Virus record (IMG/VR): IMGVR_UViG_3300027833_001879
Span: 1-56,816 of that record
Origin: a virus
Taxonomy: Duplodnaviria > Caudoviricetes
DNA length: 56,816 nucleotides
Reading direction: 5' to 3' (one strand)
Below are positions 1 to 56,816 of the stretch, piece after piece. Position numbers and translations under genes: made by a program. The number at the start of each line of letters is the position of its first letter. Position 1 is the stretch's first letter. A model generated the notes under the pieces. It saw nothing but the letters and a program-made list of their open reading frames with translations. It did no database searches and was not told the origin of the DNA.

Positions 1-159
1 ATAAAGTGGAAAATAAGGATCATCTATAACTAAAGCTGCATTACTTATTTCTTTAATTTGCATACCTCTAGGTTTAGAAGTATAATCAGGATTCTCTAAT
101 GTATCTCTTAATGCCTTTTCATAAACATCTGCAAATGTATCTCCTCTATATGTTCTCAT
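1..159 (-). CDS. Thymidylate synthase / dNMP hydroxymethylase family protein, N-terminus (runs off window)
   Basis: Manual translation from ATG at 159: MRTYRGDTFADVYEKALRDTLENPDYTSKPRGMQIKEISNAALVIDDPYFPLY..., with the PRG..xE phosphate-binding pattern of phage TS-like enzymes; downstream of dNMP kinase genes. Confidence 0.6.
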   Translation of the reverse strand, partial: MRTYRGDTFADVYEKALRDTLENPDYTSKPRGMQIKEISNAALVIDDPYFPLY

Positions 160-328
160 TCTTTTTTTTCTTTTCTCTAATATTATTTAATGCTTTTTCT
201 AACCTAGTATTAAATGGCATATGTTTATACTCACCAGCTAATTCTGATAAACGCCTGCTCTCTGCAAGTACCTCATCTCTAATACCTTCATTATAAGCTT
301 CATATAATAAATCTTCAGGTTTAGCCAT
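146..328 (-). CDS. Hypothetical protein
   Basis: 60-aa ORF tightly coupled to both neighbours. Confidence 0.65.
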   Translation of the reverse strand: MAKPEDLLYEAYNEGIRDEVLAESRRLSELAGEYKHMPFNTRLEKALNNIREKKKKNENI

Positions 329-939
329 TATTCAAATAAGTTTAATTGTTTATTATCTCCAGTTACTGTATTTTGGTGCTTTAAGAATTCTGCTATAATA
401 TTAGATACTTCTATTGCACTCATTGTACCTACATTAACATGTAACTTATTTTTAATAGTACTTAATCTATGAGCTCTTTTAAATCCGTCAAGCTCAGCTT
501 TAACTTCTTCTTCATTACCATAAAATGATTTACCATCATCTCTTTTTAATATTGTATGTGGATCATTTGTTAATGTAATTAAATATAAATCTTCTCTTAG
601 TGCTTTTGTAAATTTCTTTTCGATATCAAAAACATAATCACCAGAGTAACCTCTATATAATGGTGAATAAACAGTTTCACCTAAATGAGATCTATTAAAA
701 ATAAGATTAATATCAGTATCACCTTTTTTATGACCTACTTTAGATTTCATCATTAATAAAAACATGCTTTCATAAAGCTCTTTGGAATATGTAGTATGTT
801 TTTCTATATCATCCTTAAACGGTAATGATGAATAATGAAGCTTATGAAAAACATGTTCACTCATATTTTTAATAATTAAATCTTGTTGTGTATCTTTACC
901 TACATTATCGGTACCTTCTATAATAATGAATTTACTCAT
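328..939 (-). CDS. tmk: Thymidylate kinase-like dNMP kinase
   Basis: P-loop IIIEGTDNVGKDT; FNRSHLGETVYSPLYRGY (DR-like motif). Confidence 0.8.
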   Translation of the reverse strand: MSKFIIIEGTDNVGKDTQQDLIIKNMSEHVFHKLHYSSLPFKDDIEKHTTYSKELYESMFLLMMKSKVGHKKGDTDINLIFNRSHLGETVYSPLYRGYSGDYVFDIEKKFTKALREDLYLITLTNDPHTILKRDDGKSFYGNEEEVKAELDGFKRAHRLSTIKNKLHVNVGTMSAIEVSNIIAEFLKHQNTVTGDNKQLNLFE

Positions 940-956
940 GTTTTATTTTTATATGA

Positions 957-1436
957 TTAAAAGTTAGAATTGTTTATGAGAATATCATAATCTTTAAAAT
1001 CTTTAAAGTCAATTTCATCTGCATCTAGTCTTCTTTGAATTTTATCATTAAGATCTCCTCTTTCTTTTAATCGTTTTGTTCTAGTTTCTAAAGGTATATC
1101 TAAATAAATGATTGTGCAATCTTTTCTATGAATAGGATTTACTGCCTCCACACCTTTAGGTGTCATTACAAACAGATTACAAGTATTCATAAATTGATCA
1201 TAGCTAGTACCATAATACCAACCGTTAAATTCTACGTATTCATACCAATAATTATTATCTGCAAATCTTTTAAAATCCTTTTCAGAAATAAAGTAATAAT
1301 CTTGGCCATCTATTTCACCTTCTCTAGGCGGTCGAGTAGTATAAGAAGTACCGTATGTAAAACCTCTACCTTCTAAAACCTTTCTCATATGATCTTTTCC
1401 AGCAGCAGCCTTTCCTATTAGTATAACTTTATTCAT
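957..1436 (-). CDS. gmk: Guanylate kinase
   Basis: GKAAAGKD P-loop, SYTTRPPREGEIDGQDYYF, FNGWYYGT; start set at MNKVIL. Confidence 0.9.
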   Translation of the reverse strand: MNKVILIGKAAAGKDHMRKVLEGRGFTYGTSYTTRPPREGEIDGQDYYFISEKDFKRFADNNYWYEYVEFNGWYYGTSYDQFMNTCNLFVMTPKGVEAVNPIHRKDCTIIYLDIPLETRTKRLKERGDLNDKIQRRLDADEIDFKDFKDYDILINNSNF

Positions 1437-1659
1437 TCGGGACAGCTTCTTCTGAAGATTCAAATGTTCGTTCTAATGTTGATAGACAATCTTCAGCTTC
1501 AGCCAATGATCTAGTTAAAGTCATCATTTCCTCTATATGCTGAGGGTGTTCACCTATACCTACTGGGTTTGTTAAATAAATTGTTAGTGTTGCTAAAGCT
1601 AATTGCTTCTGTGCTTCAAATTGAGATTTTAAAGCATCATAAATTATATTCTTATTCAT
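1429..1659 (-). CDS. Conserved marine phage hypothetical protein
   Basis: YLTNPVGIGEHP motif recalled from marine T4-like phage small proteins. Confidence 0.7.
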   Translation of the reverse strand: MNKNIIYDALKSQFEAQKQLALATLTIYLTNPVGIGEHPQHIEEMMTLTRSLAEAEDCLSTLERTFESSEEAVPNE

Positions 1660-1661
1660 AT

Positions 1662-1889
1662 TTAGTCTGTTAAAAGTTGTATGTGTTCAAAGTTATTTTT
1701 AATTTTCTCGTTAAAGAATTTGCCAATTGAATCTGCTTTACATAAGTTATTATATAATTCAGGATCTACATTTGCATATTCATATAAAGCTCCACCTGTA
1801 AATTCTACCTTGAGAGTACCAGTGGCAAAGTTATAAACGTATTTGTTGATCATTGATGAATCAACTGTGGATGATTGTTCTTTTATCAT
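1662..1889 (-). CDS. KTSC domain protein
   Basis: VDSSMI..Y....LKVEFTGGALYEYANV.....L..ADSIGKFFNEKIK. Confidence 0.9.
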   Translation of the reverse strand: MIKEQSSTVDSSMINKYVYNFATGTLKVEFTGGALYEYANVDPELYNNLCKADSIGKFFNEKIKNNFEHIQLLTD

Positions 1890-2037
1890 ATTGTTTTAAT
1901 TTAATTTTATAAAGTTTTTTTACACTCTCCGTTGTAAGGTTTTTTGTTTTTCCTAACCATTTCCATGCTTTATCTTCGCTGTTCGCAATACAAGCTATTC
2001 GGCAATCGTTTTTTATACAAAATTGATAAGTGTTCAT
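1861..2037 (-). CDS. Small hypothetical protein (58 aa)
   Basis: Manual ORF MNTYQFCIKNDCRIACIANSEDKAWKWLGKTKNL... directly after promoter motif at 2054-2079. Confidence 0.55.
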   Translation of the reverse strand: MNTYQFCIKNDCRIACIANSEDKAWKWLGKTKNLTTESVKKLYKIKLKQYDKRTIIHS

Positions 2038-2053
2038 ATAGATTGATTTATTA

Positions 2054-2079
2054 TTATATGTTGTTTTTAAAAAAAGTTT
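2054..2079 (-). promoter_or_regulatory. Putative middle-type promoter AAAC-N15-CATATAA
   Basis: One of 11 intergenic copies of AAAC-N15/16-YATATAA. Confidence 0.6.
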
Positions 2080-3427
2080 ACTTAATTGATTGCTTTAATT
2101 TTTTAAGATCTGTTAAATACATTTCTTTAGGATCGGTTGCTTTTAATGTTTTGAGTGCAATAATACACCCTTCTTTTTCTAATAATAATTTTTCATATCT
2201 TTCTTTTGTTAAAGAATGAATAGCCATTGATAAAAGATAATCATATGAACCATGAACAGTATCATACGCATTAGTTTTTAAATAAGTTACAATTTTTTCT
2301 TTAGGCACATTATTAATTTTTAACTTACCATCAATAATATCTTTAATGAACCTTGCTTTATTTGTTACTAATGATAATTGCTTTTCTGTTTTATCAATTA
2401 AATAATCTTTTCGTGTTTGATACCATCCTAACCTTACGTCTACAAAATGTTTTACAATATCTTCAGCTTTATCAAAAATCTTTAATTTGCCATTTTCATC
2501 TAGTGTTGTTAGGTTTTCAGTTTCTTGTGTATTTAATCTTAAAGTTCTTTCCAATTTACCTTCACTGCTTACTAAGCTATTTAACACAGACCTTCTGAAC
2601 TTTAATATGTACTCAATAGTTTCAGATGAATTATCATCATAAGAAGTTATGATACCTTTTTCTTGTAAAAGATTTAATATTTCTTCATACCTTTCATATG
2701 TATAGTTTGGTGGTATTGCAGTTATCTTTACGGTAGTTGTATTAATAATTTGATACTGACCTTTAATCTTCCATGTTTTTGGATTTTCTAAATCTCTAAT
2801 AAAAGTTCCTTTAAATTCCTGTATCCACGGAGCTAATACTTTCATCTTTTTATTATTAAGAGTAGATATACATGCATCTACTACATCTTTAGGATTTCTA
2901 TTTAAAATATTTGTAGCAAAACCAACAGCAATTCCTGATGTACCATTTAATATAACAGTTGGTACAATTGGTAAGAAAAATGCAGGTTCTATTTTTTCAC
3001 CTTCTTCTATTTTATTTTCTAATAAATCAAAATCTTGATAAAGTAATCTAAAGTTAGGATGTAGCTTTGCACTAATGTAACGAGGTGCACCAGCAGCAGG
3101 GCTTCTTAAAGAACCAAACTGACCAACGCCTTCTAATAATGGTAATGAATTTTTAAATTTTTGAGCCATTCCAACCATTGAAGATTCTAATGAAGTATTA
3201 CCATGATGATAAAATGCTTCAGCTGCAACTCTACCTGCAAGCTGAAATAACTTCATAGGTTTTTCATTACCAGTTTTCCATATTTTATTTGCAATATAAA
3301 CAACCTTTCTCTGTGTTGGTTTAAGTCCATCGATGCAACTTGGTATAGCTCTGTTTTCTACAACATATCTTGCATAATCTAAATATTCTTTATCAAAAAA
3401 AGATGTTACAGTTCTAGTTTTTTTCAT
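2078..3427 (-). CDS. gp52: Type IIA topoisomerase, GyrA/ParC-like subunit (T4 gp52-like)
   Basis: RAIPSCIDGLKPTQRK, YHHG, AGAPRYI catalytic Tyr, NGTSGIAVGFAT. Confidence 0.95.
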   Translation of the reverse strand: MKKTRTVTSFFDKEYLDYARYVVENRAIPSCIDGLKPTQRKVVYIANKIWKTGNEKPMKLFQLAGRVAAEAFYHHGNTSLESSMVGMAQKFKNSLPLLEGVGQFGSLRSPAAGAPRYISAKLHPNFRLLYQDFDLLENKIEEGEKIEPAFFLPIVPTVILNGTSGIAVGFATNILNRNPKDVVDACISTLNNKKMKVLAPWIQEFKGTFIRDLENPKTWKIKGQYQIINTTTVKITAIPPNYTYERYEEILNLLQEKGIITSYDDNSSETIEYILKFRRSVLNSLVSSEGKLERTLRLNTQETENLTTLDENGKLKIFDKAEDIVKHFVDVRLGWYQTRKDYLIDKTEKQLSLVTNKARFIKDIIDGKLKINNVPKEKIVTYLKTNAYDTVHGSYDYLLSMAIHSLTKERYEKLLLEKEGCIIALKTLKATDPKEMYLTDLKKLKQSIK

Positions 3428-5302
3428 TTAAAATAATGATTTGTTGTTTTTAATTATTACAGTCTCCCCAAGTATCTTTCCTTTACGCGGTGTAGAATCT
3501 TTAGAAAACCAGATATCTAATGTATTATTAAATCCATTGTCTTTAGTAAGAGTAAAAGTTCTCGGGCTTCTAATGATCTCTTTATATTCTGCATCTTCCA
3601 ATGCAGCCAAACCTTTCTTATATTCGATTGACCAAGAATTTAAATTTCTCTGTTTAGATTCCCATTCTTGATAATCATTATCTGAATAAAAGTTTAAAGA
3701 TTCTTTACCTTTCTTTGCAACCATCAGAGGTGTTTCTACTTTAAGTACTCTACCTTCGCTAAATAATTCTGGCCAGTATTTACCTAAGAAATTAATCAGT
3801 AGTGCTGCAATAGAATTACCGTCTACATCTGCATCGGTATACAAAAGTATTTTACCATATCTTAGATCTTTAGGTTCATGCCCGATCTTTAAACCCATAG
3901 CAGCCATCATAGATTGTACCTCTTTATTCTGCACAACCTTGGATGCCGTTAATTCTCTAACATTTATAAATTTACCTCTTAATGGAAATGCTCCTTGGTA
4001 CTGTGGCTCTCTATATCTTCTAAATGCAGAGGATGCAGAATCGCCTTCAAATATAGCAAGTGTACATTTTTCTCTATCACCTCTTTTCTTTGCATCAATT
4101 AATTTAAGAACTTTAGTTTTATCTAAACCTTTATTTAATTTTCTAAGTTTTGCTCTTTCATCAGCATCTTTTTTTCTTTCAATCCAATCTAATACTGATT
4201 GTATGATTTCAGAATTTAAAACTTGCCTCAACACTTTTTCACTTAAAACATGGCTTGTACCAAAATCCTTAGGAGCAGTAATTAATTTTTCCTTTGTTTG
4301 AGAAGAGAACGCTGGATTAATAACAGTACAGTTAATAAACAAATATAAATGCTGTCTTAATTCAGAAGGCTTTACGTCTACTCTATATTTCCTTTTAATT
4401 TTATCCCTAAGATAAGATGTAATTTGCCAGTCTATATTATTAACATGAGTACCGCCGTCTTTAGTTTCAACTGAATTAACAAATGATATTGCTTTAAAGC
4501 CTGTCGTTGAATGTCCTATTCCAATTTTCCAATGTTCTGATTGATCATAAAATACTGGAGTTACATAACGACTTGCATAATCTTTAAAAGTTCTAAATGC
4601 AATAGGTTTATCATTTAAGAATATTTTAAGGGTAGGATTACATGCTGCAATATCAATAAGTCTTTTAGTAATCATTAAATAATGATTCTTATCAATACCT
4701 TTTAAATCAAATCTTTTAAAATCAGTAAGATATGTTATTTTTGTAAATGCAGTTTTCTTATTTGTAATTTTAGCCTTAGAGCGCTCAGACATATTATTTT
4801 TAAAAGTCTGAACAAATTGTTTTTTACCATCACAAGTTTCAATAGTGAATTCTTTACTAAATATATTTGTTAGTGTACTACCTACACCATTTGTTCCAAC
4901 AACGACCCTATCTTCAGTATCATCAAAATTACTACCAGCCTTTAAGTTTGAAAAAATCATTTCAGGTACCCACTCATCATACTCTTTATGAATCTTTACA
5001 GGTATTCCTCCGTTGTCCCAAATTGATATTTGGCCAGTAGACATATCAATGTTTACCTTAACTTTATTTAATTTAGTATTTCTTTTATGTTCATCTACTG
5101 AGTTGGAAACGATTTCATCAAAGAGTTTTAAGAAGCCTGGATTATAAGTTACTTCAGTAAGTTGAAATTGATCTTTACCTTTCATTGGTAAAAATACTTC
5201 TTCAGTATGTGGCTTAATAGATCCAACATACATACCAGGTCTTAATAGAACATGTTCTGTATCTGTTAATTTTTGGTATTTCTTTTCAATGCTTACTGCC
5301 AT
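3428..5302 (-). CDS. gp39: Type IIA topoisomerase, ATPase/TOPRIM subunit (T4 gp39+gp60-like)
   Basis: EHVLLRPGMYVGS, EIVSNSVDE, GTNGVG, EGDSA, PLRGK, TDADVDG, YKKGL. Confidence 0.95.
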   Translation of the reverse strand: MAVSIEKKYQKLTDTEHVLLRPGMYVGSIKPHTEEVFLPMKGKDQFQLTEVTYNPGFLKLFDEIVSNSVDEHKRNTKLNKVKVNIDMSTGQISIWDNGGIPVKIHKEYDEWVPEMIFSNLKAGSNFDDTEDRVVVGTNGVGSTLTNIFSKEFTIETCDGKKQFVQTFKNNMSERSKAKITNKKTAFTKITYLTDFKRFDLKGIDKNHYLMITKRLIDIAACNPTLKIFLNDKPIAFRTFKDYASRYVTPVFYDQSEHWKIGIGHSTTGFKAISFVNSVETKDGGTHVNNIDWQITSYLRDKIKRKYRVDVKPSELRQHLYLFINCTVINPAFSSQTKEKLITAPKDFGTSHVLSEKVLRQVLNSEIIQSVLDWIERKKDADERAKLRKLNKGLDKTKVLKLIDAKKRGDREKCTLAIFEGDSASSAFRRYREPQYQGAFPLRGKFINVRELTASKVVQNKEVQSMMAAMGLKIGHEPKDLRYGKILLYTDADVDGNSIAALLINFLGKYWPELFSEGRVLKVETPLMVAKKGKESLNFYSDNDYQEWESKQRNLNSWSIEYKKGLAALEDAEYKEIIRSPRTFTLTKDNGFNNTLDIWFSKDSTPRKGKILGETVIIKNNKSLF

Positions 5303-5312
5303 ATTTTTATTT

Positions 5313-5339
5313 TTATATAGTCAATTTATCTATTTGTTT
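5313..5339 (-). promoter_or_regulatory. Putative middle-type promoter
   Basis: AAAC-N16-TATATAA upstream of topoisomerase. Confidence 0.6.
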
Positions 5340-5523
5340 ACCTAAATGATCTTTTGAGTGTAGTGTTAAGAGAATGTAAATAAATATCAAAGTATCTTTC
5401 TTTATTTAAATGATCCCATTTAATTTTCCAAATAGATATTAATTTTTTAATAGCAGGATAATGATAACGGTTATTATTTTTATTTGTTATTACTTTTATA
5501 ACATATGTATAATCATCTATCAT
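5338..5523 (-). CDS. Hypothetical protein
   Basis: 61-aa ORF, ATGA overlap with upstream small ORF. Confidence 0.55.
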   Translation of the reverse strand: MIDDYTYVIKVITNKNNNRYHYPAIKKLISIWKIKWDHLNKERYFDIYLHSLNTTLKRSFR

Positions 5524-5666
5524 ATTGATCTGTTTCTTCTTACGTTATCCCACTGTACCTTTTTAGAAGAGCCTAACATTTTATACTTGGATACTTTGCC
5601 ATTAAACGAGTTCCTAGTTTGGTTAACTTGTGTTTGTCCGTTGTTTGTTTCTTGATTTGTTGTCAT
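5520..5666 (-). CDS. Small hypothetical protein (48 aa)
   Basis: Manual ORF MTTNQETNNGQTQVNQTRNSFNGKVSKYKMLGSSKKVQWDNVRRNRSI; A-rich leader; ATGA coupling to next gene. Confidence 0.6.
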   Translation of the reverse strand: MTTNQETNNGQTQVNQTRNSFNGKVSKYKMLGSSKKVQWDNVRRNRSI

Positions 5667-5698
5667 TACTTATTTAACTATTTTTATTTTTATTATTG

Positions 5699-5772
5699 TG
5701 GAGAATATCGGAGTCGAACCGATGACCTCCTGCGTGCAAGGCAGGCGCTCTAGCCAGCTGAGCTAATTCCCC
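5699..5772 (-). tRNA. tRNA-Ala (TGC)
   Basis: GGGGAAT/ATTCTCC acceptor with G3:U70, D arm AGCTCAGCTGGCTAGAGC, anticodon loop CTTGCAC, T loop GGTTCGACTCC; CCA not encoded. Confidence 0.97.
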
Positions 5773-5776
5773 TTTG

Positions 5777-6119
5777 TGGAGGTGGTGGGATTCGAACCCA
5801 CGTCCAATAAGTATTCATAAAAACATTTCTTACAGCTTAGGATAAGTTTATTTAAACTTCCAAAATCAGATTTTGATATTCCATGGCCACAAAATCATAA
5901 AGGCTCTATTGGTTGCAATGTTTAGGGTACATTACTAAAACCGCAATCTGCTTCCTTTTACATCTTAGTTATTTACAAGCATACTAATAACATGATGTGC
6001 ATTACTTACCTAGTTAGGCAGCCATTGCTAACTCAGCGTTGTCGGCTAAGGTTGATGTAGGTCATCACCCGGTGCTGTAGTTCTTATTTCAATCAGATTG
6101 TCAAAAACCGTTCACCCCC
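5777..6119 (-). ncRNA. ssrA: tmRNA
   Basis: 5' GGGGGTGAACGGTTTTTGAC, 3' GGACGTGGGTTCGAATCCCACCACCTCCA, G3:U acceptor pair, tag frame ADNAELAMAA-stop at 6014-6046. Confidence 0.93.
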
Positions 6120-6138
6120 AATAATTCAATGAACTTTA

Positions 6139-6468
6139 TTATATATTATAAGTAACTTTAGGATGTAGATGAAATGCTCTTTTTAATTCATCATAACCTT
6201 TTTTTGCACCAAATCTATTATTTGCACCTATGTGCCATTCAATTTTTTCATCATCAGAATATTCACGATATTCTTTGTAATCATATATAGTAATTGCAGT
6301 ACCATCTTCGGTTTGCATTTCCCATTCATTTTGAGTTTTTTCATCAACATCATTATCTGTATACATTACAGTGCCACATACTTTTTCTATGTCTTGTTTA
6401 GTTGCCATAAAGTAATGGCCGTGGAATGTTACGTTTGTTGCTAAATCTGGTCTTTCTAATCTGGTCAT
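6139..6468 (-). CDS. Hypothetical protein
   Basis: 109-aa ORF with EW..TIYDYKEY..WHIG pattern, own upstream promoter. Confidence 0.75.
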   Translation of the reverse strand: MTRLERPDLATNVTFHGHYFMATKQDIEKVCGTVMYTDNDVDEKTQNEWEMQTEDGTAITIYDYKEYREYSDDEKIEWHIGANNRFGAKKGYDELKRAFHLHPKVTYNI

Positions 6469-6499
6469 TTTATCTAATGTTATTGTTCAGTATATTATA

Positions 6500-6529
6500 A
6501 TAGTAACAAATCTTTTCTCTTTCTGAAAG
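6500..6529 (-). promoter_or_regulatory. Putative early sigma70-like promoter (TTTCAG-17-TACTAT, extended TG)
   Basis: Same CTTTCA-N12-ATTTGTTAYTAT motif as 24323-24352. Confidence 0.5.
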
Positions 6530-6530
6530 A

Positions 6531-7334
6531 TTAATATGGCATTTCTATATTTTTGTTTTCTTCAGCTTTAAACTTTGCAACCAATTTTTTGCAAATAACC
6601 TTTAGCTCTGTTGAGAATTCACCTTTATCAATAATCCAATCAATATATCTTCCGTCCATTTCAAATACTTCCTTAAAAGATTTACCTTTATTCTTTCCAA
6701 AATTAAATACAATTGTTCTCTTTCCATTTACTTCATCAAACTTTAACTTACTTCCTAAATCAACTTGATCAGCTCTACGAGTATTTACTACCTTATCAAT
6801 TTCTTCAGCAGTTTGTGGCATATCATAAACTTCTCTTTGTTTTTGAAATATTTCCATAGTAGCTCTAACATCAGCTTCAGCCCTATGAGCGCCTTCTAAA
6901 TCTTTACCTGTGAATTTTTTATAAGTATTTGTTAGATCTCTTTTTTCATAATTACTATATATAAGAAATGGATCCATTACAGCTCTACCTCTGTGGTTAA
7001 ATACAATACCACATCTCATAAATTCCTCACATAAGAAAGGAACATCAAAGAATAAGGCATTATACCCTCCTAAGTCACTATCACCAATAAAGTCATTGAT
7101 TTCAGATGCTATCATTTCAAAGGTAGGTTTATCCTTTAGCATCTCTAAAGATATGCCGTGCTTGTCTTCAGCCTCGGCTCTCATTTGTACATTTCCTGGG
7201 TTTACTAATTGATTGTAAGTTTCAATCTCATTGCCATCAAAATCTGTTTTAATCATACAGATCTCAATTATGCGGTCAGCTGTTGTGCTGATTCCTGTGG
7301 TTTCTAAGTCAAACCAAACTATATTCTTTTTCAT
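6531..7334 (-). CDS. DEDDh 3'-5' exonuclease (DNA pol III epsilon-like)
   Basis: FDLETTG, GYNALFFD, AHRAEADV, C-terminal FNFGKNKG. Confidence 0.92.
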   Translation of the reverse strand: MKKNIVWFDLETTGISTTADRIIEICMIKTDFDGNEIETYNQLVNPGNVQMRAEAEDKHGISLEMLKDKPTFEMIASEINDFIGDSDLGGYNALFFDVPFLCEEFMRCGIVFNHRGRAVMDPFLIYSNYEKRDLTNTYKKFTGKDLEGAHRAEADVRATMEIFQKQREVYDMPQTAEEIDKVVNTRRADQVDLGSKLKFDEVNGKRTIVFNFGKNKGKSFKEVFEMDGRYIDWIIDKGEFSTELKVICKKLVAKFKAEENKNIEMPY

Positions 7335-7362
7335 ACTATTTTAACTTTAACTGTTATAAATA

Positions 7363-7389
7363 TTATATAGCTAAAAATAAAATTAGTTT
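7363..7389 (-). promoter_or_regulatory. Putative middle-type promoter
   Basis: AAAC-N16-TATATAA. Confidence 0.6.
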
Positions 7390-7410
7390 TAAGAAAATAA
7401 AAAGTTTTTA

Positions 7411-10400
7411 TTATCTGGTAACCTTAAATGCCCCATCAGGTATACTTAACATTGCAGTTTGTATTTGTGCAGGGAATCCAGATATTGCAGATGCAACTTT
7501 ACCGAGCTGGCGTTCTAATGCTTTGTTAGATGAACCAGATCTTGCTGCAGCAGGAGCACCACTAGAATTACCACCGGACTCACCTTCTGTTTTTGGTCCA
7601 AAGATTGAAAATCCAGTATCAGCCGGCTCAGCCATCATATCTCTGATATCTTCTACTGCTCTAGCTAATGCTTTATATGCTCCGCGATCATCTGACAGTT
7701 CAGAGCTTGATTTAAATAGATCACCAAATGCTACTGTCTTATCAATATCTATTTTATTAATAGAATCTGCGATTTTAGAAATTCCTTCAGCTGCCTTATC
7801 TAATAATCCTTTTTCTGCTACATCTCCTAATGTTACAATGAATGATGAGAAGTCGTGTAGTTGTGGTGATATAAGAGGATTAGTTTTATAAAGATCGCTA
7901 AATGCCGTTCCTATTGAAGTTAATAATGTACCAATAGATTTTGCAACCGAAACAGGATCAAAATCTCCACTAAACGCCTTAAGTCCTGCCGCTATATCAA
8001 TTAATGCATCACCAGCACCATCTACTGCGTCAATACCTTTTTCAACTAAGTTTTCATCCCAAGACATAAACCAATTTCCATCAGTTTCTTCTGCGCCACC
8101 AATAGAAGCAAATGCAGAACCAACCATTCCTAATACTTGTTTAATACTATTTGCTGTGGCTTCTGGATCTTTTAGACCAGCGAATGTTTCTAATGCGGTG
8201 GCAATTTTATTTAGTTCGGTACCTGCACCTTGTACAGCTGCAACACCTTCAGCAACTTTATTTTTTTTAATTCCAAATAAACTACTCCAAAACCCACCTG
8301 CTTCAACATTGCCTTCTTCAGCAACTGCAGCAAACGCTTCTTGTACAAATCCTATAGATTTACTAATGGCTGCACCTACTGCATCAAAATCTACGTTACT
8401 TTCTACTAATTTTTGAAACTCACTTAAACCTAATGCGATATCCTTTAATGCTTTACCTGCACTTTGTACTGATTGTACGCCTTCTTGTACTTTATTCTTT
8501 TTAATTCCAAATAAAGAACCGAAGAATCCACCTGCATCCACATTACCTTCATCAGCAACAGCGGCAAAGGCCTGTTGTACAAATCCTACAGATTTGCTGA
8601 TAGCAGCGCCAACTGCATCAAAATCTATATTACTTTCTACTAATTTTTGAAATTCACCTAAACCTAATGCAATATCTTTTAATGCTTTACCTGCACCTTG
8701 CACGGATGAAAGCCCTTCTGCAACTTTATTCTTTTTAATTCCAAATAAAGAACCAAAGAATCCACCTGCATCAACATTTCCTTCTTCGGCAACAGCAGCA
8801 AACGCTCTTTGTATAAAACCAACTGTTTTACTAATAGCCTCACCTAATACATCAAAGTCTACTTTAGAATCAACTAATTTTTGGAATTCAGTTAAGCCAA
8901 CAACTATACTAGTTAAAGCTTTACCTGCACCCATTACAGAATCAATACCTTTCTTAGTGGCATTAGGGCTGAATGCGTTTCCAAACACTGCTCCAAATAA
9001 CCCAGTTGGTGTTGCAGCTTCGCCACCAGCAGCAGCGAATGCACCTGTTATACCAGTCAATACGGTTGTTAGCTGTAAACTCTCATCAGCAGTCCAGCCT
9101 AATTTTTGATAATCTTTTAATCCTTTAGATAATTTAGTTAATGCCATACCGGCCGCTCCAAAACCTACAGCCGCTGCTGTCATTGCAACCGCATCAGCTC
9201 CACCACTTATTGCACCACCTATACTCTTAAAGATTCCACTTACTACTCCACCTTTATTAGGAGGTCCTATAAATGCTGTCTTTACACCTGCTAATGTAGT
9301 TGTTAAATTAAGAGCATCTTGTTCAGTAAAATTAACAGCCTGCATTGCTTTTAGGCCTGGTGCTAATGCTAGTAACCCTAAACCTATTGCACCAAAGGCA
9401 GCTGCACCTGGTATTATTGCAATCGCGGCAAGTCCTGCTGCTGCGAATACTAAACCTAATGCAGTTAATACACCAGCCTGAACAGCTACGCTGTCTAATG
9501 TTGCATCTTTTGTAGCTTTAGCAAATGGAGTATAACCTATACCAAATATAGCTAACCCAACTCCCATAAGGAAAAGAGAAAGTGCACCTTGTGCTATTAA
9601 ACTCAAACCTGCCCCTAATAGTGCAGTTACTAAACCAATGCCACCTAAGACCGCCAATTGTATACCAACTGCGCCAATAGTAGGTGCTGTGGATGCTACG
9701 AATGTTGCAAATATTGCATAGCCTATTCCAAAGACAATTAAACCCGCGCCCATAAGCATAAGGGATAATGATCCTTTATTAATTTGTTTATTTAATAATC
9801 CAATTATAGCGACAGCCCCACCTATTAAAACTATACTTGCAACCATTCCTAAAAGAATTTCAGGTTGCATCATAATAAAAAATGTAGTTATTGCAAATAG
9901 AGCTAAACCAACTGCAAATGATTTTAAAGCATCGCCTACTCTGTCTAATGCCCTTGCGCCTTTTCTTATTGGTTTGCTCATCTTACCAAGTAAGAACATA
10001 GCACCACCTATTAAAACTAAACTAGCAAGTAAAAAAGGAATTGCGACAAGTCCAACAATAGCTAATAATCCAGCTAAAGCTAAATTTTTAGCAAACTTTA
10101 ACATTGAAGAACTTATTAAATCTAAAACCTTTGCACCTTTCTTTACAGTCTTAGCTTCTTTACCTAATTTTACAAATGCAGGTGTAACTATACCAAGAGC
10201 AGTATTTAAAAGCTTTGCTCCAATAAGACCTATAGGTAATAAAAAAGTAGATAGTGCTAGATTTTTAGCAAAAGTACCAATAGAATTAGCTATTATCTCG
10301 AAAAATTGTGCAGCCTTTTTTAATTCCTTACCCTTTTCGCTTAATTCTAAAAATGTAGGCGTAATTATACCAAGAGCAGTATTTAAAAGCTTTGCTCCAA

Positions 10401-11085
10401 TAATTCCTATTGGTAATAGAAATGCAGCTATTGCTAGATTTTTGGCAAAAGTACCAATAGAACTTGATATTATTTGAAATGCTTCAGCACCTTCTTTTAT
10501 TTTCTTAGTATTAAATTCTTGCATCACCCCGTAGAGATCAGTTATAGCATCCTTGAATTTAGTTATAGCTTTCTTAGGAACAAATTTAAATATAAGTAAA
10601 CCTTTTGCTAATGTACCAGCACCAGCACCTAATAGTTTTAGGGCCTCCGCACCATCCTTAAATCCTGGATCAACTTTAGCACCTTTACCTTTGGCCTTTC
10701 CTTCGGATTTACCTTTACCACTTTTTCCTGCTGCTATTTGTTTTAAGAGCTTTGTTTGTATTTTCTGCTCTCTCATTGCTAGCAATTCACCACCACTCAA
10801 ACCAGTTTCATCAGACTCAGTAACGGCTTCAATTAAAAGACCAAGCATACTAGACAATTCAGCACCTAAGCTATCACTAGATGAGCGTGTTGCCCCAACA
10901 AGAGTACTTAACTTATTAGAAAGAGATACTTGTATTTTTCTAAGTATATCAGTTTGGACGTTACGCTGCCCTTTTCCTGTGGCAACTGCTACTGTTAATG
11001 CATCGAGAGATTCTGCTGATGATTCAGTTGCAGCTTGAATCTTAGTTAAAGGATTCATTAAGTCTTGTAGAGTTACAGCAGCCAT
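7411..11085 (-). CDS. Tail tape measure protein
   Basis: 1224 aa, Ala/Gly-rich helical repeats with hydrophobic central segment, downstream of tube and chaperone-like genes. Confidence 0.8.
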   Translation of the reverse strand: MAAVTLQDLMNPLTKIQAATESSAESLDALTVAVATGKGQRNVQTDILRKIQVSLSNKLSTLVGATRSSSDSLGAELSSMLGLLIEAVTESDETGLSGGELLAMREQKIQTKLLKQIAAGKSGKGKSEGKAKGKGAKVDPGFKDGAEALKLLGAGAGTLAKGLLIFKFVPKKAITKFKDAITDLYGVMQEFNTKKIKEGAEAFQIISSSIGTFAKNLAIAAFLLPIGIIGAKLLNTALGIITPTFLELSEKGKELKKAAQFFEIIANSIGTFAKNLALSTFLLPIGLIGAKLLNTALGIVTPAFVKLGKEAKTVKKGAKVLDLISSSMLKFAKNLALAGLLAIVGLVAIPFLLASLVLIGGAMFLLGKMSKPIRKGARALDRVGDALKSFAVGLALFAITTFFIMMQPEILLGMVASIVLIGGAVAIIGLLNKQINKGSLSLMLMGAGLIVFGIGYAIFATFVASTAPTIGAVGIQLAVLGGIGLVTALLGAGLSLIAQGALSLFLMGVGLAIFGIGYTPFAKATKDATLDSVAVQAGVLTALGLVFAAAGLAAIAIIPGAAAFGAIGLGLLALAPGLKAMQAVNFTEQDALNLTTTLAGVKTAFIGPPNKGGVVSGIFKSIGGAISGGADAVAMTAAAVGFGAAGMALTKLSKGLKDYQKLGWTADESLQLTTVLTGITGAFAAAGGEAATPTGLFGAVFGNAFSPNATKKGIDSVMGAGKALTSIVVGLTEFQKLVDSKVDFDVLGEAISKTVGFIQRAFAAVAEEGNVDAGGFFGSLFGIKKNKVAEGLSSVQGAGKALKDIALGLGEFQKLVESNIDFDAVGAAISKSVGFVQQAFAAVADEGNVDAGGFFGSLFGIKKNKVQEGVQSVQSAGKALKDIALGLSEFQKLVESNVDFDAVGAAISKSIGFVQEAFAAVAEEGNVEAGGFWSSLFGIKKNKVAEGVAAVQGAGTELNKIATALETFAGLKDPEATANSIKQVLGMVGSAFASIGGAEETDGNWFMSWDENLVEKGIDAVDGAGDALIDIAAGLKAFSGDFDPVSVAKSIGTLLTSIGTAFSDLYKTNPLISPQLHDFSSFIVTLGDVAEKGLLDKAAEGISKIADSINKIDIDKTVAFGDLFKSSSELSDDRGAYKALARAVEDIRDMMAEPADTGFSIFGPKTEGESGGNSSGAPAAARSGSSNKALERQLGKVASAISGFPAQIQTAMLSIPDGAFKVTR
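8227..8928. repeat. Three tandem 234-bp (78-aa) repeats in tape measure gene
   Basis: AGKAL...EFQKLV...AISK.VGF...EGNVDAGGFFGSLFGIKKNKV repeated with period 234. Confidence 0.9.
10105..10458. repeat. Two tandem 177-bp (59-aa) repeats in tape measure gene
   Basis: IGTFAKNLA...FLLPIG.IGAKLLNTALGI.TP.F twice, period 177. Confidence 0.85.
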
Positions 11086-11098
11086 TTAGATTTTATTT

Positions 11099-11434
11099 TT
11101 ACAATTTTGGCATGGACATCTTAGGGAGTGAAGGCGTTTTATAAGAACTCATATTTCTTTGAGCCTGCGATTTCATCCCATCCATATTGTATTTATCCTG
11201 TGTGTCTTTAGTATTTTGTTGCTCTTGCTTATTACGCTCCTTTAACAAATCATTATAGATTTCCAGGGTATACTCATATTCATAGAAAGGAAGCAAATCC
11301 AACTCTGATGGTTGGAGATGCAACTTTTCTAATAATAATACTCTAATCTTAAAGAAGTTCAGCAGAGATATCTGAAACAATGAACAGAGCCTTGATACCG
11401 CCGGGAAACGTGAGCGGTACGCTGACCTCCTCAC
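11099..11434 (-). CDS. T4 gp51-like baseplate hub / tail assembly chaperone (start uncertain; possible frameshift extension)
   Basis: ISLLNFFK...SELDLLPFYEYEY pattern resembles gp51; no ATG start; overlaps upstream ORF in +1 frame. Confidence 0.6.
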   Translation of the reverse strand: MRRSAYRSRFPAVSRLCSLFQISLLNFFKIRVLLLEKLHLQPSELDLLPFYEYEYTLEIYNDLLKERNKQEQQNTKDTQDKYNMDGMKSQAQRNMSSYKTPSLPKMSMPKL

Positions 11435-12344
11435 CGCAGCTTTTACATGGGAATACCATCTCCGGCTTAACGCCGACTTTCATGTCTTCAGCTAATCTGT
11501 AGACGATTGTATATTTTGTAGAATCCCAACCTTGAAAGGATGTTATCTTTGCAAATATATCTTTTTCACTCCAGCCTCTCCATTCTCTCTGTAGATAAGG
11601 TAGTATAGCCAGTGTAGATTTATCCCACCCTAAGTTTTTCTCTTCTCTATCTCTGATATAATCAGTTATCGCCCTCATAACACCTATTGTAGGAGGTGCC
11701 ATTTGTATAACTCCATAACTTTTAGTTGCTACGGAATAACATCTATCACTGTTATCATAGTATTTTTCAAATTTTTCTACAACAGAATTAAATTGTAAAT
11801 TAGAAGTTCTTAACTCCATAGAATCTTGAGATTTACAATCTTGAGATTTACATGATTTTTTACCAACTGGCATCATTAGTGTTTGTTCACCAGTTTTAAA
11901 TGTTAATTCTCTAATTGAAAGTATTAAGTAAATTCTATCTTCCTCAAGAATATCCTTATAAGAACCTCTAGTAGATCCATACATTACTTTACTACATGAT
12001 ACTACTATATTATTTAAACCTTCATCAACTTCTCTTAAGTTATTTTCATCGATAGTTGAAAATGTTCTAACTTCTGCAACTTTTGCAGGTCTGATATGAA
12101 TTTCAAAATCATCTCTATAAAATTTACCTTTAGAAGGAAACTCACTAAGGTCTAATGCAGTATACCCAACCATTGCATTTATTCTTTTAATCTCAGGATC
12201 ATCAGAAGTTATGGTATTTTTTTGTTGTTGTGTAACTACTTTACCTAAATCTTGTATTACTTTGTTAGGAGTTTCTGTAGCTTCTACTGAAATACCTTCA
12301 GCAGCTGCAAACTCCTTTTTAATGTTATCTTCGTGCTCTGACAT
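11349..12344 (-). CDS. T4 gp26-like baseplate hub assembly / tail chaperone
   Basis: PSKGKFY, IRP.KV.E, EDRIYLILSIR, two Cys pairs (C.C.SC); position between tube and tape measure genes. Confidence 0.75.
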   Translation of the reverse strand: MSEHEDNIKKEFAAAEGISVEATETPNKVIQDLGKVVTQQQKNTITSDDPEIKRINAMVGYTALDLSEFPSKGKFYRDDFEIHIRPAKVAEVRTFSTIDENNLREVDEGLNNIVVSCSKVMYGSTRGSYKDILEEDRIYLILSIRELTFKTGEQTLMMPVGKKSCKSQDCKSQDSMELRTSNLQFNSVVEKFEKYYDNSDRCYSVATKSYGVIQMAPPTIGVMRAITDYIRDREEKNLGWDKSTLAILPYLQREWRGWSEKDIFAKITSFQGWDSTKYTIVYRLAEDMKVGVKPEMVFPCKSCGEEVSVPLTFPGGIKALFIVSDISAELL

Positions 12345-12347
12345 TTT

Positions 12348-12818
12348 TTAATTATTTTTTATTAATTGTTTTTCTATTTTGTTTTCATCAACAATATGTT
12401 CTACTATTAACTGTCTAACATATCTTGAAATGGCAACAGGCTTAACCCTGTTTTCCATTGACTTTTGTATAATAATTGCATTAAGACTATCCTCATCCTC
12501 AGGCGTTAATAATACTTGTAATTTTTTAGTAAGTTTTTTCTTTTGTGGAATAAGCTCCTGTACAGTTTCATTAAAACCATATTTAGGATTATCAGATTTA
12601 AATTTATTAATCCAATATTCTACTCTTTTTAAAATATCACTTAATGAATCGTCTTCTTTAAAAACTTCTAAGACTTCTCTGTTAAATGAAGTAGTTCCAA
12701 AATCTTTTACGGCTCTCTTAATGTATTTACCTGATCCAAAGTTATTAGGATTATCATTTGCTGAATACCCTACATAAACTTTGTTCGTTTTTTGTTGTTG
12801 TAATTTATAGATTATCAT
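12348..12818 (-). CDS. Degenerate GIY-YIG (Seg-like) domain fused to putative ribbon-helix-helix domain
   Basis: IIYKL..YVG..FGSG..F.REVLE..YWI..GFN; C-terminal KKLQVLLT..AISRYVRQLI. Confidence 0.7.
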   Translation of the reverse strand: MIIYKLQQQKTNKVYVGYSANDNPNNFGSGKYIKRAVKDFGTTSFNREVLEVFKEDDSLSDILKRVEYWINKFKSDNPKYGFNETVQELIPQKKKLTKKLQVLLTPEDEDSLNAIIIQKSMENRVKPVAISRYVRQLIVEHIVDENKIEKQLIKNN

Positions 12819-12841
12819 TTTTCTATATTATATATTTTATA

Positions 12842-12851
12842 TTATATATTA
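12842..12851 (-). promoter_or_regulatory. Putative late promoter (AATATATAA)
   Basis: Member of RATAWATA family upstream of structural genes. Confidence 0.5.
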
Positions 12852-12861
12852 GAGTGAAGGC

Positions 12862-12896
12862 AAAAAAACTGGGAATACATTAATATTCCCAGTTTT
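12862..12896 (-). terminator. Rho-independent terminator after tail tube gene
   Basis: AAAACTGGGAATA-6-TATTCCCAGTTTT inverted repeat plus U-run. Confidence 0.85.
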
Positions 12897-12914
12897 AATT
12901 TTAATTAATTAGTA

Positions 12915-13469
12915 TTAAGCTCCTACATTCTCCTCAACCCAGTGATCACAACGATAAGTTATTGTTAATTCTACTGCATCTTGGTTTTCATAGGCTAGTT
13001 CATCAACAAAATCCATTTGCTGTATTGGGAATACATCTTTAAATGTAATCTTTCTAAAAATATCACCTGCTCGGTTATACTGAACTAAAATCATACTACC
13101 TACATAATCCTTCTTTAATCCCATTTCACCAGTTAATGGATCATAGATTAAATTAGTCCAGTTACGGAATGTATTATATATGTAATTTTCATTTGCATCA
13201 TTTAAGTTAAGTGTAAAGTTAACTGGTAAATCAACAAACGTTTGCGCTGGCATACCTGCAAAAGATCTATCGGCAAATTTATATTTTTGCGCGATTGGAT
13301 CAATCGATGGATTTAATGCATTTAATCCTCCAATGGATTTTACTTGCTCTAAGATTAATCCTGTGTCATCCCCTAATGGCGAAAATACAGTCAGCTCAAA
13401 GAGGTTAGGTTGGATTGGCTCGAACCTTTGGCTACTGGCCCTTGATTGGGTATAATGTGGTAACGGCAT
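12915..13469 (-). CDS. gp19: Tail tube protein
   Basis: 184 aa after sheath; W..LIYDPLTGEMGLKKDY, FKDVFP, typical gp19 pattern. Confidence 0.88.
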   Translation of the reverse strand: MPLPHYTQSRASSQRFEPIQPNLFELTVFSPLGDDTGLILEQVKSIGGLNALNPSIDPIAQKYKFADRSFAGMPAQTFVDLPVNFTLNLNDANENYIYNTFRNWTNLIYDPLTGEMGLKKDYVGSMILVQYNRAGDIFRKITFKDVFPIQQMDFVDELAYENQDAVELTITYRCDHWVEENVGA

Positions 13470-13486
13470 AGTTTATTTTTGTTTTT

Positions 13487-13496
13487 TTATATATTC
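13487..13496 (-). promoter_or_regulatory. Putative late promoter (GAATATATAA)
   Basis: Repeated motif upstream of structural genes. Confidence 0.65.
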
Positions 13497-13511
13497 ATCT
13501 TTAGTTACTCC

Positions 13512-16500
13512 CTATTGAAAGTTTCCTGTACTAATTGCACCAGTTCTTAAAATAGTTGTTCTTTGTACAAGAATTTCCATACCTCTAGTTGGTTCAATAT
13601 AGGTATCTAGGATACCAACATTCTGATCAATGACTTCTGGTGTGTTATTTGTTTCATCCATTATATTTCTATAATCATAAACACCATCATCATTTTGAAT
13701 GGTAGATAAGAAGTTATCAGCTAATGTTTTAATTTCTAATCTTGTTTGTGCTGTATTAAATTCGAATAAGTAGTTTTTAAGAATTGCATCAATACCATCT
13801 TGGATATAAATTACAACCTCTCTAACGTTAATTGAACTTAAAGCAGATTTTGGAACCTGTTGTGCAGTTTTATTTGCAAATATAGTTGGTCCTGTTCCAC
13901 TTTGGAATACAATCGGATTAATTCCGAATGGCTCTAAGTAATAACGGTCTTCTTGATCTAAATTTAATTCTAAACCTACAACCCCATTACCACCTATAAC
14001 TCCACGTCTTACTCCAGCCACGATTGACCACGGTAATGCGTTTTCATATTTAAGTATGAAATTATTGGATACGTATGCAGCAGGTGGAACACTTATGTTC
14101 TTACCTAAATCTCTAACAGTCATAAATGGATAATAATAACCACCCCATGAACCTCCACTTGTAGATGAAGGTAACGAGAATCTAACTGTTGGATTCAATG
14201 CAAGATTTCCACCTTCAGATATAAACTTGGAAGATAAACCACCAATTGCATCTGTAAAGCTTGGATCAGTATTTTTCTTAAAGTCTTTAGCCGATGGAGC
14301 ATTAACTATTGCAAAAGCATTTTTTCTACCTGCACATAAGTTAGTATAGATAGCTTTACAATTTGCTTCGATTCCATTTCCATAAGTATCTACTACATAA
14401 CGGAAGTTAATCGTTTCTTTATCGGTTAGCGCTTTATATAAATTAGTACCACCTAAAATTGGAGATAAACATTTATTTTGTTGAGCATTTGTTCCAGTAG
14501 GTACATGTTTAGTAGCATCTAATTTAAATCCTGGTAAAAGGAATACATTAAGATAATCAATCCATGAATCAATTGGGTAATATAATTCTACTTTTCTTTG
14601 TGCTGGGTTTGTTAATATTTCAACATCAATTTCAGATTGGCAAGTAACCAATACTGCAGATTGACCTGCAGGTATAATTGGATATTCTGTAGAAGTTAAA
14701 TCACCTACAACAGAATTAATTCTTGTTAACCTTGATGGTGCGCCTGCGACAGTACCATTTAAATGCACGAAATAATTTCCTACTATTACATCAGCTATTT
14801 CTGGTGTTACAGCTATATCAGAATTTATTAAAATTTGATTAGGTTTTAATGTTGGCTCATTTAATGAATCACCTATAATATCAATTCCTAAGTTAAGAGC
14901 GCCTTTTAAAGTTTGTACACCTAAAATACCTGCAGCATACGGAGCAGGATTTAAAGCAGTACTAGTAGATTTCATAAAAACTCCAGCTGGATCATCTATA
15001 GTAAATTGATTATGTGGTGTTATATTTGTATAACTATCTTCAGTATAAGGAGTAATTCTAACAGCTGGCATAAAATAATCAGGATCTGATATTGCAATTT
15101 TATTTATTGCTGCAGTTGGTGCTCCAGTATGAATAAATCCATAACTAATAGCATTCATTACTAAGTATGATTGATATTGTTGGCCACCTTTTTCAAAAAC
15201 TGCTTCATCACCATCAGTTAATACACCGCTTGCAAATTGAGCTTGAACCGTTGATCCATAAGAACCTATGATTCCTGCAGGAGTACCATTTATTGGTCCG
15301 AATTCATCAACTACAAAATTAAAGTCTGCTTCATTAATATAAGTATAACTCGCAGCAGCACCTGTTGCAAAGTTTGCTGGTATAATACCACCTACATCAG
15401 ATAATAATAAAGTTACAGTGTTACCTGATACTTGTACTGATATTACTGGTACATATTTTCCGGCAGCCAATATAAATGAACCTACTACACTTGTTGTATT
15501 AGCAGTCATTGTACTGAATGCAGTCCATATAGCATCTTTAACAGCATTTGTGTTTGTTACTTGTATTTGTATATCATCTCCACTACTTGGAACTTCTACT
15601 GTAATTGTACTTGTACTATTTGCAACAGTTGTTCCAGGTTCAAAAACTCCTGGGAAAGATAAGTCAGAAACTATCGATCCACTATATGATAGAAAGTTAA
15701 CATCATCCTGGCTACCAAACGCAGTAGCTGCTTCAAGATTATGTCCTACCATATCAATTCCTCCAGGAACTCCATCTATTAACGTATCACCATCAAATAA
15801 ATTTTCATTAACGGTAACAAATAATCCAGTAGATGCAGTATCAGCATTTACAAGTTTTTCAACAAAAAGGTTGTTACCTAATAGATCTACAAAATCAGGA
15901 AGTAAACAAGCAGTATATGTTGCTCTTAAGTTAACTTCTGTTTCATTAAAGAATTCAGCTAATTGTGTATCAGTATTATCGGTTGAAAATTTCTTTCTTA
16001 ATAATCCTTGTGTTGGATCAAAGTATTGTTGGAATGTTGGATCTGCTGCAAACCTTTCATAAGGAGTAACTTTATTAAATTCTCCACCAAAGTTTCCTTC
16101 AATTACATAAACATCTACAAAGAAGTCAGATATTAAACTATCTTTATCTAAATAACCTGGTACATTAGCAGCACCATACCATTCTTCTACTGTTACAGCA
16201 TATTGTAAAACATTTGTTGGTGCAGATTTTTTAACTATAACTGAAATAGGATTCTGTCCTAAATTAGTAACATCTAATAAATCGTTAACTGTTGTTGAAC
16301 TTAATGCATCTTCATCAGCTCCAACGTTAAGTAAAAAATCGTCTGTTGATGGGAACCAAAATTTATCTCTGTTATAAAATCTTTGGTATTCATATAAAGC
16401 TCCTTCATTTTTTTGTGCTTCTGGTGTTGCTGATGTTGAAAACCTAACAGCATTAACTTTATCATTAGCATCTAAGTTAAGTAAATTTAAAGCAAGAATA

Positions 16501-16760
16501 GGTCCTCTTTCCAATGCTGCTAAACAGCTTCTGTGGAAAAAAGAATCTTTTCTTTCTAAGTTTCTGTCTATGTCTCCGTATACTTGCTTAAAGAAAGCAG
16601 TATCAGGAACAAACACAGGTGTATTAAACGGGCCAGTCTTAGAGAAACCGACAATTAGTCGAGTTTGATTAGCAGGAATACTTACTACTTGACTTTTGTC
16701 AAATTCAAATCTGTATGTTCCTGCAGCCTTAAGAGAAGCGATTTTTGGATCTAGTGCCAT
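13512..16760 (-). CDS. gp18: Tail sheath protein
   Basis: GFSKTGPFNTPV, PWSIVAGVRRG, GINPIV, SALSSINVRE, YLFEFNTAQTR, MDETNNTPEVID. Confidence 0.95.
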   Translation of the reverse strand: MALDPKIASLKAAGTYRFEFDKSQVVSIPANQTRLIVGFSKTGPFNTPVFVPDTAFFKQVYGDIDRNLERKDSFFHRSCLAALERGPILALNLLNLDANDKVNAVRFSTSATPEAQKNEGALYEYQRFYNRDKFWFPSTDDFLLNVGADEDALSSTTVNDLLDVTNLGQNPISVIVKKSAPTNVLQYAVTVEEWYGAANVPGYLDKDSLISDFFVDVYVIEGNFGGEFNKVTPYERFAADPTFQQYFDPTQGLLRKKFSTDNTDTQLAEFFNETEVNLRATYTACLLPDFVDLLGNNLFVEKLVNADTASTGLFVTVNENLFDGDTLIDGVPGGIDMVGHNLEAATAFGSQDDVNFLSYSGSIVSDLSFPGVFEPGTTVANSTSTITVEVPSSGDDIQIQVTNTNAVKDAIWTAFSTMTANTTSVVGSFILAAGKYVPVISVQVSGNTVTLLLSDVGGIIPANFATGAAASYTYINEADFNFVVDEFGPINGTPAGIIGSYGSTVQAQFASGVLTDGDEAVFEKGGQQYQSYLVMNAISYGFIHTGAPTAAINKIAISDPDYFMPAVRITPYTEDSYTNITPHNQFTIDDPAGVFMKSTSTALNPAPYAAGILGVQTLKGALNLGIDIIGDSLNEPTLKPNQILINSDIAVTPEIADVIVGNYFVHLNGTVAGAPSRLTRINSVVGDLTSTEYPIIPAGQSAVLVTCQSEIDVEILTNPAQRKVELYYPIDSWIDYLNVFLLPGFKLDATKHVPTGTNAQQNKCLSPILGGTNLYKALTDKETINFRYVVDTYGNGIEANCKAIYTNLCAGRKNAFAIVNAPSAKDFKKNTDPSFTDAIGGLSSKFISEGGNLALNPTVRFSLPSSTSGGSWGGYYYPFMTVRDLGKNISVPPAAYVSNNFILKYENALPWSIVAGVRRGVIGGNGVVGLELNLDQEDRYYLEPFGINPIVFQSGTGPTIFANKTAQQVPKSALSSINVREVVIYIQDGIDAILKNYLFEFNTAQTRLEIKTLADNFLSTIQNDDGVYDYRNIMDETNNTPEVIDQNVGILDTYIEPTRGMEILVQRTTILRTGAISTGNFQ

Positions 16761-16793
16761 CTTGTATTATATTTTTTTTGTTTATTAGTTTTT

Positions 16794-16802
16794 TTATATA
16801 TC
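16794..16802 (-). promoter_or_regulatory. Putative late promoter (GATATATAA)
   Basis: Repeated motif. Confidence 0.6.
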
Positions 16803-16819
16803 TACCAAGTATCTACTTT

Positions 16820-18634
16820 TTATACTAAGTCATAGATATCAAAATTTAGATTACCACCTTTGGAATCTTTTTCTAGTATTTCTTCTATTTGATTTTGTAT
16901 AGATGGATCAATCACATCATATATTTCTTCGACAAAATCAGAAAAATCTAAAGTAGTAAAGAATTCAGAACTATTTATACAAGTCATAATTAAATCATCA
17001 TTACCTAATTGGCCTGCATATGACCCATTAGGAAGTTTACCAAACGTAGAAGATTCTTTAACAGTATCTCTATCAAAGATTTGAATTTTATTTTGAGTAA
17101 TGTATTTTTTAAAATTTTGACAAAAAATAGGTTTATTGTCTTTCTTTACTTTAAGACCGAAAGATTTTGTCTTAGCATCAACTCGGTGTTTAAATTTAAC
17201 AACACTTTCTTCATCAAAATCATTTCTCTGTGGAAATACTGTTTCCATTCTTTTTATTAATTCTCCACCAAACATATTCCATTCTATAATAAGTTTTACA
17301 TTTTCAGAATAAAATAAATCAAATGCTAAAATATAAAGTGTTTTTGCAAATTCTTCAATAGTATGCTCATTACTTCTAAATCTTCCAATTTGCCTAATTC
17401 CAAAAAAGTCAACAAAGCTACCTGGTGTTGTTACAGATTTCCAATCACTTTCATCTAGCATCTTTACTTGGAAAATATTAATAACAGAATAATCTCCACC
17501 AGTTCCTTCAGCAATATCTACAGAGAATACCCAGTAATTATAATCTTCTTCTATTTCATCTAAATTAAATCCTGGTTGCCATAGCATACCAGTGTAATTA
17601 ATTTCAGCATCATCAAATTCTGGTATTTCTTTATGTTCAAACTCTACTTGATTCTCTGTAAGCTTTTTTAAACTAGCTGGATTTAATAGTAAAGAAGATC
17701 CTGCTATAAATTGATTTCCATACTGTCTATTAAATGCCTCGTCGCTTCCTAGGTTAGCAACTTCTTGTCGCATCCATGCATCATCACGACCAGGTACATC
17801 CCACCAATCAACTCTAAATGGGGTATACTCACTTAAGCCTTTATCGGCAGCAGTATATATGTCATAAAATTTATTAAAGCCGTTAGGCGTACTAGTTATA
17901 ATTACTTTAGAGTTAGCCGATGCGGATACTGTTGGATATACATTTTCATAAAAAGTATTTACAAAATTTGCAGGTATATGCGCAAACTCATCCATAAATA
18001 ATAAATGAATAGTAAAACCGATTGCTGCTTTCTTGGTTGTTGTCTGACCTATAATTCTACAACCGTTATCAAACTTGGAATTAAAAACATCCCATTTCAG
18101 TGTACCGGGCTTGATAAAGAACGGTAGATGTTCTAATATAGTTTTACCTTTATCAATAATTTCTCTTGTTGTAGCACCCTTATTTGAAAGTATTAGTGAA
18201 TTTTTATCAAAATTAAATACAGAATACCATGCAATAAAAATAGATGAACATATTGTTTTACCAACCTGCCTACTTGCTAAGCATATATTAAATCTTTCAG
18301 CTTGAAATTGCCTTAACATATTTTCTTGGTAAGGTCTTAAATTAATTGTCTGTAAACCTTCATCGGTCATTACAGTACAATAAGTATTAGCAAAATAAAC
18401 AATATCTTTTGCACACTTTTTAATTTCTCTTATCTCTTCATCAGTATAATTAAATACAATATTACCTTTTCTTAAATTAGGATTACCTTCATAAAAAGGT
18501 GTAGACTTTGGTTTATAACCTTCATCAATTGCTAGCATTAATTGTTCAACCTTATGACTAGTCCATGCAAAAGACTCGGCACCTTTCGATATCTTAAATT
18601 CAAATCCTGCTGATTCTGCTTGCGGTTTAGCCAT
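16820..18634 (-). CDS. gp17: Terminase large subunit
   Basis: LRPYQ, ASRQVGKT Walker A, LFMDEFAH, ITSTPNG, VDIAEGTGGDYS, NDDLIM. Confidence 0.97.
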   Translation of the reverse strand: MAKPQAESAGFEFKISKGAESFAWTSHKVEQLMLAIDEGYKPKSTPFYEGNPNLRKGNIVFNYTDEEIREIKKCAKDIVYFANTYCTVMTDEGLQTINLRPYQENMLRQFQAERFNICLASRQVGKTICSSIFIAWYSVFNFDKNSLILSNKGATTREIIDKGKTILEHLPFFIKPGTLKWDVFNSKFDNGCRIIGQTTTKKAAIGFTIHLLFMDEFAHIPANFVNTFYENVYPTVSASANSKVIITSTPNGFNKFYDIYTAADKGLSEYTPFRVDWWDVPGRDDAWMRQEVANLGSDEAFNRQYGNQFIAGSSLLLNPASLKKLTENQVEFEHKEIPEFDDAEINYTGMLWQPGFNLDEIEEDYNYWVFSVDIAEGTGGDYSVINIFQVKMLDESDWKSVTTPGSFVDFFGIRQIGRFRSNEHTIEEFAKTLYILAFDLFYSENVKLIIEWNMFGGELIKRMETVFPQRNDFDEESVVKFKHRVDAKTKSFGLKVKKDNKPIFCQNFKKYITQNKIQIFDRDTVKESSTFGKLPNGSYAGQLGNDDLIMTCINSSEFFTTLDFSDFVEEIYDVIDPSIQNQIEEILEKDSKGGNLNFDIYDLV

Positions 18635-18893
18635 TATCTTCTGTTAAAATAGCAATAAGATCTGTAATATGAATTAGTTCATGTTCAACATTATCTAATT
18701 TTACCATAGTTCCTTTGCCCATATTTTTTAATACAACATCACCTTCTTTTAAATCTTTATTATTTCCTGGATTAATAATCTTTACTTTACGATTATATTT
18801 TTCATTAGCCATAATAATACCACTGGCGGTTGTTCTCTCTTGTTGCTCAATCTCTTGAACTAACAAATAATTATTTTTCATCTCCATCAACAT
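18627..18893 (-). CDS. groES: GroES-like co-chaperonin
   Basis: YLLV...ERTTASGII...LKEGDVV...DLIAIL Cpn10 pattern. Confidence 0.8.
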   Translation of the reverse strand: MLMEMKNNYLLVQEIEQQERTTASGIIMANEKYNRKVKIINPGNNKDLKEGDVVLKNMGKGTMVKLDNVEHELIHITDLIAILTEDNG

Positions 18894-19476
18894 CTTGTAT
18901 ATCTTCTTCTTTAATTGTGTCTTGTAAAGCTCTCATTAAATCTTTTGTCCCTCGAGATTTAATACCACTTTGTTTATTGGATGAGGATGAACCCTCAGTA
19001 TTATGATAGACATCTACATCGCGTGATATCTTTTTAGCATTTTCCTCAATTGCCACCATATACATTGTTTGACTTTTAATAATATCTAAAAGAGTTCTTT
19101 GTAAATCACTAAGTACTTCAAACATTCTTGGTGACACATCACCTTCATGAATAGTCTCCATTAATAAAGTAATAGCAGTTTCACTATTTTGCATTTGTCT
19201 TATTAGCATAGATAAAGCCGATTCATCTAATTGTGCTTTAGCTCTAATGTATTCATGCTCGGCAATAATCTCCTCGCTTAAATAAAAGGTTAATAAACTA
19301 TTCATTACCTTTTCAGCTTTATTTTTAGCTTTATTTAATTGTAGAGCTTGGCCACTTTCTATTCTTACTGGTTGTAATTCTTCTGAATTTTCACTTAAAC
19401 CTTCTACTTCATCTGGCAAATCATTTAAGAGATCTCCTAAGCTATCACGAAATTTTCCTTTCGACGAGTCTTTCAT
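18871..19476 (-). CDS. gp16: Terminase small subunit-like protein
   Basis: SPRMFEVLSDL and GTKDLM motifs resemble gp16; upstream of large terminase. Confidence 0.65.
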   Translation of the reverse strand: MKDSSKGKFRDSLGDLLNDLPDEVEGLSENSEELQPVRIESGQALQLNKAKNKAEKVMNSLLTFYLSEEIIAEHEYIRAKAQLDESALSMLIRQMQNSETAITLLMETIHEGDVSPRMFEVLSDLQRTLLDIIKSQTMYMVAIEENAKKISRDVDVYHNTEGSSSSNKQSGIKSRGTKDLMRALQDTIKEEDIQDVDGDEK

Positions 19477-19493
19477 TTTTATCTAAATTTATA

Positions 19494-19503
19494 ATATATA
19501 TTC
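19494..19503 (-). promoter_or_regulatory. Putative late promoter (GAATATATA)
   Basis: Repeated motif. Confidence 0.6.
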
Positions 19504-19507
19504 CAAG

Positions 19508-21493
19508 TTATCTCGGGTTAGTAACTCTTGGTAGCAATAATTCTGGTGAAGCATTATCTAATAATAAAGCTAAGTGAGAATCTTTAACTACATACTGACT
19601 TAATACTAATTCTTGTAATTCTTCTTCAATAGGTTCACTCCATATTCTTATATTAGTTAAATCAGTTGGACATCCTAATAACTTCCAAGTATAATCACTA
19701 GGTACACTAATATTAGGTACCGTTTGCGTATTAGTATATATGCTAGTAAGATCAGCAGACTTATCTGGATTTATTGCACCACTTAATTCTACAGTATTAT
19801 ATAAAAATAATGATAACTGGTTTGCTATGTTATTTAAATTAATTGTTGCAGCATACCATTTACCTTTTGTAAGTACTAGTGAACTTTTAGATAAGTCATA
19901 TTTATAATAAGTATCATTAAGTTTAATTATAAACCAATTTGCAGTATAAGTTAATTGAACAAAACTTAAGTTTGGTACAACATCAGTATCATATGAAATA
20001 AACGTATTACTAACTTCTTTATTAAACTTAGCGGTAGTAGTTATTGTACCATTAATATATGGAGTATCTAATGTAAGAGTATTAGTAGCATAATCAATAG
20101 ATTTAACTTTTTGAATTCCGTTATATGAAGTAGTACCTTTAATAGCAATCCAATCCCCTGCCCTTATTTCAACAGCCTCTCCGAGTGGTAAACCACCAGC
20201 CGGTGCAGTTATCATAGGATACCCTGCATTATTAGTTATTGATGATATTACAACATTTTTGCCTATTGGTGCTTTGGATGTTGGTCTAAACCAGAAAGTA
20301 AATGCTCTATTTTCAGTATCAGCCCATCCGCCATTATATTTATATTTAACGCCTATTCCTCCATTAACTAAAGTTCCTAATGCATAATGATATTTAGAAA
20401 TGATTGTCCACTGATTGTAAACATTCTCTTCCGTAATAGTCATTTTTTTATTTAATGCCCTTCTTACATAATCATTTGCTTGGCTACCTATAGTATTATA
20501 CTCATTAGGCTTTCTAACATCCTTAAATTCATTTTCTCTTTCAACTCTAAACTTATCTTCTACACTTGAAATTAATGCTTCAGTAGAAGCTTCGGCTGCC
20601 AGCCCCTCAACAGTATCTTCATAACCAACATTTGTCCTCTGCTGATATGTAACAAGACTTACTCTCCAATAAGATCCAGTGTACATAAAGTCATCAGCCT
20701 CTGCCATTGCATCAACCTCATACATGCGATTTAAAAATTGTTTAAAATGTAAATAGTCTCTCATCTGTGGTTTAGCACCAATTCCAAAGACTGCTTCAAA
20801 TGCAGATTTTACAATATGAATTTCAAACTGTACAGGAAAATCCATCATTAATGGATTAAATGCAATGTCTCTAGTTGGAAGCTCATTATCAGGTATCATT
20901 ATCTTAACCTCACCAGATTTAATAACATCAAATAATGAATATTCTTTTAGGATAACATCACTACTTCTTTGATCCGCTTTGGTTTTATAATAATCAACAC
21001 AAAATCCAAATAAGTTAGACGCCATTGCTGATAGCTGTGTATACATTTGACCAGCCCTTGATATGTCATATGGGTTCCAGCCACCTTCACAACAATCGAA
21101 CGCTAAGTTTAACGCTCCTGAGCAACCGTCAACACCACCACAATCAATTTGAGGTATTTTACAAATTACACCACCATCTGTTACTATTTCTAATGCGATA
21201 GAATTAAATGTTAAAGTACAATCACCAACTTGTGTATATCTGTATTGAATCCAAAATTTATTTGCAGGATTTAAAACTAATAATTCAAGGTTAGCATCTG
21301 TTAGTTGAACCCAATCAGAATATGTTACACCATCAATACCCCACCTGAAATCTTTATTATAATAACAAGAGGTACTCTCACCTGTTATAGAATCGGTAAA
21401 TCCTAATACTTCGGTTACATTTTCATAAGGTGTCTGTAGACTAACTAATAACTGATCGCCATTAGCATCTGTACTGGATCCTGTTATTGCCAT
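19508..21493 (-). CDS. Neck / head-closure protein (gp14-like) with LamG-like C-terminal domain
   Basis: G.CVDYY..DVILKEY..FE..FG..P..D...NRMYEV pattern; beta-rich C-terminus ending LTNIRIW. Confidence 0.55.
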   Translation of the reverse strand: MAITGSSTDANGDQLLVSLQTPYENVTEVLGFTDSITGESTSCYYNKDFRWGIDGVTYSDWVQLTDANLELLVLNPANKFWIQYRYTQVGDCTLTFNSIALEIVTDGGVICKIPQIDCGGVDGCSGALNLAFDCCEGGWNPYDISRAGQMYTQLSAMASNLFGFCVDYYKTKADQRSSDVILKEYSLFDVIKSGEVKIMIPDNELPTRDIAFNPLMMDFPVQFEIHIVKSAFEAVFGIGAKPQMRDYLHFKQFLNRMYEVDAMAEADDFMYTGSYWRVSLVTYQQRTNVGYEDTVEGLAAEASTEALISSVEDKFRVERENEFKDVRKPNEYNTIGSQANDYVRRALNKKMTITEENVYNQWTIISKYHYALGTLVNGGIGVKYKYNGGWADTENRAFTFWFRPTSKAPIGKNVVISSITNNAGYPMITAPAGGLPLGEAVEIRAGDWIAIKGTTSYNGIQKVKSIDYATNTLTLDTPYINGTITTTAKFNKEVSNTFISYDTDVVPNLSFVQLTYTANWFIIKLNDTYYKYDLSKSSLVLTKGKWYAATINLNNIANQLSLFLYNTVELSGAINPDKSADLTSIYTNTQTVPNISVPSDYTWKLLGCPTDLTNIRIWSEPIEEELQELVLSQYVVKDSHLALLLDNASPELLLPRVTNPR

Positions 21494-21494
21494 G

Positions 21495-21929
21495 TTATGA
21501 ATTTATTTGTTGTTCATATGAACTTTCGGAATTACCTTCCTTTTTAAAAGTTTCTCCAATTATATAAGAACCTACAAATGGTGTTAATGCAGCAAAATAT
21601 GCAGCTGCACCCATAAGATCAGCATTTTTAACAATAACACAAACTCCTATAAGGGTCCATAGTGCAATTGTAATATACATTAGATTTTCTCGTTTACTAT
21701 TTTTTCCTTTTCTAAAAATAGAACTATCACTACTTGGTCTCATGCTTTCACCAAATATGTATGATGCCACGAATCCAGTTAAAGAAATAAAATATCCAGC
21801 TAATTGAGTAAAGTCAGTATCAAAAAATGTAGCAGTAACACCAACAGCAACCCACAAAAAGACTACCAAGTATGTAACGCATTCACGCTTTGATTCACAA
21901 CAACGATTAAGAAATGATTTCATATACAA
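21495..21929 (-). CDS. Four-TM membrane protein with internal duplication (holin candidate)
   Basis: Two SKRE..Y....LW..GV....YF..LT.FV.SYI.GE units. Confidence 0.65.
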   Translation of the reverse strand: MYMKSFLNRCCESKRECVTYLVVFLWVAVGVTATFFDTDFTQLAGYFISLTGFVASYIFGESMRPSSDSSIFRKGKNSKRENLMYITIALWTLIGVCVIVKNADLMGAAAYFAALTPFVGSYIIGETFKKEGNSESSYEQQINS

Positions 21930-21940
21930 ACATTATTTGT

Positions 21941-21950
21941 TTATATATTC
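21941..21950 (-). promoter_or_regulatory. Putative late promoter (GAATATATAA)
   Basis: Repeated motif. Confidence 0.65.
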
Positions 21951-21955
21951 ATGTT

Positions 21956-22624
21956 CTAATACGGTGTATAATCTGTCTTAACTAATAATATTGGATCGTC
22001 TTCTTCTATTTTAGGATCAACTGCTGTAATAATATCAAAAGCATCTAAGATTTGTGCTTCTTCCATCTCAGCTAATATGTCAAATAATGTAACTGCTTTA
22101 ATATAAAAATAAGAAGTTCTTTCTAAGTATTTGTTTTTCATTATTCCTACATCCATAAATCTTTTATTGAATATGTCTAATTGCTCCCTGTTTAATATTT
22201 TAGTAAGATCAAAAGTTCCTTCTATTATATTAAAATGAAAACTTACAATTTCTCGACCGTCACCAACTTTTACTAACCTTGAAAATATCTTTTCATTTGA
22301 TATCTTAAATGTAATGGTCTCTAAATTTACAAGCCTATTAATTATAGCTTGCAAAAAGAAAATGGAATTTGGTTTAAAGTTAGGGTTAGGTAATAGATCT
22401 TGGTCAATTACTTTTTTCATTTCCCCTCTTAAAAATGTTGAGGTTTTTATTGCATTTTGGAATTGATCCAATGATACAATAAATTCTGAATCCTTATCAG
22501 ATTCATTTATACATTCTTTTTTTACTTTTGATATGATAAGATTATCAACATAATCATTTTTATATAAAGTAAACGCGATATGCGTAGGTATTTCTAATTC
22601 AAATTGTTTATCAATCAACATCAT
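21956..22624 (-). CDS. Hypothetical protein
   Basis: 222-aa ORF in operon. Confidence 0.75.
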   Translation of the reverse strand: MMLIDKQFELEIPTHIAFTLYKNDYVDNLIISKVKKECINESDKDSEFIVSLDQFQNAIKTSTFLRGEMKKVIDQDLLPNPNFKPNSIFFLQAIINRLVNLETITFKISNEKIFSRLVKVGDGREIVSFHFNIIEGTFDLTKILNREQLDIFNKRFMDVGIMKNKYLERTSYFYIKAVTLFDILAEMEEAQILDAFDIITAVDPKIEEDDPILLVKTDYTPY

Positions 22625-23021
22625 TACTCATCTGTTTTTCTAATACTTTTATTGCATTTTTAATTTCAGATGGGTGGTGCTTCATAGCTTCTTTAAAATC
22701 ACGTTCACCTATTTCATTAATCTTTAGATAAAATTCTAAAGCTTTAGATTCAGGAACCCATGGTTTTATTTTCTTAGAGGCTTTGGTTTTAGTATAAATA
22801 AAACCAGGTACTCTATTAAATTTTGATGCAACCATTCTCCATGCTTCTGCTTGTCCTACTGGATCAATCTTTAATGCATTAAACATATTTGCTTGAACAG
22901 GAAATTTAATACTCATAAACCTATTTACCATAAAGGAGTTTTTAGATTTATCATACCCTTTTAATTTTTCCCATTGCGGATCTCGACCAAACAAGACCTT
23001 TATGTAATCAAATAATTTCAT
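22611..23021 (-). CDS. Clamp loader small subunit-like protein (gp62-like)
   Basis: LFDYI..FMVNRFMS..AN..N pattern; near clamp loader. Confidence 0.55.
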   Translation of the reverse strand: MKLFDYIKVLFGRDPQWEKLKGYDKSKNSFMVNRFMSIKFPVQANMFNALKIDPVGQAEAWRMVASKFNRVPGFIYTKTKASKKIKPWVPESKALEFYLKINEIGERDFKEAMKHHPSEIKNAIKVLEKQMSNDVD

Positions 23022-23034
23022 TACCTTTTATTAT

Positions 23035-23061
23035 TTATACGACTTATTAATGTAATTGTTT
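23035..23061 (-). promoter_or_regulatory. Putative middle-type promoter
   Basis: AAAC-N16-CGTATAA. Confidence 0.5.
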
Positions 23062-23068
23062 TCTTTTT

Positions 23069-24304
23069 TTAGAAAATCTTTCCTTTTGTTTTTTTGTTTG
23101 TAATAAAGGACATATTATCAGCATCATCATCAGATTCACCTTTGAAGAAGCTAGCTTTAAATGCAGAGTTATCATCACCATCATATTTAGTACCTTCAAC
23201 TATTTTTTTCATTGTTGATACATTAGGTAATACTAATTCATTTACATTTATTTGAGATTCTACTGATTTGAACATTTCATCTAATATGCCTTCTGGGATA
23301 GTGTGAGAACTAAGAACCATTAAATTAACATTAGATTTAAGATTAGTTATAATCTGCTCTCTACTCATATGTTTAGCTTTCATATGTTTAATGAGTATAT
23401 TAGCTAAATCAGTAATATAACCATCTTCATATAAGTACATATGAGATAAGGTACCATGTTTTAATTTAAATTCATCTATAATAGCAGTAGCCTTGCTTTC
23501 ACTGACACCATACCTTCTGGTTTTTCCATTTGTAGTTGATGTATGCCAATATGCAGGAGGTACATTATCTCCGGAATCACCAGTAAGAACTTTACGAAAA
23601 CGGAATTCTTCTGGATCTACTTCTATTACTGATACCTTTTTCTTTGCAATAATTGATGAAAGTAATTTTTTTGATTGTGCTTCTGGAGAAGCCGATACTT
23701 TTAGTACATCAAATATATCTTTAGAGGAAACCTCATCCTCGGTAGTAAGCCATTCAGAAAAGCCTTGATACGTATACATTTTTTTATGAGCAGGTGAGAA
23801 TAAGATTGTATGAGTGCTATTAGTTTGACTCCTGTTTACTAATTGAACTAAATCTCTATCACCTGTGAACATAATAACCGATTTGTCATTTGCTAATGAT
23901 TCGGTATTCCATGCATACATTAAATCATCACCTTCTGCGCCATTTATTTTAGAATAGATAACACCTTGTTTAATAAGTAGCTGGGTAAACTCTTCAGTAA
24001 CTTTAGAAAAGTTTTTCCAATTAATAGAACTGTCTTGTTTACGATTACCTTTGTATTCTGCATCTGGATAAAAATCTTTTCTCCATGATCTTGAATCTAT
24101 GGTCCATACTACTTTATCGATAAGGCCTTCGAATAGTCGGATTTGATATGCAAAATCCGTAGCTAGCTTTCTCATAAAGACTATTGCATCTTCATCAGTA
24201 GCAAGCATTTCTGTTTTTTTAGATTTTCTAGGTAGAACATAAAGAGTTCTAAAAAGAAAATAATTACCGTCTATTACAAACGTATGCCTTCCTGTTTTTC
24301 TCAT
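23069..24304 (-). CDS. rnh: 5'-3' exonuclease / flap endonuclease (T4 RNase H-like)
   Basis: IDGN, SWRKDFY..YKGNR, EGDD, TGDRDLVQL, LTGDSGDNVP. Confidence 0.92.
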   Translation of the reverse strand: MRKTGRHTFVIDGNYFLFRTLYVLPRKSKKTEMLATDEDAIVFMRKLATDFAYQIRLFEGLIDKVVWTIDSRSWRKDFYPDAEYKGNRKQDSSINWKNFSKVTEEFTQLLIKQGVIYSKINGAEGDDLMYAWNTESLANDKSVIMFTGDRDLVQLVNRSQTNSTHTILFSPAHKKMYTYQGFSEWLTTEDEVSSKDIFDVLKVSASPEAQSKKLLSSIIAKKKVSVIEVDPEEFRFRKVLTGDSGDNVPPAYWHTSTTNGKTRRYGVSESKATAIIDEFKLKHGTLSHMYLYEDGYITDLANILIKHMKAKHMSREQIITNLKSNVNLMVLSSHTIPEGILDEMFKSVESQINVNELVLPNVSTMKKIVEGTKYDGDDNSAFKASFFKGESDDDADNMSFITNKKTKGKIF

Positions 24305-24322
24305 ATTAATGTATTTAATATA

Positions 24323-24352
24323 ATAATAACAAATTTTAGTTATTATTGAAAG
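24323..24352 (-). promoter_or_regulatory. Putative early sigma70-like promoter (TTTCAA-17-TATTAT, extended TG)
   Basis: Same motif as 6500-6529. Confidence 0.5.
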
Positions 24353-24491
24353 TAGTTTTTAATGTTTTTTCTTCGCAGCATTCTTTATCATAGCCTTTTT
24401 GTCTAAGATTATAATAATGACTAACTGCTGCCCCTAATTGATAATGATTAGGGTACGCTTTAATTAATTTTTCTAAGAATTGTGCTCTCAT
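24336..24491 (-). CDS. Small hypothetical protein (51 aa)
   Basis: Manual ORF MRAQFLEKLIKAYPNHYQLGAAVSHYY..., ATGA-coupled to clamp loader. Confidence 0.6.
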   Translation of the reverse strand: MRAQFLEKLIKAYPNHYQLGAAVSHYYNLRQKGYDKECCEEKTLKTTFNNN

Positions 24492-25450
24492 ACTCCATTT
24501 AGTATTGATTGCAGTTCATAAATACATGCAAGCATTGATACTGCAGGATCTATTACTTGCTGCCTTTGTGATTGATACTTTGCTACTGTGATAATTATTT
24601 GTGGTATAAATTGAATATATGATTGTCTTTCCTGTTGGACAAACTCTATAAACTCTGCACCTAATGAAGATAAAACATCATCAGATCTATTTGCATAATT
24701 TGATAACATATATTGATAATTTTTTACAGGATCTGTTCCGTCTATAACTAAATCATAAATATCTTTATAAACTGAACTAAATTGTTTTATATCATTTACC
24801 GTTATTGTATCTTTACCTTGTGACTGAAACCCCTGTAGCTGATTAAGCATGTTCCTTAAATCTGGAAATTTTCTTTTTACTAATTCTACAGCTGCATGTT
24901 TATCAATACCAATACTTTCATCTTTACAGATTTTTAGAATCCTCATAATGTAGTGTTTCATTATTTCAGTTTCTTCATCTTTAGAAAAATCAAAATCAAT
25001 CATCTCAAACCTTGACTGAATTGGATCTGGTACTTTATTAATATAATTACATGTTGCTACGAATCTTGCATTAGTTGCAAACTGATCCATTGTAGCTCTT
25101 AATGCTTTAAAGAATTGATCAGATACTCCATCGATCTCATCTAATATAATTACTTTCATTTTTCCTGGCTCATCCATAATAGAACGATTAGCACAGAAAT
25201 CAGTAATTCGGTTTCTTACAACATCTACTGAGGTATCAGTTGATGCATTAATATAAAGATATGGATGTTTAAAATGTTTTACTAAAACTTTAGCAGCAGA
25301 TGTTTTTCCTGTACCTGGGCTGCCGTGTAATAATAAATGTTGGTAAACGCCCTTGCTTAATTTTTCTCCTACTCTCTTAGGAGTTATTAAATCCTCTAAT
25401 GCCTTAGGGCGATATTTTTCTGTAAGTAAAATGTTTTGTATATTGCGCAT
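24488..25450 (-). CDS. gp44: Clamp loader large subunit (RFC-like)
   Basis: EKYRP, GSPGTGKTS, INAS, ILDEID, PIQSRF, FPDLR. Confidence 0.95.
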   Translation of the reverse strand: MRNIQNILLTEKYRPKALEDLITPKRVGEKLSKGVYQHLLLHGSPGTGKTSAAKVLVKHFKHPYLYINASTDTSVDVVRNRITDFCANRSIMDEPGKMKVIILDEIDGVSDQFFKALRATMDQFATNARFVATCNYINKVPDPIQSRFEMIDFDFSKDEETEIMKHYIMRILKICKDESIGIDKHAAVELVKRKFPDLRNMLNQLQGFQSQGKDTITVNDIKQFSSVYKDIYDLVIDGTDPVKNYQYMLSNYANRSDDVLSSLGAEFIEFVQQERQSYIQFIPQIIITVAKYQSQRQQVIDPAVSMLACIYELQSILNGV

Positions 25451-25464
25451 GAATTGATTTATTT

Positions 25465-25491
25465 TTATATGGTAAAGTAGGAGAGTTGTTT
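25465..25491 (-). promoter_or_regulatory. Putative middle-type promoter
   Basis: AAAC-N16-CATATAA. Confidence 0.6.
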
Positions 25492-25497
25492 ACACTA

Positions 25498-25506
25498 GAA
25501 TAAATA
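25498..25506 (+). promoter_or_regulatory. Putative late promoter (GAATAAATA)
   Basis: T4 late-like element upstream of the only plus-strand gene. Confidence 0.5.
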
Positions 25507-25524
25507 TTAAAATACAAAAAAATA

Positions 25525-26322
25525 ATGCAAAGAAGAGCACTAAAAAAGATTACACAAGAACCTATAGCAAGTGTACGGTCAAGTAATATTACCAGAAGGG
25601 TTCTTCCTAATCGAAACATTAATAAAATTAAAAGCATACCTCCTGCTCGTGGACTTTCACAAAGACAATTAGAAATTAAAAATGCAGAAGTACCTGTCGG
25701 GAAACCAGTTGAGTACTCTGTTGTCCCAAGAAAATTTGAAGGAGAAACTATTTATATTATTGGTGGAGGTCCATCATTAAAGAATTTTAACTTTGATCAA
25801 TTAAAAGGGCTTAAAACTATTGTAATTAATAAAGCAGTATTTTTTCATCAGACAGCTGACGTATTATATTGGACTGATAGTAGATTTTATACTTGGTATA
25901 AAAACGACATAGATAATTTTAGCGGTTTAAAGTTTTCTTTAAAACCCGGAAGTCAATATACTAAAGATATAAAAGTTTTACGAAAAGGTGTGGCGCATGG
26001 TTTAGAAAAAGATCCTCATACATTAGCTCATGGGTATAATAGTGGATATGCAGCAATTAATCTTGCTTATCATTTAGGAGCTAACAGAATTGTCTTATTA
26101 GGGTTTGATATGCATAATACTAATAAAGATACTCATTTTCATGACGGTTACCCAACACGACCTGCAGGTGATCATATATACAGAGATAAATTTTTACCAG
26201 GATTTAAAGAATTAGAAAAAGATTTAAGAACAGTTGGTGTAACTGTTTTTAATGCATCTACACATAGTCAATTAAACACTTTTCCTAAAATTACATTGGC
26301 GCAAGCATTAAGCTTTAGATGA
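25525..26322 (+). CDS. Maf/DUF115 (MptE-like, sialyltransferase-fold) protein
   Basis: IIGGGPSL, IVINKA, NSGYAAINLAYHLGANRIVLLGFDM, HFHDGY, VFNAS..S.L..FPK. Confidence 0.78.
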   Translation: MQRRALKKITQEPIASVRSSNITRRVLPNRNINKIKSIPPARGLSQRQLEIKNAEVPVGKPVEYSVVPRKFEGETIYIIGGGPSLKNFNFDQLKGLKTIVINKAVFFHQTADVLYWTDSRFYTWYKNDIDNFSGLKFSLKPGSQYTKDIKVLRKGVAHGLEKDPHTLAHGYNSGYAAINLAYHLGANRIVLLGFDMHNTNKDTHFHDGYPTRPAGDHIYRDKFLPGFKELEKDLRTVGVTVFNASTHSQLNTFPKITLAQALSFR

Positions 26323-26799
26323 TCTCTTTGCATAGGTCATAAACTCTTTCTGCTCTCTTTTAAGGAGGTGTTTACAGTGTTTAGTAAATTTGATTGATGT
26401 ATCTATAATTCTACCATCTACACTTCTATTCCGTGAGTTATGGGCTTTAGAACATTTGCTACATACAAAATTTTCTACTTTCTTTGAATCCATTCTAGAT
26501 TTAATAGGAACTTTGCATATTCCACAATTCCATTCAACCAAGTCCGCGTCCTTTTCTATTTGTTTAAGAGTAGTAAAGGTTTCTCTAAAAGGATTCCATA
26601 TAACTTTATTAACATTCTTTTCATGGTCATTCATATCTTCTACTTTAAAGATAACCTCAAAAGCTTGAGTATCTGAATCCAGCCATTTCATATGACGATT
26701 ATTTAAAAGCAATTTTTGCTTTAAAGGCGGCAGGTTTTCTAGAAGAATACCATACCGCCTTTTATACCATCCAAAGTTTATTTTACGAACTTTATACAT
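26308..26799 (-). CDS. Hypothetical Zn-finger protein
   Basis: CGIC...CSKC. Confidence 0.7.
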   Translation of the reverse strand: MYKVRKINFGWYKRRYGILLENLPPLKQKLLLNNRHMKWLDSDTQAFEVIFKVEDMNDHEKNVNKVIWNPFRETFTTLKQIEKDADLVEWNCGICKVPIKSRMDSKKVENFVCSKCSKAHNSRNRSVDGRIIDTSIKFTKHCKHLLKREQKEFMTYAKRSSKA

Positions 26800-26810
26800 A
26801 GAGTTTTAAT

Positions 26811-26876
26811 TTAACAGTTACAGCATGTACAATCACATGATGAACCACAGTTACATACTTTACAATCACATTTCAT
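26811..26876 (-). CDS. Metallothionein-like Cys-rich peptide (21 aa)
   Basis: ATG...TAA frame encodes MKCDCKVCNCGSSCDCTCCNC (9 Cys) and fills the intergenic gap. Confidence 0.75.
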   Translation of the reverse strand: MKCDCKVCNCGSSCDCTCCNC

Positions 26877-26889
26877 ATTAATAATTATT

Positions 26890-28011
26890 TTATAGGTTTG
26901 GTCTTAATCTTGCAAATTTCTCAGATACAGATTCTGCTACATATTCAAAAGATTCTGGTAATGCAGCTAATTTCTTTTTAGCATCAGCTTCCTTTTTCTT
27001 AAGCTCTGCAATATCTTCTTTACTATCTTCAATTGACTTTTGTAGTTTTTGAACCTTTTCTTCAGAACCTCTACCAGTTTTTAGATCTCTTTGCGCCTGT
27101 TCTAAATCTTTAGTAGCTTTATTCATCGTAGTTCTCTCATCTTCTATTCTATCATTAAAAGCTTTAATATCAGCTTCTAATTTTGCAGATGGATCATCTT
27201 TCGGTGCCTTTTTCTTGAGTTCAGTAATATCATCAGCTAGTCCTTTAAATACTTCATCGTTACCTTCAAGCTTAGCTTTTTTCTGCTGTGCTAGTTTAAA
27301 ATTAATCTCTGCTTGTAATTTAGCCGTTTCATCATCACCGTCCTTTACAGCATCATATGCACTTTTAGCTTTACCGATTTCATCTAACACTGCGTCTTTA
27401 GCAATCTTAGCTTTTTCTTTATCTTCTGCTGGTAATGGTGGTGGTGTTTTTCCTGTCTTTCCATCTTTTCCTGTTTTAGCAGGTTTTTCTGTTTTAGCAG
27501 GTTTTTCTGTTGTAGGCATTGCAGAGTCGTCTGCTGGTTTATCATTACCATCAGATTCATAATCTTTTAATGCCTTTTGAGCATCTGTGGCTTTTCCAGT
27601 TAATTTAGTTTGTTTAATTTTTAATCTTTTTGCTTCTTCACCATCAGCAGCTTTAAGTACAATCTTATTTGCAGCTAAAGAAGATTTTGTCTTAGCTAAT
27701 TTTACAACTTGCTTTAATCCATCAGTTGTAGCCAAATCAGCCATTCTTTGTCCTATGTTAGAAGCAGTATCTGCTAATGCTGAATTCTTAGCTTTATTAG
27801 CCTGATCTAATACTTCCTTTTGTTTAGCAGAAAGAGTATCTGAACCCTTTTCTTTTCTCTTAGCATAATCTACATCATTAAGAGCTTGTGCAACTCTAGC
27901 TTTTTGATATTTCTTAGCATTGTTTTTAATCTTTTTCCACTTAATAGGATTCTTAACGGCATCAATTAGTGCTTCATTAACAAACTCAGAATATGTTTTT
28001 AGTTTTGGCAT
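26890..28011 (-). CDS. Lys/Ala-rich coiled-coil late protein (possible internal head protein)
   Basis: Follows major capsid gene, own late promoter, N-terminal LKTYSEFVNE, 18-bp tandem repeat (TEKPAK x2) at 27475-27510. Confidence 0.6.
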   Translation of the reverse strand: MPKLKTYSEFVNEALIDAVKNPIKWKKIKNNAKKYQKARVAQALNDVDYAKRKEKGSDTLSAKQKEVLDQANKAKNSALADTASNIGQRMADLATTDGLKQVVKLAKTKSSLAANKIVLKAADGEEAKRLKIKQTKLTGKATDAQKALKDYESDGNDKPADDSAMPTTEKPAKTEKPAKTGKDGKTGKTPPPLPAEDKEKAKIAKDAVLDEIGKAKSAYDAVKDGDDETAKLQAEINFKLAQQKKAKLEGNDEVFKGLADDITELKKKAPKDDPSAKLEADIKAFNDRIEDERTTMNKATKDLEQAQRDLKTGRGSEEKVQKLQKSIEDSKEDIAELKKKEADAKKKLAALPESFEYVAESVSEKFARLRPNL

Positions 28012-28035
28012 GATCTATTATTGTTTTTAATTGTT

Positions 28036-28045
28036 TTATATATTT
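28036..28045 (-). promoter_or_regulatory. Putative late promoter (AAATATATAA)
   Basis: Repeated motif. Confidence 0.55.
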
Positions 28046-28058
28046 GAGCTATAAGAAC

Positions 28059-28085
28059 AAAAAAGCCACTCCGAAGAGTGGCTTT
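28059..28085 (-). terminator. Terminator after major capsid gene
   Basis: GCCACTC-TTCG-GAGTGGC followed by U6; cUUCGg tetraloop. Confidence 0.92.
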
Positions 28086-28116
28086 CTATATAAAAATATT
28101 ACAATGGTTCTACTTA

Positions 28117-30009
28117 TTAGATAAGTTGAGCTCCACCACCGAACGTAAAGTTCATTGTGTAATACATTAATTCAGGATTGAACCCAGCATCTACTAAAGC
28201 AAATCTTGATTTAACCGCGATTTTAGGAGCCATAGTTCCTTCTGCGATTGTTTCAACAGATTCAGCCATTAAGTAAGGCATAAATACCAAACCAGGAGAA
28301 TTACCATCACCTTTACGTCCTACAGCTACTGTGTAGTCATTAAAAGCTCTGTTAGGATCTACATAAATTGTTACCCCAGCAATTGCACCGATTGGATATA
28401 AAGATCCACCAGCTTGGTTAACTGTGTTAGATAACGGGAATGCAATAAATCCAGCTACAGATTGAAGAGCAGTTGCCATTTCTCCACCTGTTACTGCAAA
28501 CGTTGCAGGTCCTCTTCTTCCTCTAGTAGCAATTAAGTTACTTGCAGCAAGAATTTTAGTATAGATTCTACGTTGTAGAGTTCCTTGAGTGTTTCCACCT
28601 CCAGCTACAGTAGCACCAGTTACAGCGACAGTTGCAATTGCATTAGTCGTGTTGTTAGGTCCTAAAGGTAAAGCAGCATTAGCGACAGGGGCAGCAGCAG
28701 CAGTAAATGCTTCTGATAAAACCGTACCGTTTACAGCTTGTACATTAACAGCGTTTGTTACACCGTTTCTGAAGATTCTATCCAAGATATACTTGTTAAT
28801 AGATTGAGTTAACTCATTTACCAATACTGCTTCAACTTGAGCGACAGCATCAATACCGAATTGCTTCAGATCTTGAACTTGTTCTCTTGTTACACCAGCA
28901 GCTACTTGGAAAGTATCAGCGGCAACAGATTTGTTAAATAAAGTTAATCCCATTAAGTTATCAACAGTAGATTCTCCAACACCTCTAAGGTAAGGATCAG
29001 TTCCATTCATGTTTTGAGATCCAGCAGCGAATGCAGGAGCCAAAGCAGCAGGGTTATTAGCTGGTTGGAATGCATTTCCAGAGAAACCTGAAATATGATC
29101 TTCCAACGCCTTAACGTATCCTAACTGAGTACCACCATTAATAGCAGTTTGGAATGTTCCACCAACAGTCATGGCAGCAACACCACCTACAAAGGTAGCT
29201 ACTTGTGAACCAGCTACAGCAGCACGAGTTGCACCAGCAGCAGGAGCAGCAGGCCATGCAGCAACAGCAAGTTGAATAAACCAGTTTGCACCGGCAGCAA
29301 TTGATGTATAAATCGGTTCAGCAGCACCTTCACCACCTTGTGTGAATGTATTTGCAATACCATTTGCACCAGTTGCAACAATTGCAGCAGTGGATGATCT
29401 TACTCTGAAGATTTTTAAACCGTCAATTCTAGAAACACCTACAAAAGTTAATTCGTAAGCAGGTCCGTCGGTTGCAGCAACATTAGAACCAACGTATATT
29501 ACATCGTTTACAGTCCAGTTAGCAGCACCACCTACAGCAGGAATTGCATCTACTTTAATTAAAAGAGAAGTACCATCTACATCTTGACCTCCATTTACAG
29601 GAGCTCCAGTAGTTCTACCTCCACCATATACAAAGTCTAAGTAAGTTAATACTCCCATAGGGCCTTGCATTGGTACAACAGGTACTAAGTCTAAACCTAC
29701 AGTCTGAGCTGCTACTTGCATTGCAAGTGGTAACAAAGAAAAAGGTCTGTCACCAGATCCAGTTACTTGTGCTGGGAAAGCATTCATTGATCCAGGGTTT
29801 CCTGGTAATGTTGCGTTGCCCATACTTTGAACATTCATGTTCGGGTTAAGGTGTACAGTATTGTAAACACTTTCATTAAGGTTATGGTAATGGCAATACT
29901 TAGACATCCAAGATAACTTAGATTTTTCAGTAATTCCAGTACTTTCCTCAATAACAGGTCCCCAAGTCTTTTGAACCTCAGCCTCATTGATTAATTGATT
30001 TGCGTACAT
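28117..30009 (-). CDS. gp23: Major capsid protein
   Basis: DLVPVVPMQGPMG, EQVQDLK..GID, NELTQSINK, TRGRRG, MPY..PKIAVKSRF. Confidence 0.95.
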   Translation of the reverse strand: MYANQLINEAEVQKTWGPVIEESTGITEKSKLSWMSKYCHYHNLNESVYNTVHLNPNMNVQSMGNATLPGNPGSMNAFPAQVTGSGDRPFSLLPLAMQVAAQTVGLDLVPVVPMQGPMGVLTYLDFVYGGGRTTGAPVNGGQDVDGTSLLIKVDAIPAVGGAANWTVNDVIYVGSNVAATDGPAYELTFVGVSRIDGLKIFRVRSSTAAIVATGANGIANTFTQGGEGAAEPIYTSIAAGANWFIQLAVAAWPAAPAAGATRAAVAGSQVATFVGGVAAMTVGGTFQTAINGGTQLGYVKALEDHISGFSGNAFQPANNPAALAPAFAAGSQNMNGTDPYLRGVGESTVDNLMGLTLFNKSVAADTFQVAAGVTREQVQDLKQFGIDAVAQVEAVLVNELTQSINKYILDRIFRNGVTNAVNVQAVNGTVLSEAFTAAAAPVANAALPLGPNNTTNAIATVAVTGATVAGGGNTQGTLQRRIYTKILAASNLIATRGRRGPATFAVTGGEMATALQSVAGFIAFPLSNTVNQAGGSLYPIGAIAGVTIYVDPNRAFNDYTVAVGRKGDGNSPGLVFMPYLMAESVETIAEGTMAPKIAVKSRFALVDAGFNPELMYYTMNFTFGGGAQLI

Positions 30010-30114
30010 TTTTTAAAATTATTTTTCGCATTTGTGGAATACTATTAATATTCCGTTTTTAATCGCCTAAGTCCTTTTCTTCTTGACTACTCGATTAATA
30101 TTGTTTAGATTAAG

Positions 30115-31827
30115 TTATCTACCTAATCTGAATTTCATTTTTTGAATTAAATCTGCAGAGAAGCTTTCATTTAATAATGGCTCAGTTTTTGCTTGAGCAG
30201 CTTCAGCAGCAGTTTTACTTTCATTGATTGATTCTAAATTCATTTGAGTATCTCTAAGATCTCTTGTTTGCCAAAAGTTATTAATAGCATAAGGAGTACT
30301 TAAAGAGTGGAATTTAGATTCAGCAATTATTTGTTCTTTTCTATTTTGTGACAGTGCATTCCATTTATCAGAATATTTAGACGGCATATCATTAATAAAA
30401 TTAATTGTCTTTCTTTCAGTTATAAAACATGAGTCCCAAACATTCTCTGCTTGTACAGTTGACATAATAGAATCTTTATTCATTGATTCAACTAATAGAA
30501 CTTTTTTATCATCAGCCAAAGAATCAAACTGATTCTTTTTAGATTCTGATAAGAAATTCATAAAGTGCATTTCAGAAAGATTTTTAGTTTCTGCCTTAGA
30601 AATTAAAGCAGCTAATTTTTCACTGATAGTATCTTTATAAGATTTAGTATCTTTAACAGTTTCAACTGATTCATTAATAGATTCTTCTATTGTTGCTTCA
30701 GATGATTCTTCGTTAATTAATGTTCCATCAACAGTATTTGCATTTTCTGCAATATACTCAGAATATTTAATAGACTTAGTTAAATTTTCACCAAGATATT
30801 CTGAATAAGCAATATTCTTATCAACAGTTTCAGCAACATACTCAGAGTATTCAATTCCTTTTTCTAATTTTTCTCCTAAGTAATTAGAATATTGAATTCC
30901 TTTATCTGCTTGTTCAGCAACGTGTTCGCTGTATTGAATAGTTTTATCTAGTTCTTCTCCTAAGTAAGAAGAATAGTTTTTAATCTTATCTACGTTTTCC
31001 GCTAAGTAGTCGGAGTAAGATATGCTTTTGTCAAGATTCTCAGATAAGTATTCAGAATAATCAGTTACCTGATTTACTTTCTCTGCAACATGCTCAGTGT
31101 ATGCAACCAATTTTTGAATTAGTTCATCACTGTTTGAATTTGCAGATTCCTTAACACTGTCTAATGTATTTTTAACATATTCAGTGTACTTATTGAAATC
31201 CTCAACGGTTACAAAATTTTCTGATGTATTTTCCATTGTTAGATCTGTTTTATTTGTTTTATTTATTTCGTCTTCAGTATTCTCCATTTCGTAAATGTAT
31301 AAACCTTCAGTATCTTCAAATCCATAAGATTCATTTACTCTCGCCAATTCTGCATTTTCAAAACCAGGATCAGCTACTAAATCATATGTAAAGAATTTTT
31401 TAATTTTAACTTTACCTGCCTCATCAACAGTACCTGCAGCTCTACTTGAAATATGTAATGGAATACCATCTTCTATTAATGCCTGAGCTTCTTTACCTTT
31501 TGTAGTATTTAGTAATCTTATTCTTCCTAAAACTTGCTTCTTTCCTTTATCGTATTCTAAATCTTCGATAACATGAGATACATTTGATAGACTAATATCA
31601 AAATCTTTAGGGTGGTCAAGCTCTCCTAACAATTTGTTAGTTTTAACTTTTTCCTTTAATTCATTTATATGAGGAAGAACTTCAGCCTCTTCATATATTC
31701 TATTGTTTTTATTCTTTACTCCGATCTCTGTAAATACACCTTCTAAAACAATTGAGCCATCGGCATCCTTTGTCATGTTTAGGTTAGACTTTGATCTTTC
31801 TAGAATTAAAAGTTTCTTATTAGACAT
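30115..31827 (-). CDS. gp21: Prohead protease fused to core/scaffold region
   Basis: LEGVF, KNKNNRIY, GELDHP, SH, ISSRAAG, TYDLVADPGF; long acidic coiled-coil C-terminus. Confidence 0.9.
   Translation of the reverse strand: MSNKKLLILERSKSNLNMTKDADGSIVLEGVFTEIGVKNKNNRIYEEAEVLPHINELKEKVKTNKLLGELDHPKDFDISLSNVSHVIEDLEYDKGKKQVLGRIRLLNTTKGKEAQALIEDGIPLHISSRAAGTVDEAGKVKIKKFFTYDLVADPGFENAELARVNESYGFEDTEGLYIYEMENTEDEINKTNKTDLTMENTSENFVTVEDFNKYTEYVKNTLDSVKESANSNSDELIQKLVAYTEHVAEKVNQVTDYSEYLSENLDKSISYSDYLAENVDKIKNYSSYLGEELDKTIQYSEHVAEQADKGIQYSNYLGEKLEKGIEYSEYVAETVDKNIAYSEYLGENLTKSIKYSEYIAENANTVDGTLINEESSEATIEESINESVETVKDTKSYKDTISEKLAALISKAETKNLSEMHFMNFLSESKKNQFDSLADDKKVLLVESMNKDSIMSTVQAENVWDSCFITERKTINFINDMPSKYSDKWNALSQNRKEQIIAESKFHSLSTPYAINNFWQTRDLRDTQMNLESINESKTAAEAAQAKTEPLLNESFSADLIQKMKFRLGR
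30736..31101. repeat. Nine degenerate 42-bp (14-aa) repeats YSEY(L/V)xExLxKxI
   Basis: Visible in translation of the protease/scaffold gene. Confidence 0.85.
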
Positions 31828-31848
31828 CTTTCTAGTTTATTATTTGAT

Positions 31849-31858
31849 TTATATATTA
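31849..31858 (-). promoter_or_regulatory. Putative late promoter (TAATATATAA)
   Basis: Repeated motif. Confidence 0.6.
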
Positions 31859-31874
31859 CAACTCTTATTAGTTT

Positions 31875-33521
31875 TTATATTCCAGCTAATGGGTCCTCTT
31901 CCATGCCGTCATCTTTCTTCTCTGGTTTAAAATCTTTAGGATTAGCGCCTAAAAGTATCTTTTCAATATCTTCTTCTTTATAACCAGCTACTGATAGTTC
32001 CTCACGTTCTTTTGCTCGGGCATTTGCTTTCATATCATCACGTGTAAATCCACCGTATCTCTTAATTAAGAATCCTAAATCAAAGTATGGTATTTCTTCC
32101 ATATCAGGACCCATTGTACTTAATTGAGTTTTCATATTACCAATAAAGTCTACTCTTTTTGTTGAAAGTTCCATTTCTTTCATTTCTTCAAATACATTAT
32201 CTTTTTCAAAACTTAATCCTAAACCAGCTTTAAATGCAATATCATTTTTTAATTCAGGATGATTAAGACACATTTGAAGATATACAGGCTTAACCAATAT
32301 TTCTTGCCATATAGATCTTAGTCTAGAAATAAATCTACCAAACTTAATTTCATCTCTTAACATACCACTTGCCTCCATATCATAAGTATTACCACCTTCT
32401 CTATCAAATCTAGAAAAAGGGATTTTTGATGCAAGTTGTAATTTATCAGAAAAGTATTTTAAAGATTCAGTATCACCTAAATCAGGACCGTCTCCACCAA
32501 TAGTTTGAATTTCTGGTGAATCACCATCTTTAGACGGTAGCCAGTATTCTTTATTAAACGGCATCATTGGCTTACCGTTAGTTTGTATTTCACCACTTTC
32601 AAAATTAAAATCAACAACCTCTCTATATGAATTCATTAATGTTGATAATGATTGTTTTGCTCTTGTTTTAGATTTACCACCGACTGGGATAGTAAACTGA
32701 GTTTTAAATGAAGCATTAGATACAGCCCAGATTATTCTACTATGCTCCATTATTCTTAATAAGTTAAATGATCTAATTAATCTTTCAACATAGGATATTC
32801 TCATTGGGGAATTAACTTGTGAATATGAAATGTATATTATTTGTGAATCCCATAATTTTCTTTCTTTTGCCCCTTCTCCTTTATATTGAATCCAAACCTT
32901 TTTACCATCTTCATCATCAATACCTGGCATTAGTGATATTGGATCTAATTCTTTAAAACCAATAATTTCAGTTTGCTTATCATTATAAACTATTTCAAAT
33001 GCAAGATAACCATCTATCATCCATTTTCTAAAATAATTCCAAGGGGATACCGAATCACTAAATCCAAAGTAATTATAAATGTTATTATATACATCATTAA
33101 TTTCTTCTTCAATAGATTCTCCTATGTGCCCATTAAAATCAGCATAAGCCATATAATTAGATTCATCAAACACAATGGCTTCATCTGTGATTACATCTAA
33201 GATCTCTTCTATTTCATCTTGTACTGCAAATTGTCTAAGCTGATCACGTTTTCTAATATAATCTTGGTCAAAGAATGCAATGTTTTTCTTTAATGTAGTA
33301 TCAGTTAATGATAGAGCAGCAAATGCACCATACATATCATCACTATCAGATCCCATTGGATTAAATGAATAACCCATCTGGTTTTCAGTAAAACCAACTG
33401 CCCTAGAATTACGAATGATCATATCATCATAAGCCATTCCTAAATTAGAAAGATCTTTAAGGATCTTTCTTACTGGATTACCAGTGCTTAAAGGACCTCT
33501 TCTATCTGTAAAACCTGCCAT
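31875..33521 (-). CDS. gp20: Portal protein
   Basis: FRKWMIDG, FNLLRIME, YWLP..G..I.TIGG, KYF..KL..ASKIP.SR, RDEIKFGRFISRLR. Confidence 0.95.
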   Translation of the reverse strand: MAGFTDRRGPLSTGNPVRKILKDLSNLGMAYDDMIIRNSRAVGFTENQMGYSFNPMGSDSDDMYGAFAALSLTDTTLKKNIAFFDQDYIRKRDQLRQFAVQDEIEEILDVITDEAIVFDESNYMAYADFNGHIGESIEEEINDVYNNIYNYFGFSDSVSPWNYFRKWMIDGYLAFEIVYNDKQTEIIGFKELDPISLMPGIDDEDGKKVWIQYKGEGAKERKLWDSQIIYISYSQVNSPMRISYVERLIRSFNLLRIMEHSRIIWAVSNASFKTQFTIPVGGKSKTRAKQSLSTLMNSYREVVDFNFESGEIQTNGKPMMPFNKEYWLPSKDGDSPEIQTIGGDGPDLGDTESLKYFSDKLQLASKIPFSRFDREGGNTYDMEASGMLRDEIKFGRFISRLRSIWQEILVKPVYLQMCLNHPELKNDIAFKAGLGLSFEKDNVFEEMKEMELSTKRVDFIGNMKTQLSTMGPDMEEIPYFDLGFLIKRYGGFTRDDMKANARAKEREELSVAGYKEEDIEKILLGANPKDFKPEKKDDGMEEDPLAGI

Positions 33522-33540
33522 ATTCTTGTTTTTTATTATT

Positions 33541-33550
33541 TTATATATTC
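33541..33550 (-). promoter_or_regulatory. Putative late promoter (GAATATATAA) for portal
   Basis: Repeated motif overlapping stop of upstream gene. Confidence 0.55.
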
Positions 33551-34119
33551 TTGTAGTATAATGATTGTGCTTGATTTATATTTCCACCGAAAAATTCATT
33601 CTCATTGTTCACTGCACCAACATACCAATCTTCATAACCTATTACATAAGGATTCTTCATTCTATCCATTCTGTACTGTCTTACACAATAAGTTAAATTA
33701 TATTTTTTACCGTATGCTCTTTTTAAAAATTCCCATTTAAAATTTGTTATAGGTTTTTGTTCTGATGGGTTACCTAATGCATTACCTTTAGTCAATGATT
33801 TTATTTGGCTCTGTAAAGAAACAGTTAATTCGGTTAAAAATGGAAGCCTAGCTTCATACGGCATATAATGTAAATTAATACCTAATTGATGACCATCATC
33901 TGATTCCCCTAAACCAATTACTAAAGGTTTAGTATCATAAAAAGTTTCTTGTGTTGTATAATAATTAAAACAATACATTTTACCCGGCTGTAATGGTCCT
34001 TTACTTTTTGCACCAATTCTAGGTATATCATTAGTTGATTGTTTAGACGCACCAGTCCTACCTTTGTTTTCAGCAAGGTAAATATCAAGGTCTTGTTTAA
34101 ATACTCCTATTAAAGCCAT
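33541..34119 (-). CDS. gp2: DNA end protector protein-like
   Basis: PGKMY.F.Y, YDTKPLV, GINLHYMP..R, CVRQY. Confidence 0.8.
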   Translation of the reverse strand: MALIGVFKQDLDIYLAENKGRTGASKQSTNDIPRIGAKSKGPLQPGKMYCFNYYTTQETFYDTKPLVIGLGESDDGHQLGINLHYMPYEARLPFLTELTVSLQSQIKSLTKGNALGNPSEQKPITNFKWEFLKRAYGKKYNLTYCVRQYRMDRMKNPYVIGYEDWYVGAVNNENEFFGGNINQAQSLYYKNI

Positions 34120-34595
34120 TAGAATAAATTTGAATCTTCGGTTAACAACATTACTTTACAATTTCTTTCTTTTGCCATTTTATTTAAAGCATTTGTTTTA
34201 CATAAATTTCTTACATATGATTCGTAAGCATATTTAAAGCTTTTTAATGCCTTTGCTGTTTTTCGTTTAGGTTCTTTTGGTTTTTGCAATTGAGCCTTAG
34301 GTTTTATTTCAACAACATATTCTTGTGTAGCATCTCCCTTTTTCATCTTAAAGAAAAAATCAGGGTAATATTTATGCCATCTATTATCTAATAAATTAAA
34401 GTAAGGTATGGAGAAAGGTTCAGAAATCCAATAAATAACATCTTCATTATGATCACACCAATGACAAAACTTTCTTTCCCAGCTACTTCTATATATGATA
34501 GGATCCCCTCCTCTATACTTCTGAGGGAACTTAGGTTTATAATACCCTTGCTTAAATCCAGATTTAGATGTAGGTTTTACCTTTTTTATACTCAT
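34119..34595 (-). CDS. gp4: Head completion nuclease (TnsA-like)
   Basis: YRSSWE, W.SE..IPY, YYPDF, VEIKP..Q, LLTE. Confidence 0.9.
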   Translation of the reverse strand: MSIKKVKPTSKSGFKQGYYKPKFPQKYRGGDPIIYRSSWERKFCHWCDHNEDVIYWISEPFSIPYFNLLDNRWHKYYPDFFFKMKKGDATQEYVVEIKPKAQLQKPKEPKRKTAKALKSFKYAYESYVRNLCKTNALNKMAKERNCKVMLLTEDSNLF

Positions 34596-34601
34596 GCAAA
34601 T

Positions 34602-34967
34602 TTATATCGTATAAATACCTTCGCTATCAGCACTCCCGTTAATTGAAACTGTGCCATGATATTTTTTTGGATGTAATTTATTCCAACCTTTTGCAAATCC
34701 TCTTTTAGCTATTTCAGTAAAATAAGCAAATGCATTTGTACTTTTTTCTGGATTAAAATTTCTCCAATATCTATAAAGATCCATATAAGCATACGCAATA
34801 CAGTCTTGTCTATCTTCTGGGTTTCTATATGTTAATTTTCGTGAACATTTATCTGCTAATAACATTAGAAATTCTAAAGCCTTTGGGGTTAACTCGTCTT
34901 GTTCTTTTGACAAAACGATTTGATCCAATAGATCTCTGTTATTTAAATAGTTTCTTTTCCTTGCCAT
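34602..34967 (-). CDS. gp55: Late transcription sigma factor
   Basis: YLNNRDL, NFNPEKSTNAFAYFTEI. Confidence 0.88.
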   Translation of the reverse strand: MARKRNYLNNRDLLDQIVLSKEQDELTPKALEFLMLLADKCSRKLTYRNPEDRQDCIAYAYMDLYRYWRNFNPEKSTNAFAYFTEIAKRGFAKGWNKLHPKKYHGTVSINGSADSEGIYTI

Positions 34968-34988
34968 TGACTTTGTTTTATTTATTAT

Positions 34989-35015
34989 TTATATACAAGA
35001 AAGGACCGATTGTTT
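34989..35015 (-). promoter_or_regulatory. Putative middle-type promoter for late sigma
   Basis: AAAC-N16-TATATAA. Confidence 0.6.
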
Positions 35016-35029
35016 AATCAATCGGTCCT
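34997..35029 (-). terminator. Hairpin / terminator overlapping gp55 promoter
   Basis: AGGACCGATTG-6-CAATCGGTCCT inverted repeat followed by TTCTT on minus strand. Confidence 0.7.
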
Positions 35030-35058
35030 CTAATTACATTAAACTAGTATTATAAAAA

Positions 35059-36942
35059 TTATATCTTAACTTCTAAATCTCCTTTAGGCATTATTATACT
35101 TTTTCCATTCTTAGGGATAATTACACTTAACATATCATCATCACCTAGAGAAGCATATTCTTCAGCATTAACTAAAACTTCTTGTCTTACTTTAAGACCT
35201 TGCCCGCTTTTTTTAACCGATGCTTCTACGAAGCCGTCGTTTAAATAGTCGTCTTTAGTTTTTTTTTCAGTAATATATGAATTAGCTAATTCTTTTTCTT
35301 TTCCGTTTAACTCTTCAGCTAATAAATTTAAAGCTTCTGTTAATTCTTCAGTTTCACCTAACTTTTTAATAGCAGCTTCAACTTCAGATTTCTTTTCTTC
35401 TAGGAAAGAAATAGAATCAGTAAGATCTTTTCTTTTATTTTCTTCAATTGCTTTTTCATTATTTTCAGCAAGTAATCTTTCAGAAAGAATTGGAGAAATA
35501 TCAAAATTAATAAATTCTTTTACAACATCAACAGTTTCAGTTGCAGTGTCAAGTTTTATCATTTCATTTAATCCCATACCTGGATTTACTTTATTAATAT
35601 AGATACCTTCCTGTACGCCAATCATTGTTAAAAAGACATCAGCATATTCTTGGTTCTGTATTGTAGTAAAGTCATCTAATTCACAAACTAAATCAACACT
35701 TTCAAAGAATTTACAAATTTTATCATTTTGCCATTGATTTTTATACCCTGAGAATTGAGTTGCTTGTAAAGTTTCTTTTAATTCAATTATACTATAATTT
35801 GATAAATCAATTTTGCCCATTGTTAAAGTTCCTTCGGCAATATTATATGTTAATGATTTATTGTTGTCTCCATGTAATGAAAGTATATCTCCAGTTCTTG
35901 AGAACATTTTTAAACCTTCGGATACATCGAAGAATCGTGGATCAGTTACAGTTGCTTCTGTAATGCTTTTACCATCATAAGTATAATTCTTACCATGTAA
36001 TTGGAATGTTAATCCATTTTCAGATTCTAATACAGGCGAAAGAATTTTTACAACCTTTCCGTTTGCAGTAGATGCAACTTTTTGATCTTCAGCATTCATT
36101 TCATTTACAATTGCTTTAGCATCCATTGACCACGGGTTCTTAGCAGCAATAACAGCGAATTTAGATTTTACATCCGATTCATTTAATAAAGAAACTAAAT
36201 CAGAATTTAATGATTCCATTAATTTTCCTTTTTGAAATGATGTTCTTTCAATAGATTCACTAATTCTAAAGTGCCATTTAGATTTATTATATGATTCCAT
36301 TATATACTCTCTCAATTCAGAAATTGGATTTAACCAAGTACTTTGAGATAATTTAGTATATAGGTCTCTTGCGATTTTAAATTTAAGATTAGGATTAGTA
36401 GATTTCTCTATCTCTTCGCTAATTAATGCAAGGTCAGCATTTTTAAGTTTCATTGGGAATGCAGATAATGCTCCCTCTAGAATAGTTAAAGATTCTTTAA
36501 CAGAATATGAAACTCTGGAGTTATCATTATCCATTGCTTTTAATCCGTTAATACTATCCATAACGTTTTCATACAGATCGGTTAATGTAAAGTTCATTTT
36601 GTTATGATTTTTTTGATTATTGTTTTCAGTGTATATATCGGATTTATCTTTATTGCTTTTACGATACATGGATATTCCAGACATTGCCATCTGTTGTGGT
36701 ATTCCCATACCAACTAAAATAGCTAATACTTGTTCATCTGTCATTGATCCACTATGATCGATTTTATGATCATTGTCAACATCTGACATTCTACCACTTT
36801 GTTGAAACAATACATGAATGATATCCAATAATTGTTGTCTTGGTTGATTTAAAAAAGGAGCGTCAGTTTGTACACCTGCTTGTGGATTTACTCCACCATC
36901 AGAATACACCTGAGTCTGCCCTTCATTTGTTGTGTTTTCCAT
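35059..36942 (-). CDS. Hypothetical late (structural) protein
   Basis: 627-aa acidic protein, late promoter, several (I/L)xE sites, C-terminal coiled coil plus small domain. Confidence 0.7.
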   Translation of the reverse strand: MENTTNEGQTQVYSDGGVNPQAGVQTDAPFLNQPRQQLLDIIHVLFQQSGRMSDVDNDHKIDHSGSMTDEQVLAILVGMGIPQQMAMSGISMYRKSNKDKSDIYTENNNQKNHNKMNFTLTDLYENVMDSINGLKAMDNDNSRVSYSVKESLTILEGALSAFPMKLKNADLALISEEIEKSTNPNLKFKIARDLYTKLSQSTWLNPISELREYIMESYNKSKWHFRISESIERTSFQKGKLMESLNSDLVSLLNESDVKSKFAVIAAKNPWSMDAKAIVNEMNAEDQKVASTANGKVVKILSPVLESENGLTFQLHGKNYTYDGKSITEATVTDPRFFDVSEGLKMFSRTGDILSLHGDNNKSLTYNIAEGTLTMGKIDLSNYSIIELKETLQATQFSGYKNQWQNDKICKFFESVDLVCELDDFTTIQNQEYADVFLTMIGVQEGIYINKVNPGMGLNEMIKLDTATETVDVVKEFINFDISPILSERLLAENNEKAIEENKRKDLTDSISFLEEKKSEVEAAIKKLGETEELTEALNLLAEELNGKEKELANSYITEKKTKDDYLNDGFVEASVKKSGQGLKVRQEVLVNAEEYASLGDDDMLSVIIPKNGKSIIMPKGDLEVKI

Positions 36943-36963
36943 ATTACACTAATTTGATTTGTT

Positions 36964-36973
36964 TTATATATTC
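36964..36973 (-). promoter_or_regulatory. Putative late promoter (GAATATATAA)
   Basis: Repeated motif. Confidence 0.65.
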
Positions 36974-36995
36974 TAAGTCTTGGTTGTTAATTGTT

Positions 36996-37997
36996 TCATC
37001 CACCAAAGCCATCATCAACAGATCCTAATCCTGATTCGTCTACTGTTGGTTCTGCTTTCGCATTCCTATAATTTAAACTTTCTAATGATTCAGGAACTAC
37101 TGGTGCAGATGATACTGAGCTATCACCAAAAGGACCGCCAGTTAATACTGCATCTGGATCAATATATCCTTTATTACTAAATGCACCACCTGGTTGTACT
37201 TTAGCTATACTTTCTGTTGTTGTTATTAATTCTTGGAATAAACCTCCAAAGAATATTCCTAATTCATTATTTGGTCCTGCTCTTAAAGTACCTACACCAG
37301 CTGCATTAGGATTTGATTTAATAGCTGCTGTTGTCATTAGAGATATTTCAGGAATTAAAATACCTTCCTCAAACACCGGCATAAATGAACTTACTTCAAT
37401 AGGAAATGTTACACTCCATTCTTTTTTATCATTTAACTGAAATTCAAATAATCTATTTTGACTATAATCTTCTGGTACTGCAAAGGTTGCAGCAACTCTC
37501 ATCATACCTAAGTCAACTTGGAATAATGTATTCTTGTAAATTTTACTCATTAAAGATTCGGTTACCTTTAACATTTCCAGATTAGATGAACATACTACGG
37601 TACAATCAAATGACATATTTAACGGCAGGAAATTAGTTTCTAATGAAAAGGTTTTTAATACACCGTCCCATTCTTGTACAAACTCACTTCTAGCAAACTT
37701 ATTTGTTTGGTTACCTGAATCTATGGATATACCAGTTAACTGTATAATACCTCTTGGTACTGACTCATAATCACCTATGGCCTTACCTTTGGCTTCTGCA
37801 TCATACAGAAAATTATCCATAAGAAAACGACCATCACCAGTAATAGAGTAGAAAAATGGAACAGGAATTTTCTTCAGAGTATCCTCGTCAATTTGATTAT
37901 AATAATAAACTTTATCTTTTAGTTCTGCTAAAAGAGCTACTATAATATAACGCAGTATTGTGTTGTCTTTATTAAACTCTTGATTATATGCTGACAT
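36996..37997 (-). CDS. Tail sheath stabiliser / tail completion protein (gp15-like)
   Basis: R.IIV.....IPVPF.Y...RF....PRG.I....I pattern; late-type ATAAATA at 38024-38030. Confidence 0.65.
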   Translation of the reverse strand: MSAYNQEFNKDNTILRYIIVALLAELKDKVYYYNQIDEDTLKKIPVPFFYSITGDGRFLMDNFLYDAEAKGKAIGDYESVPRGIIQLTGISIDSGNQTNKFARSEFVQEWDGVLKTFSLETNFLPLNMSFDCTVVCSSNLEMLKVTESLMSKIYKNTLFQVDLGMMRVAATFAVPEDYSQNRLFEFQLNDKKEWSVTFPIEVSSFMPVFEEGILIPEISLMTTAAIKSNPNAAGVGTLRAGPNNELGIFFGGLFQELITTTESIAKVQPGGAFSNKGYIDPDAVLTGGPFGDSSVSSAPVVPESLESLNYRNAKAEPTVDESGLGSVDDGFGG

Positions 37998-38026
37998 GTG
38001 CCATTTTAATTTTTCTTGTATTATAT

Positions 38027-39697
38027 TTATCCAATGGCTTCAATTGTAAATTCACTAAAACCTGCATCTTTAGTAATTTCTAGTTTTTTATCAAAATATT
38101 CACTAGGCAATACAGTATGATTAATTACAAATGTATTAAGGCCAATATCTTGTATAGTGTTATGAAGTATGTTAATTATATGGTATACACCATCTGAATC
38201 AATAGAAGAAAATATTTCATCCAAGAATAAAATATTTAAAGATGGAAATCTAACTTTAATCATTTTCATTAATGCCATAATAATTACGAAGTCTACTTTT
38301 TTCTTTTCTCCGGTGCTTAATGTCTTTGCGCTTATTTCGGTTCCTAGGTGATGTAAGGTACAAAAAAACTTTTCATTAAATCTTATACCAAAAGGTATTC
38401 CCATTTCTCTACCCATCAAAAGTATATGATTGTTAAATGATGGAAGTATAGATCTTACTGCTAAATTCTTAATACCGTCTTCACCTAATAAATTTTCAAG
38501 TATAGTTAAATAATAATCTTCACCTTCACTTTTTAACTTGCCATCACTTTTATCTTTTTTACGAGTATTAAAATCTAACACAAGTTGCTTTAAGTCGGAT
38601 GATGAATCAGATTCGTCTTTATCGGCTAATTCAATTAACTTATGTTTAATATTTTCCATTTGTGTTTCTAACTGCCCAGCCTTTACATGGATTGACCGCC
38701 CTTTAATTCTTAAGTCATGTAATTTACTAACAGAATCTTCATAATCTTTTTTAACAGATTTAAATTGATTATTGAGAGTTATTAAAGATTCTTCTTTTTC
38801 TTTTTTAATTCCTAAATGAAAATCAGAAGTTAATGGAGCAGTACAAGTAGGGCATGTTGAATTTTCAAACAATTTTAAATCTTGCTTAATATTAGAAATT
38901 TTATTAGTCAAAGTAGAATGTTCTGATGACTTATCCCTAGATTCTTTATCTAAAGACTCTAATTTTGTTTTAGTTAATTCAGTAAATTTATTTAATTTTT
39001 TCCGATTTTCATTTAATTCAATTAAATCAGTTTTTAATTTTTTAACTTTGGATTTATCTTTTTCTGCTGCTAATAATTCTATTTGCTCAATCTTATCATA
39101 TACTGAATCAATAGATTCATTAAGAGTTCTTATTTCATCTGCATAAGTACGAATTTCATCAATTATACTTTTACGCTTTTCTTTTACAGATTCAGCCATT
39201 TCATTAATAATTGAAAAACCAAAGATCTTATCTATAATTCTTTTCTTATCATAAGGCGACATTGTAATAAATGATTTAAAATCATTAACCGATAAAATAA
39301 TTACATTCTTAAATACATGATATGGTATTTCATATATTTCAGTTTCTAAAAAATCTTGTAAGTTTACTTTACCTGCAACGTCATAGTCTTCTCCATTGAT
39401 TTTTACATTAAAAATACCTGGGTTAATACCTCTTTCAATTTCAAGCTTATTGCCTTTTGACTCTAGCCAAATCTTACCCCATAGTGCACCATTGACTCTG
39501 TTAGGTAAATCTTTTAAAGTTGATCCTTCTACTTTACCATAACACAAATAAGTAATTACTTTTGCTAAGGTACTTTTACCTGCACCGTTACCACCTAAGA
39601 CTAGATATAAATTACTTTTATCTTCTTCAAAATCTATTATTTGTAATCTATTGCCGTAACTTGCAAAGTTTTTAAATTCTACTTTTTTAATCTTCAT
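38027..39697 (-). CDS. gp46: Recombination endonuclease ATPase subunit (SbcC/Rad50-like)
   Basis: KNFASYG, GGNGAGKST, CPTC zinc hook, LSTGEKK, LFLDEIFSSID, INH. Confidence 0.95.
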   Translation of the reverse strand: MKIKKVEFKNFASYGNRLQIIDFEEDKSNLYLVLGGNGAGKSTLAKVITYLCYGKVEGSTLKDLPNRVNGALWGKIWLESKGNKLEIERGINPGIFNVKINGEDYDVAGKVNLQDFLETEIYEIPYHVFKNVIILSVNDFKSFITMSPYDKKRIIDKIFGFSIINEMAESVKEKRKSIIDEIRTYADEIRTLNESIDSVYDKIEQIELLAAEKDKSKVKKLKTDLIELNENRKKLNKFTELTKTKLESLDKESRDKSSEHSTLTNKISNIKQDLKLFENSTCPTCTAPLTSDFHLGIKKEKEESLITLNNQFKSVKKDYEDSVSKLHDLRIKGRSIHVKAGQLETQMENIKHKLIELADKDESDSSSDLKQLVLDFNTRKKDKSDGKLKSEGEDYYLTILENLLGEDGIKNLAVRSILPSFNNHILLMGREMGIPFGIRFNEKFFCTLHHLGTEISAKTLSTGEKKKVDFVIIMALMKMIKVRFPSLNILFLDEIFSSIDSDGVYHIINILHNTIQDIGLNTFVINHTVLPSEYFDKKLEITKDAGFSEFTIEAIG

Positions 39698-40775
39698 AGT
39701 TAGGTGATAAGGTTTTCTTGTATAATTCTTGCACTGATGTTTTTAGCCTTTCCTTTAAATCATTATCATAATCTAATGAATTAATATGTTCTGCTGCAAT
39801 ATTCATTAAATTTAATTCGCCGTCAAAATCTGACATTTCACCGTCTTCTCTATCATAAGGATTCTCTTCATCATATATCCTAGGCTCGAGCTTTCTGGCT
39901 AAACCATCAAGATAATCCATAAACATATTAATGTTATACTTACCTAACACATTAGAAGGTATAAAAACATCAACAAAATTATTTTTTATTTCTTTTGCCA
40001 CATCTTCCATTCTCATTTCTAATATTTCATTAATGTAATATCGTAAAAATATTGGGCTTAGGTGATTCTCAAAAAATTGGTGATTGCCAGTTTCTAGGTC
40101 TAATAAAAATATACCTTTTTGGTTATCTCGGTCAGACCTGGTCATTTGGTATGGATTTCCTACAAGGACAAAATTTTCTTTAGCTTGGCAATAATGAATA
40201 TGGCCAGAATAAACTCTTTTAAATCTTTTAAATATAGTTACATCATTTCCGCCATCATGTAAATGTTTTGTACTTGGACTAATCTGAACTCCTCTAGTTT
40301 CAGTATGACAAAACATATAATCAATATTCTCTGTAAGATTATCTAAAGTTTCTTTTTCATGTTCATGGTTTCTTCTCCATGGCATTAACAAACAAGTAGC
40401 ATCTTTATATTTTAATATCTTAGGTTCTTTTAATACATTTACATTAGGTAAATATTTTAAACAATCAACTGATGATATTTCATTTGAATTCTTTCTCATT
40501 ATATCATGATTTCCTACAATGATATGAATATCCGGAAATATTTTGCCTAATTCTTCAAATACTCTAATCGCTAAATCTTGGGCAGCTAAATTAACACTTT
40601 GTCTATTATCAAAAACATCTCCTAAATGATAAAGAACATCACCTTCTTTATATTCTTTCTTTACTAAGGGTATAAAAAAATTAAAAAAGTAATCTTCAAT
40701 TATTTGGAGCCATAACACAGAATTTGATCTACATCCTAAATGTGAATCGGATACCATCCATATTCTCTTTGCCAT
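39687..40775 (-). CDS. gp47: Recombination endonuclease nuclease subunit (SbcD/Mre11-like)
   Basis: SDSHLG, LGDVFD, VGNHD, SGHIH, GNPYQ. Confidence 0.95.
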   Translation of the reverse strand: MAKRIWMVSDSHLGCRSNSVLWLQIIEDYFFNFFIPLVKKEYKEGDVLYHLGDVFDNRQSVNLAAQDLAIRVFEELGKIFPDIHIIVGNHDIMRKNSNEISSVDCLKYLPNVNVLKEPKILKYKDATCLLMPWRRNHEHEKETLDNLTENIDYMFCHTETRGVQISPSTKHLHDGGNDVTIFKRFKRVYSGHIHYCQAKENFVLVGNPYQMTRSDRDNQKGIFLLDLETGNHQFFENHLSPIFLRYYINEILEMRMEDVAKEIKNNFVDVFIPSNVLGKYNINMFMDYLDGLARKLEPRIYDEENPYDREDGEMSDFDGELNLMNIAAEHINSLDYDNDLKERLKTSVQELYKKTLSPNYED

Positions 40776-40776
40776 A

Positions 40777-41271
40777 TTAAAATAATTTTCTGATTTTTCT
40801 TTTTTCTAAAATATTGTATTTTGCATCTAATTCATTAATTAATTCATCCTTGAATTTATTAGATAATGAGTTGTAAAATTTATTTGGGAACACATCAAAG
40901 TAATCTGATAAAACACCGAATAAATCTATTCTCGTATATGAAGTTCCAGTTTTTTCTATAATATAAAAAAAGACTTTATTAATTTGTACTTTATTTAATT
41001 TTTTAATAACGCCTTCTGGTGTAGCTTCATTAAGATGCTCAAATTCACTTCCTTTAATTAATTCATCTATTCTGTCAAACATAGAATCATAATGCATCTT
41101 ATCATCAGGATCCATATTATCCAACCATGATGCCGAAACTGTAAAGTTTATTTTATTTAATGATAAATCTTGTTCACCATAAGTATTATTAAAAATCTTA
41201 TCCTTTTCAACATGTCCAGATTTTTTATCATCTTCGCCTTTTGTTAAAGCTTTTTTCTTTTTTCCCCACAT
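40777..41271 (-). CDS. Hypothetical protein
   Basis: 164-aa ORF in replication operon. Confidence 0.75.
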   Translation of the reverse strand: MWGKKKKALTKGEDDKKSGHVEKDKIFNNTYGEQDLSLNKINFTVSASWLDNMDPDDKMHYDSMFDRIDELIKGSEFEHLNEATPEGVIKKLNKVQINKVFFYIIEKTGTSYTRIDLFGVLSDYFDVFPNKFYNSLSNKFKDELINELDAKYNILEKRKIRKLF

Positions 41272-41290
41272 ACTATTTTATATTTTTTTA

Positions 41291-42577
41291 TTAAACTGAT
41301 ATATCATCCGTTTCGGTTAATCTCATATGCTCATAATCAATATCAAATTTACACCTCGATCCTTTTCCTTGACCGTCTCTAATTTTTAAAACCTTTAACC
41401 AATATTCTCGCTCTGAATGCATTACGGAATCTTGTATTAATGCATACATTACATCAGCAGTATGCGCAAGACCTGCTGATTCTGCAATGTTTTCCATTCT
41501 TACCTCAGTTGCATCCCATGCACCACGATTAATTTGAGTTGCAGATATTACTAACATATCCCTCTTAACTGCTAATGCTCTAAGATCTTCTGCAATTTGT
41601 TTAATCTTCATATAAGTATTTTCAGTATTAGGATTTCTATAATTTGCAAGAATGTTAATATAATCTACAACTAATACATTTACTTTATGATCTTGGTTTT
41701 CTTCTAAATCTTTTAAGTAAGCTTCTATATCTGGAATGGTTCCTTGTGAAGTTGGATATTCTTTAACAAATAATTTACCAGGAGGTAGTAAACCTCTTGA
41801 TACTTTTTCCAACCTCCGTTTCATATAATCTCTATTCCCAGAATTTTTATCATATTCACTCATTGGAATATGCAAAAGATTAGCACCTATTCTTTTTAAT
41901 ACTTTTTGAGCTGACATCTCAGCCGTTATGAAAACTACGTTATGACCCATCTTAACAAAGTTTGCAGCATCATTTGCTAACCATATAGATTTACCAATAT
42001 TTTGTTCTCCTGCATAAACGATTAAAGATTTAGTATCATAACCTCCGCCAGATACACGATCAACAAAACTCCACCCTGTTTCTATTTTCTTTGATGTTCT
42101 TTGAATATGAGATTCAGGATTAAAGAAATCTAAACCAGTATCAGTATCAAAATTAATTGATCCATCTGTAGATATCATTCCTATTGCTCTATTAACAACA
42201 TCCTCTACATTCTCTGGAGAAACATCTTGAGTTTTTACATATTCAATTGTTCTTACTAACTGTTTATCAAAATGTTTCCATTTAACCCATGCCTCACCAG
42301 TTCTCTTTAACCAATCTTGATCATAGTCTTTAATATTAATATCATAAATAGAAGTTACAATATCTCCAGATATTTCATTTACATCATCCTTTACTAAAGC
42401 TGACATTTGTTGTTTGGATGGACTTTCACCAAACTTTAAATAAAAATCTTTTGCTAACTTTGCAATTTGATCTAGATCCCTATTACCAAAAAAGCCATTA
42501 CCTGTGCCCTTTAAGTAATGCGGTTTTGTTAAAAAATAATTAAAGAAAATCTTTTCGTGATCTATACTTGATTTCAT
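41291..42577 (-). CDS. gp41: Replicative DnaB-like helicase
   Basis: AGEQNIGKS, ITAEMS, VKEYPT, VVDYINI, AEDLRALA, SATQINR, AESAGL. Confidence 0.95.
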   Translation of the reverse strand: MKSSIDHEKIFFNYFLTKPHYLKGTGNGFFGNRDLDQIAKLAKDFYLKFGESPSKQQMSALVKDDVNEISGDIVTSIYDINIKDYDQDWLKRTGEAWVKWKHFDKQLVRTIEYVKTQDVSPENVEDVVNRAIGMISTDGSINFDTDTGLDFFNPESHIQRTSKKIETGWSFVDRVSGGGYDTKSLIVYAGEQNIGKSIWLANDAANFVKMGHNVVFITAEMSAQKVLKRIGANLLHIPMSEYDKNSGNRDYMKRRLEKVSRGLLPPGKLFVKEYPTSQGTIPDIEAYLKDLEENQDHKVNVLVVDYINILANYRNPNTENTYMKIKQIAEDLRALAVKRDMLVISATQINRGAWDATEVRMENIAESAGLAHTADVMYALIQDSVMHSEREYWLKVLKIRDGQGKGSRCKFDIDYEHMRLTETDDISV

Positions 42578-42589
42578 GTAGTTTTATTT

Positions 42590-42616
42590 TTATATGCTAG
42601 TAAACATAATTAGTTT
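42590..42616 (-). promoter_or_regulatory. Putative middle-type promoter
   Basis: AAAC-N16-CATATAA. Confidence 0.6.
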
Positions 42617-42915
42617 TATTCATACGGATTATAAATTACTTCATAAGTCGTATATGCAGAATTTTGCAATGAAATATTAACAAGTTTATGTTTTAATAAA
42701 GTAGTTAAAATAGTATTGCATTGTTCTTTTGATAAGTCCCAACGTTTTGCCATAGAGATATCTGTAAATTTAATCTCCTTTGCAACCTTACCACAGTAAT
42801 CACGTATTAATTCAAAAATAACATCTTCTGCATCAGGGTATGACGGTAGTGTAGTATGATTTCCTAATACATATTTTACTTTGAGCTTTGCTGTATTAAG
42901 AGTTTTCGGTAACAT
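42616..42915 (-). CDS. Hypothetical protein, possible winged helix
   Basis: MAKRWDLSKEQCNTILTTLLKHKLV HTH-like segment. Confidence 0.6.
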   Translation of the reverse strand: MLPKTLNTAKLKVKYVLGNHTTLPSYPDAEDVIFELIRDYCGKVAKEIKFTDISMAKRWDLSKEQCNTILTTLLKHKLVNISLQNSAYTTYEVIYNPYE

Positions 42916-44104
42916 CGTCTTCTGTTGTTTCTGTAATTATATCTGCTAATTCTTCTTGCTCTAATTCATCACCATAAGTAAACTTTGCAGCTACTTGTGG
43001 TTCAATTAATTTTAATACATCATCAGTTAAAACTTGTGGTGTATATAATTGATTAAGATCAACTGCGTCATTTAAATGTTTTACACAAATCTTACGTGCA
43101 GTAGGAGAAGGTTGGAAATAAACAGTAACTTCCTTTTTATCTTTTTTAAATGAATGCTTACGGCAATCTGCTTTACCTGGATCTGTTAATTTTGCATATG
43201 CACCTTCGGTAATAAACCTTCCTCTTTCAATACCACATACATCCCAGCTAATATATTCTTCTAAACCTACATACGGATTCATACCTTTATTAAAAGAAAT
43301 ATGGAATTTAATATTTGTTGGTTTTGCAAATCTATTTTTATTTGGTTTAGCAGTTACAATAATTCCAGTCTGTTCTATACCTTCTTTAAGTTTAGCTTTA
43401 CCTAAAAATAAAATAATAGAAGCTGCATATTCTGGACCAGTTCCACCACCACCTACTTGCCTTGAAAATAAATCTTGTGTTTGGTAAGTATGATTTGTAA
43501 ATAAGAATGGAATTTTACAAATACCGAATTGCGTCATAATAATTCTAAAGGTAGATTTAAGTAATTTAGCTCTTGTCATATCAGCTTTACTACTTCCAGT
43601 TTTTGCATCATCAATTTCTTTTTGAGTTGCAAGGTTACCAGCAGAATCTAAAACTACCATAATTTTTGGTAATGCAATTCCTTTTTTCTTTTGTTCTATT
43701 AATACATCAGTAATAGCAGTTACCGAACTCCTAAATTCTTGAACAGTATTACATGGCTCATACCTAAAAGTTTTTGGATCAATGCCAAATTTTTCAACTA
43801 AGTTTTTATCTACTGCATTTTCTGAATCATAAAAAATTATACTATATCCTTGTTTTTGAGCCTGTTTAATTGCATTAAGTATAAGATAAGTTTTACCGGT
43901 ACCTGATGGTCCTGCTAATGCAACTGCTCTGTTATTTGGATAACCACCAAATAAAGATCCAGTTAAACATGCATTAAGATGATAATTTCCAGTTGGTATA
44001 TAATGATCAATTTCTGAAATAGTTGATTTATCTAAAGTCTCTCCGTATTCGGATATCTTTGACATTTCTTTGTTTAAATCTGCGAATGAAAATTCCTTTG
44101 CCAT
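42896..44104 (-). CDS. uvsX: RecA-like recombinase
   Basis: AGPSGTGKT, YDSE, LDSAGNL, DMTRAK, TNHTY, GGGTG..Y. Confidence 0.95.
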   Translation of the reverse strand: MAKEFSFADLNKEMSKISEYGETLDKSTISEIDHYIPTGNYHLNACLTGSLFGGYPNNRAVALAGPSGTGKTYLILNAIKQAQKQGYSIIFYDSENAVDKNLVEKFGIDPKTFRYEPCNTVQEFRSSVTAITDVLIEQKKKGIALPKIMVVLDSAGNLATQKEIDDAKTGSSKADMTRAKLLKSTFRIIMTQFGICKIPFLFTNHTYQTQDLFSRQVGGGGTGPEYAASIILFLGKAKLKEGIEQTGIIVTAKPNKNRFAKPTNIKFHISFNKGMNPYVGLEEYISWDVCGIERGRFITEGAYAKLTDPGKADCRKHSFKKDKKEVTVYFQPSPTARKICVKHLNDAVDLNQLYTPQVLTDDVLKLIEPQVAAKFTYGDELEQEELADIITETTEDDVTENS

Positions 44105-44121
44105 ATTGTTATTGTTTATTA

Positions 44122-44147
44122 TTATATTGATTTTTTACCTTTTGTTT
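44122..44147 (-). promoter_or_regulatory. Putative middle-type promoter
   Basis: AAAC-N15-AATATAA. Confidence 0.5.
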
Positions 44148-44149
44148 AC

Positions 44150-45274
44150 TTAGAATAAACTGGTTGTGTAAATAAGATTTCTGTTAAATGCCTTAAATCC
44201 CATTGCTGTAACAACACGATTAATTGGATCTAATATTGTTTTTTCAAATTGTCTGTCATGATCAATTTGTGGTGCAAATTCATAAGGATATTCCCCAGGT
44301 GCAAAAGCAAACACTTCACACGATTTGTCTGTTGAGAAATACATTTTACATTTTTCACCATTTCCTAGCGGTTGGTATTTACCTTTAGATGTAGAGTTAT
44401 TTAATAAATAATTATGATAGCCTGCAGATCTAACACCGATTGGGCACCTTGATGCAAATTCAAATGTTTCATAATCATTAACAATATACTTTTGATAGTT
44501 ATTTACTTTTCTTGAAAAACATATTTGATCTACATTTGCTAATTTAAATTGTCGTTTGATATCTTTAAGCAAAGCGGCAAAAGCTTTCATATCTAATTTA
44601 TCAACTGAGAAAATATATGTTAATAATTCTTTTAGTTTTTCTCTAGCAAAAATTGGGGTTGATGATTGAATAATTTCAAAACCCTTTGAGCTAATTTTAG
44701 ATAAGTCATCATAATGAATATCTGGATCTTTCCATACAATATTTTGCATGTACTTTTTCTTTGCTAACCATATTGCATTTTTGGCAATACTTTCTAATTC
44801 AAATGATAAAAAGTTTTCTGCATTATTATCATCAGCATATCTTTGAAGGATCTTTTCTAAATAACCATTTACCCTAACTTTATATAGCATTAAAATAAAT
44901 TCCTTTTCATCACCGTCAAATCCTTCTGATTTTGCTATGACTTCATCAAACTTAACATAAACTGAATCTGTATCAATATAAATACCTACTGGATTTTCAA
45001 TTCTACCGGTTACAGTAATTCCCATTTCTTTGTGGGCAGCAATATCTTTATGCCAATATTGACTAAAGTATCTATTTAATAATTCCTCAGTGTAAAGAAT
45101 AGCATCTTTACCTTGTAAAGTAATAGTTTCTGCAATATCTACATTAAAAAAATAAAAATAAGGATTACCAAATGCACCATAAATAGAGTTAAGCATTAAT
45201 TTAACAGCCTGTTCATAGTTATAAAACTTTGATGCTTCTTTATTAATTTCTTGTAATTCGGTAAGATCTTGCAT
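44150..45274 (-). CDS. gp43: Family B DNA polymerase, C-terminal subunit (split gp43)
   Basis: QAVKLMLNSIYGAFGN (motif B), ITLQG, YIDTDS (motif C), AKKKY, KGFEI..SSTP; no exonuclease domain or motif A. Confidence 0.9.
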   Translation of the reverse strand: MQDLTELQEINKEASKFYNYEQAVKLMLNSIYGAFGNPYFYFFNVDIAETITLQGKDAILYTEELLNRYFSQYWHKDIAAHKEMGITVTGRIENPVGIYIDTDSVYVKFDEVIAKSEGFDGDEKEFILMLYKVRVNGYLEKILQRYADDNNAENFLSFELESIAKNAIWLAKKKYMQNIVWKDPDIHYDDLSKISSKGFEIIQSSTPIFAREKLKELLTYIFSVDKLDMKAFAALLKDIKRQFKLANVDQICFSRKVNNYQKYIVNDYETFEFASRCPIGVRSAGYHNYLLNNSTSKGKYQPLGNGEKCKMYFSTDKSCEVFAFAPGEYPYEFAPQIDHDRQFEKTILDPINRVVTAMGFKAFNRNLIYTTSLF

Positions 45275-45290
45275 ATTTTTTTATTTATTT

Positions 45291-45317
45291 TTATATAGCC
45301 AAATGTATAAAAAGTTT
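45291..45317 (-). promoter_or_regulatory. Putative middle-type promoter
   Basis: AAAC-N16-TATATAA. Confidence 0.6.
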
Positions 45318-45320
45318 AAG

Positions 45321-45348
45321 AAAAAGGCACTCTAATTAGAGTGCCTTT
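45321..45348 (-). terminator. Terminator after sliding clamp gene
   Basis: Perfect palindrome AAAGGCACTCTAATTAGAGTGCCTTT with U-run. Confidence 0.85.
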
Positions 45349-45371
45349 AATAAGTTAATTAGAATGTATAA

Positions 45372-46121
45372 TTAATCTTCGTCGGTAATTGCTACTGCGA
45401 CTGTTAAGTGGGTATTTGTATCTAATGATTTAAATACTACCTTGTTGCTACAAACTATAACCTTGTAGTTTTCTTTATCTAAAAGATTAATATATTTCTT
45501 GTAAATTACAACCTTTTGCCCTACTACATCATCTCCTTCGTATGAATGTGCTAATGTAGCATCATATGATGGTCCTTGTACAGCAACGCCTTTATCTGTT
45601 ATTGCTAAAGTAAAGGTATCCTCATCTCTTTCTAAATTAAATAATGATTTCATTTTATCTACGTGTGTAGTTAAAAGATCAAATTGAAAGATACTTCCAT
45701 CAGTACTAAATGCACGATCAGTTTCTTCTTTACTCATTTCCATAAATGATAAAGATGGATCCGCACATGCTAAATTAATTTTAAGATCATCATTTTCAAT
45801 TGTAAAATCACTTGCCATTAATTCTCCATCAATTTCAGTGTACTTAATCTTACCTTGAATATCTCCATTAAAGTGAGATAGAGCATCTATAACTTTAGTA
45901 CCGTTATAAAAACTTACCTTTACTGAACTGTCAATATCCGTATCAAAGATATCAGATGTTGGGGTTGATACTAATTTCACTGCATCCCTCTCAGGAAAGT
46001 ATACAGATGAAACTGTTCCTTGTTTACCGATTTTCATAAATATGAATTTATCAATTGGTAAAAGCTTTTTGACAAAGGTACTTAATTCGTAACCGTCAAT
46101 CTTTTTAATAGTTGCTTCCAT
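45372..46121 (-). CDS. gp45: Sliding clamp (gp45-like)
   Basis: 249-aa acidic two-domain alpha/beta protein, ADPSL linker, L..ENYKV.V pattern, next to polymerase. Confidence 0.65.
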   Translation of the reverse strand: MEATIKKIDGYELSTFVKKLLPIDKFIFMKIGKQGTVSSVYFPERDAVKLVSTPTSDIFDTDIDSSVKVSFYNGTKVIDALSHFNGDIQGKIKYTEIDGELMASDFTIENDDLKINLACADPSLSFMEMSKEETDRAFSTDGSIFQFDLLTTHVDKMKSLFNLERDEDTFTLAITDKGVAVQGPSYDATLAHSYEGDDVVGQKVVIYKKYINLLDKENYKVIVCSNKVVFKSLDTNTHLTVAVAITDED

Positions 46122-46143
46122 TATTTTTTGTATTTGTTTATTG

Positions 46144-46169
46144 TTATATGCATTAATTTAATTTAGTTT
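46144..46169 (-). promoter_or_regulatory. Putative middle-type promoter
   Basis: AAAC-N15-CATATAA. Confidence 0.6.
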
Positions 46170-47437
46170 TAAAATGTACTATTAACTTTATACTTCTTTT
46201 TTGGTGTTGCACCAAGCTCTTCAGTTACTAGTATTTTTTGATTCGTATTATCCTGTTTCATAAATGTAAAGTTTGTCATTTTAGCTTTACCTTCACAGAA
46301 TTTTTTAACCTCAACAGCCATGTCCATTGCAGTTGTTGCTGGTACATTCTGAGCAATATGATTAACTTGCCTAGCATCTTTAATACCAAAGTCTAAAGGT
46401 AATCCCATTAAGTGTAACATTTCTCTAATGTTTAGGTATCGGTTTTCTGTAGGATGAACACCATTAAACATATTTCTACCAATAAGAGCAGAAAAGCTTT
46501 CATTAAAGAAATGCGGTGAAGCATCCCAATAACCTAAACCTTGACTTGTTTTATATTTCTGATGCTCTAACATATCACCAAATGATTTTGTAGATTTTTT
46601 ATTAGAGAATCCTTGTTTATGATATTTTTTATCTAACCATTGAATACATTCATCTAAAAGATCGTTCTTTTCTAAATATTGAGCAATTGTACCTTTACCA
46701 AATTTCTTAGCAAAGTCAGCATGATTTAAACCTTCCTTCTCTAATACAAATTCATAAGGTTTGTAATGATCAGTTACCTTTCCTGCTACCATAAACATAT
46801 CTTGTAGTGTTGCATTTTCTGGTACTTCTGCAAGATAATCTATAAGATGTTTCTTTTCTCTGAATTTCCATTCCAATAAAGGTACGGTTGGTGTATTCCA
46901 AAAGAAATAGAATGTTCGTATTCTTCTTTGTGGGATTCCATGTAATTCAGTATTTGTTTTAATTAAAGAAAAGCTATATCCATATTTTTCACCAATAGCC
47001 TTTAGTCTATTAACAACGCCTTCACCCATTTTAGTAAATAATCCTGGTGCGTTTTCACCCCATAAGACTTTAGGTTTAACATTCTCTAAAACATACTCCG
47101 ATGAATTATACATCCATTGATTTTGAACCGCATCAGATCCTCTAGATGAGGCACTACCACTAGCAGAATTTAACTGTGACAATCCTGCACAAGGGCAAAC
47201 TGAGTTTACAAAATCAACTTGTTCAAATGTTTGATTAGGAATATCTAATTCTTCATGATCTAGTCTATACATCGGTACTTCTGGCCAATAATCTTCAATA
47301 TGACTTTCATTTGCAGCAAATGCTTCATAGCTTAAATGAAATGCTGGTAAATTACCTGTTGCTTTATTACAACCTATTGCGCTACCACCAATTAGTGGAA
47401 TTATAGTACCCCATTTTAATTCTTTTTCTTTATCCAT
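46169..47437 (-). CDS. DNA cytosine-C5 methyltransferase (divergent phage type)
   Basis: IPLIGG (variant motif I), CPCAGLS (motif IV), GENAP (VI), HGIPQRRIR (VIII), RYLNIRE..LMGLP.DF, IAQNVP. Confidence 0.88.
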   Translation of the reverse strand: MDKEKELKWGTIIPLIGGSAIGCNKATGNLPAFHLSYEAFAANESHIEDYWPEVPMYRLDHEELDIPNQTFEQVDFVNSVCPCAGLSQLNSASGSASSRGSDAVQNQWMYNSSEYVLENVKPKVLWGENAPGLFTKMGEGVVNRLKAIGEKYGYSFSLIKTNTELHGIPQRRIRTFYFFWNTPTVPLLEWKFREKKHLIDYLAEVPENATLQDMFMVAGKVTDHYKPYEFVLEKEGLNHADFAKKFGKGTIAQYLEKNDLLDECIQWLDKKYHKQGFSNKKSTKSFGDMLEHQKYKTSQGLGYWDASPHFFNESFSALIGRNMFNGVHPTENRYLNIREMLHLMGLPLDFGIKDARQVNHIAQNVPATTAMDMAVEVKKFCEGKAKMTNFTFMKQDNTNQKILVTEELGATPKKKYKVNSTF

Positions 47438-47442
47438 TAGTT

Positions 47443-48465
47443 TTATATTTTTACTTTTTCAATTTCTAAATCTTCCATAAATGTTAAAGGATTAATAGTT
47501 CCTTCATTAACTTCATTTTTTAAGTAAGATATAGTTTCCTTTATTGTATCTACAATATCTTTTTTAGGATCCCAGCCCATAGACTTTGCCTTAGAGACAT
47601 CTCCAAAAGAATATACTGCTTCACCTGCAATTGCATCATAATGATCAAATGGTATACCGCTTACATCCATTTCATCAGCAATTAAGTTTTTAAGATCTAA
47701 TAGGTTTGTCATTTTACCTGTTCCTAAATTAAAAGTTTGGTTTGCAGTATCTTCATTTTCCATACAGAGAATATGGAACGCATTAACATCGGCAACATTA
47801 ATATAATCCCTTGATTTTTTATAGTCACCAAATACAATAGGATTATGACCACCCATTATTCTTAGTATAAAACCAGCAAATACTGGAGGTACTGTTCTAT
47901 GATAATCCTGCAAAGGTCCTGCTACATTAAAATATCTAAGTGCAGTATAATTTAAACCTTTAGTTCTTTGATAAGATTCTGCTAACAGCGCAAGACATGC
48001 TTTTGTTGTAGAATAAATTGTTGTTGGATCTGATTGAGTTTCATTATAACCAGCATCACCCATTTTACAATTTTCATATACAGCTGAAGTTTCGCTAAAA
48101 ATAATTCTTTTTACATTTGCCTTAACACAACCGTTCATTACATTAATACTTCCTAAAATATTATTATCTACTGCTTCATAGGGGTCTGCGTTACAATCAT
48201 AAATGGAAACCCAGCCTGCAAAATGATATACATAATCTGGTGCAAATTTTTCAATTACAGTTTCAACATATTGATTTCTAATATCTACTTTATTAAAATT
48301 TTTAATTTTATCATGAACTTTAGGAATGTAGGTACCATTAGACATATTGTCAACAATTGCAATACAGTCTGGGTTATGGCCTCTATTTAGTAAATCATTA
48401 ATAAAATTGGTACCAATAAAACCAGCACCACCTGTTACTAGGATTTTTGTTTCTGAATTATACAT
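47443..48465 (-). CDS. NAD-dependent nucleotide-sugar epimerase/dehydratase
   Basis: TGGAGFIG, YSTTK, LRYFNVAG, RDYINV.D, FNLGTG. Confidence 0.92.
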   Translation of the reverse strand: MYNSETKILVTGGAGFIGTNFINDLLNRGHNPDCIAIVDNMSNGTYIPKVHDKIKNFNKVDIRNQYVETVIEKFAPDYVYHFAGWVSIYDCNADPYEAVDNNILGSINVMNGCVKANVKRIIFSETSAVYENCKMGDAGYNETQSDPTTIYSTTKACLALLAESYQRTKGLNYTALRYFNVAGPLQDYHRTVPPVFAGFILRIMGGHNPIVFGDYKKSRDYINVADVNAFHILCMENEDTANQTFNLGTGKMTNLLDLKNLIADEMDVSGIPFDHYDAIAGEAVYSFGDVSKAKSMGWDPKKDIVDTIKETISYLKNEVNEGTINPLTFMEDLEIEKVKI

Positions 48466-48469
48466 ATTT

Positions 48470-49714
48470 TTATTTTGTTATTTTATTATAAGCTTCCCAG
48501 ATTTTATTATCTACATGCTCTCCGGTATAATAGGAATCTTTTAAGTATTTTTCTTGGAGATTATAGAAGAGCTTTTTATAATGATCTGGGTTTGCATTTA
48601 AAAACTCTACTTTCTTTTTTAAATCTTCTGGAGATTTACATCTAATGAAATGCCCATCAGGGAAGACATTAAATTCAGTATCGTAAGACGGGTGTAAGAA
48701 TGGTATAATACCATAGTGTAACATTTCTGCATACTTAGAGGTTACCATTCCTTCTTTAATGGGTACACAGAATGTATACTTAGTAGAAAGTAATTCATCC
48801 GTCATTGATTCAATTCTTTTTTCACCTTTGAACCACTGAGGATATTTTTCTTTTAATTCATCATCCCACTTACCATAAATATCTGTCTTTATATCATTCT
48901 CTACAATATAATCTTTAACAGGATCCCATCGGTCCATTCCTCCTGTACCTTTTCCTTGATTTTGTAACATCATAAATGAATTTGTCTTTTTCATTTCAAA
49001 CAATTCATCAGTGTTATACCTAGTCTTATCTAAAAGAAAGACAGTTTCAATACCTGAATATTCATAAGTAGAAGTAATTGTTTTAACATCTCTTAGTGGT
49101 GGTTGATAAAAATACTGCTCTTCTTTTGTAAAATTATTTTGAGCTAAGTAATATGTAGGTCTATTATTAATACCCCAATCTTTACAGGCTAATACATATC
49201 GATTATCTACAAGTAAACCAACAATTGGTACTTTCTTTTCCAATTCATTCATTGCTTGAATTATTGGTGCTGCATAATATTTAAAAAAGTCTAATGATTT
49301 AACTTGACCATTTCCATCCTTCTTGTTAATATAATTAGGTATATTAACTGTACTTGATGGCCCAGTGTAAAAGAAAATAAAATCTAAATCTAATTCTTTT
49401 ATAAATTTTACAGTTTCATCAGCAGATTTTCTATTCTCCATTTTAGAATGAAATTCATGAATGTTTGATTCTGCCGCTGACTCTGCTTTAATAGGATCTC
49501 CAAATAATGATTGAACTGCCGGCTTTTCTTTTGCTCTAACTCTGCCTAAATCATTAGGACTTAATAACCAATATTCAATATTAGGATTTCTTTTTGCTAT
49601 TGCATTTATTAATTGCTTAGGTTCACAATCTCCACCGATTGCGCCCCAACTGTTTTCATTAAACTTAATCGCTTTACCAAGTTTAAAGAAACCTACTTTT
49701 TTAACATTTTCCAT
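48470..49714 (-). CDS. GT-B fold glycosyltransferase, putative DNA-base glycosyltransferase
   Basis: N-terminal GFFKLGKAIKF...GGDCE...RNP, C-terminal DIYGKW, KYTFCVP...VTSKYAEM..GIIPF.HP.YD. Confidence 0.65.
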   Translation of the reverse strand: MENVKKVGFFKLGKAIKFNENSWGAIGGDCEPKQLINAIAKRNPNIEYWLLSPNDLGRVRAKEKPAVQSLFGDPIKAESAAESNIHEFHSKMENRKSADETVKFIKELDLDFIFFYTGPSSTVNIPNYINKKDGNGQVKSLDFFKYYAAPIIQAMNELEKKVPIVGLLVDNRYVLACKDWGINNRPTYYLAQNNFTKEEQYFYQPPLRDVKTITSTYEYSGIETVFLLDKTRYNTDELFEMKKTNSFMMLQNQGKGTGGMDRWDPVKDYIVENDIKTDIYGKWDDELKEKYPQWFKGEKRIESMTDELLSTKYTFCVPIKEGMVTSKYAEMLHYGIIPFLHPSYDTEFNVFPDGHFIRCKSPEDLKKKVEFLNANPDHYKKLFYNLQEKYLKDSYYTGEHVDNKIWEAYNKITK

Positions 49715-50419
49715 TTAACACGTTTTAATTAAATCTTCTATTACTTCTTTATCATTTTCATATGTTAGATCATACCAACATATATTTAATTCCTCAAACT
49801 TTAAATTATCCATTGAATTAATAAGATGGGTAATTTCATATTCATTCCTATTTGACATTTTAATACTATCAAGATTGTCAAATGCTTCTTTTGAAAATAT
49901 CATATAACCACAGAAATATCTTCCTGAAACAATTCCATGTGGTTTTTCTATAACAACATTTTCTAATATGGAAGCTAATTGTAAATTCCTAGCTCTTGTA
50001 TCATAATCTTTGTAAGTAACTACTGTACTGTTTGGATCATGATATTCTAATCCTATATTTCCTTGATAATAATTGTCACCGAATAAACATAAGAATGCTT
50101 CATTAAATTTACCAGACCAAACTTTTATTGCTGCACCTGGACCATATTCATTATCTTGCTGAAATTCATAAAATATATTAATCTTATTTTTATATTGATT
50201 AAGTTTTTCAATAATAGGATGAGATAATTTTACATTGCCCTTAAAAAAGAAATCTGCTTTGCTTATTGTAACATAACAATCTTCTATTCCATTTTCAATG
50301 CAAAATTCAATACAATATTCAATAGTAGACTTTCCTAAAATAGGATCTACTAATTTATTCTTACCATACCTGGTGGATTTTCCTGCTGCTAATATAATTG
50401 CCTTTGTTACTCTACTCAT
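49715..50419 (-). CDS. Sugar-phosphate nucleotidyltransferase (RmlA-like)
   Basis: IILAAGKSTRY, GDN, IEKP, SNRNEYEIT. Confidence 0.88.
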   Translation of the reverse strand: MSRVTKAIILAAGKSTRYGKNKLVDPILGKSTIEYCIEFCIENGIEDCYVTISKADFFFKGNVKLSHPIIEKLNQYKNKINIFYEFQQDNEYGPGAAIKVWSGKFNEAFLCLFGDNYYQGNIGLEYHDPNSTVVTYKDYDTRARNLQLASILENVVIEKPHGIVSGRYFCGYMIFSKEAFDNLDSIKMSNRNEYEITHLINSMDNLKFEELNICWYDLTYENDKEVIEDLIKTC

Positions 50420-51162
50420 TTTGTATATTTTATTTCTAATTCATCAAATAATTCATGCCCCTTTTTAAGAAAACTTCCTGCTAATTCATATCTTTCATTT
50501 AACTCAAAGAAAGGTACCGCACCTAATAAATGTACAGCTAAAAAGAATTTTAATTGATACTCATCACACCACTCATACATAATTTTTTCTGCACCCTTAC
50601 AGAAGCTACTATATTTTTTATTGTGGTTATTGTATATATGGGATTCATACTCCATTGCAAATGATTGCATTAATTTACCGTAGTCATAATAGTTTTGCTC
50701 TTCGGTTCCTCGCGGATCAATAAATAAGAAGTCTTTATCATGTAAAATATTACTTACTGTTAAATCACCATGAACAAAACCCCATGATGAGGTTGCATCA
50801 AACTTACCTTCATAAGTATAGCCTGTTCTTAATTGTAGCTTATCAAAATAATCTTGGGTCTTTACATCAGATCCTACATTATCAAATTTACCTATTATAG
50901 AAATTAAATTTTCTAATTGTCCTAATGAAGTATTTAGTGGCTGAGTTAAAATTTTATCATACCAAGTAGAATATCTTTTCATTTCATAACTTGTTTCTGA
51001 TAAAGGTTTAATGTCAATAAAGTTAGGATGATCACAGCACATTAAAAAATCCATTTGTTGTTTGAATTTTTCTGGATAATGCCCAGCTTCTTTAATTACT
51101 TTATTACCTTGCAGAAATACTTTATCTCCGCTGTTTCCTACTAAAATTTTACTATTATGCAT
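50416..51162 (-). CDS. APH / choline kinase-fold phosphotransferase (putative sugar kinase)
   Basis: GNSG, HGDLTVSNIL, FIDPRG, YDYGKLMQS. Confidence 0.82.
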   Translation of the reverse strand: MHNSKILVGNSGDKVFLQGNKVIKEAGHYPEKFKQQMDFLMCCDHPNFIDIKPLSETSYEMKRYSTWYDKILTQPLNTSLGQLENLISIIGKFDNVGSDVKTQDYFDKLQLRTGYTYEGKFDATSSWGFVHGDLTVSNILHDKDFLFIDPRGTEEQNYYDYGKLMQSFAMEYESHIYNNHNKKYSSFCKGAEKIMYEWCDEYQLKFFLAVHLLGAVPFFELNERYELAGSFLKKGHELFDELEIKYTK

Positions 51163-51692
51163 TTTATTCCAAGTTTACGTGCAAAAGTTAAATCCACATC
51201 AGAATCCCCAACCATTAGGAAGTCTTCAAAATTATATTGTGGAAATTGTTCGAATATTAAGTGCCCCATATCTGGTGACGGTTTTTTATTTGGTACATCT
51301 TCTCTAGTATATATGTAATCAAATAAAGAAGGTTCTATTTGATGATAGCTCATAATTCTATCTACATTTTCCCTAGATGAATTTGATGCTATTACTAAAT
51401 TTTTAAATACTTTACTCTTACACATATATAAAAGTAATTCATTTACTTTAGTTTTATGTAAGTTTTTAGAAAATATTTCTTTTTTATACTTCTGTGCTAA
51501 TTTGCTTTCTTTAGGAGTTAATTGATATTTTTCTAGCAAAACATCCATTCCATAATTAATATCAGCAAGAATAGCAGAAAGTGGTATTTCTACATTTAAA
51601 ACTTTTTCTAGTGCCTTTCTCCAAGAATCGGCATGAATCTCAATAGTTTTAACTAAAGTATCATCAAAGTCTAACATTAAACATTTTTCCAT
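51141..51692 (-). CDS. HAD-family phosphatase / phosphomutase
   Basis: DFDDTLV, ASNS, KKPSPD, VGDSDVD. Confidence 0.9.
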   Translation of the reverse strand: MEKCLMLDFDDTLVKTIEIHADSWRKALEKVLNVEIPLSAILADINYGMDVLLEKYQLTPKESKLAQKYKKEIFSKNLHKTKVNELLLYMCKSKVFKNLVIASNSSRENVDRIMSYHQIEPSLFDYIYTREDVPNKKPSPDMGHLIFEQFPQYNFEDFLMVGDSDVDLTFARKLGIKCIIVKF

Positions 51693-51711
51693 ATAAATTA
51701 CTGATTTATTA

Positions 51712-51737
51712 TTATATGGATAAATTAATAAATGTTT
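51712..51737 (-). promoter_or_regulatory. Putative middle-type promoter heading the modification operon
   Basis: AAAC-N15-CATATAA. Confidence 0.6.
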
Positions 51738-51764
51738 TAAGAGTGCTAGAGATATTTTTAAGAC

Positions 51765-51794
51765 AAAAAAAGACCGCCTAGAAGGCAGCCTTTT
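51765..51794 (-). terminator. Rho-independent terminator
   Basis: Minus strand AAAAGGCTGCC-TTCTA-GGCGGTCTTTTTTT. Confidence 0.85.
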
Positions 51795-51814
51795 AAAATT
51801 AAGTTAATTTTTAT

Positions 51815-51991
51815 TTAGAGATTATTCTTAGTCTCTTGAACATGTAATCTTACTTCTTGTGCTAGATTTTTAATATCTTGCATAGTTTTACGAATTCTTA
51901 CAGCAGCAGCTTTATTTCCTTTTACATAAAATTTATCTACATCTTCAGTACATGCTTCGATTAACGCTTTGATTTCTTCAAATTTTTCCAT
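51815..51991 (-). CDS. Histone H1-like protein Hc1 family (58 aa)
   Basis: Manual ORF MEKFEEIKALIEACTEDVDKFYVKGNKAAAVRIRKTMQDIKNLAQEVRLHVQETKNNL; KGNKAA..R.RK signature. Confidence 0.85.
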   Translation of the reverse strand: MEKFEEIKALIEACTEDVDKFYVKGNKAAAVRIRKTMQDIKNLAQEVRLHVQETKNNL

Positions 51992-52024
51992 AATTAATTG
52001 TTTTAGTTATTTAGTTTATTTAAT

Positions 52025-52034
52025 CTATATATTC
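52025..52034 (-). promoter_or_regulatory. Putative late promoter (GAATATATA) for Hc1 gene
   Basis: Repeated motif. Confidence 0.55.
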
Positions 52035-52038
52035 ATCA

Positions 52039-52950
52039 CTAGAACTTGCCTTCACGATTTCTATAAAAGCTTGTTACTTTAGGAATGTACATATAATTTT
52101 TTCCTGCATCCTTTACATTCATCATGACTCTTTTGAACATATCCCAATCAGCAGGTAGTATTCCACCTGAATCGGATGGAGCACCTTTTAGTTTAGGGGC
52201 AGTGTTTTTTTGTTGATCTGGATTTCTATATCTTAAATCTCCAGTTATGCTAGGTCGCCAAGATACTGCTGAATGTGAAGTATCGTTTGGCCCATATCCT
52301 TTATTATTAGGTTTCATTTCTATACCGTCCTTTTGAGGTTGCATAAATATTTTCTTTTTGGTATTAAATGCAGTTACTTTCTTTTTACTTCTAGTAAAAA
52401 CAAATCCTAAATCAGGATATTGTGAATATGCTTTTGCTATTAATTCTAAGTGATTAGGGGCCCATTTATCGTCATGGTCTAATCTAATGATATAATCACA
52501 ACCATCTTTCTTAGCCATGTCTAGTGAGTCATTAAGTGCACCACAGCCTGCAGTAAAGCGAATTTGTTTGGTTGTCCACTTTTTATTATTTCTTTCTCCT
52601 GGTGTAGATCTGTTTTGATATTGTAGCTGATCTTTAGGAATAACATCTTCCATTACTTTTTTAATTTCACCTTCATCGCCTTCATACTTATCAGCAGTTA
52701 AGTATATTTTCCAATTCTTGTACTTCTGAGCTTTAACAGAATTTAACGCGTCAGCCAAGACACCTGGTGTAGTCATATGTTTAGCTCTTTGTTTATTAGC
52801 AGCGCCGGCATTCATATCATGTGTTGCCATAACAATACCAAATTTAATATCCTTATCAATATTAGGACCTAAGTTCTTTTCTAATAAGATTTTAAAATTA
52901 TCAGAACTGATGTAAGCTTCTAATAAATTATATTCTTCAAATGTTATCAT
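52039..52950 (-). CDS. GT-A / family 2 glycosyltransferase
   Basis: IVMAT, ALNSVKAQKYKNW, RLDHDDKW.PNHLE, DWDMF. Confidence 0.88.
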   Translation of the reverse strand: MITFEEYNLLEAYISSDNFKILLEKNLGPNIDKDIKFGIVMATHDMNAGAANKQRAKHMTTPGVLADALNSVKAQKYKNWKIYLTADKYEGDEGEIKKVMEDVIPKDQLQYQNRSTPGERNNKKWTTKQIRFTAGCGALNDSLDMAKKDGCDYIIRLDHDDKWAPNHLELIAKAYSQYPDLGFVFTRSKKKVTAFNTKKKIFMQPQKDGIEMKPNNKGYGPNDTSHSAVSWRPSITGDLRYRNPDQQKNTAPKLKGAPSDSGGILPADWDMFKRVMMNVKDAGKNYMYIPKVTSFYRNREGKF

Positions 52951-54062
52951 TTTTTAAAAAATGTTTTTATTGACTTTATTATTCTTTGCATGTCCTCATC
53001 TGTTAGATCTGAACCTGATGGTAAACAAATACCTTGTAAGAATAATAAAGAACTGTTTCCATTTATATATTTTTTATACTCTTGCATAACTGGTTGTTGG
53101 TGCATTGGTTTCCATATTCTCCTACCTTCAATATTATCATTTGCTAAATGTGCAATTAAATCATCAGGGCGATCTTCACCGTTCATAAGGGCGCAAGTTA
53201 ACCACATATTAGATCTATCATTTTCTTGCTCTTCTTGGAATGAATAAAAAAGATCTCCTAATTCTTTTCTGTAAATTTCATTAACTTCTCGAGTTCTTTT
53301 TATCCTATCCTCAATTACCTCCATTTGACCAACACCAATAGCTGCTAGTACATTGCTCATTCTATAATTATAACCAATTTCTTTGTGATGGTAAAATGGC
53401 ATTGGTTCTTTGGCTTGAGTAGATAAGAACCTCATATAATCTGCCTTCTCTTTGTCATTAGTTACAGCAACGCCGCCACCTGAGGTAGATAATAATTTAT
53501 TTCCATTAAAAGAATAAACGCCAATAGAACCAAAGGTTCCTGTATGTTTATCATCGGTAGTAGAGCCAAGACTTTCTGCTGCATCTTCAATAATAGGTAT
53601 GTCATATTCATCTGATAATTTTTTAATTGCTTTCATATTACAGGGTACCCCAAAAATATGAACTGGTATAATAGCTTTTGGTTTTTTACCTATTGCCATT
53701 GAGTTAAGAATTGCAGTTTCTAATAATAAAGGATCCATATTCCAACTACCTTCCTCAGAATCAATAAAAATAGGCTCAGCTCCACAATATAAAATTGGAC
53801 TCACTGTAGCTACGAAGGTTAATGACGAGCATAAAACAAAATCACCAGCCTCTACTTGTAATGCGCGTAATGCTAGATGAATTCCAGCTGTGCATGAAGT
53901 AACCGCTACTGCATGGTGTGCTCCAGTATATTCTTTAACTCTTTCTTCAAACAAATTTAAGTGAGGTCCAATTGGAGCTATCCAATTATCTTTAAATACA
54001 TCTTTAATATATTTTAGCTCATTGCCTGACATATGAGGCGGTGATAAGTAAATCTTTTTCAT
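52947..54062 (-). CDS. pglE: DegT/DnrJ sugar aminotransferase (PglE/EpsN-like)
   Basis: IYLSPPHM, NWIAP.GP, EDAAESLG, SFNGNK..TSGGG, GYNYRMSN, WKPMH.QP, CLPSGS. Confidence 0.92.
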   Translation of the reverse strand: MKKIYLSPPHMSGNELKYIKDVFKDNWIAPIGPHLNLFEERVKEYTGAHHAVAVTSCTAGIHLALRALQVEAGDFVLCSSLTFVATVSPILYCGAEPIFIDSEEGSWNMDPLLLETAILNSMAIGKKPKAIIPVHIFGVPCNMKAIKKLSDEYDIPIIEDAAESLGSTTDDKHTGTFGSIGVYSFNGNKLLSTSGGGVAVTNDKEKADYMRFLSTQAKEPMPFYHHKEIGYNYRMSNVLAAIGVGQMEVIEDRIKRTREVNEIYRKELGDLFYSFQEEQENDRSNMWLTCALMNGEDRPDDLIAHLANDNIEGRRIWKPMHQQPVMQEYKKYINGNSSLLFLQGICLPSGSDLTDEDMQRIIKSIKTFFKK

Positions 54063-54063
54063 A

Positions 54064-54612
54064 TTATTTAATTTTAGCAGGATTACCGTATGCTGTTGAA
54101 TTATTAGGAATATCTTTAGTTACAACTGAACCTGCACCAATCATACAATTTTTACCAATTTTAATGTAAGGTAATATTGTTGCACCTGCCCCTATAAATG
54201 TACATTCTCCAATTTCTACACCACCACACAGTGTTGCATTAGGTCCTATAAAACTAAAGTCTCCTAAGACACAATCATGATCTATAGAAGCTGCTGTATT
54301 AATTATACAATGTTTTCCTATTTTAGTACCAACTTGAATTATTGAGCCATGTAGTATCTGTGAACCTTCGCCTGGGTCTATGTCACATATTGCAGTGTGA
54401 TGTATTACAGTTTTAAATTCTTTATCTTTTAGTTTATTTGCTATTTTTTTTCTATCTTTATTATTACCTATTGCAATTACCCAAGGATCCATTGCAGTAT
54501 CATCAAAATCATCATCATTATAATCTTCTACAAAATGAGGATTTTCTGTGTGGTTAATTATAACATCTGTAACAACTCTTGCATGCCCACCTTTTCCGTA
54601 AATATTAATCAT
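54064..54612 (-). CDS. pglD: Sugar N-acetyltransferase (PglD/NeuD family)
   Basis: YGKGGHA.V, AIGNN..R, INT..SIDHDC, hexapeptide repeats, GNPAK; start set at MINIYG. Confidence 0.9.
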   Translation of the reverse strand: MINIYGKGGHARVVTDVIINHTENPHFVEDYNDDDFDDTAMDPWVIAIGNNKDRKKIANKLKDKEFKTVIHHTAICDIDPGEGSQILHGSIIQVGTKIGKHCIINTAASIDHDCVLGDFSFIGPNATLCGGVEIGECTFIGAGATILPYIKIGKNCMIGAGSVVTKDIPNNSTAYGNPAKIK

Positions 54613-55666
54613 TGCTTTCTCTTTTAAATTCTGGAACAATACTTTTCATTAATAGAAGTATCTTATAAAAATCGTTTGATCTTATTTTAGATAACTTTTC
54701 TATTTTAGGTATTAAAGTTTTAAAATCATATTCTTCATGATTTAATTTCATAATGTTATGGTCATTAGTAGGAATCATATTTTCACCATTACATAATAGC
54801 TCTTCATATAACTTTTCGCCTGGCCTTAAACCTATGTATTCAATTTCAACATTACTTTTAAAATGTTTAATTAAATTTTTTGCTAAATCTGTAATACTTA
54901 CAGGTTCACCCATATCAAACAGAAACACTTCACCGCCCTTTCCTAATACACCTGCCTGTAATACTAATTGGCATGCCTCTGGTATAGTCATAAAATATCT
55001 TATAACTTCTTTATGAGTAACACTCACAGGACCACCCTGTTTAATTTGTTTTATAAATGTTGGAATTACTGAACCTTCAGATCCTAACACATTACCAAAT
55101 CTAGTTACTATAAAGTTAGTAGCTGATTTAGTTTCTAAGAACTGAGTGTATAATTCTGCTATTCTTTTAGTTGCACCCATTATGTTTGTAGGATTAACTG
55201 CTTTATCAGTTGATACCATAACAAATTTATCAACCTCATTCATAAAGGAAATATCAGCAACATTCTTTGTTCCTAGAACATTTGTTTTAATTGCTTCAAT
55301 TGGATTAGCCTCCATCATAGGAACATGTTTATAAGCAGCTGCATGAAATACTACATTAGGTTTAAAAGAATCAAAAACTTCTTCTAATCTATACTTATCT
55401 CTTACATCACCTATTACATATTTAATATGGGATTTTGGATTTGATCTACTTATCTCTTGTCCTAGATGAAACATAGATGCTTCGGCATTATCAAAAACAG
55501 TTACTGATGAAGCATCAAAATTAACAAGCTGTCTTACTATTTCACTACCTATTGAACCAGCACCACCGGTAACAAGAATTCTTTTACCTTTAATAAAATC
55601 TTTAATTGAGTTAAGATCAGTTATTATAGGTTTGCGATTTAATAGCTTAGAATAGTCTAAATTCAT
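54605..55666 (-). CDS. pglF: UDP-GlcNAc 4,6-dehydratase (PglF/CapD catalytic domain)
   Basis: TGGAGSIGSE, HAAAYKHVP, STDKAVNPTNIMGATK, RFGNVLGS.GSV, RPGEKLYEEL. Confidence 0.93.
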   Translation of the reverse strand: MNLDYSKLLNRKPIITDLNSIKDFIKGKRILVTGGAGSIGSEIVRQLVNFDASSVTVFDNAEASMFHLGQEISRSNPKSHIKYVIGDVRDKYRLEEVFDSFKPNVVFHAAAYKHVPMMEANPIEAIKTNVLGTKNVADISFMNEVDKFVMVSTDKAVNPTNIMGATKRIAELYTQFLETKSATNFIVTRFGNVLGSEGSVIPTFIKQIKQGGPVSVTHKEVIRYFMTIPEACQLVLQAGVLGKGGEVFLFDMGEPVSITDLAKNLIKHFKSNVEIEYIGLRPGEKLYEELLCNGENMIPTNDHNIMKLNHEEYDFKTLIPKIEKLSKIRSNDFYKILLLMKSIVPEFKRESND

Positions 55667-56409
55667 ATATTATTTATTTGAGACACTAACCAATCCAATT
55701 CAACTTGGCTTTCAGAATCCGATATTGCATTTTCAGGATCTGGGTGAGTTTCAATAAATACTCCATCATATTCAAATATCTTAGCTGCTTGTGCATATTG
55801 TTTTGCTAACTTGCGACTGCCTCCAGTTATACCTTCTCCAGCCATTTGAGTTGAATGAGTACAATCTAAAATAACTTTGTCTGCAAATTCTTTCATTACA
55901 TCTACACCTCTAAAATCTACAATTAATCTATCATACCCAAAATTAGATCCTCTTTCAGTTACCCATACTTCACAATTAGGATCAACCTCTTTAATCTTTG
56001 CAACTGCATGTTTCATTGCATCAGCAGATAACCATTGACCTTTCTTAATATTAATTATATTAAAGTTTTTTGCACACGCTACTAAAAGATCTGTTTGTCT
56101 ACATAAGAATGCTGGTATTTGAATAACATCAACTACATCTGAAAGTGGTAATGCTTGGCTAGGCTCGTGTATATCAGTTACAATTCTAATATTAGGATAA
56201 GCTTCTTTAATACTTTGCATAATCCTAATACCTTCGTCTAATCCTGGACCTCTATCAGAATGTATAGAAGTCCTGTTAGCTTTATCAAAAGAACCTTTTA
56301 AATACCAATCTTTACCTCCCATATAACCATCTAAGGTTTTGGCTACTTCTAAAAAGTTATCCTCGTTTTCAATACTACAAGGACCGAGTATGTATGTATA
56401 ATTTTTCAT
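55663..56409 (-). CDS. kdsA: KDO8P synthase (metal-dependent type)
   Basis: GPCSIE, SFDKANRTS, QIPAFLCRQTDL, NIKKGQW, ERG..FGY, D.THS.Q, FIETHPDP..A.SD. Confidence 0.95.
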   Translation of the reverse strand: MKNYTYILGPCSIENEDNFLEVAKTLDGYMGGKDWYLKGSFDKANRTSIHSDRGPGLDEGIRIMQSIKEAYPNIRIVTDIHEPSQALPLSDVVDVIQIPAFLCRQTDLLVACAKNFNIINIKKGQWLSADAMKHAVAKIKEVDPNCEVWVTERGSNFGYDRLIVDFRGVDVMKEFADKVILDCTHSTQMAGEGITGGSRKLAKQYAQAAKIFEYDGVFIETHPDPENAISDSESQVELDWLVSQINNI

Positions 56410-56418
56410 AACTTATTT

Positions 56419-56816
56419 TTATCCATCACAACTAATACAATCTTCCATTGCCTTTGCTGCAATATCACCTCTTAATACAGATTCAGTTCTCATGTAATAT
56501 AAAGTTTTAATGCCTTGTTTCCATGCTTCTAAATGAACTTGGTTAATCCATTTTGGGGTTGCTTCTTTAGGGAATGCTAAATTTAAGCTTACTGCTTGGT
56601 CAACATATTGCTGTCTTACACCTGCCTGTTTTACTAGCTCTAATTGATTTATTTCCTTAAAGGTTTTAAATACATCTTTAAACGGAACGCCTTCATGGAA
56701 TTCTGGTACATCTTTACATTTCATTAATATGCCTTTTAAGAAACACCAATCATCTAAGAATTTTAATCCTTGAACAGATCCACCATCAGCCATTATCTTG
56801 TCCCATACTTTTTTAT
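56419..56816 (-). CDS. nrdA: Ribonucleotide reductase class I alpha subunit, C-terminus (partial)
   Basis: FKTFKEINQ, RQQYVDQAVSLN, GIKTLYYMR, terminal CISCDG. Confidence 0.95.
   Translation of the reverse strand, partial: KKVWDKIMADGGSVQGLKFLDDWCFLKGILMKCKDVPEFHEGVPFKDVFKTFKEINQLELVKQAGVRQQYVDQAVSLNLAFPKEATPKWINQVHLEAWKQGIKTLYYMRTESVLRGDIAAKAMEDCISCDG

Follow-up and report, generated by a model that had tools for sequence, protein, structure and literature searches.

Phage T4, which carries glucosyl-5-hydroxymethylcytosine (glucosyl-5hmC), relies on the dCMP hydroxymethylase gp42, the dCTPase gp56 and an alpha- and a beta-glucosyltransferase; it uses UDP-glucose of the host and encodes no sugar-activation genes, epimerase or C5 methyltransferase; its genes run in the order 42, beta-gt, segA, uvsX. 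Phages RB69, DLP3 and HY126 carry arabosyl-5-hydroxycytosine and make their own NDP-sugar by way of kinase, HAD phosphatase and nucleotidyltransferase steps. Parts described for that system are the kinase-nucleotidyltransferase AfhE, the HAD phosphatase AfhF, an arabinose-5-phosphate isomerase and GT-B arabinosyltransferases, with a thymidylate synthase (TS) paralog and a thymidylate-kinase-like (Tmk-like) kinase in the same stretch between pol and uvsX (PMC13326640). The RB69 cluster, between gene 43 and uvsX, has both the Tmk-like kinase and the TS (also Table 1 of PMC13326640). In the metagenomic "subclass II" clusters of Pyle et al. a glycosyltransferase (GT) adjoins a sugar epimerase, on which its activity on 5hmC depends; these clusters are defined around a methyltransferase (MT) and a TET-type dioxygenase, and the GT neighbours named there include ThyS, methyltransferase, APH phosphotransferase and gp45/clamp (bioRxiv 10.1101/2023.12.21.572611). 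CmoX of Synechococcus phage S-B43 (PDB 8yf3) is a phage member of the C5-MT family, a DNA cytosine C5-carboxymethyltransferase that creates a handle for hypermodification (PMC12783734). The gp301-gp315 cluster of Bacillus phage G contains an MT-like gene (gp301), a nucleotidyltransferase (gp309), a HAD (gp310), a kinase (gp311), GTs and a Tmk, and gp309-gp311 lie beside two annotated alpha-glucosyltransferases and the MT-like gene.

The window analysed here, 56,816 nucleotides in full, contains an operon which probably provides the sugar part of cytosine hypermodification of the T4 type; the phage is T4-like, marine and uncultured.

Layout and conservation of the operon

Six intact, densely packed genes occupy 46169-51692 on the minus strand, two genes before uvsX, just as the original prediction had described them. 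From HAD to MT, the first two gene pairs overlap by 22 and 4 nt and the remaining gaps are 0, 4 and 5 nt.

51711..51794, minus strand: terminator hairpin of the Hc1-like gene ahead of the operon, then sigma-70-like promoter site (consensus matches only)
51141..51692, minus strand: HAD-family gene, 183 aa, intact ORF (Pfam HAD_2, 1.6e-24)
50416..51162, minus strand: APH-fold kinase-like gene, 248 aa, intact ORF (phrog_21938, 5.4e-11)
49715..50419, minus strand: nucleotidyltransferase gene, 234 aa, intact ORF (Pfam NTP_transf_3, 1.2e-6)
48470..49714, minus strand: GT-B glycosyltransferase gene, 414 aa, intact ORF (T4-BGT-like fold)
47443..48465, minus strand: SDR epimerase gene, 340 aa, intact ORF (Pfam Epimerase, 2.1e-45)
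46169..47437, minus strand: C5-MTase-like gene, 422 aa, intact ORF (Pfam DNA_methylase, 2.1e-18, 67.3 bits)

The gene order is kept in 36 of the 42 related IMG/VR loci, that is, on all 36 contigs which span the region; the other six end inside the operon at contig ends and their residual genes are still in order. Ahead of the HAD gene lie a terminator with a 12-bp stem (51794-51768) and a TTAAAA-18-TATAAT site (51740-51711). The terminator stands between the operon and the sugar block upstream. The promoter had been called middle-type, a label which is not supported, as no MotA-box-like sequence was seen; moreover, promoter-like sites in the region are no commoner than in shuffles (44 found against 45.5 expected). 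Of the clamp and polymerase expected downstream, the polymerase stands, as the C-terminal part only of a family-B enzyme (Pfam, PHROG). The clamp in front of it (45372-46121) is doubtful: it had no match in Pfam or PHROG and no BLASTP similarity to T4 gp45, and a sliding-clamp cluster first appears at ESM-Atlas rank 27. Nor is the operon self-contained, as had been supposed, because the acceptor-making genes are located elsewhere: a TS paralog and a Tmk-like kinase about 46 kb away, and a dCTPase beyond the window. That the TS paralog is so distant, and truncated in the window, weighs against the reading preferred here.

Proposed sugar activation and the glycosyltransferase

The HAD protein is predicted to be a type IA, capped phosphatase or mutase and is homologous to the phage G gp310 HAD (phmmer 1.8e-9); we propose that it dephosphorylates a sugar bisphosphate at the distal position. 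It differs from the small AfhF-type HAD of most other lineages, and this change of subfamily is a further point against the preferred reading. The kinase-like protein had no match in Pfam. Its closest ESM-Atlas clusters are APH/RIO1 phosphotransferases (score 0.97-0.98), and it is homologous to phage G gp311 (1.3e-10), which itself matches the RB69p052 kinase (3.9e-6); an anomeric (C1) sugar-phosphate kinase is the activity proposed. The product of 49715..50419 appears to be a sugar-1-phosphate nucleotidyltransferase: it also matches Pfam NTP_transferase (1.5e-4), PDB 2ggo, a sugar-1-P nucleotidyltransferase (9.4e-9), and phage G gp309 (3.3e-12), and is 37% identical to an S-CBWM1 gene which a small phosphatase adjoins. 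The epimerase would be an NAD-dependent SDR, a GalE-like NDP-sugar 4-epimerase. In PDB it is matched most closely by UDP-glucose 4-epimerases (4zrm, 4.3e-41), along with 6dnt (1.8e-41), named only NAD-dependent epimerase/dehydratase, and it matches the nucleotide-sugar epimerases of phrog_540 (2.2e-58).

The four enzymes fit the NDP-sugar supply that had been predicted, and precedents exist in RB69/DLP3 and in the GT+epimerase clusters. Phage G proteins match the three activation enzymes directly, and through phage G, thus only transitively, these are linked to the RB69 Afh-type proteins, which likewise weighs against the preferred reading. Compared with RB69/DLP3/HY126, however, kinase and nucleotidyltransferase have a gene each, the HAD is of another subfamily, and the operon adds an epimerase and has no isomerase. 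Phage G differs in that its GTs are annotated AGT-like, not of the BGT-like family found here, and in that its genes are interspersed with others.

The GT was called GT-B in the original prediction, and structure searches with its AF2 model (pLDDT 93) upheld the call. T4 BGT takes ranks 1-6 in Foldseek against PDB (E 5.5e-11 to 2.7e-8) and ranks 1-4 in VIA (Z 22.6-21.8, rmsd 3.5-3.9, 310-317 residues aligned), and BFVD match 2 is named DNA beta-glucosyltransferase (1.5e-28). At the sequence level similarity to T4 BGT is absent, and Pfam gives Glyco_trans_1_2 below threshold only (20.1 bits, cut-off 25). On the model we propose a DNA 5hmC glycosyltransferase of a T4-BGT-like GT-B family. GT-B folds resemble one another, and the next fold in VIA follows at Z 20.1; a lead of only about 2 Z units, together with the missing sequence similarity, also counts against the preferred reading.

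Relatives of the GT were followed in 15 dereplicated IMG/VR lineages, the window's own left out. Of these, 12 have a nucleotidyltransferase, 11 a small HAD, 10 an MT-like gene (absent in 5) and 9 a gp42-type TS at most about 8 kb away. The TS genes of distant lineages are 48-55% identical to T4 gp42, and their small HADs and nucleotidyltransferase-kinase fusions are true homologues of RB69p051/p052/p053 (E down to 4.7e-14 and 8e-16). A TS/hydroxymethylase, a dUTPase, a nucleotidyltransferase-kinase and a small HAD surround the GT homologue of Enterococcus phage Planchet, and in Pseudoalteromonas phage XG4 the genes run TS-like, small HAD, fusion, GT, 368-aa ORF, MT. The co-occurrence across phages which had been suggested as a check is repeatedly seen, with gp42-type hydroxymethylases as well as sugar-activation genes.

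Alternatively, the operon could serve an auxiliary pathway for glycans, its NDP-sugar and GT modifying host surface polysaccharide/LPS or virion proteins, with the MT an unrelated anti-restriction neighbour. Non-DNA GT-B enzymes, BshA, TarM and PimA among them, trail T4 BGT by only 2-4 Z. Directly upstream of the operon are surface-glycan-type genes, namely GT2, a DegT aminotransferase, a PglD-like acetyltransferase, a PseB-like (PseB/PglF-like) dehydratase and a KdsA-like gene, which also speak against the preferred reading; one relative encodes a KdsD-like (KpsF/GutQ-type) isomerase adjoining KdsB, and an MptE-like/DUF115 ORF lies at 25525-26322. From the upstream genes and the KdsD-like/KdsB pair, the phage would clearly seem to make glycans for some other purpose too. 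As an account of the operon this is unlikely, if by a narrow margin the likeliest of the alternatives. The closest structural matches of the GT are to a DNA enzyme, and its family recurs in unrelated phage lineages beside gp42-type hydroxymethylases, dUTPase or Tmk-like kinases, and uvsX. Furthermore, the upstream block is variable (PglD and DegT are missing from 5 loci) whereas the operon is invariant, and the terminator separates the two.

The C5-methyltransferase-like protein

The AF2 model of the MT-like protein (pLDDT 90) matches MET1, DNMT1, M.HaeIII and M.HhaI in fold. Its subfamily is very large, is one of marine phages and has a fixed signature that departs from the canonical one: motif I is (V/I)PLIGG, in the window the IPLIGG already pointed out in the original prediction, and the Glu of motif II is Ser in 43 of 45 members. 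At 30 dereplicated MT loci, the window lineage left out, a gp42-type TS lies within 9 kb in 24 and a recognisable GT is present at 16; where a recognised GT immediately precedes the MT (8/30 representatives) the gap to the MT start is -13 to +2 nt. The main oddity of the locus is this linkage of an MT-like protein to dCMP hydroxymethylases, in phage DNA which should be low in unmodified cytosine. The presence of a C5 methyltransferase is difficult to reconcile with such a genome, and this too stands against the preferred reading. The word "methyltransferase" is absent from the main text on the RB69/DLP3/HY126 system (PMC13326640).

The same linkage, the closely abutting GT and the altered motifs I and II would suit an MT-like protein that works in the modification chemistry itself on 5hmC or glycosyl-5hmC, for example by covalent C6 catalysis exchanging the 5-substituent, which would give an undescribed base. 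C5-MTases carry out SAM-independent reactions on 5hmC in vitro, and little plain C would be left to methylate because relatives carry gp56-like dCTPases. CmoX, the best profile-to-PDB match of the subfamily (1.2e-10), shares the fold and is a precedent for transfer of other groups, but is defined by an SPPC motif and by an Arg350 that replaces the Asn of motif X (PMC12783734); in the subfamily the motif reads CPC and the Asn does not vary. We regard such chemistry as rather improbable and rank it next. All 45 members have the catalytic Cys, ENA, QxRxR and the Asn of QNVP, and 40 of 45 retain the Asp of motif III, as in an ordinary SAM-dependent methyltransferase. The MT gene is missing from Enterococcus phages and from 5 of the 15 lineages with the GT, and S-TIM5-type cyanophages have the MT with no GT among annotated features within 8 kb. 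By default the MT-like protein is read as a conserved companion which would methylate residual unsubstituted cytosines.

Candidate acceptor and proposed pathway

1..159, minus strand: TS paralog (dCMP hydroxymethylase type), first 53 codons, cut by the contig end
328..939, minus strand: thymidylate-kinase-like nucleotide kinase (Pfam Thymidylate_kin, 6.1e-6, 26.5 bits, cut-off 27)

A 60-aa ORF separates the two. The full-length orthologue of the TS paralog (L052:1465-2349) best matches MilA (2.3e-25) and T4 dCMP hydroxymethylase (4.6e-24), against only 2.8e-13 for thymidylate synthases, and relatives encode a canonical ThyA as well. The paralog has Asp at the positions of E. coli L143 and N177 and keeps Asp169, as does T4 gp42 in the same alignment. 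These positions bear on 5hm-dCMP versus 5ho-dCMP synthases, and every 5ho-dCMP synthase tested has Asn at 169, the D169N which is not found here (PMC13326640). In distant loci the Tmk-like ORF and a gp42-type TS are both among the BLAST-annotated ORFs, and in L160 and L164 the two follow directly on each other and overlap; the Tmk-like kinase is proposed to phosphorylate modified dCMP. A homologue of T4 gp56 (dCTPase) is present in two of five related records searched (35% identity, 2e-21). TET/JBP, of which the original prediction had seen no sign, was found neither in the window nor in five related records, all incomplete. Two acceptor sources had been offered: the TS-like enzyme very probably makes the acceptor, as the proposed source of 5hmC, and nothing points to the methyltransferase.

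Glycosylation on another acceptor, either 5-hydroxycytosine (ether-linked, as in RB69/DLP3) or 5hmC made post-replicatively from MT-laid 5mC by an unrecognised oxidising enzyme, is the least probable alternative: the Afh-like kinase/phosphatase/nucleotidyltransferase logic is that of 5hoC arabinosylation systems (PMC13326640), an arabinose-5-phosphate isomerase exists in the lineage and the MT-like gene adjoins the GT as in MT/TET/GT clusters (bioRxiv 10.1101/2023.12.21.572611), but Asp169 is kept, the window and the five incomplete related records gave no TET/JBP match, and the isomerase adjoins KdsB and so fits Kdo synthesis instead.

The T4-type reading draws on the signature residues shared with gp42, the gp56 homologue in relatives, T4 BGT as best structural match and the same neighbourhood by uvsX, although TS paralog and gp42 share only 31% identity. 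The evidence is comparative and structural: which genes are present and in what order, how well they are conserved, and their folds, signature residues and co-occurrence. On it the main idea of the original prediction holds, and its interpretation as a whole is supported in part. Because systems of this kind have been described before (T4; RB69/DLP3 arabinosylation; metagenomic GT+epimerase clusters), the locus is rated a variant of these, its sugar not assigned, instead of the undescribed system first envisaged. Enzymatic steps, sugar and DNA target we infer from sequences and models. The TS paralog would convert dCMP to 5-hydroxymethyl-dCMP, and the gp56-like dCTPase and Tmk-like kinase would bias the nucleotide pool so that 5hmC is incorporated in replication. 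The APH-fold kinase would phosphorylate a sugar phosphate at C1, the HAD enzyme remove the distal phosphate, the nucleotidyltransferase form the NDP-sugar and the GalE-like enzyme epimerise it, and the BGT-like GT-B would flip out 5hmC in duplex DNA and glycosylate its hydroxyl. Most likely, the six genes produce a sugar in activated form and transfer it to hydroxymethylated cytosines of the phage DNA, which would be shielded by this glycosylation from restriction and CRISPR nucleases.

The operon and the phage that carries it

The window record is 56.8 kb long and about 15% complete by CheckV. It has a G+C content of about 30% and its genes lie almost all on the - strand. T4-type genes for the head, portal, prohead protease, clamp loader, UvsX, helicase, Mre11/Rad50-like proteins and family-B polymerase are present. 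The portal shows 61% identity to that of an uncultured 462-kb phage, followed by matches to further uncultured phage records (635-735 kb) and to the Lak megaphages. The window is thus part of the genome of a large uncultured T4-like myovirus. The contigs of its relatives reach at least 181 kb among the IMG/VR loci and about 219 kb among those behind the protein matches. The lineage is abundant in marine metagenomes; a nucleotide search with the operon found no match in 50,697 phage records.

The features of the operon region are as follows.

44150-45274, - strand: family-B DNA polymerase, C-terminal part only (phrog_1918, 1.2e-64)
46169-51692, - strand: six-gene operon, with the methyltransferase-like gene at 46169-47437 and the glycosyltransferase (GT) gene at 48470-49714
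51815-51991, - strand: Hc1-like (histone H1-like) gene, 58 aa (Pfam PF07432, 1.3e-23)
52039-56409, - strand: second sugar block, with GT2, DegT-type aminotransferase, PglD-like acetyltransferase, PseB/PglF-type 4,6-dehydratase and KdsA-like genes

All six ORFs were found intact, closely packed and at the positions where the original prediction had placed them. Pfam, PHROGs and NCBIfam clearly identify the HAD, the nucleotidyltransferase, the epimerase and the C5 methyltransferase. The GT has a sub-threshold Pfam match only and the kinase has no Pfam match; the ESM-Atlas clusters nearest to the kinase are APH/RIO phosphotransferases, and it also matches gp311 of phage G. A strong hairpin terminator and a TTAAAA-18-TATAAT site lie 5' of the operon. 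Promoter-like sites are no commoner in this region than in shuffled sequence, and the earlier designation as a middle promoter is not confirmed. The genes downstream had been read as clamp and polymerase. The polymerase stands, as the C-terminal part of a split enzyme, but the clamp-likeness of the 249-aa gene preceding it is weak.

A scan of viral contigs with the GT gave 42 loci at 74-99% identity. In 36 of them all six operon genes occur in the same order between the Hc1-like gene and the 249-aa gene, the remaining six being cut by contig ends. The upstream sugar block is less constant than the operon, PglD and DegT being missing in five loci (L018, L019, L021, L022 and L029). Some relatives carry an extra ORF of 205-223 aa between the epimerase and methyltransferase genes (L027:9845-10462, L010:10280-10951) or of 331-338 aa after the methyltransferase gene (L033:11554-12549, L034:11528-12538, L014:5556-6572). 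Pfam gave no match for the two ORFs sampled (L027:9845-10462, L033:11554-12549); the extra ORFs may be lineage-specific additions to the pathway. The Hc1-like gene lies directly upstream of the operon with its own terminator, and is 78-97% identical in the relatives that span it. Hc1 is a nucleoid protein of chlamydial/Bacteroidota type and is unusual in a phage.

Fold and genomic company of the glycosyltransferase

An exhaustive HMMER search placed the GT in a family of 388 representative clusters (E<=0.001). Its AlphaFold2 model, built with 75 clusters as alignment, has a pLDDT of 93 and a pTM of 0.91. Comparison with the glucosyltransferases of T4 had been proposed as a check, and by two methods T4 BGT came out on top with T4 AGT high. 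In Foldseek against the PDB, T4 BGT takes ranks 1-6 and T4 AGT rank 19. In VIA-align, T4 BGT takes ranks 1-4 with Z of 22.6-21.8, followed by 6eji (20.1), BshA (19.6) and T4 AGT (19.1); the margin of about 2 Z units makes this a lead and not a proof. The second BFVD match of the model is annotated as DNA beta-glucosyltransferase. What the GT shares with the DNA glycosyltransferases of BGT/AGT type is the fold, and activity on DNA is predicted. A phmmer search of the GT against PDB sequences gave nothing useful, and a T4 BGT protein search in five records found nothing, which means only that similarity is lacking at the sequence level. The predicted complex of the GT with the methyltransferase-like protein scored 0.00 against a mark of 0.32 and, with no control pairs, is uninformative.

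In our view the strongest evidence for the DNA-modification reading is the gene neighbourhood of distant GT relatives, compared from sequence. Co-occurrence across phages had been named in the original prediction as a way to check it, and GT relatives do recur beside hydroxymethylase and nucleotide-metabolism genes. The GT matches eight records in the phage collection; in five of these one match spans at least 80% of it, namely Pseudoalteromonas phage XG4 and four records of three Enterococcus Denvervirus phages. The homologue of Enterococcus phage Planchet (L003, OX422066) sits among genes for a nucleotide kinase, a TS/pyrimidine hydroxymethylase, a dUTPase and a thymidine kinase, and the TS homologue there carries the dCMP-hydroxymethylase signature. 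Two deposited annotations at Planchet 6018-7990 look wrong. The product annotated as 'glycosyltransferase' (PLANC_62) combines a nucleotidyltransferase with an APH-like kinase, and the one annotated as 'polynucleotide kinase' (PLANC_63) is a HAD phosphatase of the small type; the two have homologues in RB69p051-053. The literature accessible in part on DNA modification in Enterococcus Denvervirus phages held nothing specific. In XG4, the only cultured phage in the collection searched with both the GT and the methyltransferase-like gene, the order is TS-like, small HAD, fusion, GT, 368-aa ORF and methyltransferase-like.

A seven-sequence GT alignment was used as the query for more distant lineages. 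Within about 8 kb of the GT in 15 dereplicated distant IMG/VR lineages, a nucleotidyltransferase was found in 12, a small HAD in 11, a methyltransferase-like gene in 10, a gp42-type TS in nine and uvsX in six. The TS genes are 48-55% identical to T4 gp42, and RB69p051, p052 and p053 are homologues of the small HAD and fusion proteins. In PMC13326640 these three RB69 proteins are equated with AfhF and AfhE, the makers of UDP-arabinose. The gene order in T4 is 42, beta-gt, segA, uvsX, and in RB69 the cluster is kept between gene 43 and uvsX. Therefore, the module sits where T4-like genomes classically have their DNA-modification genes.

The operon could instead be directed at the host surface or the virion, and this is possible since the phage clearly invests in other glycans. 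The second sugar block has the pattern of a diacetamido-trideoxyhexose or nonulosonic-acid pathway. Three further genes of this kind were found, two of them in L053, a locus of relative G001.

25525-26322, + strand: MptE-like/DUF115-domain ORF (6.5e-9)
L053 (G001:67659-71057), ORF 1387-2052: KpsF/GutQ-type arabinose-5-phosphate isomerase (4.4e-50)
L053, ORF 2052-2759, directly after the isomerase: KdsB CMP-Kdo synthetase (5.9e-65)

The isomerase and KdsB, with the KdsA-like gene of the window added, make up what appears to be most of a CMP-Kdo pathway in the lineage. The MptE-like/DUF115 ORF, one of the few on the + strand of the window, has a domain known from Maf-type sugar transferases. A surface or virion target is nevertheless not favoured, as it leaves unexplained the BGT-like fold, the hydroxymethylase, dUTPase, Tmk and uvsX neighbourhood that recurs across unrelated phages, and the invariance of the operon beside a variable sugar block.

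Acceptor base and sugar supply

The original prediction that the operon puts a phage-made NDP-sugar on DNA is right on comparative and structural grounds, from which we infer every enzymatic step. Its description of the operon as self-contained was wrong, since a TS paralog lies at the left edge of the window and, in relatives, a gp56-type dCTPase lies beyond the point where the window ends. The window holds no more than the 53 N-terminal residues of the paralog, encoded by the last 159 bases at the left edge, which is why a TS-family Pfam search did not find it.

1-159, - strand: TS paralog, first 53 residues
328-939, - strand: thymidylate-kinase-like gene
L052:2365-3582 (relative G001): YheC/D-like ATP-grasp protein, 405 aa, directly following the TS paralog and just past the left end of the window

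The full-length orthologue at L052, from the 181-kb relative, has as best PDB matches the CMP hydroxymethylase MilA (2.3e-25) and T4 dCMP hydroxymethylase (4.6e-24), and thymidylate synthases match it only from 2.8e-13. The signature was read on this orthologue, the window copy being limited to its first 53 residues, in an alignment that included T4 gp42 and the canonical ThyA of the window lineage. At the E. coli L143 and N177 positions the paralog carries Asp, and Asp169 is retained; the residue at the E. coli D169 position (D171 in T4 numbering) is Asp in all 15 aligned TS sequences. According to PMC13326640, N177D marks dCMP as substrate, an acidic residue at L143 marks a hydroxymethyl and not a methyl product, and D169N marks 5-hydroxy-dCMP synthases. 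On these three positions the paralog reads as a 5hm-dCMP synthase, that is, of the dCMP-specific, hydroxymethyl-forming type. The suggestion that the TS-like enzyme supplies the acceptor is supported by the dCMP-hydroxymethylase signature, from which we infer its enzymatic role. Glycosylation of 5hoC was rejected, because Asp is kept where Asn would be expected at the E. coli D169 position.

The paralog adjoins thymidylate-kinase-like and guanylate-kinase-like genes, as does its counterpart in RB69, and canonical ThyA is also present in relatives. A T4 gp56-type dCTPase (35% identity, 2e-21) was found in two of five records searched, G002 and G004, both relatives of the window lineage. In these records it sits just beyond the point where the window ends; none lies in the window, which stops before the corresponding region. 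A Pfam MazG search was positive in one of the five records. For the post-replicative route of methyltransferase, TET/JBP dioxygenase and GT, the Tet_JBP dioxygenase (PF12851) was found neither in the window (0/1) nor in the five related records (0/5), the window and the five records all being incomplete genomes. ATP-dependent ligases decorate modified bases in other phages, and by this analogy the ATP-grasp protein could belong to the modification system.

The window lineage has a different version of the sugar supply. The Afh-type supply of RB69 and HY126 is marked by a bifunctional nucleotidyltransferase and APH-like kinase and a small AfhF-type HAD (about 115-130 aa), whereas the window has separate kinase and nucleotidyltransferase genes and a capped type IA HAD. 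The window HAD is not of the AfhF type, being a 183-aa HAD_2/type IA protein that does not match RB69p051; the kinase and nucleotidyltransferase likewise have no direct match to RB69p052 and p053 at E<=0.01. The connection runs through Bacillus phage G, where the kinase matches gp311, the HAD gp310 and the nucleotidyltransferase gp309; gp311 and gp309 in turn match RB69p052 and p053 at 3.9e-6 and 3.5e-6. In phage G these genes lie beside two annotated alpha-glucosyltransferases, a methyltransferase-like gene and a thymidylate kinase. The same split set as in the window occurs next to the GT and methyltransferase genes also in locus L092. No arabinose-5-phosphate isomerase was found within the cluster. 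The window has no SIS domain, and SIS ORFs occur in two of five records, far from the operon; that of G001 is KpsF/GutQ-like and adjoins KdsB, which points to Kdo synthesis.

The epimerase is GalE-like. Phage GTs whose 5hmC activity depends on an adjacent epimerase are reported by Pyle et al. (bioRxiv 10.1101/2023.12.21.572611). A heptose-type pathway of kinase, GmhB-like HAD, nucleotidyltransferase and HldD-like epimerase may be an alternative; the epimerase scores better as GalE (1.3e-40) than as heptose epimerase (1.9e-29), all below curated cut-offs.

The methyltransferase-like protein and the wider module

The methyltransferase-like protein is a bona fide member of the C5-methyltransferase fold, as judged from its profile and fold matches. 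It scores 67.3 bits with Pfam PF00145 against a cut-off of 22, and its fold matches M.HaeIII, M.HhaI and DNMT1. A phmmer search against PDB sequences gave nothing useful, the PDB methyltransferases being reached by profile only. Its subfamily comprises 2,759 clusters at E<=1e-5. The canonical catalytic motifs (Pro-Cys, ENV-type Glu, QxRxR and the motif X Asn) are present. Across 45 diverse members there is no variation in the catalytic Cys, ENA, QxRxR and QNVP, with C83, E128, Q170, R172, R174 and N364 each conserved in 45/45. The SAM-binding motif I is (V/I)PLIGG as against the canonical FxGxG; where PDB 3g7u has its motif II Glu, 43/45 members show Ser in the aligned position, and the motif III Asp is kept in 40/45. 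The CmoX carboxymethyltransferase is defined, in PMC12783734, by an SPPC motif and an Arg replacing the motif X Asn. Membership in CmoX was rejected because SPPC is absent and motif X has Asn, not Arg (CPC in 40/45 members, Asn364 in 45/45).

The genomic context was taken from 35 dereplicated loci outside the window lineage, 30 of which have at least 3 kb of upstream sequence. Among these 30 a gp42-type TS was found in 24, a recognisable GT in 16, uvsX in nine and a nucleotidyltransferase in eight, raw counts to which the conserved T4-like gene order contributes. The ORF immediately before the methyltransferase-like gene went unrecognised by the small reference set in 16 of the 30. In locus L160 (8962-11378) an AGT-like GT and an ORF of 496 aa with no assigned family are followed by two tandem methyltransferase-like genes, 46% and 42% identical to the window protein.

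S-TIM5-type cyanophages also carry the methyltransferase-like protein, at 32% identity (L004, S-TIM61, OP053361; 4763-5599 and 7983-9200). Their 'ThyA' has Asp at the N177 position and Cys at the L143 position, and no GT is annotated within 8 kb of the S-TIM61 locus. By these residues the S-TIM5-type cyanophages may pair a dCMP-modifying TS with the same methyltransferase subfamily.

For a C5 methyltransferase tied to 5hmC synthesis at the nucleotide level, no substrate is obvious in lineages where a dCTPase is present as well. It may be there to clear up leftover cytosine. It is also conceivable, though we consider it improbable, that it is no mop-up methylase and would be a dedicated enzyme of hydroxymethylcytosine phages, acting on 5hmC or glycosyl-5hmC in DNA by a Cys-C6 covalent mechanism and processing or exchanging the 5-substituent. 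In that case a cytosine derivative as yet undescribed would occur in the window lineage and in a marine phage subfamily of very large size (2,759 protein clusters).

The system as a whole had been proposed as undescribed. This did not hold, as T4-type 5hmC glycosylation and Afh-type sugar supply are already known kinds. From sequence comparison and modelling, the operon is rated as a variant of known DNA-glycosylation systems, with an unassigned sugar and a very widespread methyltransferase-like partner. The BGT-like GT family (388 clusters) and the methyltransferase-like subfamily mark a widespread module of dCMP hydroxymethylase, sugar activation genes, GT and methyltransferase. Which of the restriction, CRISPR and type IV defences are effective against a phage depends on glycosylated cytosines, and these also affect the sequencing and amplification of its DNA. 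An unusual sugar in the DNA of this lineage, if there is one, would matter for virome quantification and host-range biology, and as a source of new DNA-modifying enzymes for biotechnology. Why a C5 methyltransferase fold is paired with 5hmC synthesis at the nucleotide level is a well-defined problem that bench work could address.
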